A stretch of 32,000 bases of DNA. Origin: an uncultured Bacilli bacterium (GTDB lineage Bacteria > Bacillota_I > Bacilli_A > RF39 > UBA660). The first letter of the stretch is position 1, and the number at the start of each line of letters is the position of its first letter. The position numbers and the translations under genes were made by a program. Below are positions 1 to 32,000 of the stretch, one piece after another. The stretch lies in NCBI GenBank assembly GCA_910584085.1, contig CAJTZY010000001.1, positions 172,567-204,566 on the forward strand. The letters are read 5' to 3'. The notes beneath the pieces were generated by a model. The model worked only from the letters and a program-made list of their open reading frames with translations. It did no database searches and was not told the DNA's origin.

Positions 1-28
1 ATTTAAAATAAAAATGAAGGAGGATTTT

Positions 29-751
29 ATGAAAAACAAAAAAATTCTAATAATTATTGGTGTGATAGTTATAATACTTTTATCTATTTTATATTTGTTA
101 TTTTTAAATAAAGAAAGTGATGCTATTAAATTTAAAAAAGAATATGAATCATTAAATAATACAACAAGAGATAGTGATGGTGCAAAATATAATAATATAA
201 GTATAGACAAATCTAATCCAATTAAATATGTTGATACTAAAGGCACACTTGATGTATTAGAGAGTGATAAGGCTATTCTTTATATTGGTGCTAATTGGTG
301 CCCATGGTGTAGGAGCGCAGTGCCAGTTCTTTTTGAAGTAGCAAAAAAATACAATATAAAAACCATTTATTATTTAAACCTAGATGATGAAAAATCTTCT
401 TTTGAAATAAAAGATGGAAAACTTATTAAGACAGTAAATGGAACAGATGGGTACTATAAATTATTAGATAAATTAGATGATTTATTAAGAGATTACAAGC
501 TAACTGATGAAAATAATATAGAGTATGATACTAAAGAAAAGAGAATTTATATGCCATATGTATTAGGTATAAAAAAAGGTAGAGTTGTATCCAGTCATGT
601 TGGAACTATAACACTAAATGAAAATCAAACAAAATATAGTGAGTTAACTACCACTCAACATGATGAATTATTTGATATATATAGTGAACTATTTGATATC
701 GTTTATGGAAATAAAACAGGTACTTGTAATACACTTGAAGAGTGCAATTAA
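29..751 (+). CDS. membrane-anchored thioredoxin-fold protein (CPWC redox motif)
   Basis: ORF 14..751. AAGGAGG at 17-23 favours the in-frame ATG at 29. An N-terminal hydrophobic helix is followed by GANWCPWCRSAVP, a thioredoxin-type CxxC site. Confidence 0.8.
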   Translation: MKNKKILIIIGVIVIILLSILYLLFLNKESDAIKFKKEYESLNNTTRDSDGAKYNNISIDKSNPIKYVDTKGTLDVLESDKAILYIGANWCPWCRSAVPVLFEVAKKYNIKTIYYLNLDDEKSSFEIKDGKLIKTVNGTDGYYKLLDKLDDLLRDYKLTDENNIEYDTKEKRIYMPYVLGIKKGRVVSSHVGTITLNENQTKYSELTTTQHDELFDIYSELFDIVYGNKTGTCNTLEECN

Positions 752-754
752 ATG

Positions 755-779
755 AAATAGTAATTTTACTATTTTTTTT
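755..779 (+). terminator. intrinsic terminator after the thioredoxin-fold gene
   Basis: Stem aaatagta (755-762) pairs with tactattt (767-774) around a 4-nt loop, followed by a T-run. Confidence 0.65.
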
Positions 780-788
780 AATCCCAAA

Positions 789-817
789 TTGACAAATTAA
801 ATATTTTGTTTTATAAT
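789..817 (+). promoter_or_regulatory. consensus sigma-A-type promoter for the sigma-factor gene
   Basis: TTGACA (789-794), 17-nt spacer, TATAAT (812-817), about 30 nt upstream of the RBS and ATG at 850. Confidence 0.6.
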
Positions 818-849
818 ACAGTCAATTTATATAAAAAGAGGGTGTGTTT

Positions 850-2373
850 ATGGAATTTGATATTAATAAATTAGAGTCATATTCAGTCAATGAACTATAT
901 GAAAACTTATTGCCTATTTCAAATAGTATATGTGAGCAATATAAAAGTACTATAATTACAGATGCCGTGTATAAAAAACTTGTTTTAAAAGCGATAAAAG
1001 AAAGTATAAAAAAGATAAAAAATTTTGATACGTACTTTACTAATAAATTAAAAGATACTTTTATTACCTATATATTAATAGTAATAAAAGATGATAACAG
1101 TAAAATAGATATATTTATAAATGATTATATTAATAAAAATATTGAAGATGCAAATGATAATTTAATTGCGATTAAACAAATGAGACAGTTAATAAGTTTT
1201 TTTAACGATATAAACTATTATCCAAAATTTAATAAATACGAAGAGCTCACAAAAAACGAAAAAATTAGTAATAATTTAAAAGTAATAGTAAATTCAAACT
1301 TAACCTCTATTATACACAATCAAATTAGTAAAATATTTGATAACGAAATTTTAATCTCACTTATTGAAATATATTGTATGGATAATAATATCGAAATAGA
1401 TTCTAATTATATAGAAGATGATAGTCTATACGACGATTTAATGTGTAAGTCCAGCATTGATATTATTAGAGCTTATTTAAAAGATATTGGAAAATATCCA
1501 ACTCTAAGTGCTGAGGAAGAAAAAGAACTAGGTTATAAAATTTTAGAAGGTGACGAGTTCGCTAGAAAAACTTTAATAGAAAGAAACTTAAAATTAGCAG
1601 TTTCAATAGCAAGTAAAAATAAAGGAAGAGGATTAGATCTTCCAGATTTAATACAAGAGGCTAATAAAGGACTTATGAGGGCTGTAGACAAGTATGATGT
1701 CAGACTTGGACGCAGGTTTTCTACATATGCAACTTGGTGGATTAGACAAAGTATCAATAGAGGTATATATAATAATGCTAAAAATATAAGAATTTCAGTC
1801 CCTATGCAAGAAAAAATAGCAATGGTAAATAGGGTAAGACAAAAATTAATTAATGAGCTACAAAGAAATCCTAGTGATGATGAGGTAGCAGAAATAACTG
1901 GATATGAAGTAGACGAAATTAAATTTTTTGATGATATAAGTAGAGATGTCTTAAGTTTAAATGAACCTGTTAATAATAATAATGAAGAAAGCGAAGAAGA
2001 ATTTATTGATTTTGTTGAATCGGATAATATATCAGTACAAGATGTAGCAGAAAATAATATATTACATGAAGATTTATTAAAATTAATGGATGATTGTAAA
2101 TTGAGTTCAAGACAAAAACAAGTTTTAATATTGCATTATATGGAAGATGAAAACTTTGCCGATATAGCAAGAAAACTACATTGTACAAGAGAACTTATAA
2201 GACAAATCCACAATGGAGCAATAAAAAAATTATTAAAATCTGATAAAATAAAACAATTTGCTGCATATTTAGATAATCCGGAAAGTGCAGTAGAAAAAGT
2301 AAAGACAGAAAAAAAATCCGAAGATTATAATTATAAAAAATATGTATATAGTAAAAGACACAAAAATAAATAA
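850..2373 (+). CDS. sigma-70 family RNA polymerase sigma factor (RpoD-like regions 1.2-4) with a long N-terminal extension
   Basis: ORF 844..2373. AGAGGG at 837-842 fits the ATG at 850 better than the GTG at 844. Region 2 reads [37 protein letters not shown]. Region 4 HTH reads [26 protein letters not shown]. Confidence 0.9.
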
Positions 2374-2473
2374 GTAGTATGTTTTAAAAATATACTGCTT
2401 TTTATTTTTAAATAAACAAAATATAATATTAACTGCATACAATGTAAAGAGTAAATTTATAATAGGAGGAATC

Positions 2474-3412
2474 ATGAAAAATATTATTGAAGTAAAAAAT
2501 TTAACCAAGAAATATAAAAATTTAATTGCAGTAAATAATTTATCATTTGAACTATTTGAGGGAGAAATACTAGGGCTTTTAGGACCAAATGGTAGTGGAA
2601 AATCTACAACTATAAATTGTATACTCTCATTACTTAAATTTAATAGTGGTAGTATTAAAATATTTGGTGAATATATGGAACCTAATTCCTCTGGTTTAAA
2701 AAGAAATATCGGTGTAGTATTTCAAGATATTGCTCTTTTTGAGGAACTCACTGTTTATGATAATATAGATTACTTTTGCGGGCTTTATATTAATGATAAA
2801 AAAGTACGTAAAAAATATATCGAGGATGCTATTAAATTAGTAGGTCTTCAAGATTTCAAAAAATTCTATCCTAAAGAATTATCTGGAGGATTACTTAGAA
2901 GATTAAATATTGCATGTGGTATAGCGCATAAACCGAAAATAATCTTTTTAGATGAACCAACTGTAGCAGTAGATCCTCAAAGTAGAAATAACATATTAGA
3001 AGGAATAAAGAAATTAAGAGATAATGGAGCTACTATAATTTATACAACACATTATATGGAAGAAGTAGAAATTATTTGCGATAGAGTAATAATAATTGAC
3101 AAAGGTGAAATAATTGCAAGTGGGACTAATGAGGAATTAAAATGTTTAGCTAGTATAGAAGAAAAAATAATTGTTGAATGTAATAATTTTAATGATAATT
3201 ATATTGAACAAATAAAAGAGTTAGAAAATGTAAGTGATGTTTCATATAACAATAATATTTTAACTATTTATTATACTAAGGGAAAAAATAATTTAATAAG
3301 TATTATAAAATATTTAAAAAAAGAGAGTATAGAGTATAATAAAATCTATTCCTGCCTGCCAACACTTAATGATGTATTTTTAGAACTAACAGGAAAGGAA
3401 CTTAGAGATTAA
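2474..3412 (+). CDS. ABC transporter ATP-binding protein (ABC-2 exporter type)
   Basis: Walker A GPNGSGKST, signature LSGGLLRR, Walker B IIFLDEPT. GGAGGA RBS upstream. Confidence 0.92.
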   Translation: MKNIIEVKNLTKKYKNLIAVNNLSFELFEGEILGLLGPNGSGKSTTINCILSLLKFNSGSIKIFGEYMEPNSSGLKRNIGVVFQDIALFEELTVYDNIDYFCGLYINDKKVRKKYIEDAIKLVGLQDFKKFYPKELSGGLLRRLNIACGIAHKPKIIFLDEPTVAVDPQSRNNILEGIKKLRDNGATIIYTTHYMEEVEIICDRVIIIDKGEIIASGTNEELKCLASIEEKIIVECNNFNDNYIEQIKELENVSDVSYNNNILTIYYTKGKNNLISIIKYLKKESIEYNKIYSCLPTLNDVFLELTGKELRD

Positions 3413-4566
3413 TGTTTACACATAATTTTAAATATTCCTTAAAAACTCTCTTTAAAAATAAAACATTAATATTTTGGACATTCGCTTTTCCAATAATACT
3501 TGGTACTTTCTTTAATATGGCGTTTTCCAATATAGAAAAAAATGAAACATTAAGTATTATAGATATAGCAATAGTGGAAAATGATGAATTTAAAAATAAT
3601 AAGGTATTTTTAGAAACTATAAAAACATTAAGTGATAAAGAAAACGAAAAAAGATTATTTGATACAAAATATGTTGATATAAATGAGGCGAAAAAATTAT
3701 TAAGTAATAAAAAAATAACAGGTTATTTAATACTCGAAGATACTCCAAAGATAATAGTTAATTCAAGTGGTATAAATGAAACAATTTTAAAATATGTAAT
3801 AGATGAAATAACTCAAAATGAAATTATTATTAATAACATTATAAATAATAAAATTAAGAATAATGTATATACTGATGAAATATATAATGAAGTGATGCAA
3901 AAATTAGAAAGTAATATAAACATAAACCATATACAAAACCAAAATTTAAGTTATACTATGATAGAATATTATACTTTAATTGCTTTAGCATGCCTATATG
4001 GGGGAATACTCGGTATGAGTTCAGTAGGCAAAACACAAGCCAATATGTGTAGTACTGGTAAAAGAATTTCAGTGAGCTCAACCTCAAAAATAAAAATAAT
4101 ATTCAGTAGTATACTTGCAAGTTATATAGTAGAACTTATAGGGATTATACTTTTATTTTTGTATACCATTTTTATAATTAAAGTAGATTATGGAAATAAT
4201 TTAATACTAGTTATACTTTTATCAGTTGTAGGCTCACTAACAGGTTTATCACTTGGAATTTTAATTACAACAGTACTCAAATCTAATTTTAATATAAAAC
4301 TTGGTATTATTATTTCTACAACAACATTATTATGCTTCTTATCGGGTATGATGGGAATTACAATGAAATATACAATAGATAAAAATATTCCTATTATAAA
4401 TAAGATAAATCCGGCAAGCATGATAACTGATGGATTTTATTCACTTTATTATTACGGTGCGGGTGATAGGTTCTATTTTAATATAATAAGTTTACTTATA
4501 TCAGCTGGTATTATGGTACTAATTTCATTATTTAGTCTAAGGAGAAAAAAATATGATAGTATTTAA
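3412..4566 (+). CDS. ABC-2 family transporter permease
   Basis: The start abuts the stop of the ATPase gene (TAATG). One N-terminal TM helix, a large extracytoplasmic loop, then a cluster of C-terminal TM helices. Confidence 0.8.
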   Translation: MFTHNFKYSLKTLFKNKTLIFWTFAFPIILGTFFNMAFSNIEKNETLSIIDIAIVENDEFKNNKVFLETIKTLSDKENEKRLFDTKYVDINEAKKLLSNKKITGYLILEDTPKIIVNSSGINETILKYVIDEITQNEIIINNIINNKIKNNVYTDEIYNEVMQKLESNININHIQNQNLSYTMIEYYTLIALACLYGGILGMSSVGKTQANMCSTGKRISVSSTSKIKIIFSSILASYIVELIGIILLFLYTIFIIKVDYGNNLILVILLSVVGSLTGLSLGILITTVLKSNFNIKLGIIISTTTLLCFLSGMMGITMKYTIDKNIPIINKINPASMITDGFYSLYYYGAGDRFYFNIISLLISAGIMVLISLFSLRRKKYDSI

Positions 4567-5695
4567 AACATTTCTTAAAGTTTTAAACAAGTGTAAAGGT
4601 ATAATTATTTTTGAAACCGCACTACTAATATTTTTTGGAGGATACAATATAGAAACAAATGATGTTTCTATAAACTTTGTTTCAAGTAATCCAAATATTT
4701 TAATTATAAATAGTGATAAAAAAGAAGGAATTACAAAGAATCTAATAAACTATATAGAAAATAATAGTAATATAGTTGATATCGATGAAAATTTAATAGA
4801 TGATGCATTATTTTATAGGGATGTAAACTATATTATTTATATAAAAGATAACTTTAGAAATAATTTTATTAATAACAACGAAATAGGAATAGAAGTTAAA
4901 AGTACAGGTGATTATCAATCAAGCTTAGCAGAAATGATGCTTAGTAGATATTTAAAAATTGCAAGTATATATAATGAAATATCAAACTCAGAAGAAGAGC
5001 TAATAAGTTATATAGATAATACATTGCAAAATAAAAGTGAGATAGAAACTACCTCAAAATTGAATACAGAAAAATTAAATAAAGCAACAGTTTATTATAA
5101 TTTTACTAATTACTGCTTTTTGGCAGGAAGTATATACGTTATATGCTTGGTACTTTCAAGTTTTAGAAATAAAAATATAAAAATGAGAACTATTATAAGT
5201 AGTATGAACTATAAAAAGTATAATAGAAAATTACTTATTTCATGCAGTATGTTCGCTATAACCTTATGGTTATTATATGTATTACTTAGTTTTATATTAA
5301 TTGGAAGTATTATGTATACAACACATGGATTACTTTACATAATAAATGCTTTAGTATTTACATTTTGTACCTTAACACTTGCATTTCTTCTTGGAAATAT
5401 TTTAAAAAATAAAACCGTCATAAATGGGATTATAAATGTAGTCGCACTAGGTAGTAGTTTTTTATGTGGTGCGTTTGTACCTATGGAATGGTTACCTGAT
5501 TATGTAATTAATATAGCTCACATTTTACCATCATATTATTTTATAAAAAATAATGAATTATTAAAAACAATAGAAGTATTTAATTTTGATACTATGAAAC
5601 CAATAATTATAAATATGATAATAGTAATAATTTTTTCTGGGTTATTTATAATAATTACAAATATAATATCAAAGCGTCAAAGAAAAATTGATTAA
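4553..5695 (+). CDS. ABC-2 family transporter permease (second subunit)
   Basis: Overlaps the previous permease gene by 14 nt. AGGAGA RBS. Same topology as the previous permease: N-terminal TM helix, loop, C-terminal TM bundle. Confidence 0.8.
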   Translation: MIVFKTFLKVLNKCKGIIIFETALLIFFGGYNIETNDVSINFVSSNPNILIINSDKKEGITKNLINYIENNSNIVDIDENLIDDALFYRDVNYIIYIKDNFRNNFINNNEIGIEVKSTGDYQSSLAEMMLSRYLKIASIYNEISNSEEELISYIDNTLQNKSEIETTSKLNTEKLNKATVYYNFTNYCFLAGSIYVICLVLSSFRNKNIKMRTIISSMNYKKYNRKLLISCSMFAITLWLLYVLLSFILIGSIMYTTHGLLYIINALVFTFCTLTLAFLLGNILKNKTVINGIINVVALGSSFLCGAFVPMEWLPDYVINIAHILPSYYFIKNNELLKTIEVFNFDTMKPIIINMIIVIIFSGLFIIITNIISKRQRKID

Positions 5696-5779
5696 AACAA
5701 ATCAATTTTTTTAATATATATAATTGCTATTAAGTCTAATTTATTGTATAATTACTATCGTATAGTAATGGAGGAAATT

Positions 5780-6733
5780 ATGCTAATAAACGTAATTATG
5801 ATTATAATAGGATTTATACTTTTAATAAAAGGAGCTGACTTTTTAGTAGATGGATCAAGTAGTATCGCAAAAAAACTTAGAATTCCAGAGATAATAGTAG
5901 GCTTAACAATTGTTTCAATAGGAACCTCTATGCCAGAATTGTTTGTTAGTGTAACCTCTGCAATAGGTGGACATTCTGATATGTCTATTGGAAATATAAT
6001 AGGGAGTAATGTATGTAATCTACTTTTAATACTTGGACTTTCTGCAGTTATAAGCCCTATAAAATTTCAAAAGCAAACTAAATATATAGAGATACCTATG
6101 TGTATATTAATAACAGTAATATTTATGATACTATGCAATACAGATAACAGAATCACAAAAATAGAATCGCTTTTATTAATACTTTTGTTTATAATATTTA
6201 TACTTTATACAATATTTATAGGATTAAAGGGAGGTTCATTAAATAAGGAAGAAAAGATAAGTAATAAAGATATAAAAAATATATCAATACTAAAAAATAC
6301 CATATATATAATATTAGGTATAGTAGGGCTTAAATTTGGTGGAGATTTCATAGTAGATAATTCTGTTATTATAGCTGAACATTTTAAAATAAGTGAAAAA
6401 ATTATTAGTTTAACAATTCTTGCTATAGGGACAAGCTTGCCAGAACTTGTTACAAGTGTTACTGCAGCTATTAAGGGAAATAGTGATATAGCAGTAGGAA
6501 ATATAATAGGCTCTAATATATTTAATATTTTACTTATTATAGGCGTATCTTCATTTATAAATCCTATGAGTTATAACGTAACTTATAATATACAATTAAT
6601 AATATTATTAATTTCAACAATGTTATTATCAGTATTTTCAATAATACCACCCAAAAATGAAGTAAGTAGATCTAATGGTGGAATATATTTAGTAATGTAT
6701 GTAATATACCTAATAATTTTATTTATAATATAA
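5780..6733 (+). CDS. calcium/sodium:cation antiporter (CaCA/YrbG family)
   Basis: ORF 5744..6733. GGAGG at 5770-5774 favours the ATG at 5780. Two alpha-repeat motifs are present: GTSMPELFVS...GNIIGSN and GTSLPELVTS...GNIIGSN. Confidence 0.9.
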   Translation: MLINVIMIIIGFILLIKGADFLVDGSSSIAKKLRIPEIIVGLTIVSIGTSMPELFVSVTSAIGGHSDMSIGNIIGSNVCNLLLILGLSAVISPIKFQKQTKYIEIPMCILITVIFMILCNTDNRITKIESLLLILLFIIFILYTIFIGLKGGSLNKEEKISNKDIKNISILKNTIYIILGIVGLKFGGDFIVDNSVIIAEHFKISEKIISLTILAIGTSLPELVTSVTAAIKGNSDIAVGNIIGSNIFNILLIIGVSSFINPMSYNVTYNIQLIILLISTMLLSVFSIIPPKNEVSRSNGGIYLVMYVIYLIILFII

Positions 6734-6748
6734 GTAAAAATTTAAGAA

Positions 6749-6771
6749 AATAGATTAGTCTATTTTTTTTT
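6749..6771 (+). terminator. intrinsic terminator after the antiporter gene
   Basis: Stem aataga (6749-6754) pairs with tctatt (6759-6764) around loop ttag, followed by a T-run of about 9. Confidence 0.65.
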
Positions 6772-6796
6772 ATTATAATTATAAAAGTAAATATAA

Positions 6797-6842
6797 TTCT
6801 TAAGAATTTCTTAATAACTATATATAAGAATCATGTTATAAT
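6797..6842 (+). promoter_or_regulatory. candidate VanR-responsive promoter: two 11-bp phased direct repeats plus an extended -10
   Basis: ttcttaagaat (6797-6807) is followed directly by ttcttaataac (6808-6818), 9/11 identical. TGtTATAAT lies at 6834-6842, upstream of vanR. Confidence 0.45.
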
Positions 6843-6880
6843 AAAAATATATAATGATTAATTTTGTAGGGAGTGTAGAC

Positions 6881-7570
6881 ATGAATATTTTAATTGTAGA
6901 TGATGAAAAAGAAATAGCAGATTTAATTGAAATCTACTTAAAGAATGAAAATTATAACGTTTATAAATATTATTCTAGTAAAAATATTTTAAGTGATTTA
7001 GAAAATATTGATATAGATTTAGCAATCTTAGATGTCATGATGCCGAATATAGACGGATTCTCATTGTGTAGTAAAATACGTGAAAAATATAACTTTCCAA
7101 TAATTTTTGTAACTGCTAAGGTAGAAGAAATAGATAAAATAAGTGGTCTTACAATAGGTGCAGATGATTATATAACAAAACCATTTGAACCCTTAGAACT
7201 TGTTGCTCGTGTAAAAGCACACCTCCGTAGGTATAAAAGATATAATAACTTAGAAGAAAAAAATGAAAATATAATAGATTTTAGAAGTGTTATAATAAAT
7301 AGGGATACACATGAATTTTATTTTAACGAAAAGAAAATAGATTTAACTCCAATAGAATTTTCAATACTTTGGTGTTTATGTGAGAATAGAGGTAACGTTG
7401 TTAAAACTGATGATTTATTTGCAAGTGTTTGGAAAGAAAAATATTTTGAGAAAGATAATAATACTATAATGGTTCATATAAGACATTTAAGAGAAAAGAT
7501 GAACGATACAAGTAAAAATCCTAAGTATATAAAAACAATATGGGGAGTGGGGTATAAGATTGAAAATTAA
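6881..7570 (+). CDS. vanR: OmpR-family response regulator, VanR-type
   Basis: ORF 6854..7570. The likely start is ATG 6881 (MNILIVDDEKE). The receiver domain has DD..D (ILDVMMP) and a winged-helix C-terminus (IWGVGYKI). The gene heads a van-type cluster. Confidence 0.88.
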   Translation: MNILIVDDEKEIADLIEIYLKNENYNVYKYYSSKNILSDLENIDIDLAILDVMMPNIDGFSLCSKIREKYNFPIIFVTAKVEEIDKISGLTIGADDYITKPFEPLELVARVKAHLRRYKRYNNLEEKNENIIDFRSVIINRDTHEFYFNEKKIDLTPIEFSILWCLCENRGNVVKTDDLFASVWKEKYFEKDNNTIMVHIRHLREKMNDTSKNPKYIKTIWGVGYKIEN

Positions 7571-8645
7571 GACAAATTACGGGAAAAAATTAACAAATAA
7601 ATTAATAGGTAGAATAATTATTGTAACTATTATTTATACAGTTATATTCGTTGTAACTTGGATAGTTGCTAGATTTATTTGCGGTTTATTTTTATGGTAT
7701 CCACAAAATTTATTATATAATGCATTAACAGCAATTGCTTATAGTGCGCCTAATCTTCTATTAATTTGGTTAGTAGGCTTTATAATAATTGTAATAGTGT
7801 GTTTAAGAAAAACTCTATTCTATATTGATTTAATAGTGGATGCTAGTGGAAAATTAACTAGTACGAGTGAAGAGTTAATAAAACTCCCAAATGATTTAAA
7901 TGAAGTAGAAAAAAGAATGAATCAAATAAAGCAAGTTGCTACATATAATGCGAAACTTGCAAAAGAGAATGAACAAAGAAAAAATGATTTAATTGTCTAT
8001 TTAGCTCATGACATTAAAACACCCCTAACATCTATGATTGGATATTTATCCTTACTTGATGAAGTTAAAGATATGCCAAAAAAACAAAAAGAAAAATATA
8101 CTAAGGTAGCACTTGAAAAATCATATAAATTAGAGGATTTAATAAATGAACTTTTTGATATCGCACGTTTCAATTCAGAAAAAATAATACTTGATAAAGA
8201 AGAATTAAATTTAAATATGATGATAGAACAAATTGTTGATGATTTTTATCCAATATTAAAAGAACTAAACAAAAAAATAACTATAATTAAAAATGAACCT
8301 ATAATACTTTTAGGGGATTCAGATAAACTTGCTAGAGTATTTAGTAATATAATAAAAAATGCAGTAAATTATAGCTTGGATAGTAGTAATATTACTATAG
8401 AAATTACAAAAGTGGATAATTTTGCAAATATTATAATTAGTAATAAGGGTAAGAAAATAAGCGAAGATAAATTAAATAAAATATTCGAAAAATTTTATAG
8501 AGTTGATTCTTCTAGGACAACTAAAACAGGTGGGAGTGGACTTGGACTTGCTATTGCAAAGGAAATCGTCGAACTGCACGGTGGTATAGTAAGTGCGACT
8601 AGCGATGAGAAATATACAAAGTTTTATATAAAACTTCCAATTTAA
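7560..8645 (+). CDS. vanS: sensor histidine kinase, VanS-type
   Basis: TTG start overlapping the vanR stop. Two N-terminal TM helices. H-box LAHDIKTPLTS, N-box IIKNAVNYS, G-box GGSGLGLAIAKEIVELHGG. Confidence 0.88.
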   Translation: MKIKTNYGKKLTNKLIGRIIIVTIIYTVIFVVTWIVARFICGLFLWYPQNLLYNALTAIAYSAPNLLLIWLVGFIIIVIVCLRKTLFYIDLIVDASGKLTSTSEELIKLPNDLNEVEKRMNQIKQVATYNAKLAKENEQRKNDLIVYLAHDIKTPLTSMIGYLSLLDEVKDMPKKQKEKYTKVALEKSYKLEDLINELFDIARFNSEKIILDKEELNLNMMIEQIVDDFYPILKELNKKITIIKNEPIILLGDSDKLARVFSNIIKNAVNYSLDSSNITIEITKVDNFANIIISNKGKKISEDKLNKIFEKFYRVDSSRTTKTGGSGLGLAIAKEIVELHGGIVSATSDEKYTKFYIKLPI

Positions 8646-8703
8646 AATTAATAAAAAAATATATAAATTGATAAATTATTGTACTTATGAAGGGAGATTT
8701 TAG

Positions 8704-9927
8704 ATGAAAAAAATATTATACTACATATTATTTATTTTAATGCTTATTCCAGTGGGTGCTGGAGCAATGGAACTACCTAAACTATATTCAGATAAGGTTT
8801 TACTATATGATCCAGAATCACAAGAAATTCTTTATGAAGAAAAAAGTGAAGAAGTTACAAGTATTGCTAGTTTAACTAAAATTATGACTACTATAGTTGC
8901 CATTGAAAATATAAAAAATTTAGATGAACAGGTAAAAATAACTTGGAATATGTTAAGTGAAGTGCCATATGATGCATCAGTTGCTGGACTAAAAGTGGGC
9001 GATAAAGTTACATATAGGGACTTACTTTATGCATCAATACTGCCATCAGGAGCAGATGCAACAACCGCACTCGCACATAGCATAAGTGGAACAACAGATA
9101 AGTTTATTGTCCTTATGAATAAAAAAGCGAGTGAGTTAGGACTTAAACACACACATTTTTCAAACGTTACAGGTTATGATATAGATAATCATTACAGTAC
9201 TGCAAAGGAAGTATTACAAATACTTTTATATTCATTAAAAAATCCATTATTTAAAGAAATTTATGAAACTAGAACGTATACATTATCAAATGGGTTAAAA
9301 GTAGAAAGCACTGTTAACCGTTATAACAGAACACTTAAATTAGATTTATCAAAAATAATTGGTAGTAAAACTGGTTATACAGGGGATGCTGGACTTTGTA
9401 TGTCGGCCATAATAAGAACTAATAATAAAGACTTAATATTAATCACATTAGGAGCAGAATATTCTAGAACAAACCCATATAATCTAGTTGATACATTAAA
9501 TATAATAGAATATTTAGATGATAATTATAATACCAAAGTGTTATATAAAAAGGATGAAGAACTTTTTAAAATTCCCGTAAAAAATTCAAAAGTAGATGAG
9601 TATATAGTTAAAGTTAAAGATAATATAGAAAAGTATGTTGAAGTTAATTATGACACTTCAGATTTAAAATATGAGTATGATGGTTTAAATGAATTAAGCT
9701 ATAAAAATAAGGAAGGAGAAAAAATAGGGCATATTAACTACTATTATAAAAATAAATTATTTTATGATGAGGATATATATTTAGTAGAAGAACTTAAATT
9801 TTCTTTTTATAAATATTTTATGTCACATATAGTAGAATTTTCTTCATTATTTTTAATAGGTGTTATAATGATTATTTTAATAAAATCAAAATGTAAAAGA
9901 AGAAAGAGAGTCTTAAGTAAATCTTAA
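8704..9927 (+). CDS. serine-type D-alanyl-D-alanine carboxypeptidase (S11/PBP5-like) with a C-terminal membrane anchor
   Basis: Signal peptide, SxxK motif (SIASLTKIMT), KTG motif (SKTGYTGDAG), C-terminal TM helix plus a KRRKR tail. It occupies the vanY position of the cluster. Confidence 0.85.
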   Translation: MKKILYYILFILMLIPVGAGAMELPKLYSDKVLLYDPESQEILYEEKSEEVTSIASLTKIMTTIVAIENIKNLDEQVKITWNMLSEVPYDASVAGLKVGDKVTYRDLLYASILPSGADATTALAHSISGTTDKFIVLMNKKASELGLKHTHFSNVTGYDIDNHYSTAKEVLQILLYSLKNPLFKEIYETRTYTLSNGLKVESTVNRYNRTLKLDLSKIIGSKTGYTGDAGLCMSAIIRTNNKDLILITLGAEYSRTNPYNLVDTLNIIEYLDDNYNTKVLYKKDEELFKIPVKNSKVDEYIVKVKDNIEKYVEVNYDTSDLKYEYDGLNELSYKNKEGEKIGHINYYYKNKLFYDEDIYLVEELKFSFYKYFMSHIVEFSSLFLIGVIMIILIKSKCKRRKRVLSKS

Positions 9928-9934
9928 GACTTTT
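9910..9934 (+). terminator. hairpin/weak terminator that is also a phased TCTTAAG repeat
   Basis: gtcttaag (9910-9917) pairs with cttaagac (9923-9930) around a 5-nt loop, followed by tttt. It contains TCTTAAG at 9911 and 9922, an 11-bp period. Confidence 0.45.
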
Positions 9935-10019
9935 ATAATACTAAATTAAAGAATAACTAATTATTAATTGATACAATTTAAATGTGTTAATTAATAATTT
10001 TTTTAAAGGAGTGATTAAT

Positions 10020-10841
10020 ATGGCTAGAAAAACCTTGACACAAACCTTACCATTTTTAAGACCAATAAGAGTTTTTCAAAGAAACCTATTTTATCAAATA
10101 TCTATGTATTTTGATAAAAATAAATATTCAAAGAATTTTGGTAATTTATTAGGGTATGAAGTATGTAATGCGAAAACACTTATGATTAATGAAAATAGTG
10201 GACAAGATATAATATATCAAAAAAATAAAGTAGATAATTTAAAAATAACAAGTAAAACAATGAATAGAGTACTTATTTATCCAGGTGAGGTATTTTCATT
10301 TTGTTATTTAGCTAAGAATAGCAAAAAATACGGAAAATACAAAAAAGGACTTATTTTAGTTAATGGAAAAATAGTCAAAGAAAAGGGTGGAGGAATATGT
10401 CATCTAAGTAATTTATTGTACTATTTGTTTTTAATGAGTCCTCTTGATATAGTTGAAAGACATGGACATAAATTTAAATCATTTCCAAATCCTGATGAAA
10501 ATTCTTTAGAAGGAATAGATGCTACAATAAGTAGCGGCTGGTTAGATTTAAAAGTAAAAAATAATACAAATAATATATATCAAATTGTAATTGACTTTGA
10601 CGATGATTATATGTACGCTAAAATACTTACAAATAATAATGTTAATGTAAAATATTCTATTATTAATAGTAATTTTAAATACATAAAAAAGAATAATAAA
10701 ATATATGAAAATGTATCAGTTGTTAAAATAATTAAAGATAAAAACACTAATGAAATGATATCTAGTCGAAAGTTATATGATGAAGTTGTAGAGGTAAGGT
10801 ACAAATTACCTGATAGTGTAAAAATAGAGGAGGAATTATGA
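10020..10841 (+). CDS. vanW: VanW family protein
   Basis: ORF 9984..10841. AAAGGAG at 10006-10012 favours the ATG at 10020. It has the VanW-like core GEVFSF...GGGICHLSNLLYY. It is coupled to the downstream ligase gene by an ATGA overlap. Confidence 0.85.
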   Translation: MARKTLTQTLPFLRPIRVFQRNLFYQISMYFDKNKYSKNFGNLLGYEVCNAKTLMINENSGQDIIYQKNKVDNLKITSKTMNRVLIYPGEVFSFCYLAKNSKKYGKYKKGLILVNGKIVKEKGGGICHLSNLLYYLFLMSPLDIVERHGHKFKSFPNPDENSLEGIDATISSGWLDLKVKNNTNNIYQIVIDFDDDYMYAKILTNNNVNVKYSIINSNFKYIKKNNKIYENVSVVKIIKDKNTNEMISSRKLYDEVVEVRYKLPDSVKIEEEL

Positions 10842-11881
10842 GTAAAATAAAAGTTGCTATAATTTTTGGTGGATGTTCTAGTGAATATCAAGTTTCACTA
10901 GTATCTGCATCATCAGTTATTAGAAATATGAATAAAGAAAAATATGAAGTTATAATGATAGGAATAACAAAAATAGGAGATTTTTATTTATATAATGGAG
11001 ATATAGACTCTATAGAAAAAGATAATTGGTTTAATGAATCAAGAGTGGAAAAAATAACATTTTCAAGTAACAAGAGTGATAAGGGATTTATTATTTTAAA
11101 AACTGGTGAACTTGTAAAAATTGATATTGTATTTCCTATTTTACATGGAAAAAATGGAGAAGATGGTAGACTTCAAGGATTAATGGAACTATCTGATATT
11201 AAATATATCGGTTGTAATATGATATCATCCTCTATTTGTATGGATAAATATATATCAAAAAAATTAGTAGAGATGAGTGGTATACCAACTTCAAAGTCCT
11301 ATTCATTTAGTAGTTTAGATAGTTATAGTGATATAGAAGATAAAATTAGTGATTTAAACTATCCTATATTTGTAAAACCACTCGCATCTGGCTCATCATA
11401 TGGAATTACTAAAGTGAAATCCAAAAAAAATTTAAAAGATGCAATCAAAAAAGCTTTCACTTATGATGATGAAATAATAATAGAGGAAAATATAGATGGA
11501 TTTGAAGTTGGTTGCGCGATAATGGGAAATAAAGAACTCATAATAGGTGAGGTTGATGAAATAGAACTAAGTACTGATTTTTTTGATTATACAGAAAAAT
11601 ACACACTAAAAACGAGTAAGATTCATGTACCTGCTAGATTAGATGAAGATATAAGAAAGCAAATTAAAATGACTGCATTAAGTATATATAAAACACTTAA
11701 ATGTTCTAATCTTGCAAGGGTAGATATGTTCTATACTAAGGATAAAAAAATTGTCTTTAATGAGGTAAATACTTTACCAGGTTTCACCTCACACAGTAGA
11801 TATCCTAGTATGCTAAAGAAAAGCGGATATTCTTTTAGTGAAATTATTGATAAATTAATAGAACTAGGACTTAAAAAATGA
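10838..11881 (+). CDS. vanG: D-alanine--D-serine ligase, VanG-like (Ddl family)
   Basis: Ddl/ATP-grasp motifs are present: KVAIIFGG.S.EY.VSL, FPILHGKNGEDGRLQG, NEVNTLPGFTSHSRYP. The omega-loop region EIELSTDFFDYTEKYTLKTSKI matches what I recall of VanG-class ligases. It sits next to vanXY and a racemase, and there is no vanH. Confidence 0.85.
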   Translation: MSKIKVAIIFGGCSSEYQVSLVSASSVIRNMNKEKYEVIMIGITKIGDFYLYNGDIDSIEKDNWFNESRVEKITFSSNKSDKGFIILKTGELVKIDIVFPILHGKNGEDGRLQGLMELSDIKYIGCNMISSSICMDKYISKKLVEMSGIPTSKSYSFSSLDSYSDIEDKISDLNYPIFVKPLASGSSYGITKVKSKKNLKDAIKKAFTYDDEIIIEENIDGFEVGCAIMGNKELIIGEVDEIELSTDFFDYTEKYTLKTSKIHVPARLDEDIRKQIKMTALSIYKTLKCSNLARVDMFYTKDKKIVFNEVNTLPGFTSHSRYPSMLKKSGYSFSEIIDKLIELGLKK

Positions 11882-12615
11882 AAAAATATATACTTAAACA
11901 CTCGGATATTTATAAAGGCAATTTAATATTAGTAAATAAAGAACACAAAATAAATACGGAAATTAATTCAAATAATCTAGTTTCATTTAATAATAATTAT
12001 AGCAATATATTACTTGATGAATCTGCAAATAAGTTTTTACAAATTATATTAAAAGAAATTAATGGTTTAAATCAAATTATTCCAGTAAGTGGATATAGAA
12101 GCTTAATGGAGCAAGAAGAAATTTATTTTTCATCTATAAAAGAAAATGGTGAAGACTTTACAAAAAAATATGTCGCACTACCAAATTCTAGTGAGCATCA
12201 AACAGGCCTTGCTATAGACTTAGGACTTAATACTGGAAAAATAGATTTTATAAGACCATCATTTCCAAATAGTAGAATTTGTGATAATTTTAGAAAAACA
12301 TCAATAAATTATGGATTTATAGAAAGATATGAAAGTGAAAAAGAAAATATAACAGGTATAGGTAAAGAAGAATGGCATTTTAGATATGTTGGTTATCCAC
12401 ATTCAGTTATTATGAAGGAAAAAAATCTTTGTTTAGAAGAATACATAAATTATTTAAGGCAGTATGAAAAAGATAGTTTAAAATATAAAAATTATGAGAT
12501 ATCTTACATACCTTATAATAATGAAGATATAGAACTAACAATAGAAAATAATACAGTAATATCAGGAAACAATGTAGATGGATTTATAATTACAAGGAAT
12601 ATGCATGAAAAATAA
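11878..12615 (+). CDS. vanXY: bifunctional D,D-dipeptidase/D,D-carboxypeptidase VanXY (M15 family)
   Basis: Zn-ligand and catalytic motifs SGYRS..EQ, SEHQTGLAIDL and EEWHFRYVG. ATGA overlap with the ligase gene. Confidence 0.88.
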   Translation: MKKYILKHSDIYKGNLILVNKEHKINTEINSNNLVSFNNNYSNILLDESANKFLQIILKEINGLNQIIPVSGYRSLMEQEEIYFSSIKENGEDFTKKYVALPNSSEHQTGLAIDLGLNTGKIDFIRPSFPNSRICDNFRKTSINYGFIERYESEKENITGIGKEEWHFRYVGYPHSVIMKEKNLCLEEYINYLRQYEKDSLKYKNYEISYIPYNNEDIELTIENNTVISGNNVDGFIITRNMHEK

Positions 12616-13627
12616 TGTAAAAATTAATCTTGATAAATTTAGATTTCTAGCTGCCCTTTTAGTAATTTCAATACATACATATCCATTTTTAAATATAAAT
12701 AGTGAAATAGACTATATTATTACTAGAGTACTTGCAAGAACTTTAGTTCCATTTTTCCTTATGACAACCGGTTATTTTCTTATTCCAAAGGCACTTAAAC
12801 ATAAAGAAATATTAAATGGTTATGTAAAGAAGATAATAAAAATATATATTATTTGTATCTTAATTTATTTACCTATAAATATTTATACAAAGGGCCTTGA
12901 TAATCTAAACCTTATAAATATCCTTAAAGGCATATTTATAGATGGAACCTTCTATCACCTATGGTATTTCCCCGCACTTATTCTAGGAATTTTAATAACT
13001 TGTACAATACTAAAAAAATTAAATAATAAAAAATCCTTTATCATATTCATTATTCTTTATTTAATAGGATTATTTGGTGATAGTTATTATGGCTTAATTA
13101 AAAATACAATATTTGAAAATGTTTATAACTATATATTTATGATTTCAAATTATACAAGAAATGGATTATTTTATGTACCTATATTTTTGTATTTAGGTTA
13201 TACATTTAATACCCATAATTATAACATTACTAAAAAACAGAATATAATACTTTTAATACTTTTCAGTATTTTATTAGGACTTGAGGGATATAACTTATAC
13301 TTATTAGATATACCAAGACATAACAGTATGTATTTAACATTAATACCATGCATGATTTTATTATTTAATCTGCTAATTAAAACAAATGATACACAAAGTA
13401 GAAACTTAAGAGAAATATCAGAACTTATATATATTATTCATCCTATGTCAATTATTTTTATAAGAGGTATTGCTAAATTTATTAAACTGGAAAACATTAT
13501 GATAAATAATAATTTTATTCATTATATATGTGTAGTAATTTTAACTTTAATTATATGTATTATATTTATAAAAATAAAGGAAGTAATAAAACATGGCTTT
13601 AGAAAAAGAAGAAACTTCACTATCTAG
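12605..13627 (+). CDS. vanT: VanT membrane (acyltransferase-3-like) domain protein, the N-terminal part of the serine racemase VanT
   Basis: Polytopic membrane protein of about 10 TM helices, directly upstream of the racemase ORF and overlapping it by 35 nt. This corresponds to the N-terminal half of single-chain VanT proteins. Confidence 0.8.
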   Translation: MKNNVKINLDKFRFLAALLVISIHTYPFLNINSEIDYIITRVLARTLVPFFLMTTGYFLIPKALKHKEILNGYVKKIIKIYIICILIYLPINIYTKGLDNLNLINILKGIFIDGTFYHLWYFPALILGILITCTILKKLNNKKSFIIFIILYLIGLFGDSYYGLIKNTIFENVYNYIFMISNYTRNGLFYVPIFLYLGYTFNTHNYNITKKQNIILLILFSILLGLEGYNLYLLDIPRHNSMYLTLIPCMILLFNLLIKTNDTQSRNLREISELIYIIHPMSIIFIRGIAKFIKLENIMINNNFIHYICVVILTLIICIIFIKIKEVIKHGFRKRRNFTI

Positions 13628-14729
13628 TAGAGCTTGGATAGAAATAAATGTAGAAAATTTAATTTATAACATAAAACAAATAGAAAATATAATACCCAAG
13701 GATACTAAAATAATGGCAGTCGTTAAGGCAAATGCTTATGGGCATGGTATGATTACTATATCTAAAATATTAGAGGAGTATGGTATAAATGATTTTGCAG
13801 TTGCAACAATTGAAGAGGGAATAACTTTAAGAAAAAATGGACTAAAAGGAAATATTTTAATACTAGGATATACAGACCTAAGTAAAATAGAGGATATAAT
13901 AAAATATAATTTAATTCAAACTATAGTAGACTATGAATATGCATATAAGTTATCAACACTTAATTTATCAAAAAAAGTTAAAGTACATATTAAAATAAAT
14001 ACTGGAATGAATAGACTAGGAGAAAGTTATAAAAATATTGATAGTATTAAAAAAATATATAAATTTAAAAACCTTAATATTCTTGGAATATATACCCATC
14101 TTGTAGCACCAGATAGTCTTTTAAAAGAAGATATAAAATTTACACAAAGTCAAATAAATAATTTTTATACTTTAATAAATATATTAAAAACTGAAGGATA
14201 TAATGTAGGAAAAATACATATTCAAAGTAGTTATGGAATTCTAAATTATTCGAATCTTAAATGTGACTATGTAAGACCGGGGATTATTATGTATGGAGTT
14301 TGTAGTGGGAACACTAGGATAAAAATAAATCTTAAGCCAGTTCTTTCATTAAAGGCTAAAGTAACGAGTATTAAATATATAGCTAAAAATGAACCAGTTA
14401 GTTATGGTAGAAAATATATAACAAATAAAAACATTAAAATAGCAACTGTCTCTATTGGATATGCAGATGGATTGCCTAGAAGTTTATCACTCAAAAACAC
14501 TAAAGTACTTATAAATAATCATTATGCCGAAATTATTGGTAGAATTTGTATGGATCAGTTAATAATAGACATATCTAATTTAAATGTAAAAGTAGGGGAT
14601 GCAGTTACACTAATAGGTGATAAATATTATATTAGAGCAAATTTTATAGCAAAAAAAGCAAGTACAATACCAAATGAATTATTAAGTAGATTAGGTAATA
14701 GACTAGAATATAAAATAGTAAAAAATTAA
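13593..14729 (+). CDS. vanT: PLP-dependent serine/alanine racemase, the C-terminal part of VanT
   Basis: Alr-family motifs: PLP-lysine AVVKANAYGHG, plus NTGMNRLG and VSYG...A.V.IGYADG. It has its own AAGGAAG RBS 9 nt upstream of the ATG at 13593. Confidence 0.88.
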   Translation: MALEKEETSLSSRAWIEINVENLIYNIKQIENIIPKDTKIMAVVKANAYGHGMITISKILEEYGINDFAVATIEEGITLRKNGLKGNILILGYTDLSKIEDIIKYNLIQTIVDYEYAYKLSTLNLSKKVKVHIKINTGMNRLGESYKNIDSIKKIYKFKNLNILGIYTHLVAPDSLLKEDIKFTQSQINNFYTLINILKTEGYNVGKIHIQSSYGILNYSNLKCDYVRPGIIMYGVCSGNTRIKINLKPVLSLKAKVTSIKYIAKNEPVSYGRKYITNKNIKIATVSIGYADGLPRSLSLKNTKVLINNHYAEIIGRICMDQLIIDISNLNVKVGDAVTLIGDKYYIRANFIAKKASTIPNELLSRLGNRLEYKIVKN

Positions 14730-14832
14730 ATCAGTTTATTTAATAATATTCTTATTACATTTTATATTTATATTTTGATAATAAGGCTTTTTTCTTTTTT
14801 TTAAAAAAATTTAAAAATAAAATAAGGAAGTA

Positions 14833-14877
14833 TGCTATAATATAACTGTTGTGAGTAATAAAGTTAACTTAATACTC
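14833..14877 (+). promoter_or_regulatory. candidate DGR promoter (extended -10) followed by an imperfect inverted repeat
   Basis: TGcTATAAT at 14833-14841. Imperfect palindrome gagtaataaagtt/aacttaatactc at 14853-14877, centred on gttaac, upstream of the avd RBS. Confidence 0.35.
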
Positions 14878-14904
14878 ATTAACTAGTTAGAGGTTATAGT
14901 TAAA

Positions 14905-15486
14905 ATGTATCAAGTAAGTAGAGATAGTAATTTAAAAATTCCCAAAAAAATTGAAATAAATTATAAAAATATAAATAGTAATGATGAAATAATTGCTATA
15001 AAAAAAGCTATTTGTATAGCCAAAGATAAAAAATATATAAATAATTTAAGTAGCAATCTAAAAATAACTGATAAGGAACTAGATCTAGTATCAAAAATAC
15101 CATGTAATTCGAACGACCTAGTAGTTATAACAACAATGAAAAAATTGGGAGCTTATGTAATTACAATAACAGAAAAGTCCCCTAAAAAATTTAGAAGGGT
15201 ATTTGTAAATAGAATGCAAAATTATTGTTTAGAAACGTTAGAATATTTACTTGAAGCTAATTTTATTAGAATAGATTCAATAGATAAGAAACTACAAAGA
15301 GAAGAATTACAAAAAGAGGCAATAATTAAGTTAAAACTTTTAGGATATATTTCTATGGTCGCACAATCATCTGGGTGTATTTTAGGCAGACAATATAAAC
15401 AAATTTCTATTCAGCTAACTAAAGTAATTAATTTAATAATTGCCTGGAAAAAAAGTGACGATGATAGATGGAAATTAAAAAAATAG
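14905..15486 (+). CDS. avd: DGR accessory variability determinant (Avd-like four-helix-bundle protein) with an N-terminal extension of about 70 aa
   Basis: The C-terminal ~120 aa are basic and helical (SPKKFRRVFVNRMQNYCLETLEYLLEA ... QISIQLTKVINLIIAWKKS), which parallels the Avd pattern. The gene lies immediately 5' of the TR and RT. Confidence 0.75.
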   Translation: MYQVSRDSNLKIPKKIEINYKNINSNDEIIAIKKAICIAKDKKYINNLSSNLKITDKELDLVSKIPCNSNDLVVITTMKKLGAYVITITEKSPKKFRRVFVNRMQNYCLETLEYLLEANFIRIDSIDKKLQREELQKEAIIKLKLLGYISMVAQSSGCILGRQYKQISIQLTKVINLIIAWKKSDDDRWKLKK

Positions 15487-15557
15487 GATTATAAGTTGAA
15501 AGACTTTTAATTAAGGGAAAAATTAAATTGTGAGGCCACTTGTCCTAGTCCTTAGTT

Positions 15558-15631
15558 CGCCCGCGCGGTTAACTAAAACGGAAATAAGAATTGGAATAAT
15601 GTTAATAAACGTGATGGTGGTTGTCGTCCAG
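15558..15631 (+). repeat. DGR template repeat (TR)
   Basis: GC-rich ends (cgcccgcgcggtt ... gtgatggtggttgtcgtccag) around an A-rich core with 24 adenines. In the VR frame it carries 7 AAY codons. It matches VR 17219-17291 at every C, G and T. Confidence 0.92.
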
Positions 15632-15844
15632 ATTCACTTTTGAAGAGATTTATTGTAATCTAAAAAACAAGTGAGAGAATATATTTTATGTGAGATATGT
15701 GAGTACTGTAAAGTGAAGGAATTTTTCTCTTTTCTAATCGCTAAAAGGAATTAGTGCGATGGGAAAATTGTTGACACCTACACAACCAACAAATATTATA
15801 TATATTTTTTGGGAGTTATAAGAGGTGTTTTTTTAGGAGTAAAT
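15632..15844 (+). ncRNA. DGR spacer RNA region between the TR and the RT start (part of the TR-containing transcript)
   Basis: Non-coding stretch between the TR and the RT RBS (AGGAG at 15835-15839). The call rests on its position in the DGR architecture only; I did not resolve any structure. Confidence 0.4.
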
Positions 15845-16864
15845 ATGAAGTTAAATGAAATTTTTAATTTTGAAAATTTGTATAGAGCACATAAAAATTG
15901 CCGTAAATCTAAACAACATAAAGGTGAAGTAATAAGATTTGAAACTAATTTAAGTGCCAATATAATGAATATAATAGATGAAATATGCACAAAAAAATAT
16001 AAATTAGGGAAATATAAAAGATTTCTCATTTATGAACCAAAAGAAAGATTAATAGAGGCACTTCCTTATAAAGATAGAGTAGTTATAAGGTGTTTTTGTG
16101 ATGCATGTCTAAAAGATAGAATAGAAAAAAAATTAATTTTTGATAATGCAGCTTGCAGAGTAGGCAAAGGTACTAATTTTTCAATACAAAGATTACATAA
16201 ATTTTTAAGAAGTGAATATATAAAAGAAAATAATAATGAAATATATTTTTTAAAGTGTGATATTAAGAAATATTTTCCAAGTATTAATCATAATATTTTG
16301 ATAAATTTATTAGAGAAGGTTGGATTTTCAAGTGATGAGATGTGGTTTATTAAAAAGATTATATGTGAACAACCAAGTAATAGAGATGTTGGCTTACCAC
16401 TTGGAAATCAATCAAGCCAGTGGTTCGCACTTTTATATTTAAATGAAATAGATAGATTAATTAAGGAAAAGTTGAGAGTTAAGTGCTATGTAAGATATAT
16501 GGATGATATGATTTTAATTCATAGAGATAAAAAATTTTTAAGGGAGTGTAAGGATCTTATAGAGAGAATGTGTAAAGATAGACTTAAACTATCATTAAAC
16601 CAGAAAACTGGAATAGGTAAAGTAAGCAATGGAATAGATTTTTTAGGATATCGGCATATTTTAAATTGTAGAGGACGCGTTATAATTAAGCTTAGGGCAT
16701 CTTCTAAAATTAGATTGAAAAGACATATTAAAACACTAATGAAACTTAGGAAAAACGAGGTAGTTGATGACAATTATATTTTATTACGTAAAAATTCATT
16801 TTATGAACATATAAGATTAACTAATGAAAGTAAAGAATTAAAAAATATTGTTATACCTAAATAA
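15845..16864 (+). CDS. DGR reverse transcriptase
   Basis: ORF 15809..16864. AGGAG at 15835-15839 favours the ATG at 15845. LGNQSSQ at 16400-16420 is the DGR-type [ILV]GxxxSQ motif. YMDD catalytic motif at 16496-16507. There is no maturase/En domain and no intron RNA. Confidence 0.92.
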   Translation: MKLNEIFNFENLYRAHKNCRKSKQHKGEVIRFETNLSANIMNIIDEICTKKYKLGKYKRFLIYEPKERLIEALPYKDRVVIRCFCDACLKDRIEKKLIFDNAACRVGKGTNFSIQRLHKFLRSEYIKENNNEIYFLKCDIKKYFPSINHNILINLLEKVGFSSDEMWFIKKIICEQPSNRDVGLPLGNQSSQWFALLYLNEIDRLIKEKLRVKCYVRYMDDMILIHRDKKFLRECKDLIERMCKDRLKLSLNQKTGIGKVSNGIDFLGYRHILNCRGRVIIKLRASSKIRLKRHIKTLMKLRKNEVVDDNYILLRKNSFYEHIRLTNESKELKNIVIPK

Positions 16865-16887
16865 TTGCAAATTATTTATTTGCAATT
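16863..16887 (+). other. perfect 10-bp hairpin between the RT and the target gene
   Basis: aattgcaaat (16863-16872) pairs with atttgcaatt (16878-16887) around a 5-nt loop. There is no strong T-run, so it could be an attenuator, a processing site or a weak terminator. Confidence 0.4.
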
Positions 16888-17218
16888 ATAAATTTTATAA
16901 AGAACAAAGTGTACTTTTTTTGATATTATTAGTAAATTTTGATGTAAATAATTTAAAAATAATATAAAATATGCTATACTTAAAATAGGTGATGTAAATG
17001 AATAAAATTAATTTAACACTTTTAACAGTAGAAGAAATTTTTGGAAGTGATAAGAAGAAGCCGTTAGAAATATTTGAAAAATATGGAACAAAAGCAGCAA
17101 TAACAGATTTTTCAGTAGCCTTAGGAGGATATATAAATGATAACTTCTTTACTGATGATGGTAAATCATTAGCTAATAGAACAGGATGGTGGTGGACCAA
17201 AAGTCCAATAAACAACGA

Positions 17219-17291
17219 CGCCCGCGCGGTTGACTGGATCGGGAGTAAGGGTTGGATAGTGTTAATGAACGTGGTGGTGGTTGTCGTCCAG
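17219..17291 (+). repeat. DGR variable repeat (VR)
   Basis: 73 nt. Compared with the TR there are 11 substitutions, all at TR adenines, plus one A deleted. The invariant 3' end gtggtggttgtcgtccag looks like an IMH. The VR covers codons ~75-98 of the target. Confidence 0.92.
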
Positions 17292-18934
17292 CTTTACCGT
17301 TCTCATCAATCTCTAAAATCTCCTCGAACGTAGTGAGAGGTAGAAATGGTATTCTCGAAGTAGAATTTGGAGAATATCCACAGTGGACTTGTTCAAAACA
17401 ATTAGGTAAAACATTAGAAAGATTGTATAGAAGTAACACCCTAAATAAAACAGGAAAATGTTATACAACAGATTCTAGACCATATAGTGAATATGATAAG
17501 GGATTCGCTTCTCAAAAACATATAGAATATGAATATAATGGTAAAAAATATGTTAGAGTCAAGGTTAATTCATATTTTGATGGTAGTGAAATAACATTTT
17601 CAAATGGAGAAAAGTATAAAGATGGGGATTTTATTTGGATTAGTGTTAGCCCTATAAAATGGTTAGTAGATGAAAAAAATGATTTAGCAATTACTAAAAA
17701 CATAATAGTATCTGGAGTTCAGTTTAATATAGAAAGTAATTATAATGGGAAAAATTTTGATAAGATGAATATAAAAAAATTTTTTGATAACGATTTATCA
17801 AAAGATATAGTATTATCAAAAGATTATGATGTAAATTTAAATAAGACTGATATAATGCCCAAAAACTTATTGAAAAAGAAAAATCCATATAATTTTAACT
17901 TTGATAATGTAAGTGAAGAGGATATAATAAAAGGTTCAGTAGAGAGCAATGTTTCAGTATTTTTACATGGACAATCAAGTGAGGGTAAAAGTGCAAGGGT
18001 AAAACAATTAGATCCAGATTTAGAAATCATATATTTGGGTACAGCAACACCAGAAAGTTTAAATGGAAAAAGTGTGTATAATTCTAATACAGGAGAAATG
18101 ATAGATGTTCCTCCTACATGGTATAAAAAAATCAAACAAAAATGCGAAAGTGAACCAAATAAAATTCACATATTGTTTTTTGATGAATTAACAAATGCAG
18201 TACCTTCAATACAAAAAATGGCATTTAATATTGTACTTGATAAGGAAATAGACGGAAAGTGGAAACTTCCAGATAATGTAAGAATAGTTGCAGCTGGAAA
18301 TGAGTTAAATGATTCCCTTGCAGCTAATACAATGGCGGAACCATTATTTAACCGTTTCGCACATGTATATATACAAACAACAGCTGAATCTTGGTTAAAA
18401 TGGGCGTGTACGCCAGAGCAAGAGTATAAGAGATTAGATTATCAGGAGTCAAAACAAGAATATAAAATACATCCTGCAATTTATTCTTTTATAGCATTTA
18501 GGGGAGATGAAGTTTTAAGAACAGAATATACTGGCGATAAACCAAATGCAGATCCAAGAAAATGGGAATTAGCCTCTAAGGTACTATACCAAACTAGAAA
18601 TCCTGAAATGCTAAGGGCCTTAGTTGGTGAAGATATAACATCTGAGTTTTGTGCATTTTGTAAACAACGGGTTATAACTCTTGAAGATGTTATTAATGAC
18701 AATTATTCAGAGTATGATTTAGAAATGGGAATGTCAGAAAAGTATGCTACTATAGTAGGATTATCTCGATGTAATTATGAAAATCTAAAAAAAGTTAGAA
18801 TTTTTGCAATGAAATTAGGTTCAGAATTTTGTGCGTTATTTGATAGTTTATGGGCGCATGGCGACTTAGAAAGAGTAGAAAAAATTGCAGAATTAACGAT
18901 AGATAATGATTATATTGGAGGTATGAAAAAATGA
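17252..18934 (+). CDS. AAA+ ATPase (MoxR/AAA_5-like) ORF as it stands, the downstream part of the frameshifted DGR target
   Basis: Walker A GQSSEGKS (17969-17992), Walker B ILFFDE (D-E at 18182-18187), sensor-1 RIVAAGN, and EPLFNRF, an Arg-finger-like motif. Upstream there is a region with EFGEYPQ and SPIKWLV motifs. Confidence 0.8.
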   Translation: MDSVNERGGGCRPALPFSSISKISSNVVRGRNGILEVEFGEYPQWTCSKQLGKTLERLYRSNTLNKTGKCYTTDSRPYSEYDKGFASQKHIEYEYNGKKYVRVKVNSYFDGSEITFSNGEKYKDGDFIWISVSPIKWLVDEKNDLAITKNIIVSGVQFNIESNYNGKNFDKMNIKKFFDNDLSKDIVLSKDYDVNLNKTDIMPKNLLKKKNPYNFNFDNVSEEDIIKGSVESNVSVFLHGQSSEGKSARVKQLDPDLEIIYLGTATPESLNGKSVYNSNTGEMIDVPPTWYKKIKQKCESEPNKIHILFFDELTNAVPSIQKMAFNIVLDKEIDGKWKLPDNVRIVAAGNELNDSLAANTMAEPLFNRFAHVYIQTTAESWLKWACTPEQEYKRLDYQESKQEYKIHPAIYSFIAFRGDEVLRTEYTGDKPNADPRKWELASKVLYQTRNPEMLRALVGEDITSEFCAFCKQRVITLEDVINDNYSEYDLEMGMSEKYATIVGLSRCNYENLKKVRIFAMKLGSEFCALFDSLWAHGDLERVEKIAELTIDNDYIGGMKK

Positions 18935-19338
18935 GTCAAGAAAAAAGATTAGAAATGTTAAATGATTATATTAAAATGAATATTGCTCCTATCTTAGTGG
19001 AAAATATCCCATCTAATATATTTGGAAGTAATTCAGTTATTCTTCCAGCAGAACTTGATATATCAATGCTAAATGGGCATTATGAAGGGATAGAATTTAT
19101 GCCTCCTTCATGGTATGTTCAAGTAGTTAGAAATTCTAGTAGTAGCAATAATATCTTAGTGATAGATGAAATCTCAAGGGTATCAAAAGAAGATCAAATG
19201 AAATTTTATGAACTATTAAAGTATCGAAAAATTGGAACATTTGATTTACCAAAAAATTGTGTAATAATTATTACTTGCAGAGATAAGAATATTCCATTAA
19301 TTAATGAAAAATTAGTATCTTTATTTGTACATATTTAG
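18931..19338 (+). CDS. small Walker-A-less AAA-like protein (degenerate paralogue of the upstream ATPase core)
   Basis: ATGA overlap with the ATPase gene; GGAGG RBS. LNGHYEGIEFMPPSWY...ILVIDEISRVS...VIIITCRD...LVSLFVHI aligns by eye with LNGKSVYN..DVPPTWY...ILFFDELTNAV...RIVAAGNE...FNRFAHVYI of the upstream protein. Confidence 0.65.
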   Translation: MSQEKRLEMLNDYIKMNIAPILVENIPSNIFGSNSVILPAELDISMLNGHYEGIEFMPPSWYVQVVRNSSSSNNILVIDEISRVSKEDQMKFYELLKYRKIGTFDLPKNCVIIITCRDKNIPLINEKLVSLFVHI

Positions 19339-19345
19339 GTGAATT

Positions 19346-20839
19346 ATGATTGTAGATAAAGATACTATAAAAAAAAGATTACTTGTAAAATATCCTTTTT
19401 TTAGAAGTACAATAGCTAAACTTAAAATAGTTGAAGATATAAATTGTCTAGGATATAATGGTAATCCAACAGCTGGTACAGATGGAGATACAGTATATTA
19501 CCATCCAGACTTTATGAATAACTTAGATGAAGATGAACAACTTTTTATATTTGCTCATGAAGTTGGTCATGTCGCTCTCAATCACATTATAAGAAGTGAA
19601 GGTAGAGATCAAGAAATTTGGAATATAGCAGCAGATGCCGTTTTAAATGCAAATTTAATTAAGGATGGTTTAAAGTTTGTTAAGGGCGGGGTTAATATTC
19701 CAGAAGCCATTAATTACAATGCAGAAACCTTTTATAATAAATTGATTCAGGAAAAAGAACAAAAAAAATCACAAAATCAAAAAGGTAATGGTAATCAACA
19801 ATCAAATTCAAAGGCGGATGAGTGTAAAAATAGTAGTCAAAGTGATTCTAGTAATCAAAATATAAAACAAAATAGTAATGACAGCAATAATATACCCGAT
19901 GATGCAAACTATGATGTCGGATTTGATACTCATAAAATGTGGAATGATGCGATAAATAAGACATTTAATTCTAGTGATGGAACAAATGAATTAGATAACT
20001 CCAAAAATGACCGTAATAACAAGGATAAACAGAGTTTTCTAGAAAAACTATTTAAAAAAAAGAAAGACAAAGGTAGACAATTAGAACAAACTGAAAAGGA
20101 AAATCAGGAAAGCGAAAATCAAAATAATATTTTTGAAATGGATGAACAAGAGGCATTCAGCAAAAATAGAGAGGAAAAGAAAAAATTACTTAGGGAATTA
20201 AGGGATTCATTTGCCAAACAGTCTATAGGTGCAGGGAATACTACTGATCAGTCAATAAGGAAGATAGATAATATTGGAACATCTATTTCATTAATAGACT
20301 GGAGAAAATTACTAAAAGAATGTGTAAAGTTTGATATAGATTGGACTTATAAAAATGCAACTATAGAAAATGGTGTAGTTACTCCATATCTTGAAGAAAC
20401 TCCAACGCCAGAAACTGAAATAGTTTTAGATACCAGTGGGTCAATAGATGATAATTTACTTAGAAATTTTTTAATGGAATGCAAAAATATACTTCAGACA
20501 TCCAAAGTGAAAGTGGGATGCTTCGATACTAAATTTTATGGTTTTCAGGAGATTAAAACGGTTAAAGACATAGAAAATATGGAATTTAAAGGACATGGCG
20601 GTACAGATTTTAATGTTGCAGTAGAAGCTTTCTCAAAACGTGTAGAAAATAAAATAATATTTACTGATGGTCAAGCGAGTATGCCAGAAAAGTCAATAGA
20701 TGCAATTTGGATAGTTTTTGGTGGAAGGAAAATTAATCCTAAAGGTGGAAAGGTAATTTATATTTCGGACGAACAATTTAAAAGATTATGCTTTAAACAA
20801 AATGATGATAATTTACAAGGTAAGAATAGGACAAGATAA
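19346..20839 (+). CDS. DUF2201-type protein: N-terminal HExxH putative metallopeptidase, low-complexity linker, C-terminal vWA-like domain
   Basis: FIFAHEVGHVALNH (HEVGH at 19556-19570) followed by WNIAADAVLN. MIDAS-like VLDTSGSID (20429-20443). GHGGTDF and IIFTDGQ motifs. A linker of about 170 aa is rich in N, Q, S, K, E and D. Confidence 0.85.
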   Translation: MIVDKDTIKKRLLVKYPFFRSTIAKLKIVEDINCLGYNGNPTAGTDGDTVYYHPDFMNNLDEDEQLFIFAHEVGHVALNHIIRSEGRDQEIWNIAADAVLNANLIKDGLKFVKGGVNIPEAINYNAETFYNKLIQEKEQKKSQNQKGNGNQQSNSKADECKNSSQSDSSNQNIKQNSNDSNNIPDDANYDVGFDTHKMWNDAINKTFNSSDGTNELDNSKNDRNNKDKQSFLEKLFKKKKDKGRQLEQTEKENQESENQNNIFEMDEQEAFSKNREEKKKLLRELRDSFAKQSIGAGNTTDQSIRKIDNIGTSISLIDWRKLLKECVKFDIDWTYKNATIENGVVTPYLEETPTPETEIVLDTSGSIDDNLLRNFLMECKNILQTSKVKVGCFDTKFYGFQEIKTVKDIENMEFKGHGGTDFNVAVEAFSKRVENKIIFTDGQASMPEKSIDAIWIVFGGRKINPKGGKVIYISDEQFKRLCFKQNDDNLQGKNRTR

Positions 20840-20862
20840 ATATAAGATCTATGTCCTTTTTT
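20828..20862 (+). terminator. intrinsic terminator closing the target operon
   Basis: aggaca(a)agat (from 20828) pairs with atct(a)tgtcct (to 20857), followed by ttttt. The stem overlaps the stop codon. Confidence 0.65.
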
Positions 20863-20907
20863 GATATCAAACATTGGGCATTTTCATATAATAAGTAGGT
20901 GATATTA

Positions 20908-21765
20908 TTGAATATATTAATAAATTATAAATTGTATATAATTTTATATTTGATATTTTCTGTATTATTTAATCAATATTACAAAGTATCAACTAAATAT
21001 TCGAAAAATGATGGCGCACTCACTATATTACTTGAACTGATTGGAAGTTTATTTTGTATAATTATGATCCCATTCTTTGAAATAAAATTCCCAAACAATC
21101 CTAGTTCATATTTATTCTTCTGTGTAGCAATAATTTTTTATACATTAAATAATAGATTATCTACAACATCTAGAAGTGGAATAGAAGCCTCTACTTATTC
21201 TATAATTAAACAATTATCTACAGTATTTATGATATTTGCTGGGATATTGTTTTTTAAAGAGTCGTTTAGTATATATAAAATAATAGGTGCGTTTCTAATT
21301 GTCTTTAGCAATATTTTAGTTTTTTATAAAAGAAAGGCTCTAAAATTTGATAAATATATAATACTAGGGGTTTTAGCAAATATTTGCATGACAATCGCAT
21401 TATTTATAGATGTTAACTATTCAGAATATTTTAATTTAGCGATATACGTTTTATTAACCTTACTTATACCATCCATATTAACATTTATATTTGAAAAAAT
21501 TCATATTAAAGATATTATTATAGAGTATAAAAATAGTAGCAAAATAAGTATATTTATAACATCCCTTTCATGGGGATTTATGCTTATCTTTAAGCTTTTA
21601 GCTTATAATTTTGGCGAGGTAATTATAGTCGCACCTCTATGTAGTTTAACAGTTATTTTAAATATTTTTGCTAGCTTTCTATTTTTAAAAGAAAAAGATA
21701 ATTTAGTAAAAAAAATTATAGCTAGTATTCTAATAATAATAGGTATAATTTTAATTAAAATATAG
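20908..21765 (+). CDS. DMT/EamA-family transporter
   Basis: ORF 20899..21765 starts at a GTG. AGGTGA at 20895-20900 fits the in-frame TTG at 20908 better, so the start is uncertain. About 10 TM helices arranged as two EamA-like halves. Confidence 0.75.
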   Translation: MNILINYKLYIILYLIFSVLFNQYYKVSTKYSKNDGALTILLELIGSLFCIIMIPFFEIKFPNNPSSYLFFCVAIIFYTLNNRLSTTSRSGIEASTYSIIKQLSTVFMIFAGILFFKESFSIYKIIGAFLIVFSNILVFYKRKALKFDKYIILGVLANICMTIALFIDVNYSEYFNLAIYVLLTLLIPSILTFIFEKIHIKDIIIEYKNSSKISIFITSLSWGFMLIFKLLAYNFGEVIIVAPLCSLTVILNIFASFLFLKEKDNLVKKIIASILIIIGIILIKI

Positions 21766-21824
21766 TATTTATATACTAAAAATGATATAATCAGTAAAAG
21801 ATTTAAACTTAAAAGGAGAAGGAA

Positions 21825-22895
21825 ATGAAGAAAAAAAGAATAGTTGTTTTACTAACTTTATTAATAATTTCCATTTTTACTATATTTATATTTAATAATA
21901 ATTTAAAGACCCATGAAAATATAAATAATAAAAATTCACAAGATGCAATTAAAAATAATAAAGATGAAAATTTTAATGAAGAGATAAAAGAAGTAGAAAA
22001 AACAAATTTAGTAAGTTACAATGGATGGTTAAATATAGAAAACAATACATTAGTTAATGAAAACCATGAGAAAATTATGTTAAAAGGAATGAGTACTCAT
22101 GGAATTCAGTGGTATGGGAATTTAGCAAACTATTCTATGATTAAAAGTTTAAGGGATGAATGGAATAGTAATTTATTTAGAGTTGCCATGTATACAGAAC
22201 AAAATGGTTATATAGAAAATAAAGAATTAAAACAAAAGCTGATTGAAATTGTTGATAATGTTATAAAACTTGATATGTATGTAATAATAGACTGGCATAT
22301 ATTAAGTGACGGAGATCCATTAATACACAAAGAAGAAGCAAAAGAATTCTTTGATGAAATAAGTAATAGATATAAAGATTATCCAAATGTAATATATGAA
22401 ATATGTAATGAACCAAATGGAAATATAACATGGGATGATAATATTAAACCATATGCTATCGAAGTAATAGATGTAATAAGAAAAAACAGTAAAAATAGTA
22501 TAATAATAGTAGGAACTGGAACCTGGAGTCAAGATATTGATAAAGTAAGCAATAACAAAATAGATGATGATTTAGTTATGTATGCTCTACATTTTTATTC
22601 TGGAACGCATACTGAGTGGCTAAGGGAACGTGCTTTAAACGTATTAAATGAAATACCTATATTTGTATCAGAATGGGGCGTAAGTGATCTTTCTGGAAAT
22701 AATGGAGTATATCTAGATGAAGCAGAAAAATGGGTTAATTTTATGAATGAAAATAATATAAGTTGGGCAAATTGGTCATTATCAAATAAAGATGAATCAT
22801 CCGCACTTTTACTTCCAAATTCTGATATAACAGAAATAAAAGACGAGTATCTATCTCAAAGTGGACATTTTATAAAAAAAGCTATGTTAGAGTGA
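21825..22895 (+). CDS. glycoside hydrolase family 5 endoglucanase (cellulase), secreted or membrane-anchored
   Basis: N-terminal signal/anchor sequence. GH5 motifs: IYEICNEPNG (acid/base Glu) and IFVSEWG (nucleophile Glu). Also HFY..H. Confidence 0.88.
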   Translation: MKKKRIVVLLTLLIISIFTIFIFNNNLKTHENINNKNSQDAIKNNKDENFNEEIKEVEKTNLVSYNGWLNIENNTLVNENHEKIMLKGMSTHGIQWYGNLANYSMIKSLRDEWNSNLFRVAMYTEQNGYIENKELKQKLIEIVDNVIKLDMYVIIDWHILSDGDPLIHKEEAKEFFDEISNRYKDYPNVIYEICNEPNGNITWDDNIKPYAIEVIDVIRKNSKNSIIIVGTGTWSQDIDKVSNNKIDDDLVMYALHFYSGTHTEWLRERALNVLNEIPIFVSEWGVSDLSGNNGVYLDEAEKWVNFMNENNISWANWSLSNKDESSALLLPNSDITEIKDEYLSQSGHFIKKAMLE

Positions 22896-23576
22896 TAAAT
22901 TTAATTTATTATATGGTATAACTACTTGAAACTCTCCAGAACTATAAGGTGCAACTTGATAGTATTCAAAAAATATAATTAATCCATCTTTAGAAAATGC
23001 AAAATTGGAAAAATTATTAAGTGTAGGTTTAGTACCTTCAAACATCATATTAGAATCCACAATATCTTTATTAGTTAATAACTCTTTTCTACTTATAGAT
23101 GAAAATATATCTAATATATTGGGATTTAGTTTAATAAAACCATTAATATCCATAATTTCATTTTTTGATTTATCAAAAGTTATTGTAAATATTTCATGGT
23201 TTGGATGTGCACCTCCAGTATAATAATCAACATGAAATACATATGATATATAATTTTTATATTCATACATACTATAAACAATATCAAGTGTATAATATTG
23301 GTCTACTTGGACATTCGCACCCTTAATATCATCTTTAAATTGATATATAATTTTATCAATTTTTTTTGTTATCTCTTCATTCAACACATCAAATTCACTT
23401 TCTGGATAATATATTAAAATTTTATATTTGTGTTCATTTATAGCAATCTTCTTTTCACTACTATTAATTGAACTAGAATATTTGCCACAAGTAATAGTAT
23501 TACTATCCTTATTAAAAAAAGTAGTTAAATATATTAAAAACATAAATATAATTACTAATGAAATTTTCTTCTTCAT
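22887..23576 (-). CDS. DUF3298/DUF4163-type protein (PdaC C-terminal-like), secreted or lipoprotein-like
   Basis: ORF 22887..23627 on the - strand. The likely start is the internal Met (MKKKISLVIIF, ATG at 23576). It has the YYTGGAHPN motif typical of DUF3298. It converges on the GH5 gene and overlaps it by 9 nt. Confidence 0.75.
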   Translation of the reverse strand: MKKKISLVIIFMFLIYLTTFFNKDSNTITCGKYSSSINSSEKKIAINEHKYKILIYYPESEFDVLNEEITKKIDKIIYQFKDDIKGANVQVDQYYTLDIVYSMYEYKNYISYVFHVDYYTGGAHPNHEIFTITFDKSKNEIMDINGFIKLNPNILDIFSSISRKELLTNKDIVDSNMMFEGTKPTLNNFSNFAFSKDGLIIFFEYYQVAPYSSGEFQVVIPYNKLNLSL

Positions 23577-23759
23577 ATTAGAATATATGCAGCTTATAAA
23601 TAGGAAATAATTATATTTAAAATGCACATAGTATTTGTAAATTACAAAAAGTATGATATACTATTTTTAGTTAATAATTATGCATTTCAAAACAATAAAT
23701 GTTTATAAAAAGTATTAAGTATTTAAAAGAAAAATATATCTATAGCAAGGAGGGATAAA

Positions 23760-23819
23760 ATGTGTAAATCAGGAGATATAATAGTTGTAAAAGAATTTAA
23801 AAATGAATATGGTGAATAA
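23760..23819 (+). pseudogene. possible remnant of a small toxin-like gene (19 codons, then stops)
   Basis: Strong AAGGAGG RBS at 23748-23754, then MCKSGDIIVVKEFKNEYGE-stop. Short in-frame fragments follow up to about 23920. The resemblance of GDII.V to PemK/MazF N-termini is only suggestive. Confidence 0.25.
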
Positions 23820-23927
23820 ATAATAAATCTGGGTATATAAAATCAGACCAATTAAAAAGGTTTGCTAAAAAATATAACAACCAATTTAGAAAAGGTTGGT
23901 TCATAAATGTAAATTATAATTAAAAAG

Positions 23928-23956
23928 TTGACAAAAATATTATTAAATGATACTAT
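23928..23956 (+). promoter_or_regulatory. candidate promoter upstream of the small ORF and LiaF-like operon
   Basis: TTGACA (23928-23933), 17-nt spacer, TGaTACTAT (23948-23956). A second extended -10, TGTATAAT, lies at 23994-24001. Confidence 0.4.
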
Positions 23957-24023
23957 ACTTATCAATTATTTATACATTTTTAACTTAATTTAGTGTATAA
24001 TAGAAAATGAGAGAGGTGGTCAG

Positions 24024-24191
24024 ATGGAAAAGAAAGAAAGCCCTAAATTTCCTAAAGGTTTCTTTACACAACCTAGGCCTACTATAAGTATGAAAGAAGC
24101 CTTAAAAGATGTTTCGCCCTTTGAATGGAGTGAAAATATCTTAAAAGGAAAAAGCAAAGTAAAAATAGTATCTACTAAGAATAATAGTTAG
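24024..24191 (+). CDS. small hypothetical protein (55 aa; below the ORF-track cutoff)
   Basis: GAGAGGTGG RBS 5 nt upstream of the ATG at 24024. Translation: MEKKESPKFPKGFFTQPRPTISMKEALKDVSPFEWSENILKGKSKVKIVSTKNNS. A terminator hairpin follows directly. Confidence 0.5.
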   Translation: MEKKESPKFPKGFFTQPRPTISMKEALKDVSPFEWSENILKGKSKVKIVSTKNNS

Positions 24192-24209
24192 TCAAGACTA
24201 ACTGTTTTT
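24186..24209 (+). terminator. intrinsic terminator after the 55-aa ORF
   Basis: agttagtc (24186-24193) pairs with gactaact (24196-24203), followed by gttttt. Confidence 0.6.
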
Positions 24210-24239
24210 AATATATATATATAAAGAAGGAGATAAATT

Positions 24240-24917
24240 ATGAAAAAAACAAGAAATGTTTTATGGGGGATTGTACTAGTAGCCTTAGGGTTGATATTTG
24301 GTTTAAACGCACTAGAAATAACAGATATTAATATATTTTTTAATGGGTGGTGGACTTTATTTATTATTATTCCATGCTTTATTGATCTATTTAAAGATAG
24401 TGATAAGACAGGTAATATAATAGGGCTAATAATTGGTATAGTACTATTTCTATGCTGCCAAGATTTATTTGAATTTGAACTTGCATGGAAACTTATGATA
24501 CCAGTTATATTAGTTATAATAGGTTTATCATTTATCTTTAAAGATACATTAAATATTAAAGTTAGAAAAGAAATAAATAAATTAAATAAAAACGAAACGC
24601 AAGAGTATTGTGCAACATTCGGTGGACAAAAAGTAAATTATGACAATGAAGAATTTAAAGGATGTACATTATCAGCAGTATTTGGTGGCGTAGAATGTGA
24701 TTTAAGAGAAAGCATTATAAAGGATGACGCTGTTATAAATGTATGTGCCGTATTTGGAGGAGTAGACATACTAGTTCCAAAAGATGTTAAAGTTAAAGTT
24801 ACATCAACACCACTATTTGGGGGAGTAACAAATAAAGTTAAAAAGACTAAAGATAAAGATGTTAAAACAATATATGTAAATGCAACTTGTATATTTGGAG
24901 GAGTTGATATTAAATGA
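24240..24917 (+). CDS. LiaF-like cell-wall-active-antibiotic response protein (DUF2154-type)
   Basis: N-terminal 4-TM region. The C-terminal domain has reiterated FGG strands: TFGGQKV, VFGGVECDL, VFGGVDILVP, LFGGVTNK, IFGGVDIK. Confidence 0.75.
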   Translation: MKKTRNVLWGIVLVALGLIFGLNALEITDINIFFNGWWTLFIIIPCFIDLFKDSDKTGNIIGLIIGIVLFLCCQDLFEFELAWKLMIPVILVIIGLSFIFKDTLNIKVRKEINKLNKNETQEYCATFGGQKVNYDNEEFKGCTLSAVFGGVECDLRESIIKDDAVINVCAVFGGVDILVPKDVKVKVTSTPLFGGVTNKVKKTKDKDVKTIYVNATCIFGGVDIK

Positions 24918-25729
24918 CAACAGCTCAAAAAGTAATAAAATATTTAGCTATTGCTTTCGCCATTTCATTAATAATAAGTATATTTTCTAGTATAATGTTT
25001 GGATTTTCTATAGTTTCTGATGTATTTACACACGGCAAAGATAATAATATCTTAGAAGATTTAAAGGATTTAAACATAAGTGGAGATGATATATCAGTTT
25101 TAGACATTGATATTAAATATTCAAATTTAATAATTAAAAAAGGTGATACATTAAAAGCTGAAACAAATAATAAATATATAAATTATGAACAGGATGGAAA
25201 TAAAATAGTTATTAAAGAAAAAAGGCATAGTTGGTTTACTAGAAGAAATAAAAGTGATTTAGTAGTTTACGTACCTTACGATTTTTCATTTGATGGTGTT
25301 TCTATAGATGCAGGTGCTGGAAAAATAGAAATTGATGACATCCACACTAAAATATTAGAACTTGATTTAGGCGCAGGAAAAGCTACTATTAATAATTTAG
25401 TTGTAGAAAACTATGCTAATATTGATGGTGGAGCTGGAGAAATAGAAATACTAGATGGAAGTATTAATGATTTAGATTTAGACGTGGGTGTAGGTAAATT
25501 TATATTAGCATCTAAATTAACTGGAAAAAATACTATAGATGCAGGTGTAGGAGAACTTAATATAACTTTAATTGGTAGTTTAGATGATTATGAACTATCA
25601 GTAGAAAAAGGTATAGGTTCAGCAAAACTAGATGGTAGTAACATAAAAAGTGAAAAAATTTATGGTAATGGAGAAACACGTATTGATATAGATGGTGGTA
25701 TAGGAAGTATCAACATTAATTTTAGATAA
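24914..25729 (+). CDS. DUF4097-family beta-helix repeat protein (LiaG-like), membrane-anchored
   Basis: ATGA overlap with the LiaF-like gene. One N-terminal TM helix. Repeated D.G.G.I.I units: DAGAGKIEI, DLGAGKATI, DGGAGEIEI, DVGVGKFIL, DAGVGELNI, DGGIGSINI. Confidence 0.75.
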   Translation: MTTAQKVIKYLAIAFAISLIISIFSSIMFGFSIVSDVFTHGKDNNILEDLKDLNISGDDISVLDIDIKYSNLIIKKGDTLKAETNNKYINYEQDGNKIVIKEKRHSWFTRRNKSDLVVYVPYDFSFDGVSIDAGAGKIEIDDIHTKILELDLGAGKATINNLVVENYANIDGGAGEIEILDGSINDLDLDVGVGKFILASKLTGKNTIDAGVGELNITLIGSLDDYELSVEKGIGSAKLDGSNIKSEKIYGNGETRIDIDGGIGSININFR

Positions 25730-25767
25730 TAAGGAGCCTGGTGGCTTTTTATTATAAAGAGGAAAAT

Positions 25768-26160
25768 ATGAAAGTTATAACAATAAAACAGCCTTTTGCT
25801 ACATTAATTGCAGAGGGAATAAAAGAATATGAATTTAGAACTTGGAAAACAAAATATAGAGGGGAAGTATTAATTCATGCTGGAAAAGGTATTGATAAAA
25901 AAGCTATGAAAAAATATGAACATCTAAACTTAGAGTATCCAAGTGGTTGTATTATAGCACGCGCTGACCTAACTGATTGTATTTATATTGATGAATTTGC
26001 TAGAAAAATGTTAAAAGAAAAAAATTCATTAGTATATTCACATGTTATTAATGATATAAGTAGTAAAAATTTTGGTTTCAAGTTAGAAAATATTAAAAAG
26101 GTGAATCCAATACCAACTAATGGGAAACTTAGTTTATGGGATTATGACTATAAAGAGTAA
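25768..26160 (+). CDS. ASCH domain protein (PUA-like fold)
   Basis: ORF 25741..26160. AGAGGAAAA then the ATG at 25768. MKVITIKQPFATLIAEGIKEYEFRTWKTKYRGEVLIHAGK is the typical ASCH N-terminal pattern. Confidence 0.7.
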   Translation: MKVITIKQPFATLIAEGIKEYEFRTWKTKYRGEVLIHAGKGIDKKAMKKYEHLNLEYPSGCIIARADLTDCIYIDEFARKMLKEKNSLVYSHVINDISSKNFGFKLENIKKVNPIPTNGKLSLWDYDYKE

Positions 26161-26176
26161 TTTATAAGGAGAAGTT

Positions 26177-27052
26177 ATGAACAGATTTAAAAGTGTAAAA
26201 ATTGCTAGTATACTAGGAATAATTGGAAATATATTTTTACTTGTAATAAAAGGTATAATTGGATTTGTCACAAATAGTCAGGCTATGATAGCTGATGCAT
26301 TTAATAGTGCTGGGGATATACTTTCATCAATTATGACATTTATAGGAAATAAAATAGCAAGCATTCCATCAGATGAAGATCATAATTTGGGACATGGTAA
26401 AGCAGAATATATTTATTCAATGTTAATAAGTGTAATTATGATTTCAACTGCACTAATAGTTCTTAAAGATTCAATACTCTCAATATTTAGTAATAATACT
26501 TTGAATTTTTCAATATGGCTTGTAATAGTGTGCATAACGACTATAATAGTTAAATTTTTTCTATTTGTATACACAAATAAATTATCAAAAAAATATAATA
26601 ATTTACTTATAAAAGCAAATTCAAATGATCATAGGAATGACTGTGTTATAACACTATTTAATTTAATATCAGCTCTATGTACACTTATTAACATATATTA
26701 TTTAGATGGTATAGTGGGATCATTAATATCCATATGGATGATAATTACATCAGCAAAAATATTTAAAGAAAGTTATAATGTACTTATGGATAAATCCATT
26801 TCAAATGAAACAAAGCAAAAAGTTTACGATATAATAAAAAAACATAAAGAAATAAAAAGAGTAAGTAATTTCAATTCAACGCCAGTAGGATATAAATATC
26901 AGATATCACTTACTATTTACGTGGATGGTAATATGAGTACATTTAAAAGTCATAAAATAGCAGATAAATTGGAACGTGAAATAGGGAAGAATTTAGAAGA
27001 AATTTATTTAACAGTTGTACACGTTAATCCAATTAAAGTAGATAAGGAGTAA
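26177..27052 (+). CDS. cation diffusion facilitator (CDF) family metal efflux transporter
   Basis: Six TM helices with ADAFNSAGD (TM2) and NDHRNDC (TM5) metal-site motifs. Cytoplasmic C-terminal domain. AAGGAGA RBS. Confidence 0.85.
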   Translation: MNRFKSVKIASILGIIGNIFLLVIKGIIGFVTNSQAMIADAFNSAGDILSSIMTFIGNKIASIPSDEDHNLGHGKAEYIYSMLISVIMISTALIVLKDSILSIFSNNTLNFSIWLVIVCITTIIVKFFLFVYTNKLSKKYNNLLIKANSNDHRNDCVITLFNLISALCTLINIYYLDGIVGSLISIWMIITSAKIFKESYNVLMDKSISNETKQKVYDIIKKHKEIKRVSNFNSTPVGYKYQISLTIYVDGNMSTFKSHKIADKLEREIGKNLEEIYLTVVHVNPIKVDKE

Positions 27053-27054
27053 AT

Positions 27055-27522
27055 ATGTCATTAAATAAAGTTAAAAAATATTTTGAAAAATATAATATAA
27101 GTGATAGAATTATAGAACTTGATGTATCATCAGCAACCGTAGAACTTGCAGCACTCGCATTAAAAACATCTGAGAGTAGAATAGCTAAAACTTTGTCATT
27201 TATTTTGAATGATAAACCAATATTGATAGTCATGTCTGGAGATGTGAAAATTGACAACTCAAAATATAAAAGTTATTTTAATTCAAAAGCACATATGATT
27301 CCAAAGGAAGATGTTGAAGTCTTAATAGGACATGACATTGGTGGTGTTTGTCCATTTGGAATAAACGATAATGTATTAGTATATTTAGATACATCATTAA
27401 AAAGATTTAAAACAGTATTTCCAGCTTGTGGAAGTTCTAATAGTGCAATAGAACTTACTATAGAAGAACTGGAAAAATATTCAAATTTTACTGACTGGAT
27501 AGATGTATCTAAAATTATATAG
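27055..27522 (+). CDS. YbaK/EbsC-family aminoacyl-tRNA deacylase-like protein
   Basis: About 155 aa, with SRIAKTL...IGHDIGGVCPFG...VFPACGSSNSAIEL, the YbaK/ProX-type editing-domain pattern. Confidence 0.75.
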   Translation: MSLNKVKKYFEKYNISDRIIELDVSSATVELAALALKTSESRIAKTLSFILNDKPILIVMSGDVKIDNSKYKSYFNSKAHMIPKEDVEVLIGHDIGGVCPFGINDNVLVYLDTSLKRFKTVFPACGSSNSAIELTIEELEKYSNFTDWIDVSKII

Positions 27523-27620
27523 AAGGAATATCAGTGGATAATATTTTTTTCATTAATTTAATCTCCATATTGTTATTTGAATTATGTGATAAATTTATAT
27601 TTTAAATACCTTAAAAAAAT

Positions 27621-27648
27621 TTGACAAATTCATTTTTTGTGATATAAT
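27621..27648 (+). promoter_or_regulatory. near-consensus sigma-A promoter
   Basis: TTGACA (27621-27626), 16-nt spacer, TGaTATAAT (27640-27648). Confidence 0.55.
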
Positions 27649-27713
27649 ACAAAACATATATTAAAAAAACGAAACTATGTACGTCTTTGGGAGAAGAAAG
27701 AGGGTTATGTTTA

Positions 27714-28469
27714 ATGAATAAAGATTATGTTTACATAGATGGTAAAGCTATAATAAGTGATGAAAATGGACACAAGGAGCCAATTGAATATTATGATAAC
27801 TTAGATAAAGTATTAGTCCAAGAAAATTTAATTGAGAGTATGCAAAATGCAATTAATGAGTTAAAGAAAAAAAGTGCATTATATAATAAAATGAATAAGG
27901 GTCATTATATTCCAATAGCTATTCTTACATTATTAATATTTTTAACCATAATTTGTCCTGCATTTTTAAGTTATGCAAGTGATGGTAAAGCATTTAATAC
28001 ATTAATAGAAACTAATGTTGGAACATTCAATGTAGGGGCTCTTATTATTGCTGTAATAGGTTGTATTTCAACTCCAATCTTCACTCTTCTTGAATCATAT
28101 TTATACAAGCAATATAAGGATGCAAAAAAAACAGAAAAGGGAATTAATAGTGAATTAGAATTTTTAGAAAAACAACTTGAAAAAGAAACCGAAAAATTAG
28201 AAAGTTTGAAGCAAGAAAAAACAAAAAATAATGAAGATAATAGTTTTAGGACTGTTAAAGTTGATGATTTACAACAATTAAAAATGTTAAGAAATTATTT
28301 ACAACTTTATTTTGATTTAGGATATAATGGTGAAAAATATTATCAATATTATGAACAAGGTAAATTAGATAAAAAGTTAGAAAAAAATTATGATGGTGAA
28401 GCAATAGAACTTGCGAAAGAATATCTGGAAGAAAAAGGACCTATAAAAAGTAAAGGTAGCAAAAAATAA
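27714..28469 (+). CDS. hypothetical membrane protein with a C-terminal coiled coil
   Basis: ORF 27687..28469. AGAGGG then the ATG at 27714 is the likely start. Two central TM helices are followed by a Glu/Lys-rich heptad-like region (LEFLEKQLEKETEKLESLKQEK). Confidence 0.65.
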   Translation: MNKDYVYIDGKAIISDENGHKEPIEYYDNLDKVLVQENLIESMQNAINELKKKSALYNKMNKGHYIPIAILTLLIFLTIICPAFLSYASDGKAFNTLIETNVGTFNVGALIIAVIGCISTPIFTLLESYLYKQYKDAKKTEKGINSELEFLEKQLEKETEKLESLKQEKTKNNEDNSFRTVKVDDLQQLKMLRNYLQLYFDLGYNGEKYYQYYEQGKLDKKLEKNYDGEAIELAKEYLEEKGPIKSKGSKK

Positions 28470-28479
28470 ATTTATTATA

Positions 28480-28524
28480 AAAAACATAATTGTGAAAAAA
28501 AGAACAGTTATGTTTTTTGTTTTA
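28480..28524 (+). terminator. AT-rich hairpin terminator
   Basis: aaaaacataa (28480-28489) pairs with ttatgttttt (28508-28517) around an 18-nt loop, followed by a T-rich tail. Confidence 0.45.
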
Positions 28525-28662
28525 TTGTAAAAATAGTAAAAAATGTTATAATAATTGTGTAAAAACGTTTAATTGCAACCGAAAAGTTACAAAAAACAAC
28601 CTAAAATTGGTAGAACGCAACCAGTTGTATAAGTATAATTTTGTGTAGAAAGGAGAGAAATT

Positions 28663-30246
28663 ATGAACTTATCAGATAACTTAAAAAAGATAAGAAAAGA
28701 TAATAACTTATCACAAGAACAACTTGCAGAAAAACTTGGAGTATCAAGACAATCTGTTTCAAAATGGGAGTCGGGTTTAGCATACCCAGAAATGGATAAA
28801 GTGCTACAAATATGTCAAATGTTTAATCTTAATGTTGATGAACTTCTAAATCAAAATATTAAGGAGGTAAAAGAAAGCAAAGAATCAAAAGCGAGTGTTA
28901 ATAAATTTATAGATGACTTTTTGAACTATATAACAAAAACAATAGATATGCTTTCAAGTATGAAATTTAGAGAAAAAATAAAATGCTTATTTGAGCAAAT
29001 CATTGTTTTATCTCTTTTAACTTTAGTTTTTGTAATAATAGGAGCCTTAGGATTATTTCTATATGATAGTATATTTTCATTTCTACCAACAGGTATATAC
29101 TATAATCTATCGGGAATTTTAGGAACTTTATATATTGTATTTAGTGTAATAGCTGGAGTAGGTATTTTTTTACATATATTTAAAGTAAGATACTTAGATT
29201 ATTATGTAATAGTAAAAGGTGATAATGATAAAGTAGATTTATCACAAAAATATGATGAAAATTCAAAAGATGAAATAAAACAAGAAAATAAAGACGATAA
29301 AATATATATAGAAAAAAAGCAAGAAAAAATAATTATAAGGGACCCAAATCATTCACAATATAGATTTATAAAAGGAATATTAAAATTTGTTATACTTTTA
29401 ATTAGAGCATTTGCTATTTTCGTTGCACTTGGATTTTCACTATTACTCGTATTTCTTGTTATGTGTACAGTTTTATCATTTGTAATAATCAAGTCGGGAG
29501 TTTTATTCCTTGGAAGTTTTATAACAATAATTGCTTGTATAGTATTAAATTTAGTATTGTTATACATTCTTTATAATTTTATATTTGGTAAAAAAATCAA
29601 AACGGATAAAATTGCCTTAATATTTATAATTTCAATTATTTTGACAGGTACTGGAATAGGATTTGCAACAATTGGAATTAAGGATTTATATTATATAGAT
29701 GATATTAATTCAAAGTATTATAGTAATCAAGAAATTACAATAGAAATGAAAGATGATTTAGTAATAAAAAATGATTATTATGATCGAGATGTAGAATACA
29801 TAGAAAGTGACAATTCAGATTTAAAGATAGTATGTAGACATTCAAAATATTATATATGTGATTTTGATAATTATACATATAATTATCAAAATGGGGTAAA
29901 TATCCATGTTTATGAAGAATCATCTAGTTTTATGGATCATTTAAGAGACAGTTTGAATGATTTAAATAATAAGAATATAGTAGATTATTCCAAATCAAAA
30001 ATATATATCTATACAACAAAAGAAAATATTGAAAAATTAAAATTAAATTTGGAAAAATATATTGCTGATGAAGAAATAAGAAGAAGAAATGAATATGAGG
30101 AGAGAATATCAGAATTATTAAATGAAAATTATCAAAATAAAGATGAGATTTATAACTTGAAGCAAGAATTAATAGAGAAAGATAATAAGATAAATGAGCT
30201 TCAAGAAATTATAAATAATTATGAAAATAATACAGAAATTGAATAG
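28663..30246 (+). CDS. XRE-family HTH domain protein fused to a multi-TM region and a C-terminal coiled coil
   Basis: The N-terminus LSQEQLAEKLGVSRQSVSKWESG is a Cro/C1-type HTH. At least 6 TM helices follow, then a coiled-coil tail (EIYNLKQELIEKDNKINELQEII). GAAAGGAGAG RBS. Confidence 0.8.
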   Translation: MNLSDNLKKIRKDNNLSQEQLAEKLGVSRQSVSKWESGLAYPEMDKVLQICQMFNLNVDELLNQNIKEVKESKESKASVNKFIDDFLNYITKTIDMLSSMKFREKIKCLFEQIIVLSLLTLVFVIIGALGLFLYDSIFSFLPTGIYYNLSGILGTLYIVFSVIAGVGIFLHIFKVRYLDYYVIVKGDNDKVDLSQKYDENSKDEIKQENKDDKIYIEKKQEKIIIRDPNHSQYRFIKGILKFVILLIRAFAIFVALGFSLLLVFLVMCTVLSFVIIKSGVLFLGSFITIIACIVLNLVLLYILYNFIFGKKIKTDKIALIFIISIILTGTGIGFATIGIKDLYYIDDINSKYYSNQEITIEMKDDLVIKNDYYDRDVEYIESDNSDLKIVCRHSKYYICDFDNYTYNYQNGVNIHVYEESSSFMDHLRDSLNDLNNKNIVDYSKSKIYIYTTKENIEKLKLNLEKYIADEEIRRRNEYEERISELLNENYQNKDEIYNLKQELIEKDNKINELQEIINNYENNTEIE

Positions 30247-30247
30247 T

Positions 30248-30270
30248 AAAAAGCACAAAATGTGCTTTTA
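30248..30270 (+). terminator. intrinsic terminator after the HTH membrane protein gene
   Basis: aaagcaca (30250-30257) pairs with tgtgcttt (30261-30268) around a 3-nt loop, flanked by A and T runs. Confidence 0.6.
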
Positions 30271-30426
30271 AGTTTGCTTAATTATAAACTATCATTTTAT
30301 TGAAAAATTATCATATTTACTTGATTTAATATATACAAATAGTATATAAATATTTTGAGGTATAATTTGATTAGTTGGTGTTTTACTCTTACTACATCTT
30401 TCGATGTTAGAGAAGAGGTGATTTCT

Positions 30427-30516
30427 ATGATTATAAAAATTATAGAAAGGATTAATTCATTTGGAATTAGTAGTTATATTTGTAACTATTGTGTTATACA
30501 CAATCTTAATTCTTAG
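30427..30516 (+). CDS. possible 29-aa small ORF inside an orphan transcription unit
   Basis: AGAGGTG RBS at 30413-30419, ATG at 30427. Translation: MIIKIIERINSFGISSYICNYCVIHNLNS-stop. A strong terminator lies about 20 nt downstream. Coding status is unproven. Confidence 0.3.
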   Translation: MIIKIIERINSFGISSYICNYCVIHNLNS

Positions 30517-30537
30517 AAATAAGGATTAACTTAAACG

Positions 30538-30573
30538 AAAACACCAATCATCATGTGATTGGTGTTTTCTTTA
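30538..30573 (+). terminator. strong intrinsic terminator (13-bp perfect stem)
   Basis: aaaacaccaatca (30538-30550) pairs with tgattggtgtttt (30556-30568) around loop tcatg, followed by cttt. Confidence 0.75.
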
Positions 30574-30744
30574 AAAAAACATTTCAAGAGAAAACATCTA
30601 ACTCGGAAAATCAAATGTATCTCTTTTTTATTATATGAGAATCTTCTCACTACATACATAATAACATATTATATACTATTTGTCAATTTTTAAAATGTAA
30701 AATAATTATAGTAATTTTGTGTTATAATTTAAGTAGGTGTTAGT

Positions 30745-31101
30745 ATGTATAGGAATATTGAAGAGTTATTTTTAAATCTTTCTAAATCAAAATTTAGAAG
30801 TAATTTCAAATTAAAGCGGAAGGATATAGATTATATTAAAGATAAAGGTATTGAAGAAATAGAAAAACATGCGTATAAATTTGTGCATGATAGATTGTCT
30901 AGCAAAATTATTCTAAATGATGGGAAACAAACTCCAATGAGAGGACACCCTGCATTTATCGCACAACATGCAACAGCAACTTGTTGTAGAGGTTGTTTGT
31001 TTAAGTGGCACCATATACCTAAAAATAAAGAACTTACTAAAGAAGAAATAGAATATATAGTAAGTGTGATAATGGCTTGGATTAAAAAAAATTATCAATA
31101 G
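30745..31101 (+). CDS. DUF4186 domain protein
   Basis: MRGHPAFIAQHATATCCRGCLFKWHHIP matches the DUF4186 signature as I recall it. TGtTATAAT extended -10 at 30720-30728 and an AGGTG RBS. Confidence 0.75.
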   Translation: MYRNIEELFLNLSKSKFRSNFKLKRKDIDYIKDKGIEEIEKHAYKFVHDRLSSKIILNDGKQTPMRGHPAFIAQHATATCCRGCLFKWHHIPKNKELTKEEIEYIVSVIMAWIKKNYQ

Positions 31102-31109
31102 GGGGACTT

Positions 31110-32000
31110 ATGATTTTAAATGTTAGTGGTAGAACAGATATAGTCGCATTTTACTCTGAATGGTTTATGAATAGATTAAATGCTGGATTTGTCGATGTAA
31201 GAAATCCATTCTTTCAAAAGAAAGTAAGTAGGATATATTTTGATGATGTAGATGCTATAGTATTTTGTACAAAAAATCCAATACCTAGTTTAAAATATTT
31301 GAAATTAATAACTAAACCTATTTTATACAACATAACAATCACACCATATAAAAAAGATATAGAGCCAAATATTCCACCTAAAGGAGAAATAATAAAGGCA
31401 GTAAAAGAAATATCTAAAATAGTTGGAATAGATAGCATTTATATTAGATATGATCCAATATTATTAAATGAAAAATATACACTTGAATATCACATAAAGG
31501 CGTTTGATAATTTGTGCAAGATTTTAAATGGATATGTGAAACATATTATTATATCTTTTATAGATGATTATAAAAATGTTAGAAATAATAATGGTATATT
31601 AAAAATAAAAGAATTTACAAAGGAAGATTTTAAACAAATAGGGATTAACTTTAGTAATAGTGCGAAAAAATTTGGAATGACTGTTCAGACATGTTCAGAA
31701 GAAGAAAATTTAACCGAATATGGATTCATTAAACAAGATTGTATAAGTCCTTCTTTAGCTTTCAAATTAACTGGGAAAACTAATTTTAAAAGATGGACAT
31801 CTCGCAACAATAAAAATTGTAATTGTGTAAATATGGTTGATATAGGTATGTATAACTCTTGTAAACATTTTTGTAAATATTGTTATGCGAATTATGATGA
31901 GAAAAAAGTTATTACTAATTTTAATAATCACAATCCAAATTCAAGTCTTTTAATAGGAAACTTAGAAAGCGATGATATAATACAAATTAGAGAATATTAA
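31110..32000 (+). CDS. DUF1848 domain protein with a C-terminal Cys cluster
   Basis: The N-terminus ILNVSGRTDIVAFYSEWFMNRL..GFVDVRNPF...IVFCTKNP...IRYDPI is the DUF1848 pattern. C-terminal CNC...CKHFCKYCYA is a CxxxCxxC motif. The stop codon is at 31998-32000. Confidence 0.78.
   Translation: MILNVSGRTDIVAFYSEWFMNRLNAGFVDVRNPFFQKKVSRIYFDDVDAIVFCTKNPIPSLKYLKLITKPILYNITITPYKKDIEPNIPPKGEIIKAVKEISKIVGIDSIYIRYDPILLNEKYTLEYHIKAFDNLCKILNGYVKHIIISFIDDYKNVRNNNGILKIKEFTKEDFKQIGINFSNSAKKFGMTVQTCSEEENLTEYGFIKQDCISPSLAFKLTGKTNFKRWTSRNNKNCNCVNMVDIGMYNSCKHFCKYCYANYDEKKVITNFNNHNPNSSLLIGNLESDDIIQIREY

Follow-up and report, generated by a model that had tools for sequence, protein, structure and literature searches.

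In the diversity-generating retroelement (DGR) of Bordetella phage BPP-1 (Mtd / bRT / bAvd), sequence is transferred from a template repeat (TR) to a variable repeat (VR) with changes at adenines only, the genes are ordered target-avd-TR-RT, and the VR lies at the C-terminus of a phage tail fibre. Typically, a DGR has its VR at the C-terminus of the target protein, as part of a C-type lectin fold (Roux et al. 2021, PMC8144416), and only three DGRs with N-terminal diversification were listed by Wu et al. 2018 (PMC5758913). AAY codons in the template are used as a means of avoiding stop codons (PMC12875486), and the usual picture of a DGR is one of stop-avoiding protein evolution on the C-terminal surfaces of extracellular or virion proteins. 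In gut Firmicutes, DGRs of the Faecalibacterium phage FP_Toutatis type act on structural or receptor-binding proteins of phages, whose DUF6273 domain carries the VR at its C-terminal end (bioRxiv 10.1101/2024.10.15.618418; PMC10743442). In cyanobacteria and purple sulfur bacteria, DGRs also diversify MoxR-vWA "ternary" conflict systems. Their variable lectin-like domain, proposed to be an intracellular sensor, is a C-lectin/FGS domain found C-terminally in the vWA component or in STAND NTPases, and a VMAP protein is the third part (Kaur et al. 2020, PMC7159879; Dore et al. 2024, PMC10907252).

Here, we describe a distinct lineage of chromosomal DGRs in low-GC gut Firmicutes, represented by a 32,000-nucleotide stretch of contig CAJTZY010000001.1 (the window; all features are given in its coordinates and lie on the forward strand). 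The element is almost certainly a DGR, as the preliminary description had proposed from its adenine-specific mismatches, because the two repeats differ at adenines only, the reverse transcriptase (RT) resembles that of a Bordetella phage, and the TR appears to be enclosed by a conserved, covarying RNA. Local alignment pairs a TR of 74 nt with 24 adenines (15558..15631) with a VR of 73 nt (17219..17291), and the similarity has sharp edges on both sides. The repeats differ at 12 positions, all 12 on TR adenines (p=1.2e-7 for random placement among 74 positions): ten A>G (15571, 15575, 15576, 15582, 15584, 15589, 15590, 15599, 15607 and 15614), one A>T (15578) and one deleted A (one of 15595/15596). 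The computed alignment reproduced to the base the repeat coordinates and every substitution position that had been described by eye, including 12 of 24 altered adenines, the abrupt start and end of homology and the GC-rich IMH-like end; the search for non-adenine mismatches proposed in that description found none across the 74 nt. An adenine-degenerate pattern of the 3' half matches the window twice, at the TR and the VR only, and has 0 matches in 100 shuffles. Translated in the VR frame, the TR reads ARAVN*NGNKNWNNVNKRDGGCRP, with one TAA and seven AAY codons, as first described. Two consequences of the repeat pair were not drawn in that description: the deleted A shifts the reading frame, and the "*" is an in-frame stop at a diversified position. 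A near-identical TR (2 differences) is found in a second sample, SRR28895759, and an exact-pattern scan of JGI metagenomes for the TR or VR of the window species gave 0 matches and no second VR allele.

The 3' end of the VR is GC-rich and invariant (17275..17291, TGGTGGTTGTCGTCCAG) and is followed by a VR-specific C at 17292. On the TR side, the three bases past the repeat (15632..15634) read ATT, versus CTT in the VR. This A (TR)/C (VR) difference within CCAG[A/C]TT holds without exception across the TR/VR pairs of the lineage, and all lineage pairs show the same succession of GC-rich sequence common to both repeats, fixed discriminator and divergence, so that the GC-rich end and the discriminator are putative IMH-like and IMH*-like elements, respectively. 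The VR of BPP-1 likewise ends 3' in a GC-rich IMH-like stretch. The same layout was found in ~20 related loci from genome contigs and 5 from metagenome or viral contigs. When their TR/VR pairs were scanned with an adenine-tolerant scoring matrix, most had 0-1 non-A mismatches, and 271 of 299 differences fell at TR adenines in the pooled genome-contig loci and window.

The RT gene (15845..16864, 339 aa; Pfam RVT_1 E=4.8e-18) carries the LGNQSSQ and YMDD motifs reported in the preliminary description. Its best PDB sequence match is 8ub7_A (E=2.9e-36), a 328-aa RT whose aligned sequence has IGSLTSQ and YMDD and which we take to be the BPP-1 bRT. This match exceeds those to group II intron (1.9e-10) and retron (1e-9) RTs by ~26 orders of magnitude. 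With an [I/L]GxxxSQ motif 4, YxDD and 8ub7_A as its closest solved relative, the protein is predicted to be a DGR-type RT closest to that of the Bordetella phage DGR. Hundreds of relatives at 35-44% identity are present in DGR-like loci of IMG/VR.

Like BPP-1, the window has a candidate Avd-type gene directly upstream of the TR (14905..15486), as first described. Its 193-aa product has a ~72-aa N-terminal extension and is probably Avd-like: its matches to Pfam bAvd PF22296 (residues 73-184, E=0.002, 18.9 bits, cut-off 40) and NCBIfam DivGenRetAVD NF033474 (E=1e-5, 25.6 bits, cut-off 80) are weak and below the curated cut-offs. It has no match in a PDB sequence search and no detectable similarity to the Avd of FP_Toutatis. 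The bAvd protein is 128 aa long, and the window protein is ~65 aa longer. The gene is conserved at 60-68% identity and in the same position in ~27 related loci. The avd-TR-RT-target order, which differs from that of BPP-1, was found in all RT-linked relatives examined (~27 of 78 loci, and 10 more) and also in FP_Toutatis, where avd encodes 191 aa; the order was correctly described, and the inversion noted relative to the classical layout is the norm of the lineage and not special to this locus.

The region from the avd stop to the RT start (15487..15844) is predicted to be a structured DGR RNA that encloses the TR and is conserved and covarying, comparable to the structured spacer RNA between TR and RT gene in BPP-1. 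The RNAalifold consensus of 18 aligned loci contains 66 pairs, of which 33 show compensatory double changes, and all helices are present in the window copy. These are a 5' GAAA hairpin (15487-15512), a long-range helix enclosing the TR (15513-15524/15720-15731), a helix right after the TR (15633-15640/15710-15717), three hairpins (15646-15661, 15679-15700 and 15733-15763), and a terminal hairpin (15772-15830), after which a U run precedes the ribosome-binding site of the RT gene. No Rfam family matched positions 14000-19500 at E<=1. A candidate cis hairpin (CCTC-GAACGTAGTGA-GAGG, 17322..17340) lies 31 nt 3' of the VR. Its 4-bp stem is perfect in 20 of 24 DGR-linked targets versus 25 of 70 unlinked ones (Fisher p=9e-5), with compensatory variants CCAC/GTGG, CTAC/GTAG, CCCC/GGGG and CCCT/AGGG; we treat it as a lead only, given the weakness of the stem and the shared ancestry of the loci. 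A promoter and terminator scan was uninformative in this 25% GC DNA.

The target gene (16998..18934) is split by a -1 frameshift into ORF 16998-17333 (111 aa) and ORF 17252-18934, which are two halves of one 645-aa protein. The frame is lost because one TR adenine is missing from the VR (17255..17256; TR GGAATAAT versus VR GGATAGT). Adding one A back yields a 645-aa protein with >3,500 homologs of similar length (about 645 aa), all of them unbroken, which it matches with ~58% identity over 99% of its length. The window copy is a frameshifted null allele of this gene. We favor a biological origin for the frameshift over an assembly error, with some confidence, and the 1-nt deletion would have arisen during reverse transcription.

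The missing adenine could instead be an artefact of assembly, polishing or sequencing, in which mixed VR variants were collapsed to a wrong consensus and the target is intact in the cell. Hypervariable regions are error-prone in consensus assemblies, indels are absent from the 23 related TR/VR pairs taken from genome contigs, and a second, independent assembly of run ERR3199593 does not span the VR, its two contigs breaking around it. Against this, the deletion falls exactly on a TR adenine pair and not in a long homopolymer, both target fragments (P0124 and P0001) are in the deposited annotation, L085, an independent member of the lineage, has likewise lost its frame through a +1 insertion in the VR, and in five other members the VR alone contains nonsense codons. 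TR/VR indels that shift the frame have also been reported across other DGRs (Wu et al. 2018, PMC5758913). An artefact is possible but the less probable origin of the frameshift.

From its N-terminus, the repaired target consists of a variable domain, a beta-rich domain, a MoxR/NorQ-like AAA+ domain and a helical C-terminal part, and the VR, encoding residues 75-98 of 645, is the sole hypervariable stretch in the protein family alignment. An AF2 model of homolog P0009 (pLDDT 77) had NorQ as its best PDB match by Foldseek (E=6e-7, probability 1.0) and matched phage AAA_5/MoxR-like ATPases with E down to 3e-16; in both libraries the matches of the full-length model were mostly to the AAA domain. 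Pfam AAA_5 matched the family weakly (4 of 50 members), and a PDB sequence search with the family profile gave no meaningful match. From the structural model, the target core is predicted to be a MoxR/AAA_5-type AAA+ ATPase. The family comprises >3,500 protein clusters with relatives in 259 species genomes, and is unannotated.

The variable domain is more difficult to place. Modelled in isolation with AF2, the N-terminal domain reached a pLDDT of only 48, too low for the model to be used. DUF6273 (PF19789) did not match the window protein and matched 5 of 50 homologs at E<=0.01; one homolog exceeded the PF19789 cut-off (25.4 versus 23.5 bits) over profile positions 103-169 of 172 only, which map to target residues 23-97. 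Like FP_Toutatis-type DUF6273 targets, the variable segment ends in a G.RPAL-type motif, and an hhalign comparison of the target family with the DUF6273 protein of FP_Toutatis matched up the WW...G.RPAL motif, with a probability of 4.5%; compared with those targets, the window family matches only the last ~70 DUF6273 positions, at the N-terminus of an AAA+ ATPase. The poor model, the partial DUF6273 matches and the low hhalign probability fall short of confirming a C-type-lectin fold of the variable domain. A tblastn search of 50,697 phage genomes with the N-terminal domain gave no match, and the N-terminal 115 aa, used in a word-indexed protein search, retrieved nothing but fragments of the target's own family.

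Downstream of the target are two further operon genes, both intact in the window. The first (18931..19338) encodes a small protein of 135 aa that follows the target in nearly all 78 loci, matches the target itself by BLASTP (E=5e-6) and has no Pfam or PADLOC match; its sequence suggests a partial paralog of the target AAA core, spanning Walker B to the sensor region and lacking Walker A. The second (19346..20839), also kept in nearly all 78 loci, encodes a VWA-metallopeptidase with a DUF2201_N domain containing HExxH (E=5e-28) and a DUF2201 VWA-like domain (E=1.3e-15). PADLOC assigned no defence family to the target, the 135-aa protein or the VWA protein.

Similar to the MoxR-vWA ternary systems, this locus couples a DGR to a MoxR-class AAA+ ATPase and a vWA protein. 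It differs from them in carrying the variable domain as an N-terminal fusion on the ATPase, in having a DUF2201 metallopeptidase as vWA partner and in encoding an AAA fragment as third component; the hosts of the ternary systems are multicellular bacteria, and those of the window lineage are small-genome gut Firmicutes. With a 135-aa AAA fragment as its third gene and no PADLOC match, the locus is not filed under the VMAP ternary conflict family. NorQ/NorD and other MoxR-VWA pairs share the NorQ-like fold, NorQ being the best structural match, and a nearby VWA-domain gene. Unlike NorQ/NorD, the locus has no link to nitric oxide reductase or metal insertion, and its ATPase has two extra N-terminal domains, one of them hypervariable, and no sequence-level PDB match. 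We infer that the variable domain is likely an adjustable ligand-binding "sensor" head on an ATPase/VWA machine.

The position of the VR, N-terminal and internal to the coding sequence, contrasts with BPP-1, with the typical (not obligatory) C-terminal location and with 81 control DGRs whose VRs end in C-terminal GFRC-type motifs. The context is likewise chromosomal where that of BPP-1 is phage, and the window TR contains an in-frame stop. "Textbook", as the locus had been called, is contradicted by the frameshifted VR allele, the N-terminal VR in an AAA+ ATPase and the in-frame TR stop.

This stop is a TAA at 15574..15576, at which the VR has TGG (Trp), and 10 related TRs also have a stop, TAA or TAG, at this codon (offsets 16-17). 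Internal stops occur in 13 of 21 TRs of the lineage versus 1 of 81 unrelated DGR TRs (p=3e-10), and TR stops are a trait of this lineage, against the stop-avoiding design described for DGRs. Null alleles were found in 7 of 30 DGR-linked VRs (5 nonsense, 2 frameshift) versus 0 of 70 unlinked homologs (p=1.3e-4); in these counts, related MAG consensus sequences were treated as independent, and the sample is small. All five nonsense alleles have their stops at TR stop-codon positions, confined to the VR and absent elsewhere in those genes. Two trivial sources of the VR stops were rejected: an alternative genetic code, since both TAG and TAA occur and are found nowhere else in those genes, and TR/VR collapse in assembly, since the stops are mutated (TGA, TAG) or flanked by VR-specific bases. 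The in-frame TAA at a diversified codon and the occasional indels would mean that many retrohoming events give knock-out alleles.

TR stops might be maintained by selection, with the DGR not only diversifying its target but also switching it on and off at random (phase variation), which would suit a switched system that is costly or self-reactive. The strong enrichment of TR stops at conserved positions, in a lineage that contravenes the AAY design (PMC12875486), and the confinement of nulls to DGR-linked genes point this way, as does the finding that, of 13 codons templated by TAA, 6 have remained stops in assembled VRs, indistinguishable from the ~0.56 expected without selection. For a TAA codon, the expected stop probability is 0.56-0.62 (PMC12875486). 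On the other hand, one sub-clade of the lineage works without TR stops, the loci are few and related, and MAG consensus sequences may not reflect the dominant alleles. Stops may also be a tolerated cost, because stop codons open residues beyond the reach of AAY: TAA, TGA and TGG codons reach Trp, Leu, Phe, Tyr, Cys and Ser, not all of which AAY can reach, and Trp is common at one TR-stop position in the target family alignment. It is possible, though less likely than not, that each retrohoming event would both re-draw the binding surface and, through template nonsense codons, set the gene on or off, a retroelement-driven phase variation of a sensor-ATPase/VWA-protease module. Such a switched module could possibly be an anticipatory immune or conflict system of gut Firmicutes.

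That the window instead holds a decaying relic, with a target pseudogene and TR/VR similarity left from past activity, would fit the disrupted target and the several related loci that retain the target operon with RT fragments only or no RT, but is improbable given zero non-A mismatches in 74 nt, intact avd and RT ORFs, conservation of every RNA helix, intact downstream operon genes and a nearly identical TR in a second sample. The preliminary impression of an active-looking element holds in that the intact ORFs, conserved spacer RNA and clean repeat pair predict functional machinery. Ongoing DGR activity in the window strain is inferred, with indirect evidence from the gap that the second assembly of ERR3199593 leaves over the VR and from the segment that is hypervariable across the target family. 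The breaks in that assembly (Logan contigs) are, however, placed 96 nt ahead of the VR and 356 nt beyond it, away from its edges.

By analogy with BPP-1, an RNA of ~360 nt between avd and the RT gene would carry the TR, the RT and the Avd-like protein would copy it into cDNA with misincorporation opposite template adenines, and the cDNA would replace the VR in the gene immediately downstream, the replacement being bounded 3' by the GC-rich IMH-like end and the fixed A/C discriminator. The diversified segment would be ~24 codons in the N-terminal part of the 645-aa target, a cytoplasmic AAA+ ATPase of MoxR/NorQ-like type that would work in an operon with the small AAA-fragment protein and the VWA-metallopeptidase. 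The RT may occasionally make 1-nt indels at adenines, and the window allele, with 11 A substitutions and one deleted A that shifts the frame, would be one resulting knock-out. This reading as a whole, of a DGR lineage with an N-terminal ATPase target, knock-outs from template stops and indels, and a null allele in the window, is one we hold with good confidence.

The lineage departs from the usual picture of DGRs in three ways: an N-terminal, internal VR, a cytoplasmic AAA+ ATPase target beside a VWA-metallopeptidase, and in-frame template stops. About a quarter of its assembled alleles are knocked out, and it offers a concrete case for measuring the damage that a DGR does to its own targets. 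If the knock-outs are selected, they would represent a new mode of phase variation. Should the target prove to be a sensor, the "hypermutated antigen sensor" idea would extend from multicellular cyanobacteria to unicellular gut bacteria.

Computed alignment of the template repeat (TR, 15558-15631, 74 nt) with the variable repeat (VR, 17219-17291, 73 nt), both on the (+) strand, places ten A>G changes at TR 15571, 15575, 15576, 15582, 15584, 15589, 15590, 15599, 15607 and 15614 and one A>T change at 15578, and the VR lacks one A of the TR pair 15595/15596. Each mismatch position of the preliminary description was reproduced, and every C, G and T position of the 74-nt TR is unchanged in the VR. 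The chance that 12 differences placed randomly on 74 positions would all fall on the 24 TR adenines is 1.2e-7, and the likeness stops sharply at either edge. The pair corresponds to families D6 and D14 of the repeat finder, with no third copy among the families listed for the window, and when the 3' half is written as a pattern with N in place of each A, it occurs at two window sites only (TR and VR) and in 0/100 shuffles. The TR translation had been correctly described as containing seven AAY codons and one stop. In this VR 10/11 substitutions are A>G, versus 43% of A changes going to G in related loci (binomial p=0.0015), an excess that could reflect species-specific misincorporation bias or selection.

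The intact reverse transcriptase (RT) ORF (15845-16864, 339 aa) carries the LGNQSSQ and YMDD motifs previously noted. Its top match among all solved structures is 8ub7_A (328-aa RT, E=2.9e-36; aligned sequence with IGSLTSQ and YMDD), which we, without a tool label, take to be the Bordetella phage bRT, and the same search gives 1.9e-10 for group II intron RTs and 1e-9 for retron RTs. These E-values, rather than a tree, speak against a grouping with intron, retron or Abi RTs. The gene upstream of the TR (14905-15486, 193 aa) is Avd-like as proposed, if only weakly, with matches to Pfam bAvd (E=0.002) and NCBIfam (E=1e-5) that both score far under the curated cut-offs, and its protein has an N-terminal extension of ~72 aa. 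The 358-nt avd-RT spacer is strikingly conserved across 18 related loci. RNAalifold, run on these 18 loci, gives 66 pairs, and compensatory double changes occur at 33. The fold comprises a GAAA hairpin (15487-15512), a long-range helix enclosing the TR (15513-15524/15720-15731), a helix beginning directly after the TR (15633-15640/15710-15717), three small hairpins, and a terminal hairpin (15772-15830), after which a U run lies immediately upstream of the RT ribosome-binding site. All helices are kept in the window copy; structure of this kind is expected for functional DGR RNAs. No Rfam match was obtained for the spacer RNA. A promoter-like near-consensus site (TTGACA, 17 nt, TATTAT; 15771-15799) lies within the terminal hairpin upstream of the RT, and such matches are frequent in 25% GC DNA. 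Adenine-only differences, the RT match and the conserved spacer RNA bear out the original identification: the element is almost certainly a genuine diversity-generating retroelement (DGR) and, judging from its sequence, probably functional.

The target gene is split into two ORFs because its VR has lost one adenine; the first (16998-17333, 111 aa) enters the VR in one frame and the second (17252-18934) exits in a different frame. Restoring one A gives a 645-aa protein that has >3,500 database matches, each about 645 aa long (~58% identity over 99% of its length), and the deposited annotation keeps the fragments apart as proteins P0124 and P0001. As assembled, this allele would be a knock-out. 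A real deletion is favored by its site, which falls on the TR adenine pair, by a similar indel in one relative (locus L085), and by frameshifting TR/VR indels reported across DGRs (PMC5758913). Alternatively, the missing A could be a consensus error within a heterogeneous region. Also on this side, an independent Logan assembly of ERR3199593 is identical to the window either side of an unassembled 523-nt gap (17124-17646) holding the VR, and a contig from a second sample, SRR28895759, likewise breaks off early in the target, after about 108 nt (loci L001, L080 and L081). Such breaks are compatible with a heterogeneous VR neighbourhood, yet do not match the VR edges. Downstream, 31 nt 3' of the VR, lies a candidate hairpin, CCTC-GAACGTAGTGA-GAGG (17322-17340), whose 4-bp stem, compensatory variants included, is found in 20/24 DGR-linked versus 25/70 unlinked targets, kinship being uncontrolled. 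BPP-1 has a hairpin for target recognition (PMC3240598), of which this short-stemmed candidate may be the counterpart.

Twenty aligned homologs show a single hypervariable stretch, between DARVV and RxGGxRPALPYSS, and it is exactly the VR. The VR thus encodes residues 75-98 of the repaired target, close to its N-terminus rather than its C-terminus. A homolog with 60% identity, modelled by AlphaFold (pLDDT 77), has an N-terminal alpha/beta domain (residues 1-100), then a beta-rich domain (115-270), followed by an AAA+ core (305-480) and a helical C-terminus. The top solved match of the modelled target is NorQ (Foldseek, E=6e-7), a MoxR-class ATPase whose partner is the VWA protein NorD, and in a viral structure library the top matches are AAA_5/MoxR-like phage ATPases. 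Modelled in isolation, the variable domain gave a structure of poor quality. It resembles only in part DUF6273, a C-lectin-like domain carried by the DGR targets of gut phages (bioRxiv 10.1101/2024.10.15.618418), whose model matches 5/50 homologs, one above cut-off, at profile positions 103-169 only, and a lectin fold is putative. Nearly all of 78 related loci have the same two genes downstream of the target. The first (18931-19338, 135 aa) is a partial paralog of the target AAA core, Walker B-to-sensor (BLASTP E=5e-6), and the second encodes 497 aa with DUF2201_N metallopeptidase and DUF2201 VWA-like domains. The 135-aa protein lacks a Walker A motif and may be an inactive subunit or regulator. 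Inspection of the system's sequences by eye, rather than by a prediction tool, revealed no obvious signal peptide or hydrophobic N-terminus, and for this reason we take the system to be cytoplasmic.

The DGR would work like the BPP-1 paradigm, and its layout is most like that of the DGRs that act on DUF6273 targets in phages of gut Firmicutes. The avd-TR-RT-target order, first described as inverted, is present but is no oddity, because Faecalibacterium phage FP_Toutatis (annotated Avd of 191 aa) is annotated with the same order. In logic, the DGR comes nearest to the MoxR-vWA systems that are diversified by DGRs in multicellular bacteria (PMC7159879, PMC10907252); in those, the vWA protein carries the variable lectin domain C-terminally, whereas here the variable domain is at the ATPase N-terminus and the partner is a VWA-metallopeptidase. 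C-terminal VRs are the conserved organisation according to large surveys (PMC8144416), and only three N-terminally diversified DGRs were counted in one survey (PMC5758913). No description of the target family or of template-encoded stops was found in the literature searched.

Relatives were found in 259 genomes (scan of one genome per species), mostly uncultured gut Bacilli, 'Tenericutes' and Clostridia MAGs. In about 27/78 kept loci avd and RT are immediately upstream of the target, always as avd-TR-RT-target, and about 20 of these have a 77-100-nt TR within the avd-RT spacer, mostly with 0-1 non-A mismatches. Across these pairs, found by adenine-tolerant alignment, 271/299 pooled differences originate at a TR adenine. 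The pair ends are fixed, CCAG-A-TT in the TR and CCAG-C-TT in the VR, which would make this A/C difference a discriminator of the IMH*/IMH kind. Remaining loci have RT fragments or no RT, some with tandem target-paralog arrays, and the DGR seems to have been lost repeatedly while the ATPase/VWA operon persists. Only RT fragments lie upstream of an intact target operon in L005, L015, L027, L032, L037, L044, L049, L054 and L062; two to five tandem target paralogs, often without a nearby RT, occur in L045, L060, L036, L030, L007, L029 and L064, with an identical 196-nt VR region in three copies in L036 and two in L030. Ten further close loci from metagenome and IMG/VR scans show the avd-RT-target order in 7/10 and a comparable adenine-only TR/VR pair in 5/10. 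One lineage member with a full target operon (L163, IMGVR_UViG_3300006217_003178) lies on a 40-kb contig classed as viral by IMG/VR. RT identity is at least ~50% within the lineage, where the most distant members kept have 52-55%, and 44% or less to all other DGR RTs; the lineage is distinct and apparently undescribed.

The window (24.9% GC) is chromosomal, containing in order RpoD, ABC-2 transporter, vanG-like operon, DGR, EamA, GH5 cellulase and LiaF-like genes. Its RpoD-like primary sigma factor (844-2373, 509 aa) shares no more than 40% identity with any database protein except two Logan contigs; the host belongs to a Firmicutes lineage of which very little has been sampled. The vanG-type vancomycin-resistance-like operon (6854-14729), immediately upstream of the DGR, encodes a response regulator, histidine kinase, S11 carboxypeptidase, VanW, D-Ala-D-Ala ligase family protein, VanY-domain protein, acyltransferase and alanine/serine racemase, with the VanT-like function in two overlapping ORFs of differing frames (12605-13627 and 13593-14729).

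The in-frame TAA of the TR (15574-15576) is a lineage trait: in-frame stops, one or two per TR, are present in 13/21 lineage TRs and recur at two codon positions. Among 81 pairs with a confident frame, obtained by de novo TR/VR detection in 151 unrelated control DGR loci, an internal TR stop was found in 1/81 (L136; Fisher p=3e-10 versus the lineage) and a premature VR stop in 0/81. Template stops outside the lineage exist and are rare; the L136 stop, TAA, lies in LN*SGG of the TR versus LHSSGG of the VR. In-frame stops occur in 5/23 TR-linked targets, every one inside the VR and at a TR stop-codon position (TAA>TGA, TAG or unchanged), and in the VRs of 0/70 unlinked homologs. In L085 (4825-4905; OIZF01000011.1, a metagenome locus of the same lineage), one additional VR nucleotide relative to the TR frameshifts the target. 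With the window counted, null VRs number 7/30 DGR-linked versus 0/70 unlinked (p=1.3e-4), these stop and null counts being small numbers from related loci and mostly MAG consensus sequences. As sources of the VR stops, TR reads collapsed into the VR are excluded by mutated stops or flanking VR-specific bases, and an alternative genetic code by the involvement of both TAG and TAA in genes otherwise without in-frame stops.

Pooled, 41.6% of TR adenines are altered (G:C:T = 103:64:60), from which 56% of TAA codons are predicted to remain stops without selection; 6/13 were observed to do so (p=0.58), and the stop rate looks close to neutral. Recent experimental work holds that AAY usage and RT bias avoid stop codons (PMC12875486), a rule to which this lineage does not conform. 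DGR-driven on/off switching of the putative sensor-ATPase system is a tentative and rather unlikely reading.

Follow-up and report, generated by a model that had tools for sequence, protein, structure and literature searches.

A DGR-diversified N-terminal module on a cytoplasmic AAA+ ATPase with a peptidase-vWA partner in a gut Bacilli locus

Described systems closest to the locus

DGRs that act on ATPase-linked conflict systems have been described before. In the VMAP 'ternary' MoxR-vWA systems, a DGR diversifies the ligand-binding domain of a peptidase-associated MoxR-ATPase/vWA system (Kaur, Burroughs, Iyer & Aravind 2020, PMC7159879; Doré et al. 2024, PMC10907252), and both these and the system in the window (the whole 32,000-nucleotide stretch of DNA analysed) are predicted to be cytoplasmic NTP-dependent sensor/effector conflict systems. 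However, VMAP systems place the VR on the vWA protein, in an FGS/CLec domain at its C-terminus; they encode the MoxR ATPase separately, as a plain gene, and have a third protein, VMAP, with a trypsin or caspase domain. In the window, by contrast, the ATPase itself bears the VR, close to its N-terminus and within a DUF6273-like module; an N-terminal zincin (DUF2201_N) forms part of the vWA protein; the VMAP protein is absent; and the extra gene encodes a P-loop-less AAA fragment. The hosts also differ, being mostly multicellular cyanobacteria, gammaproteobacteria and similar for VMAP systems, and unicellular gut Bacilli and Clostridia for window-type systems. The CLec-AAA targets of CPR are a second parallel, as in these small-genome bacteria, too, an AAA-type ATPase and a hypervariable DGR domain form one polypeptide (Paul et al. 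2017 via PMC10907252, PMC5758913). In the descriptions given by these sources, they are set apart by a C-terminal CLec/VR and by RTs forming a separate clade, with no DUF2201 partner reported.

Other relatives share individual components. The same two families occur in the same pairing as a phage MoxR and metallopeptidase-vWA pair (phrog_1297, phrog_1314; N4-like and PA5oct-like phages), for which a virion-assembly role was proposed (Iyer et al. 2021, PMC7824862), but these phage ATPases are ~350 aa, lack the N-terminal sensor module, are 25-28% identical and are not DGR targets. In tentaclins and other gut-phage DUF6273 targets, the VR occupies the C-terminal end of a DUF6273-type domain that lies close to the protein N-terminus (PMC10743442, PMC11792537), as it does in the window; both kinds of target lie directly 3' of the RT and have the scaffold WW..P...A..V..G...G.RP in common (hhalign E 0.0015), and the annotated phage match of the window RT at 40.2% is the RT of tentaclin phage nd12. 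Yet in tentaclins, which are virion or adhesin proteins, Ig-like domains come next, whereas the window module is followed by a beta-rich domain and an AAA+ ATPase, and its DUF6273 similarity is weak (14.7 bits against a cut-off of 23.5). NorQ-NorD and RavA-ViaA have the closest ATPase fold of solved structure, and a MIDAS-containing vWA partner, but mature fixed metalloenzyme clients, and have no variable domain, peptidase or retroelement. The novelty suggested by the original prediction was therefore overstated, as the literature already contained both CLec-AAA fusions and MoxR-vWA conflict systems with DGR-diversified sensors. While the concept has precedents in the VMAP 'ternary' systems and CPR fusions, the architecture in the window appears undescribed: no description was found in the literature of an ATPase that bears an N-terminal VR and is paired with a metallopeptidase-vWA protein in unicellular gut Firmicutes.

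The retroelement and its target

The window contains a complete DGR, with RT, Avd and TR all intact, within a cassette equivalent to six genes: Avd, TR, RT, sensor-ATPase, small AAA fragment and peptidase-vWA protein. Its features are as follows.

14905..15486, + strand: Avd-like DGR accessory gene, 193 aa
15557..15637, + strand: TR, within the Avd-RT spacer, aligned to the VR
15836..16864, + strand: DGR RT, 342 aa counted from its ATG, in an ORF that opens at TTG 15809
16998..17333, + strand: VR-bearing subdomain, 5' part of the target gene (aa 1 to ~110 of the repaired protein)
17218..17297, + strand: VR, codons 74-100 of the 645-codon target gene
17256..17824, + strand: remaining sensor module in a second frame, with the VR 3' constant part GGCRPALPF and the beta-rich middle domain
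17882..18934, + strand: MoxR-like AAA+ core and helical C-terminal region (aa ~296-645)
18931..19338, + strand: P-loop-less AAA+ fragment, 135 aa, with BLASTP similarity to the upstream ATPase and a weak AAA_5 match
19346..20839, + strand: zincin metallopeptidase-vWA protein, with DUF2201_N and DUF2201 domains joined by a low-complexity linker
20828..20862, + strand: weak terminator-like hairpin and U-run at the operon end

The Avd-like protein matched phrog_3206 'Avd protein of DGR' (E 2.3e-15) and, without reaching their cut-offs, NCBIfam DivGenRetAVD (E 1e-5) and Pfam bAvd (E 0.002); an N-terminal extension precedes its four-helix part (aa 70-187), and in related loci that keep the DGR, Avd is conserved immediately 5' of TR-RT. 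The RT carries YMDD and the DGR-type LGNQSSQ motif, and matched RVT_1 (E 5e-18) and phrog_1423 (E 1e-99). Its best match in the annotated phage search was an unannotated gut phage contig (40.5% identity), followed by Phage nd12 (40.2%), in which the RT likewise precedes a target with its VR near the 5' end.

Adenines account for 26 of the 81 TR bases, which read in the target frame as ARAVN*NGNKNWNNVNKRDGGCRPD, with many AAY codons and a single in-frame TAA. Alignment of TR and VR revealed A-to-N substitutions at 12 sites and the loss of one A (TR 15595), such that every internal mismatch is at an A; the two others involve the first compared base on the 5' edge (15557, T in the TR) and a C close to the 3' edge (15635). 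No second VR was found on either strand of the window, confirming the prediction of a sole VR in a frame of ~645 codons, at codons 74-100 instead of ~75-98. The DGR rewrites these codons through error-prone cDNA of the TR, randomising ~12 surface positions within a fixed scaffold (GWWW..P..ARAV-x-G-x-W-x-V-x-R-GG-RPALP). TR/VR pairs with mismatches almost exclusively at TR adenines occur at the same codons in loci of 21 other species, and the VR codons are hypervariable across the homologue family: outside the VR, P0032 and P0069 share 98.1% identity, yet they differ at 8 of 18 VR positions, and all positions with at least four residue types in one 90%-identity protein cluster fall at aa 65-88. 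Both this VR-restricted variability and the TR/VR geometry exceed chance, supporting a genuine DGR whose target is the N-terminal module of a cytoplasmic AAA+ ATPase.

The hypervariable patch belongs to an N-terminal module of ~280 aa fused to the MoxR-class ATPase. The module also occurs by itself, in tandem copies or encoded by its own gene. Over aa 8-100, its VR subdomain weakly resembles DUF6273 (profile positions 87-168 of 172, E 0.027), which 21 of 116 family members match, while the beta-rich middle domain (aa ~112-276; motifs EFGEYPQ and SPIKWLV) has no Pfam match even at E 10, and belongs to no known family. The anticipated lectin-like (CLec) fold was not confirmed: the AF2 model of a 75%-identical homologue (P0121) has a pLDDT of 90.5 across the sensor module, and Foldseek found no significant match to it in PDB or BFVD. 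A tie to lectin-fold DGR targets is weakly suggested by the DUF6273 similarity and the literature.

In the ATPase, Walker A GQSSEGKS (aa 325), Walker B ILFFDE (392), AAGN (432) and FNRF (451) were found where they had been predicted. Its assignment as a MoxR-class AAA+ protein is supported by structural modelling (AF2 pLDDT 85.9), in agreement with the original prediction, as NorQ (1.8e-7), RavA (5.5e-7) and CHU_0153 (2.9e-6) led a Foldseek search of the PDB, with MCMs next; the DSSP string of the model suggests hairpins at the helix-2 and pre-sensor-1 positions. The core also matched phrog_1297 'ATPase' (E 1.5e-46), and more distant relatives exceed the Pfam AAA_5 and AAA_3 cut-offs.

Operon partners, distribution and neighbourhood

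The ATPase, P-loop-less AAA fragment and cytoplasmic zincin-vWA protein are co-transcribed, with the first junction translationally coupled through the predicted ATGA overlap, confirmed at 18931-18934. The 135-aa fragment has no P-loop and retains ILVIDE; BLASTP places it on the stretch of the upstream ATPase from Walker B to sensor 1 (E 3e-6), it matched phrog_1297 (E 1e-5), and its gene is present in 71 of 77 related loci. After the expected 7-nt gap, the third gene (start 19346) encodes the HExxH-peptidase/vWA partner that had been proposed, with a DUF2201_N zincin (E 5e-28) and a DUF2201 vWA domain (E 1.3e-15), both above cut-offs, and a phrog_1314 match (E 2.8e-63); HEVGH (aa 71) and the MIDAS motifs DTSGS (362), GGTD (418) and TDG (440) are intact. 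No hydrophobic segment suggesting a signal peptide or TM helix was found in the three operon proteins, which are therefore all predicted to be cytoplasmic, as originally claimed. The proposed terminator is weaker than claimed, being just a modest hairpin and U-run (-12.1 kcal/mol, z -1.9), and a consensus terminator scan found nothing at the operon end.

Full-length homologues of ~645 aa at 57-61% identity demonstrate that the fusion is the native state. Intact 645-aa fusions are abundant, with more than 3,500 proteins and 259 species genomes, mainly of uncultured gut Bacilli; the fused architecture is the conserved form in thousands of homologues. Its carriers are unicellular gut Bacilli and Clostridia, chiefly reduced-genome uncultured Bacilli or 'Tenericutes'. 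The homologue search also upheld a conserved, often DGR-linked operon: the three genes occur in essentially all of the 77 related loci, with a full RT adjacent in 23 of the 62 determinable loci and an RT remnant in 8 more. No RT or TR lies within 8 kb in half of informative loci; hence diversification is not obligatory, or acts in trans.

The cassette occupies varied chromosomal sites, at times beside recombinases, RhuM/Fic, HipA, ParE or IS605, and is sometimes duplicated in tandem; its GC content is 0.28-0.31, against 0.21-0.26 in the flanks. Sampled neighbourhoods are mixed and mostly housekeeping (a van-like cluster, tRNA synthetases, ribosomal proteins, spore genes), with the van-like cluster and an EamA transporter flanking the cassette in the window. 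The cassette itself contains no integrase or transfer genes, and none of the three operon proteins had a PADLOC match. The system is cellular, not viral, with the fused sensor-ATPase matching just 1 of 2.9 million viral contigs, compared with 259 species genomes. As the sensor module also matched nothing among annotated phages, a phage structural or packaging gene was rejected.

Candidate roles and the interrupted allele

The DGR-targeted sensor-ATPase operon is confirmed as real, and the interpretation that accompanied its discovery is partly supported as a whole. The layout, widespread in gut bacteria, resembles a programmable protein-recognition machine, in which a retroelement mutates the front end of a protease-partnered cytoplasmic ATPase. 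By analogy, we infer that the ATPase would assemble as a ring displaying several copies of the hypervariable site, on which the vWA/MIDAS domain of the partner would dock, like NorD on NorQ. ATP-driven remodelling might then hand a cytoplasmic protein caught by the variable site to the tethered metallopeptidase or, alternatively, switch the peptidase on. With many sensor variants held across the population, the most likely role would be anticipatory recognition of proteins from phage or other mobile elements, and a defence function is plausible. A DGR-diversified sensor-ATPase/peptidase-vWA cassette, likely for conflict or defence, is the best overall explanation, with belief and doubt about evenly balanced. 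In its favour are the varied sites, the recombinase, RhuM/Fic, HipA, ParE and IS605 neighbours, the tandem duplicates and GC shift, the listing of PF13203 and PF09967 as 'immune Pfams' near DGRs (supplement of PMC10053308), and the reading of published analogues as sensors (PMC7159879, PMC10907252). Against it count the zero PADLOC matches, the predominantly housekeeping neighbourhoods, the half of informative loci with no RT or TR nearby, the frequent VR null alleles, and the proposal that phage relatives of the ATPase/peptidase-vWA pair are virion-assembly chaperones, not immunity proteins (PMC7824862).

The same neighbourhoods would suit a DGR-tunable chaperone or protease adaptor outside immunity, retargeting proteolysis or remodelling in these small-genome gut bacteria to changing endogenous or imported proteins, such as regulators, toxins, or partner- or host-derived proteins. 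NorQ/NorD and RavA, the closest structures, are characterised MoxR-vWA maturation chaperones, and the reduced-genome hosts recall CPR/DPANN, where AAA-CLec DGR targets are common. This is nevertheless unlikely, as ~12 randomised contact positions are needless for a fixed cellular substrate, and frequent null alleles with a patchy, mobile distribution better suit an accessory conflict gene than a core proteostasis factor. More improbable again is a selfish or offensive mobile-element module (for anti-defence, addiction or inter-element competition), with the variable domain targeting host or rival-element proteins. Although the RT most resembles DGR RTs of gut phages (Phage nd12, 40%; phrog_1423), the ATPase and peptidase-vWA families are phage-rich (phrog_1297, phrog_1314; N4-like and PA5oct-like phages), and serine recombinases, IstB or ParE adjoin some loci, the fused sensor-ATPase is nearly missing from viral contigs and annotated phages, and the cassette, lying between a van-like cluster and an EamA transporter, brings no integrase or transfer genes. 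A prophage remnant, comprising a virion-assembly chaperone of MoxR and metallopeptidase-vWA proteins with a receptor-binding protein as the real DGR target, would accord with the role proposed by Iyer et al. (PMC7824862) and with the receptor-binding 'tentaclins' among gut-phage DUF6273 targets. It is already largely refuted, and has very little probability: neither the window nor sampled loci contain phage structural, packaging or lysis genes; the target has no signal peptide, Ig domain or tail-fibre domain; and thousands of proteins, in a family near-absent from viral collections, have VR module and ATPase in a single chain.

As sequenced, the window copy is an OFF allele, missing one A at a TR-adenine position. 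This 1-nt deletion relative to the TR, at 17255/17256 (codon 86), splits the target into ORFs 16998-17333 and 17252-18934, the first ending at a premature stop that truncates the sensor at 111 aa; restoring one base yields 645 aa, and another retrohoming round from the intact TR could restore the frame. A sequencing or assembly artefact in this hypervariable region, leaving the gene intact in the organism, is a possibility to be taken seriously, if tentatively, since consensus assembly of heterogeneous VRs within a population can produce chimeric or indel-bearing sequences, and a single base is lost from an otherwise intact cassette. Yet that base falls exactly on a TR adenine, and an NCBI record (P0001) annotates just the 533-aa downstream ORF. 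Furthermore, in-frame TAA codons are present in TRs, and the DGR-linked loci of five other species have in-frame VR stops, every one at a codon derived from the TR TAA; hence VR-localised nulls are a recurrent feature of the family, rather than a one-off error. The in-frame TAA codons and VR interruptions are new observations here, and the presence of an interruption within the VR in 6 of 22 DGR-linked targets shows that cells can do without the gene, at least for a short time.

The retroelement and its target operon

A genuine diversity-generating retroelement (DGR), with its variable repeat (VR) inside the target gene, had been predicted from the sequence alone, and the template repeat (TR), reverse transcriptase (RT) and accessory protein (Avd) each bear this out. 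The window is AT-rich (GC 0.21-0.31), and all genes near the cassette lie on the + strand, laid out as follows:

8704-14729, directly upstream of the DGR: van-like cluster, vanG/vanC-like, of glycopeptide-resistance type
14905-15486, + strand: Avd-like gene, with a phrog_3206 match
15557-15637, + strand: TR, 81 nt, aligned to the VR
15836-16864, + strand: RT gene, matching RVT_1 and phrog_1423
16998-18934, + strand: target gene (sensor-ATPase), split here by a 1-nt deletion
17218-17297, + strand: VR, from the TR/VR alignment, codons 74-100 of 645
18931-19338, + strand: 135-aa gene, a AAA fragment without a P-loop
19346-20839, + strand: 497-aa gene, DUF2201_N plus DUF2201

All 12 internal substitutions between TR and VR, together with their single indel, fall at TR adenines, and there are two edge mismatches, one at 15557 (the first compared base, at the 5' edge, a T in the TR) and one at C 15635 near the 3' edge. 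Read in the target frame, the TR encodes ARAVN*NGNKNWNNVNKRDGGCRPD, with AAY codons abundant, and no second VR was found on either strand of the window, as had been anticipated. The RT matches RVT_1 (E 5e-18) and phrog_1423 (E 1e-99), and its translation carries YMDD as well as LGNQSSQ, a motif diagnostic of DGR RTs. The Avd-like protein matches phrog_3206 (E 2.3e-15), while scoring below the curated cut-offs of NCBIfam (25.6 against 80 bits) and Pfam (18.9 against 40 bits). The A present at TR 15595 is missing from the VR between 17255 and 17256, in codon 86, splitting the target into ORFs of 111 and 560 aa; restoring the base gives the single 645-aa protein that the proposed frameshift repair implied. 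A 10-nt inverted repeat lies at 17350-17376, and a conserved target-recognition hairpin following the VR was considered and rejected, with no stem enrichment at the equivalent positions in loci with and without a DGR.

The ATPase motifs were found where they had been placed (Walker A GQSSEGKS, Walker B ILFFDE and sensor-1 AAGN), and are invariant in the family alignment. The assignment to MoxR-like ATPases stands on structure, but not on the Pfam gathering scores for AAA_3 and AAA_5. Residues 290-645 of the window protein itself, modelled with AF2 (pLDDT 85.9), retrieved NorQ (1.8e-7), RavA (5.5e-7) and the MoxR-family protein CHU_0153 (2.9e-6) with Foldseek, interleaved among the top matches with MCM subunits, which we take to belong to the same AAA+ clade as MoxR proteins. 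The DSSP string suggests that the helix-2 and pre-sensor-1 beta-hairpin inserts occupy their expected places. In Pfam, the window ATPase matched Sigma54_activat alone, at 17.1 bits, with no AAA_3 or AAA_5 match, whereas distant relatives pass the cut-offs, such as the homologous proteins P0278 (AAA_5 40.8 and AAA_3 38.7 bits) and P0373 (AAA_3 27.9 bits); an exhaustive search for such relatives returned 241 cluster representatives at E<=1e-30, and 1,173 at E<=1e-10. Hence the protein represents a divergent branch, better described as MoxR-like than as a curated member of the family. Its core matches phrog_1297 (E 1.5e-46), and is 25-28% identical to the "MoxR-like ATPases" of N4-like and PA5oct-like phages; searching PDB sequences with the family profile and the DUF2201 protein found nothing.

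The expectation of an HExxH-peptidase/vWA partner was confirmed by matches to DUF2201_N (98.8 bits, cut-off 23.2) and DUF2201 (58.1 bits, cut-off 26.4), with HEVGH and a complete MIDAS (DTSGS/GGTD/TDG) among its residues, and by phrog_1314 (E 2.8e-63). This partner is encoded two genes 3' of the ATPase, a linkage kept in 73 of 77 loci. The intervening 135-aa protein lacks a P-loop, retains a Walker-B-like ILVIDE, and can be aligned with the stretch of the upstream ATPase from Walker B to sensor-1 (E 3e-6). The ATGA overlap and 7-nt spacer that join the three genes were both located as described. The terminator suggested for the end of the operon fared less clearly, as a modest hairpin with a U-run is present, but a consensus terminator scan found none. 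None of the three operon proteins contains a TM-like segment.

Conservation and diversification across gut Bacilli

Searching with the repaired protein returned 3,583 matches, more than 100 of them proteins of about 645 aa with 57-61% identity across 99-100% of their length, and judging from these alignments the sensor-ATPase fusion is the native, conserved state. Relatives occur in 259 genomes, with one genome scanned per species, and the great majority of hosts are uncultured gut Bacilli, "Tenericutes", Coprobacillus CAG:605 and Clostridium CAG:417, with some Clostridia. The gene order of sensor-ATPase, a protein of about 133 aa and DUF2201 protein was practically universal across the 77 loci fetched. 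That homologous operons should often be linked to DGRs was also upheld: where enough upstream sequence was available, a full RT lay directly upstream in 23 of 62 loci, with RT remnants in eight and no RT in 31.

Within the family alignment, the VR is the only stretch that cannot be aligned, set in an invariant scaffold of GWWW, ARVV, G, V and R-GG-RPALP. An A-tolerant ungapped scorer identified an ungapped TR/VR pair of 56-100 nt at the same codons (about 65-104) in 21 related loci, their mismatches falling almost exclusively at TR adenines (11/11 in locus L007, 14/14 in L016 and 12/12 in L040). Outside the VR, the homologous proteins P0032 and P0069 share 98.1% identity, yet 8 of the 18 positions within it differ, and in one 90%-identity cluster of 818 member sequences, the columns with at least four residue types among nine full-length members all lie at aa 65-88. 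Among proteins at least 90% identical, therefore, these family-level comparisons indicate that the VR is undergoing continued diversification in populations. No TR was found within 8 kb on either side, on both strands, of the loci without an RT, whose VRs nonetheless differ among close relatives, which suggests a DGR acting in trans or one lost (very) recently. One such locus is L001:8001-11794, encoding P0069, with no RT or TR within 8 kb, yet a VR different from that of P0032.

The module of about 280 aa that carries the VR is separable, being found in relatives alone, in tandem, or as its own gene. Stand-alone modules in NCBI genomes (P0121, P0122 and P0123, of about 330 aa) share 65-75% identity with window aa 1-278; they lack an ATPase, and carry an extra helix at the N-terminus and a coiled-coil-like tail at the C-terminus. 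They may be further targets of a DGR in relatives of the source genome. The 909-aa homologue P0002 has two tandem VR modules ahead of one ATPase, while P0005 (1018 aa) has a single module followed by two ATPase units, P0306 (882 aa) fuses the ATPase to a DUF2201 vWA domain, and L089:6432-11911 is a locus with a second sensor-ATPase gene directly 3' of a complete operon. In the P0190 lineage (L084:7001-11660, and also L086), the module is a separate 283-aa gene overlapping a 466-aa AAA_5-like ATPase gene, after which come genes of 156 and 130 aa and then a DUF2201_N protein; the locus adjoins serine recombinases, IstB and a ParE toxin, and L086 has a second module/ATPase pair.

The C-type-lectin fold proposed for the VR domain was not confirmed by structural comparison. 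An AF2 model of P0121 (75% identical to the window; pLDDT 90.5, pTM 0.84) had no significant Foldseek match in the PDB or BFVD, and its VR is largely loop between short strands. The VR also falls at codons 74-100 of 645, rather than at the extreme C-terminus as in C-type-lectin-fold DGR targets. By sequence, the VR subdomain may be related to DUF6273 (PF19789). At 14.7 bits the window protein falls short of the cut-off of 23.5, matching the C-terminal half of the profile only, whereas P0002 (27.3 bits) and another relative, P0325 (34.4 bits), exceed the cut-off, and E is below 0.01 in 21 of 116 family members. All of these matches cover the C-terminal part of the profile and stop at the VR; the N-terminal half was never matched. 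A circular permutation of DUF6273, in which the EFGEYPQ...WLV...FMDNYF half of the module would correspond to that N-terminal half, found no support, as hmmscan of this region in seven homologues, run with E as high as 10, did not recover DUF6273; the beta-rich middle domain (aa 112-276) matched no family. Among annotated phages, tentaclin phage nd12 has the second-best match to the window RT (40.2% identity), and an unannotated gut phage contig reaches 40.5%. As in the window, the RT of nd12 precedes the target, and its tentaclin gives a weak hhalign match to the VR scaffold of the module (E 0.0015, probability 16%).

Stop codons in the template and null alleles of the target

One or two in-frame TAA codons occur at conserved positions (codons about 80 and 86-88) in 13 of 22 family TRs, these being the window and L007, L011, L013, L014, L016, L017, L022, L025, L028, L029, L031 and L041. 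In the window, the TR TAA at 15571-15576, in frame with VR codon 80, has become TGG (Trp) in the VR. Adenine mutagenesis of TAA gives TNN codons, encoding Phe, Leu, Ser, Tyr, Cys, Trp or stop, and therefore a faithful or partly mutated copy of such a TR would truncate the target. The VRs of 5 of the 21 other DGR-linked loci have in-frame stops (TGA, TAG or TAA) at exactly the TAA-derived codons, at L007:8253, L013:8220 and 8238, L016:8220, L017:8181 and L025:8235; no stops were found outside the VR in the target genes of these five loci. An alternative genetic code was rejected as the explanation, since the conserved Trp residues of those genes are encoded by TGG and never by an in-frame TGA. 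Together with the window, where one A is missing at codon 86, the five loci bring the number of DGR-linked targets broken within the VR to 6 of 22, and hence the DGR often makes null alleles of its target. In loci lacking a TR, 2 of 68 alignments show a stop at some other place in the gene.

Such null alleles may be tolerated, or may constitute an OFF state reversible by later retrohoming, or may arise as artefacts of MAG consensus sequences. For the window copy, the deletion coincides with a TR adenine, and the five other interrupted loci have their stops in their own VRs; that its split frame is an assembly artefact and not biology is conceivable, although we lean somewhat against it. The combination of TAA codons in the TR with a high rate of VR null alleles raises a new question, of how DGRs balance diversification against lost function. 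A different kind of loss is apparent at L057:7900-8120, a related locus in which the Avd gene and Avd-TR spacer are joined straight to the target at the VR, with the target present from aa 75 on. Both the RT and the 5' end of the target are gone, apparently deleted through homologous recombination between TR and VR.

A putative cytoplasmic sensor and its possible roles

The system very probably comprises a patch of about 12 positions rewritten at adenines, in an N-terminal module on a MoxR-like ATPase with an operonic zincin-vWA protein, all of them cytoplasmic. Its relatives are known in part. DGR-diversified domains have been described feeding MoxR-vWA and other NTPase conflict systems (Kaur et al. 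2020, PMC7159879; Doré et al. 2024, PMC10907252), CLec-AAA fusions are among the published DGR targets in CPR, as summarised in PMC10907252, and DUF6273 DGR targets with N-terminal VRs have already been published (PMC10743442, PMC11792537). In the VMAP ternary system of Kaur et al., there is a third protein, VMAP, and the effector/FGS domain is on the vWA component, whereas the window operon has no such gene: its third gene encodes the 135-aa AAA fragment, and it is the ATPase that carries the VR. Full-text literature yielded no description of a DGR paired with DUF2201, or with MoxR, AAA or metallopeptidase, and the sole trace of the architecture was in singleton Pfam lists in one supplement. 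What is new is the combination of an ATPase bearing an N-terminal VR module, a DUF2201 zincin-vWA partner and a AAA fragment, without a VMAP protein, in unicellular gut Firmicute hosts.

A conflict or defence role, as originally suggested, is a close call, falling at or just short of even. The signs in its favour are circumstantial: cassette insertion sites vary among loci; RhuM/Fic, HipA, ParE, IS605 and recombinases are occasional neighbours; tandem duplication of the cassette occurs; cassette GC (0.28-0.31 at window 17000-21000, against 0.21-0.26 in most flanking kilobases) is consistent with horizontal acquisition; and the supplement of Belalov et al. (PMC10053308) counts PF13203 and PF09967 among the "immune Pfams" near DGRs. 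Counting against it, PADLOC 2.0 HMMs matched neither the sensor-ATPase, the 135-aa protein nor the DUF2201 protein, the RT alone matching generic RT models, and many loci sit among housekeeping genes. Beside these neighbourhoods may be set the reading of the system as a non-immune tunable chaperone or protease adaptor, which we consider unlikely. That it is a selfish or anti-defence module of mobile elements seems more doubtful still. A phage assembly remnant has a precedent in jumbo phages, where a MoxR ATPase and a vWA protein with an N-terminal metallopeptidase were proposed to act in virion assembly (Iyer et al., PMC7824862), exactly the pairing of the window ATPase and DUF2201 protein. 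However, the fused protein occurs once in 2.9 million IMG/VR contigs, tblastn of the module against 50,697 phage records gave no match, and no phage structural genes flank the cassette in the window or the sampled loci. The near-absence from viral collections and the neighbourhoods thus speak against the ATPase being a prophage component, a reading we rejected, and make such a remnant highly improbable.

On the defence reading, the ATPase would form a ring that presents multiple variable sites, the vWA/MIDAS domain would dock on it as NorD does on NorQ, and capture of a ligand would drive ATP-dependent remodelling together with proteolysis or peptidase activation. The system would serve to recognise invader proteins in an anticipatory way. 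A bolder and tentative extension, which we think is probably not correct in full, is antibody-like targeting, with the DGR continually rewriting the substrate-recognition patch of a ring ATPase that feeds or activates a tethered metallopeptidase. A population would then hold many cytoplasmic "programmable proteases" aimed at proteins of phages or mobile elements, and the repertoire generator would double as a stochastic ON/OFF switch. The conserved TAA codons in the TR would open key contact positions to Trp, Tyr, Phe, Cys and Leu, at the cost of frequent nonsense alleles, which could in turn silence self-reactive or costly variants until the next retrohoming event reversed them.

To our knowledge, DGRs are the only natural machines for targeted protein hypermutation in prokaryotes. 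The interest of this family lies in its abundance, compactness, experimental tractability, and TAA and null-allele behaviour. Unlike most cellular DGR targets, it has clearly defined output enzymes, an ATPase and a zinc peptidase, and with soluble cytoplasmic parts in a 6-kb cassette, the sensor hypothesis is therefore directly testable by reconstitution. The abundance of the family in the human and animal gut makes it relevant to the phage-host dynamics of uncultured Bacilli, and were the mechanism true, it would offer a natural scaffold for evolvable targeted protein degradation.

In the window, the cassette of about 6 kb has the van-like cell-wall cluster on one side, and an EamA transporter and GH5 cellulase on the other. 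The cluster contains a Peptidase_S11 D,D-carboxypeptidase, VanW, a D-Ala-D-Ala-ligase-family gene, VanY, and an Acyl_transf_3 membrane protein with an alanine racemase, the genes for the last two overlapping in a split VanT-like arrangement.

Follow-up and report, generated by a model that had tools for sequence, protein, structure and literature searches.

The target gene of a chromosomal diversity-generating retroelement (DGR) is split in the window, by which we mean the whole 32,000-nucleotide stretch of DNA analysed here, through the loss of one template adenine inside its VR. The reading that we favour, with a probability of about 0.6, is that this is a real and recent null allele that was made by the DGR, through the skipping of an adenine in the last mutagenic retrohoming, and that the DGR can also reverse. 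The locus is a DGR with the order Avd-like gene, TR, reverse transcriptase (RT) and target, and its features are as follows:

14905-15486, + strand: Avd-like accessory gene, 193 aa, intact (weak Avd-model matches, conserved position)
15558-15631, + strand: TR, 74 nt, with a core at 15571-15615 containing 23 adenines
15574-15576, + strand: in-frame TAA stop inside the TR, TGG in the window VR (codon-wise TR/VR comparison)
15596-15597, + strand: template adenine pair, one of which has no VR counterpart (TR/VR comparison)
15845-16864, + strand: DGR reverse transcriptase, 339 aa, intact (Pfam RVT_1, E=4.8e-18)
16998-17333, + strand: 5' fragment of the target, 86 genuine N-terminal residues and a 25-residue out-of-frame tail, 12.6 kDa (ORF list; the identical 111-aa P0121 is on record)
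17219-17291, + strand: VR, 73 nt, with a core at 17232-17275 (44 nt rather than 45)
17252-18934, + strand: 3' part of the target in the other frame, comprising the last part of the sensor module, then a beta-rich domain in the middle and a MoxR-like AAA+ ATPase (alignment, tblastn, fold matches)
17255-17257, + strand: site of the missing adenine, where the codon AAT reads A-T and the frame changes (single A at 17256; TR/VR comparison)
18931-19338, + strand: 135-aa ORF with a 4-nt overlap with the target stop
19346-20839, + strand: DUF2201 protein, a putative metallopeptidase with a VWA-like domain (Pfam)

The RT contains YMDD at residue 218 and QSSQ/SQ at residues 189-192, of which the SQ motif characterises DGR RTs (PMC3521204), and the RT protein is identical in a second assembly. 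Differences between TR and VR are confined to template adenines (12 of 12 substitutions, and one adenine deletion), and ongoing diversification is apparent across relatives from a hypervariable patch at identical columns of 26 aligned homologues and from 20 TR/VR pairs. The product of 14905-15486 gives weak matches to Avd models (NCBIfam DivGenRetAVD, E=1.1e-5, 25.6 bits with a cut-off of 80; Pfam bAvd, E=0.002, 18.9 bits, under the cut-off of 40), and its gene occupies the same position in relatives. Downstream of the target, the 135-aa ORF (18931-19338) has no family match in Pfam or NCBIfam. The DUF2201 protein (DUF2201_N, E=5.2e-28; DUF2201, E=1.3e-15; Peptidase_M48, E=3.5e-5) is the VWA-domain neighbour in this MoxR/VWA arrangement, and is presumed to be the partner of the MoxR-like ATPase. 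PADLOC gave no match for the target, the 135-aa ORF or the DUF2201 protein, and only the RT matched its generic RT/DRT models.

Directly upstream of the DGR, the window contains a vanG-like cluster (6854-14729), with genes for a response regulator, a histidine kinase, a D,D-carboxypeptidase, VanW, a protein of the D-Ala-D-Ala ligase family and VanY, as well as an acyltransferase-3 membrane protein and an alanine racemase. In VanT the membrane and racemase parts are normally joined in a single polypeptide, whereas in the window they are encoded by separate ORFs that lie in different frames (12605-13627 and 13593-14729, with a 35-nt overlap). A racemase of equal length (378 aa) in the same 90% cluster occurs in another sample (P0256).

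The TR and VR are direct repeats on the + strand, and in the repeat finder the TR-to-VR offset is 1661 for 15558-15595 and 17219-17256 as opposed to 1660 for 15596-15637 and 17256-17297, a drop from which it follows that the VR is short by exactly one base. The 12 substitutions in the core all lie at TR adenines (11 A>G and one A>T), leaving 10 of the 23 core adenines unaltered and one deleted, and there is no non-adenine mismatch inside the TR/VR pair. At the lesion, TR 15593-15600 reads GGAATAAT and VR 17254-17260 reads GGATAGT. The TR of a related strain (L083, 91% nucleotide identity) is equal in length and has GGAACAAT at this site, and AA is therefore the ancestral and the window VR the derived state. 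The first-pass annotation had claimed that loss of a template adenine in the VR breaks the target frame, and on this the coordinates, the sequences and the 1-nt step in the offset all agree. The extent of mutagenesis in the window (12 of 23 adenines) is close to that in the family, where 44% of the 467 adenine sites in 20 TR/VR pairs are changed; the substitution spectrum is biased towards A>G, with 11 of 12 in the window, and with counts of G 98, T 55 and C 53 across the 20 pairs. Two further differences just 3' of CCAG, 15632 A>C and 15635 C>T, were considered as products of mutagenesis and rejected, as they are fixed across about 20 related elements: in all of these the TR reads ...CCAGATTCAC and the VR reads ...CCAGCTTTAC. 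Because it is constant in the relatives, the difference past CCAG marks a fixed 3' boundary of the homing region.

Translation from ATG 16998 loses the frame at codon 87: 86 genuine residues are followed by IVLMNVVVVVVQLYRSHQSLKSPRT and the stop TAG at 17331-17333, and the resulting 111-aa ORF terminates in ...DWIGSKGWIVLMNVVVVVVQLYRSHQSLKSPRT. The ORF at 17252-18934 begins MDSVNERGGGCRPALPF, and its 560-codon frame is open and conserved, with no gaps or stops relative to 25 full-length homologues. The frameshift is the only lesion in the target. It had been proposed that restoring the A would give a single gene of about 645 codons, and the repaired protein (73.8 kDa) does match the family from end to end. 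A search with it returned 3583 hits, of which the best 120 are mostly 625-690 aa in length and 57-61% identical at 98-100% query coverage. More than 100 homologues are single in-frame proteins with the hypervariable patch in the same place, and in an alignment of 26 sequences the repaired protein runs without gaps through the VR, with the hypervariable columns coinciding with the VR. Since the homologues are in one piece, the split in the window is a lesion in a normally continuous gene, and the target as assembled reads as a null allele. The lesion also appears from the sequence to be recent, because the Avd-like gene, TR, RT, VR flanks and the rest of the target are all intact. Gene decay, one of three explanations offered at the outset, thus has nothing in its favour beyond the frameshift itself.

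The predicted target consists of an N-terminal variable module, presumed to be a sensor, fused to a MoxR-like AAA+ ATPase. Residues 310-635 match annotated MoxR ATPases in phage and plasmid records (tblastn, E from 1e-13 to 1e-18), and Walker A and B motifs (GQSSEGKS, ILFFDE) are present in the target sequence, while Pfam and NCBIfam give AAA hits below threshold only. For structure models, the homologues P0006 and P0125 stand in for the repaired target. The AlphaFold model of P0006 (61% identical, pLDDT 79) matches MCM, the MoxR protein 2r44 and NorQ with a Foldseek probability of 1.0, the sequence identity of the fold matches to MoxR (2r44) and NorQ being 10-14%. In the sensor module, which was examined for a C-type-lectin or Ig-like ligand-binding fold, Pfam finds DUF6273 in 8 of 44 homologues (best E=2e-5) and Fib_succ_major in 5 of 44. 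The model of the variable module (pLDDT 86, pTM 0.80) gave no fold match in the PDB or BFVD at E<=0.001, and a profile search of the whole target family against PDB sequences gave no match. By eye, the target N-terminus has no obvious signal sequence. Tandem target copies, two or three in number, are frequent in relatives (L045, L047, L031, L008, L030, L066, L067), and the two copies in L031 have identical tblastn statistics. Among 2.9 million viral contigs just one encodes a target relative (L087, IMGVR_UViG_3300006217_003178), and the family therefore appears to be essentially cellular rather than phage-borne.

The frameshift could be an artefact of sequencing or assembly, with a true VR of 74 nt and an intact gene, an explanation also raised in the first-pass annotation and one that now looks unlikely. 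The 111-aa product P0121 and the 533-aa product P0001 are both in the records, solely from an NCBI source, which shows that the frameshift is present in one deposited assembly, the only one known to have it. A Logan assembly of run ERR3199593, which appears to represent the same strain, is identical to the window over 5845-17123 and 17647-30390, with a 523-nt gap between the two, and so gives no cover over 17124-17646. The VR is moreover flanked by repeats common to a paralogue, which would make the spot hard to assemble. Against an artefact, over 24 kb the Logan contigs match the window at 100% identity and with 0 indels, which argues for a very low per-base error; the ORF listing of the 32-kb window shows no other evident split gene; the change is from AA to A and involves no homopolymer run; and equivalent VR frameshifts occur in unrelated assemblies (see below). 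The break in the Logan assembly is accounted for by a paralogue from another genome (L082), which has an exact 42-mer in common with window 17094-17135: the 42-mer begins at 17094, 29 nt before the contig end at 17123, and this explains a graph break at k=31. Heterogeneity of the VR in culture was considered as a cause of the gap and rejected, because the breaks are too distant from the VR and the 42-mer explains the break. Guessed partial products of 17094-17330 and 17124-17330 are not on record.

The window genome probably also holds such a paralogue, to judge from sequence comparison, and whether the VR is rightly placed in the ATPase-fused gene, and not in the paralogue, hinges on how the assembler resolved the repeats. 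A candidate is P0125 (331 aa, NCBI source only), a sensor without ATPase that is 75% identical to the N-terminal module. All 24 of its 24 VR codons are reachable from the window TR by adenine changes alone, as opposed to the control P0127, which fails at 8, and P0125 is probably a second, intact and remote target of the same DGR. At L082 (MAG GCA_949841305.1, 6265-6343, in the gene for P0126, which adjoins priA) the VR is 3 nt shorter than the window TR, with a best alignment that places a 1-nt gap and a 2-nt gap about 24 nt apart. Measured against the window TR, this could be a compensated frameshift.

Predicted null alleles confined to the VR recur in the target family, and some of them are frameshifts. 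A search with the 111-aa product of the window found eight more protein clusters (P0245-P0252, 98-119 aa) on ENA and NCBI metagenome contigs, with C-termini (...AQLYRSHQS...SPRTERVGKE...) in the same wrong frame as in the window. Seven of the eight break inside the VR core, and the eighth, P0252, lacks most of the VR. In two loci, L084 (GCA_965646405.1, 1862-2267) and L085 (ERZ24773316, 1354-2170), the DNA shows a switch from frame 0 to frame 2 within the VR; their cores measure 44 and 41 nt rather than 45, and beyond the VR the target reads on in its new frame. The break codons in relatives, inferred by hand, are 1-2, 3, 7-9, 8-9 and 13, in addition to the allele without most of its VR. As they differ between alleles, the breaks arose independently and were not taken over from a faulty TR. 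The contigs carrying these alleles are metagenomic and short (0.75-2.3 kb), and the alleles may represent minority variants.

The frequency of such events was estimated from a census of 79 loci with 93 target copies in genome representatives, and 81 loci with 90 copies in metagenomes and viral contigs; the GTDB representatives searched do not include the window's own genome. No VR frameshift was found among the 183 full-length target copies from genomes and metagenomes, and in 27 TR/VR pairs the only indel is that of the window, so the VR frameshift is a rare event. In the first 20 pairs this amounts to one deletion per 467 adenine sites (0.2%). When JGI metagenomes and IMG/VR were scanned for exact matches to the TR/VR flanks, none was found. 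A rearrangement of a different kind occurs in L054 (about 3880-4010), where VR-like sequence, followed by the target from residue 75, directly adjoins the Avd-like gene and the stretch that precedes the TR. From its sequence, this locus looks like a deletion formed by recombination between TR and VR.

Stop codons are the other source of null alleles in relatives. Of 20 TR/VR pairs, 12 have one or two in-frame stops (TAA, TGA or TAG) in the TR, namely those of the window and of the loci L003, L007, L009, L010, L012, L013, L018, L021, L024, L025 and L027. Six of the 15 TR stop codons (40%) remain stops in the VR, giving null targets in L003, L009, L012, L013 and L021. A rough model without selection, using the 44% change rate and the spectrum G 98, T 55 and C 53, gives a retention of about 55% of TR stops, and the observed 40% is not far under this, the numbers being small. 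In genome representatives, VR stops are found in 5 of 93 target copies, at positions 80, 86 and 88 and always at codons that are stops in the cognate TR, with just 2 stops elsewhere in the 645 codons. The metagenome set contains a VR stop in 1 of 90 copies. An alternative code in which TGA is recoded was considered for the VR stops of the relatives and rejected, because tblastn finds no target stops outside the VR in L003, L009 and L012, and TAA and TAG stops occur in VRs besides TGA.

In the proposed mechanism, the RT would skip one adenine while copying AAU AAU into adenine-mutagenised cDNA, and the faulty cDNA would replace the VR, so that the deletion would arrive together with the 12 A>N substitutions. 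A later round of retrohoming would then replace the VR in full and bring the target back into frame. Such a repair is plausible, since none of the parts that it needs (TR, RT, Avd-like gene and the two invariant VR flanks) is damaged. A reversible indel made by retrohoming had been listed among the three initial explanations, and is the best supported of them: the DGR parts and flanks are intact and there is no non-adenine mismatch. It also fits the independent VR frameshifts and the VR stops in relatives. Single-base deletions and insertions are rare in cDNA made in vitro by bRT-Avd (0.1%; PMC6182149), which is of the same order as the 0.2% (1/467) in the family. DGR-dependent restoration of 18 missing nucleotides in a target has been reported, and transient template slippage has been proposed for bRT, with multiple-of-three indels within AAC repeats (PMC12875486). 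The deletion, its place at a template adenine, the intact surroundings, the continuous gene in relatives and their recurrent VR-confined nulls are observations, whereas an origin of the deletion in the RT, its reversibility here and any role of the OFF state in biology are inferred.

The position of the deletion at an A is by itself weak evidence, because about 36% of TR positions are adenines, and nothing ties the deletion to the RT over ordinary replication. An ordinary spontaneous deletion, independent of the retroelement and tolerated since the gene is dispensable (for example in culture), would be a first step of pseudogenisation. The loss of 1 nt requires no special mechanism, the frequency of null VR alleles in relatives suggests weak short-term selection for an intact gene, and one relative, L054, has lost both the RT and the first 74 target codons. 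We nevertheless consider this explanation improbable, given that the deletion hit a template adenine within the 45-nt stretch subject to rewriting by the DGR, that neither a second lesion nor a TR/VR difference away from an adenine is present, that elsewhere the gene shows strong conservation across the family (93 copies contain 2 stops outside the VR), and that 7 of the 8 frameshifted clusters of relatives also break within the VR core.

The split gene might alternatively be expressed on purpose, either by ribosomal frameshifting or as a sensor-less ATPase from one of two candidate internal starts:

17241-17254, + strand: GGGAG, 6 nt and TTG, a candidate internal start giving 560 aa, 64.2 kDa
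17331-17335, + strand: TAGTG, in which the stop of the 5' fragment overlaps GTG 17333, a candidate termination-reinitiation site

Initiation at either TTG 17252 or GTG 17333 would give a candidate ATPase without a complete sensor, and GTG 17333 matches the start of the 533-aa product P0001 (61.4 kDa). The first-pass annotation had pointed to GGGAG (17241-17245) 6 nt upstream of TTG 17252. Its geometry holds, resembling that of real starts in the window such as AGGAG-N5-ATG at 15845, and TAGTG is indeed a stop-start overlap. The GGGAG string has no special significance, however, as the same rule finds 28 strings of a Shine-Dalgarno sequence plus start on the + strand of the window, 18 of the 28 away from listed gene starts, and the one at 17241 exists only through two random A>G changes. 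The break moreover falls inside the sensor module and respects no natural domain boundary. There is no in-frame slippery heptamer (X_XXY_YYZ) between 17247 and 17331, and no homopolymer or tandem repeat of the kind used in simple-sequence-repeat contingency is present at the site, the longest run from the VR to the stop being AAAA at 17315. Ribosomal frameshifting and repeat slippage were rejected for want of a heptamer or repeat, and purposeful expression of the split gene as a whole is very improbable.

A single frameshift is a modest finding, and the more interesting lead is the family-wide occurrence of nulls confined to the VR. DGRs are usually described as varying a protein without breaking it, with TR codons such as AAC that cannot become stops, whereas the window locus and its relatives run opposite, with VR frameshifts at differing positions and TRs that encode stops. 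It is conceivable, though we advance this tentatively and hold it to be doubtful, that this DGR family works as a stochastic ON/OFF switch besides acting as a diversifier, and that the window represents a strain caught OFF. With in-frame stops in most TRs, about half of homing events would write a null, and deletions by the RT would add more. The null would serve as a ‘safe’ state, tolerated or even selected, of a module of sensor, MoxR-like ATPase and VWA-metallopeptidase that has the potential for self-harm, and the next homing event would re-arm it. If this were real, at any moment the sensor would be silent in part of the population, with the gene still conserved overall, as in a contingency locus, with a bearing on how bacteria might limit self-damage from hypervariable intracellular sensors. 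A practical consequence is that annotation may wrongly divide a DGR target into two genes, which seems to have happened here (111 aa and 533 aa).

The locus resembles the DGR of Bordetella phage BPP-1 (bRT, Avd, TR and the VR of mtd) in having an RT with YMDD and SQ motifs, an Avd-like gene, a TR/VR pair with differences at template adenines alone, and a VR whose G/C-rich 3' end is invariant. It differs in its gene order (Avd, TR, RT, target), in which the VR comes after the RT; in the location of the VR, which is near the N-terminus of a 645-aa protein rather than at the C-terminus of a phage tail fibre; and in having a TR with an in-frame TAA and a frameshifted target. As in NorQ/NorD, a gene for a VWA protein lies a short way downstream, and the family-model ATPase matches structures of MoxR (2r44) and NorQ. 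Unlike NorQ, the window target has an extra 300-residue N-terminal sensor and beta-rich region, and no cofactor-insertion client is evident. With contingency loci it would share a hypervariable gene that toggles in and out of frame, with frequent nulls and long-term conservation. In contingency loci the toggling is by slipped-strand mispairing in simple repeats, whereas the window site has no simple-sequence repeat, and the loss and proposed repair would occur by template-directed retrohoming, with the coding sequence changed each time.

In the literature as far as it was searched, with incomplete coverage, TR-encoded stops or natural VR frameshifts are not described as recurring. Most similar among described systems are the DGR-diversified MoxR/vWA ‘ternary’ conflict systems studied by Kaur et al. 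2020 (PMC7159879) and Dore et al. 2024 (PMC10907252), which likewise combine a DGR-varied ligand-binding module, the presumed sensor, with a MoxR-type AAA+ ATPase, a VWA protein and a peptidase. According to these studies, TR codon choice prevents nonsense codons (PMC7159879, PMC10907252), a rule that does not hold in the window family. The hosts also differ, the ternary systems being found in multicellular proteobacteria and cyanobacteria and the window family in low-GC gut Firmicutes (MAGs of Bacilli and Clostridia). By contrast with the ternary systems, the variable module in the window is fused straight to the ATPase N-terminus, and the VWA partner is a DUF2201 metallopeptidase/VWA protein.
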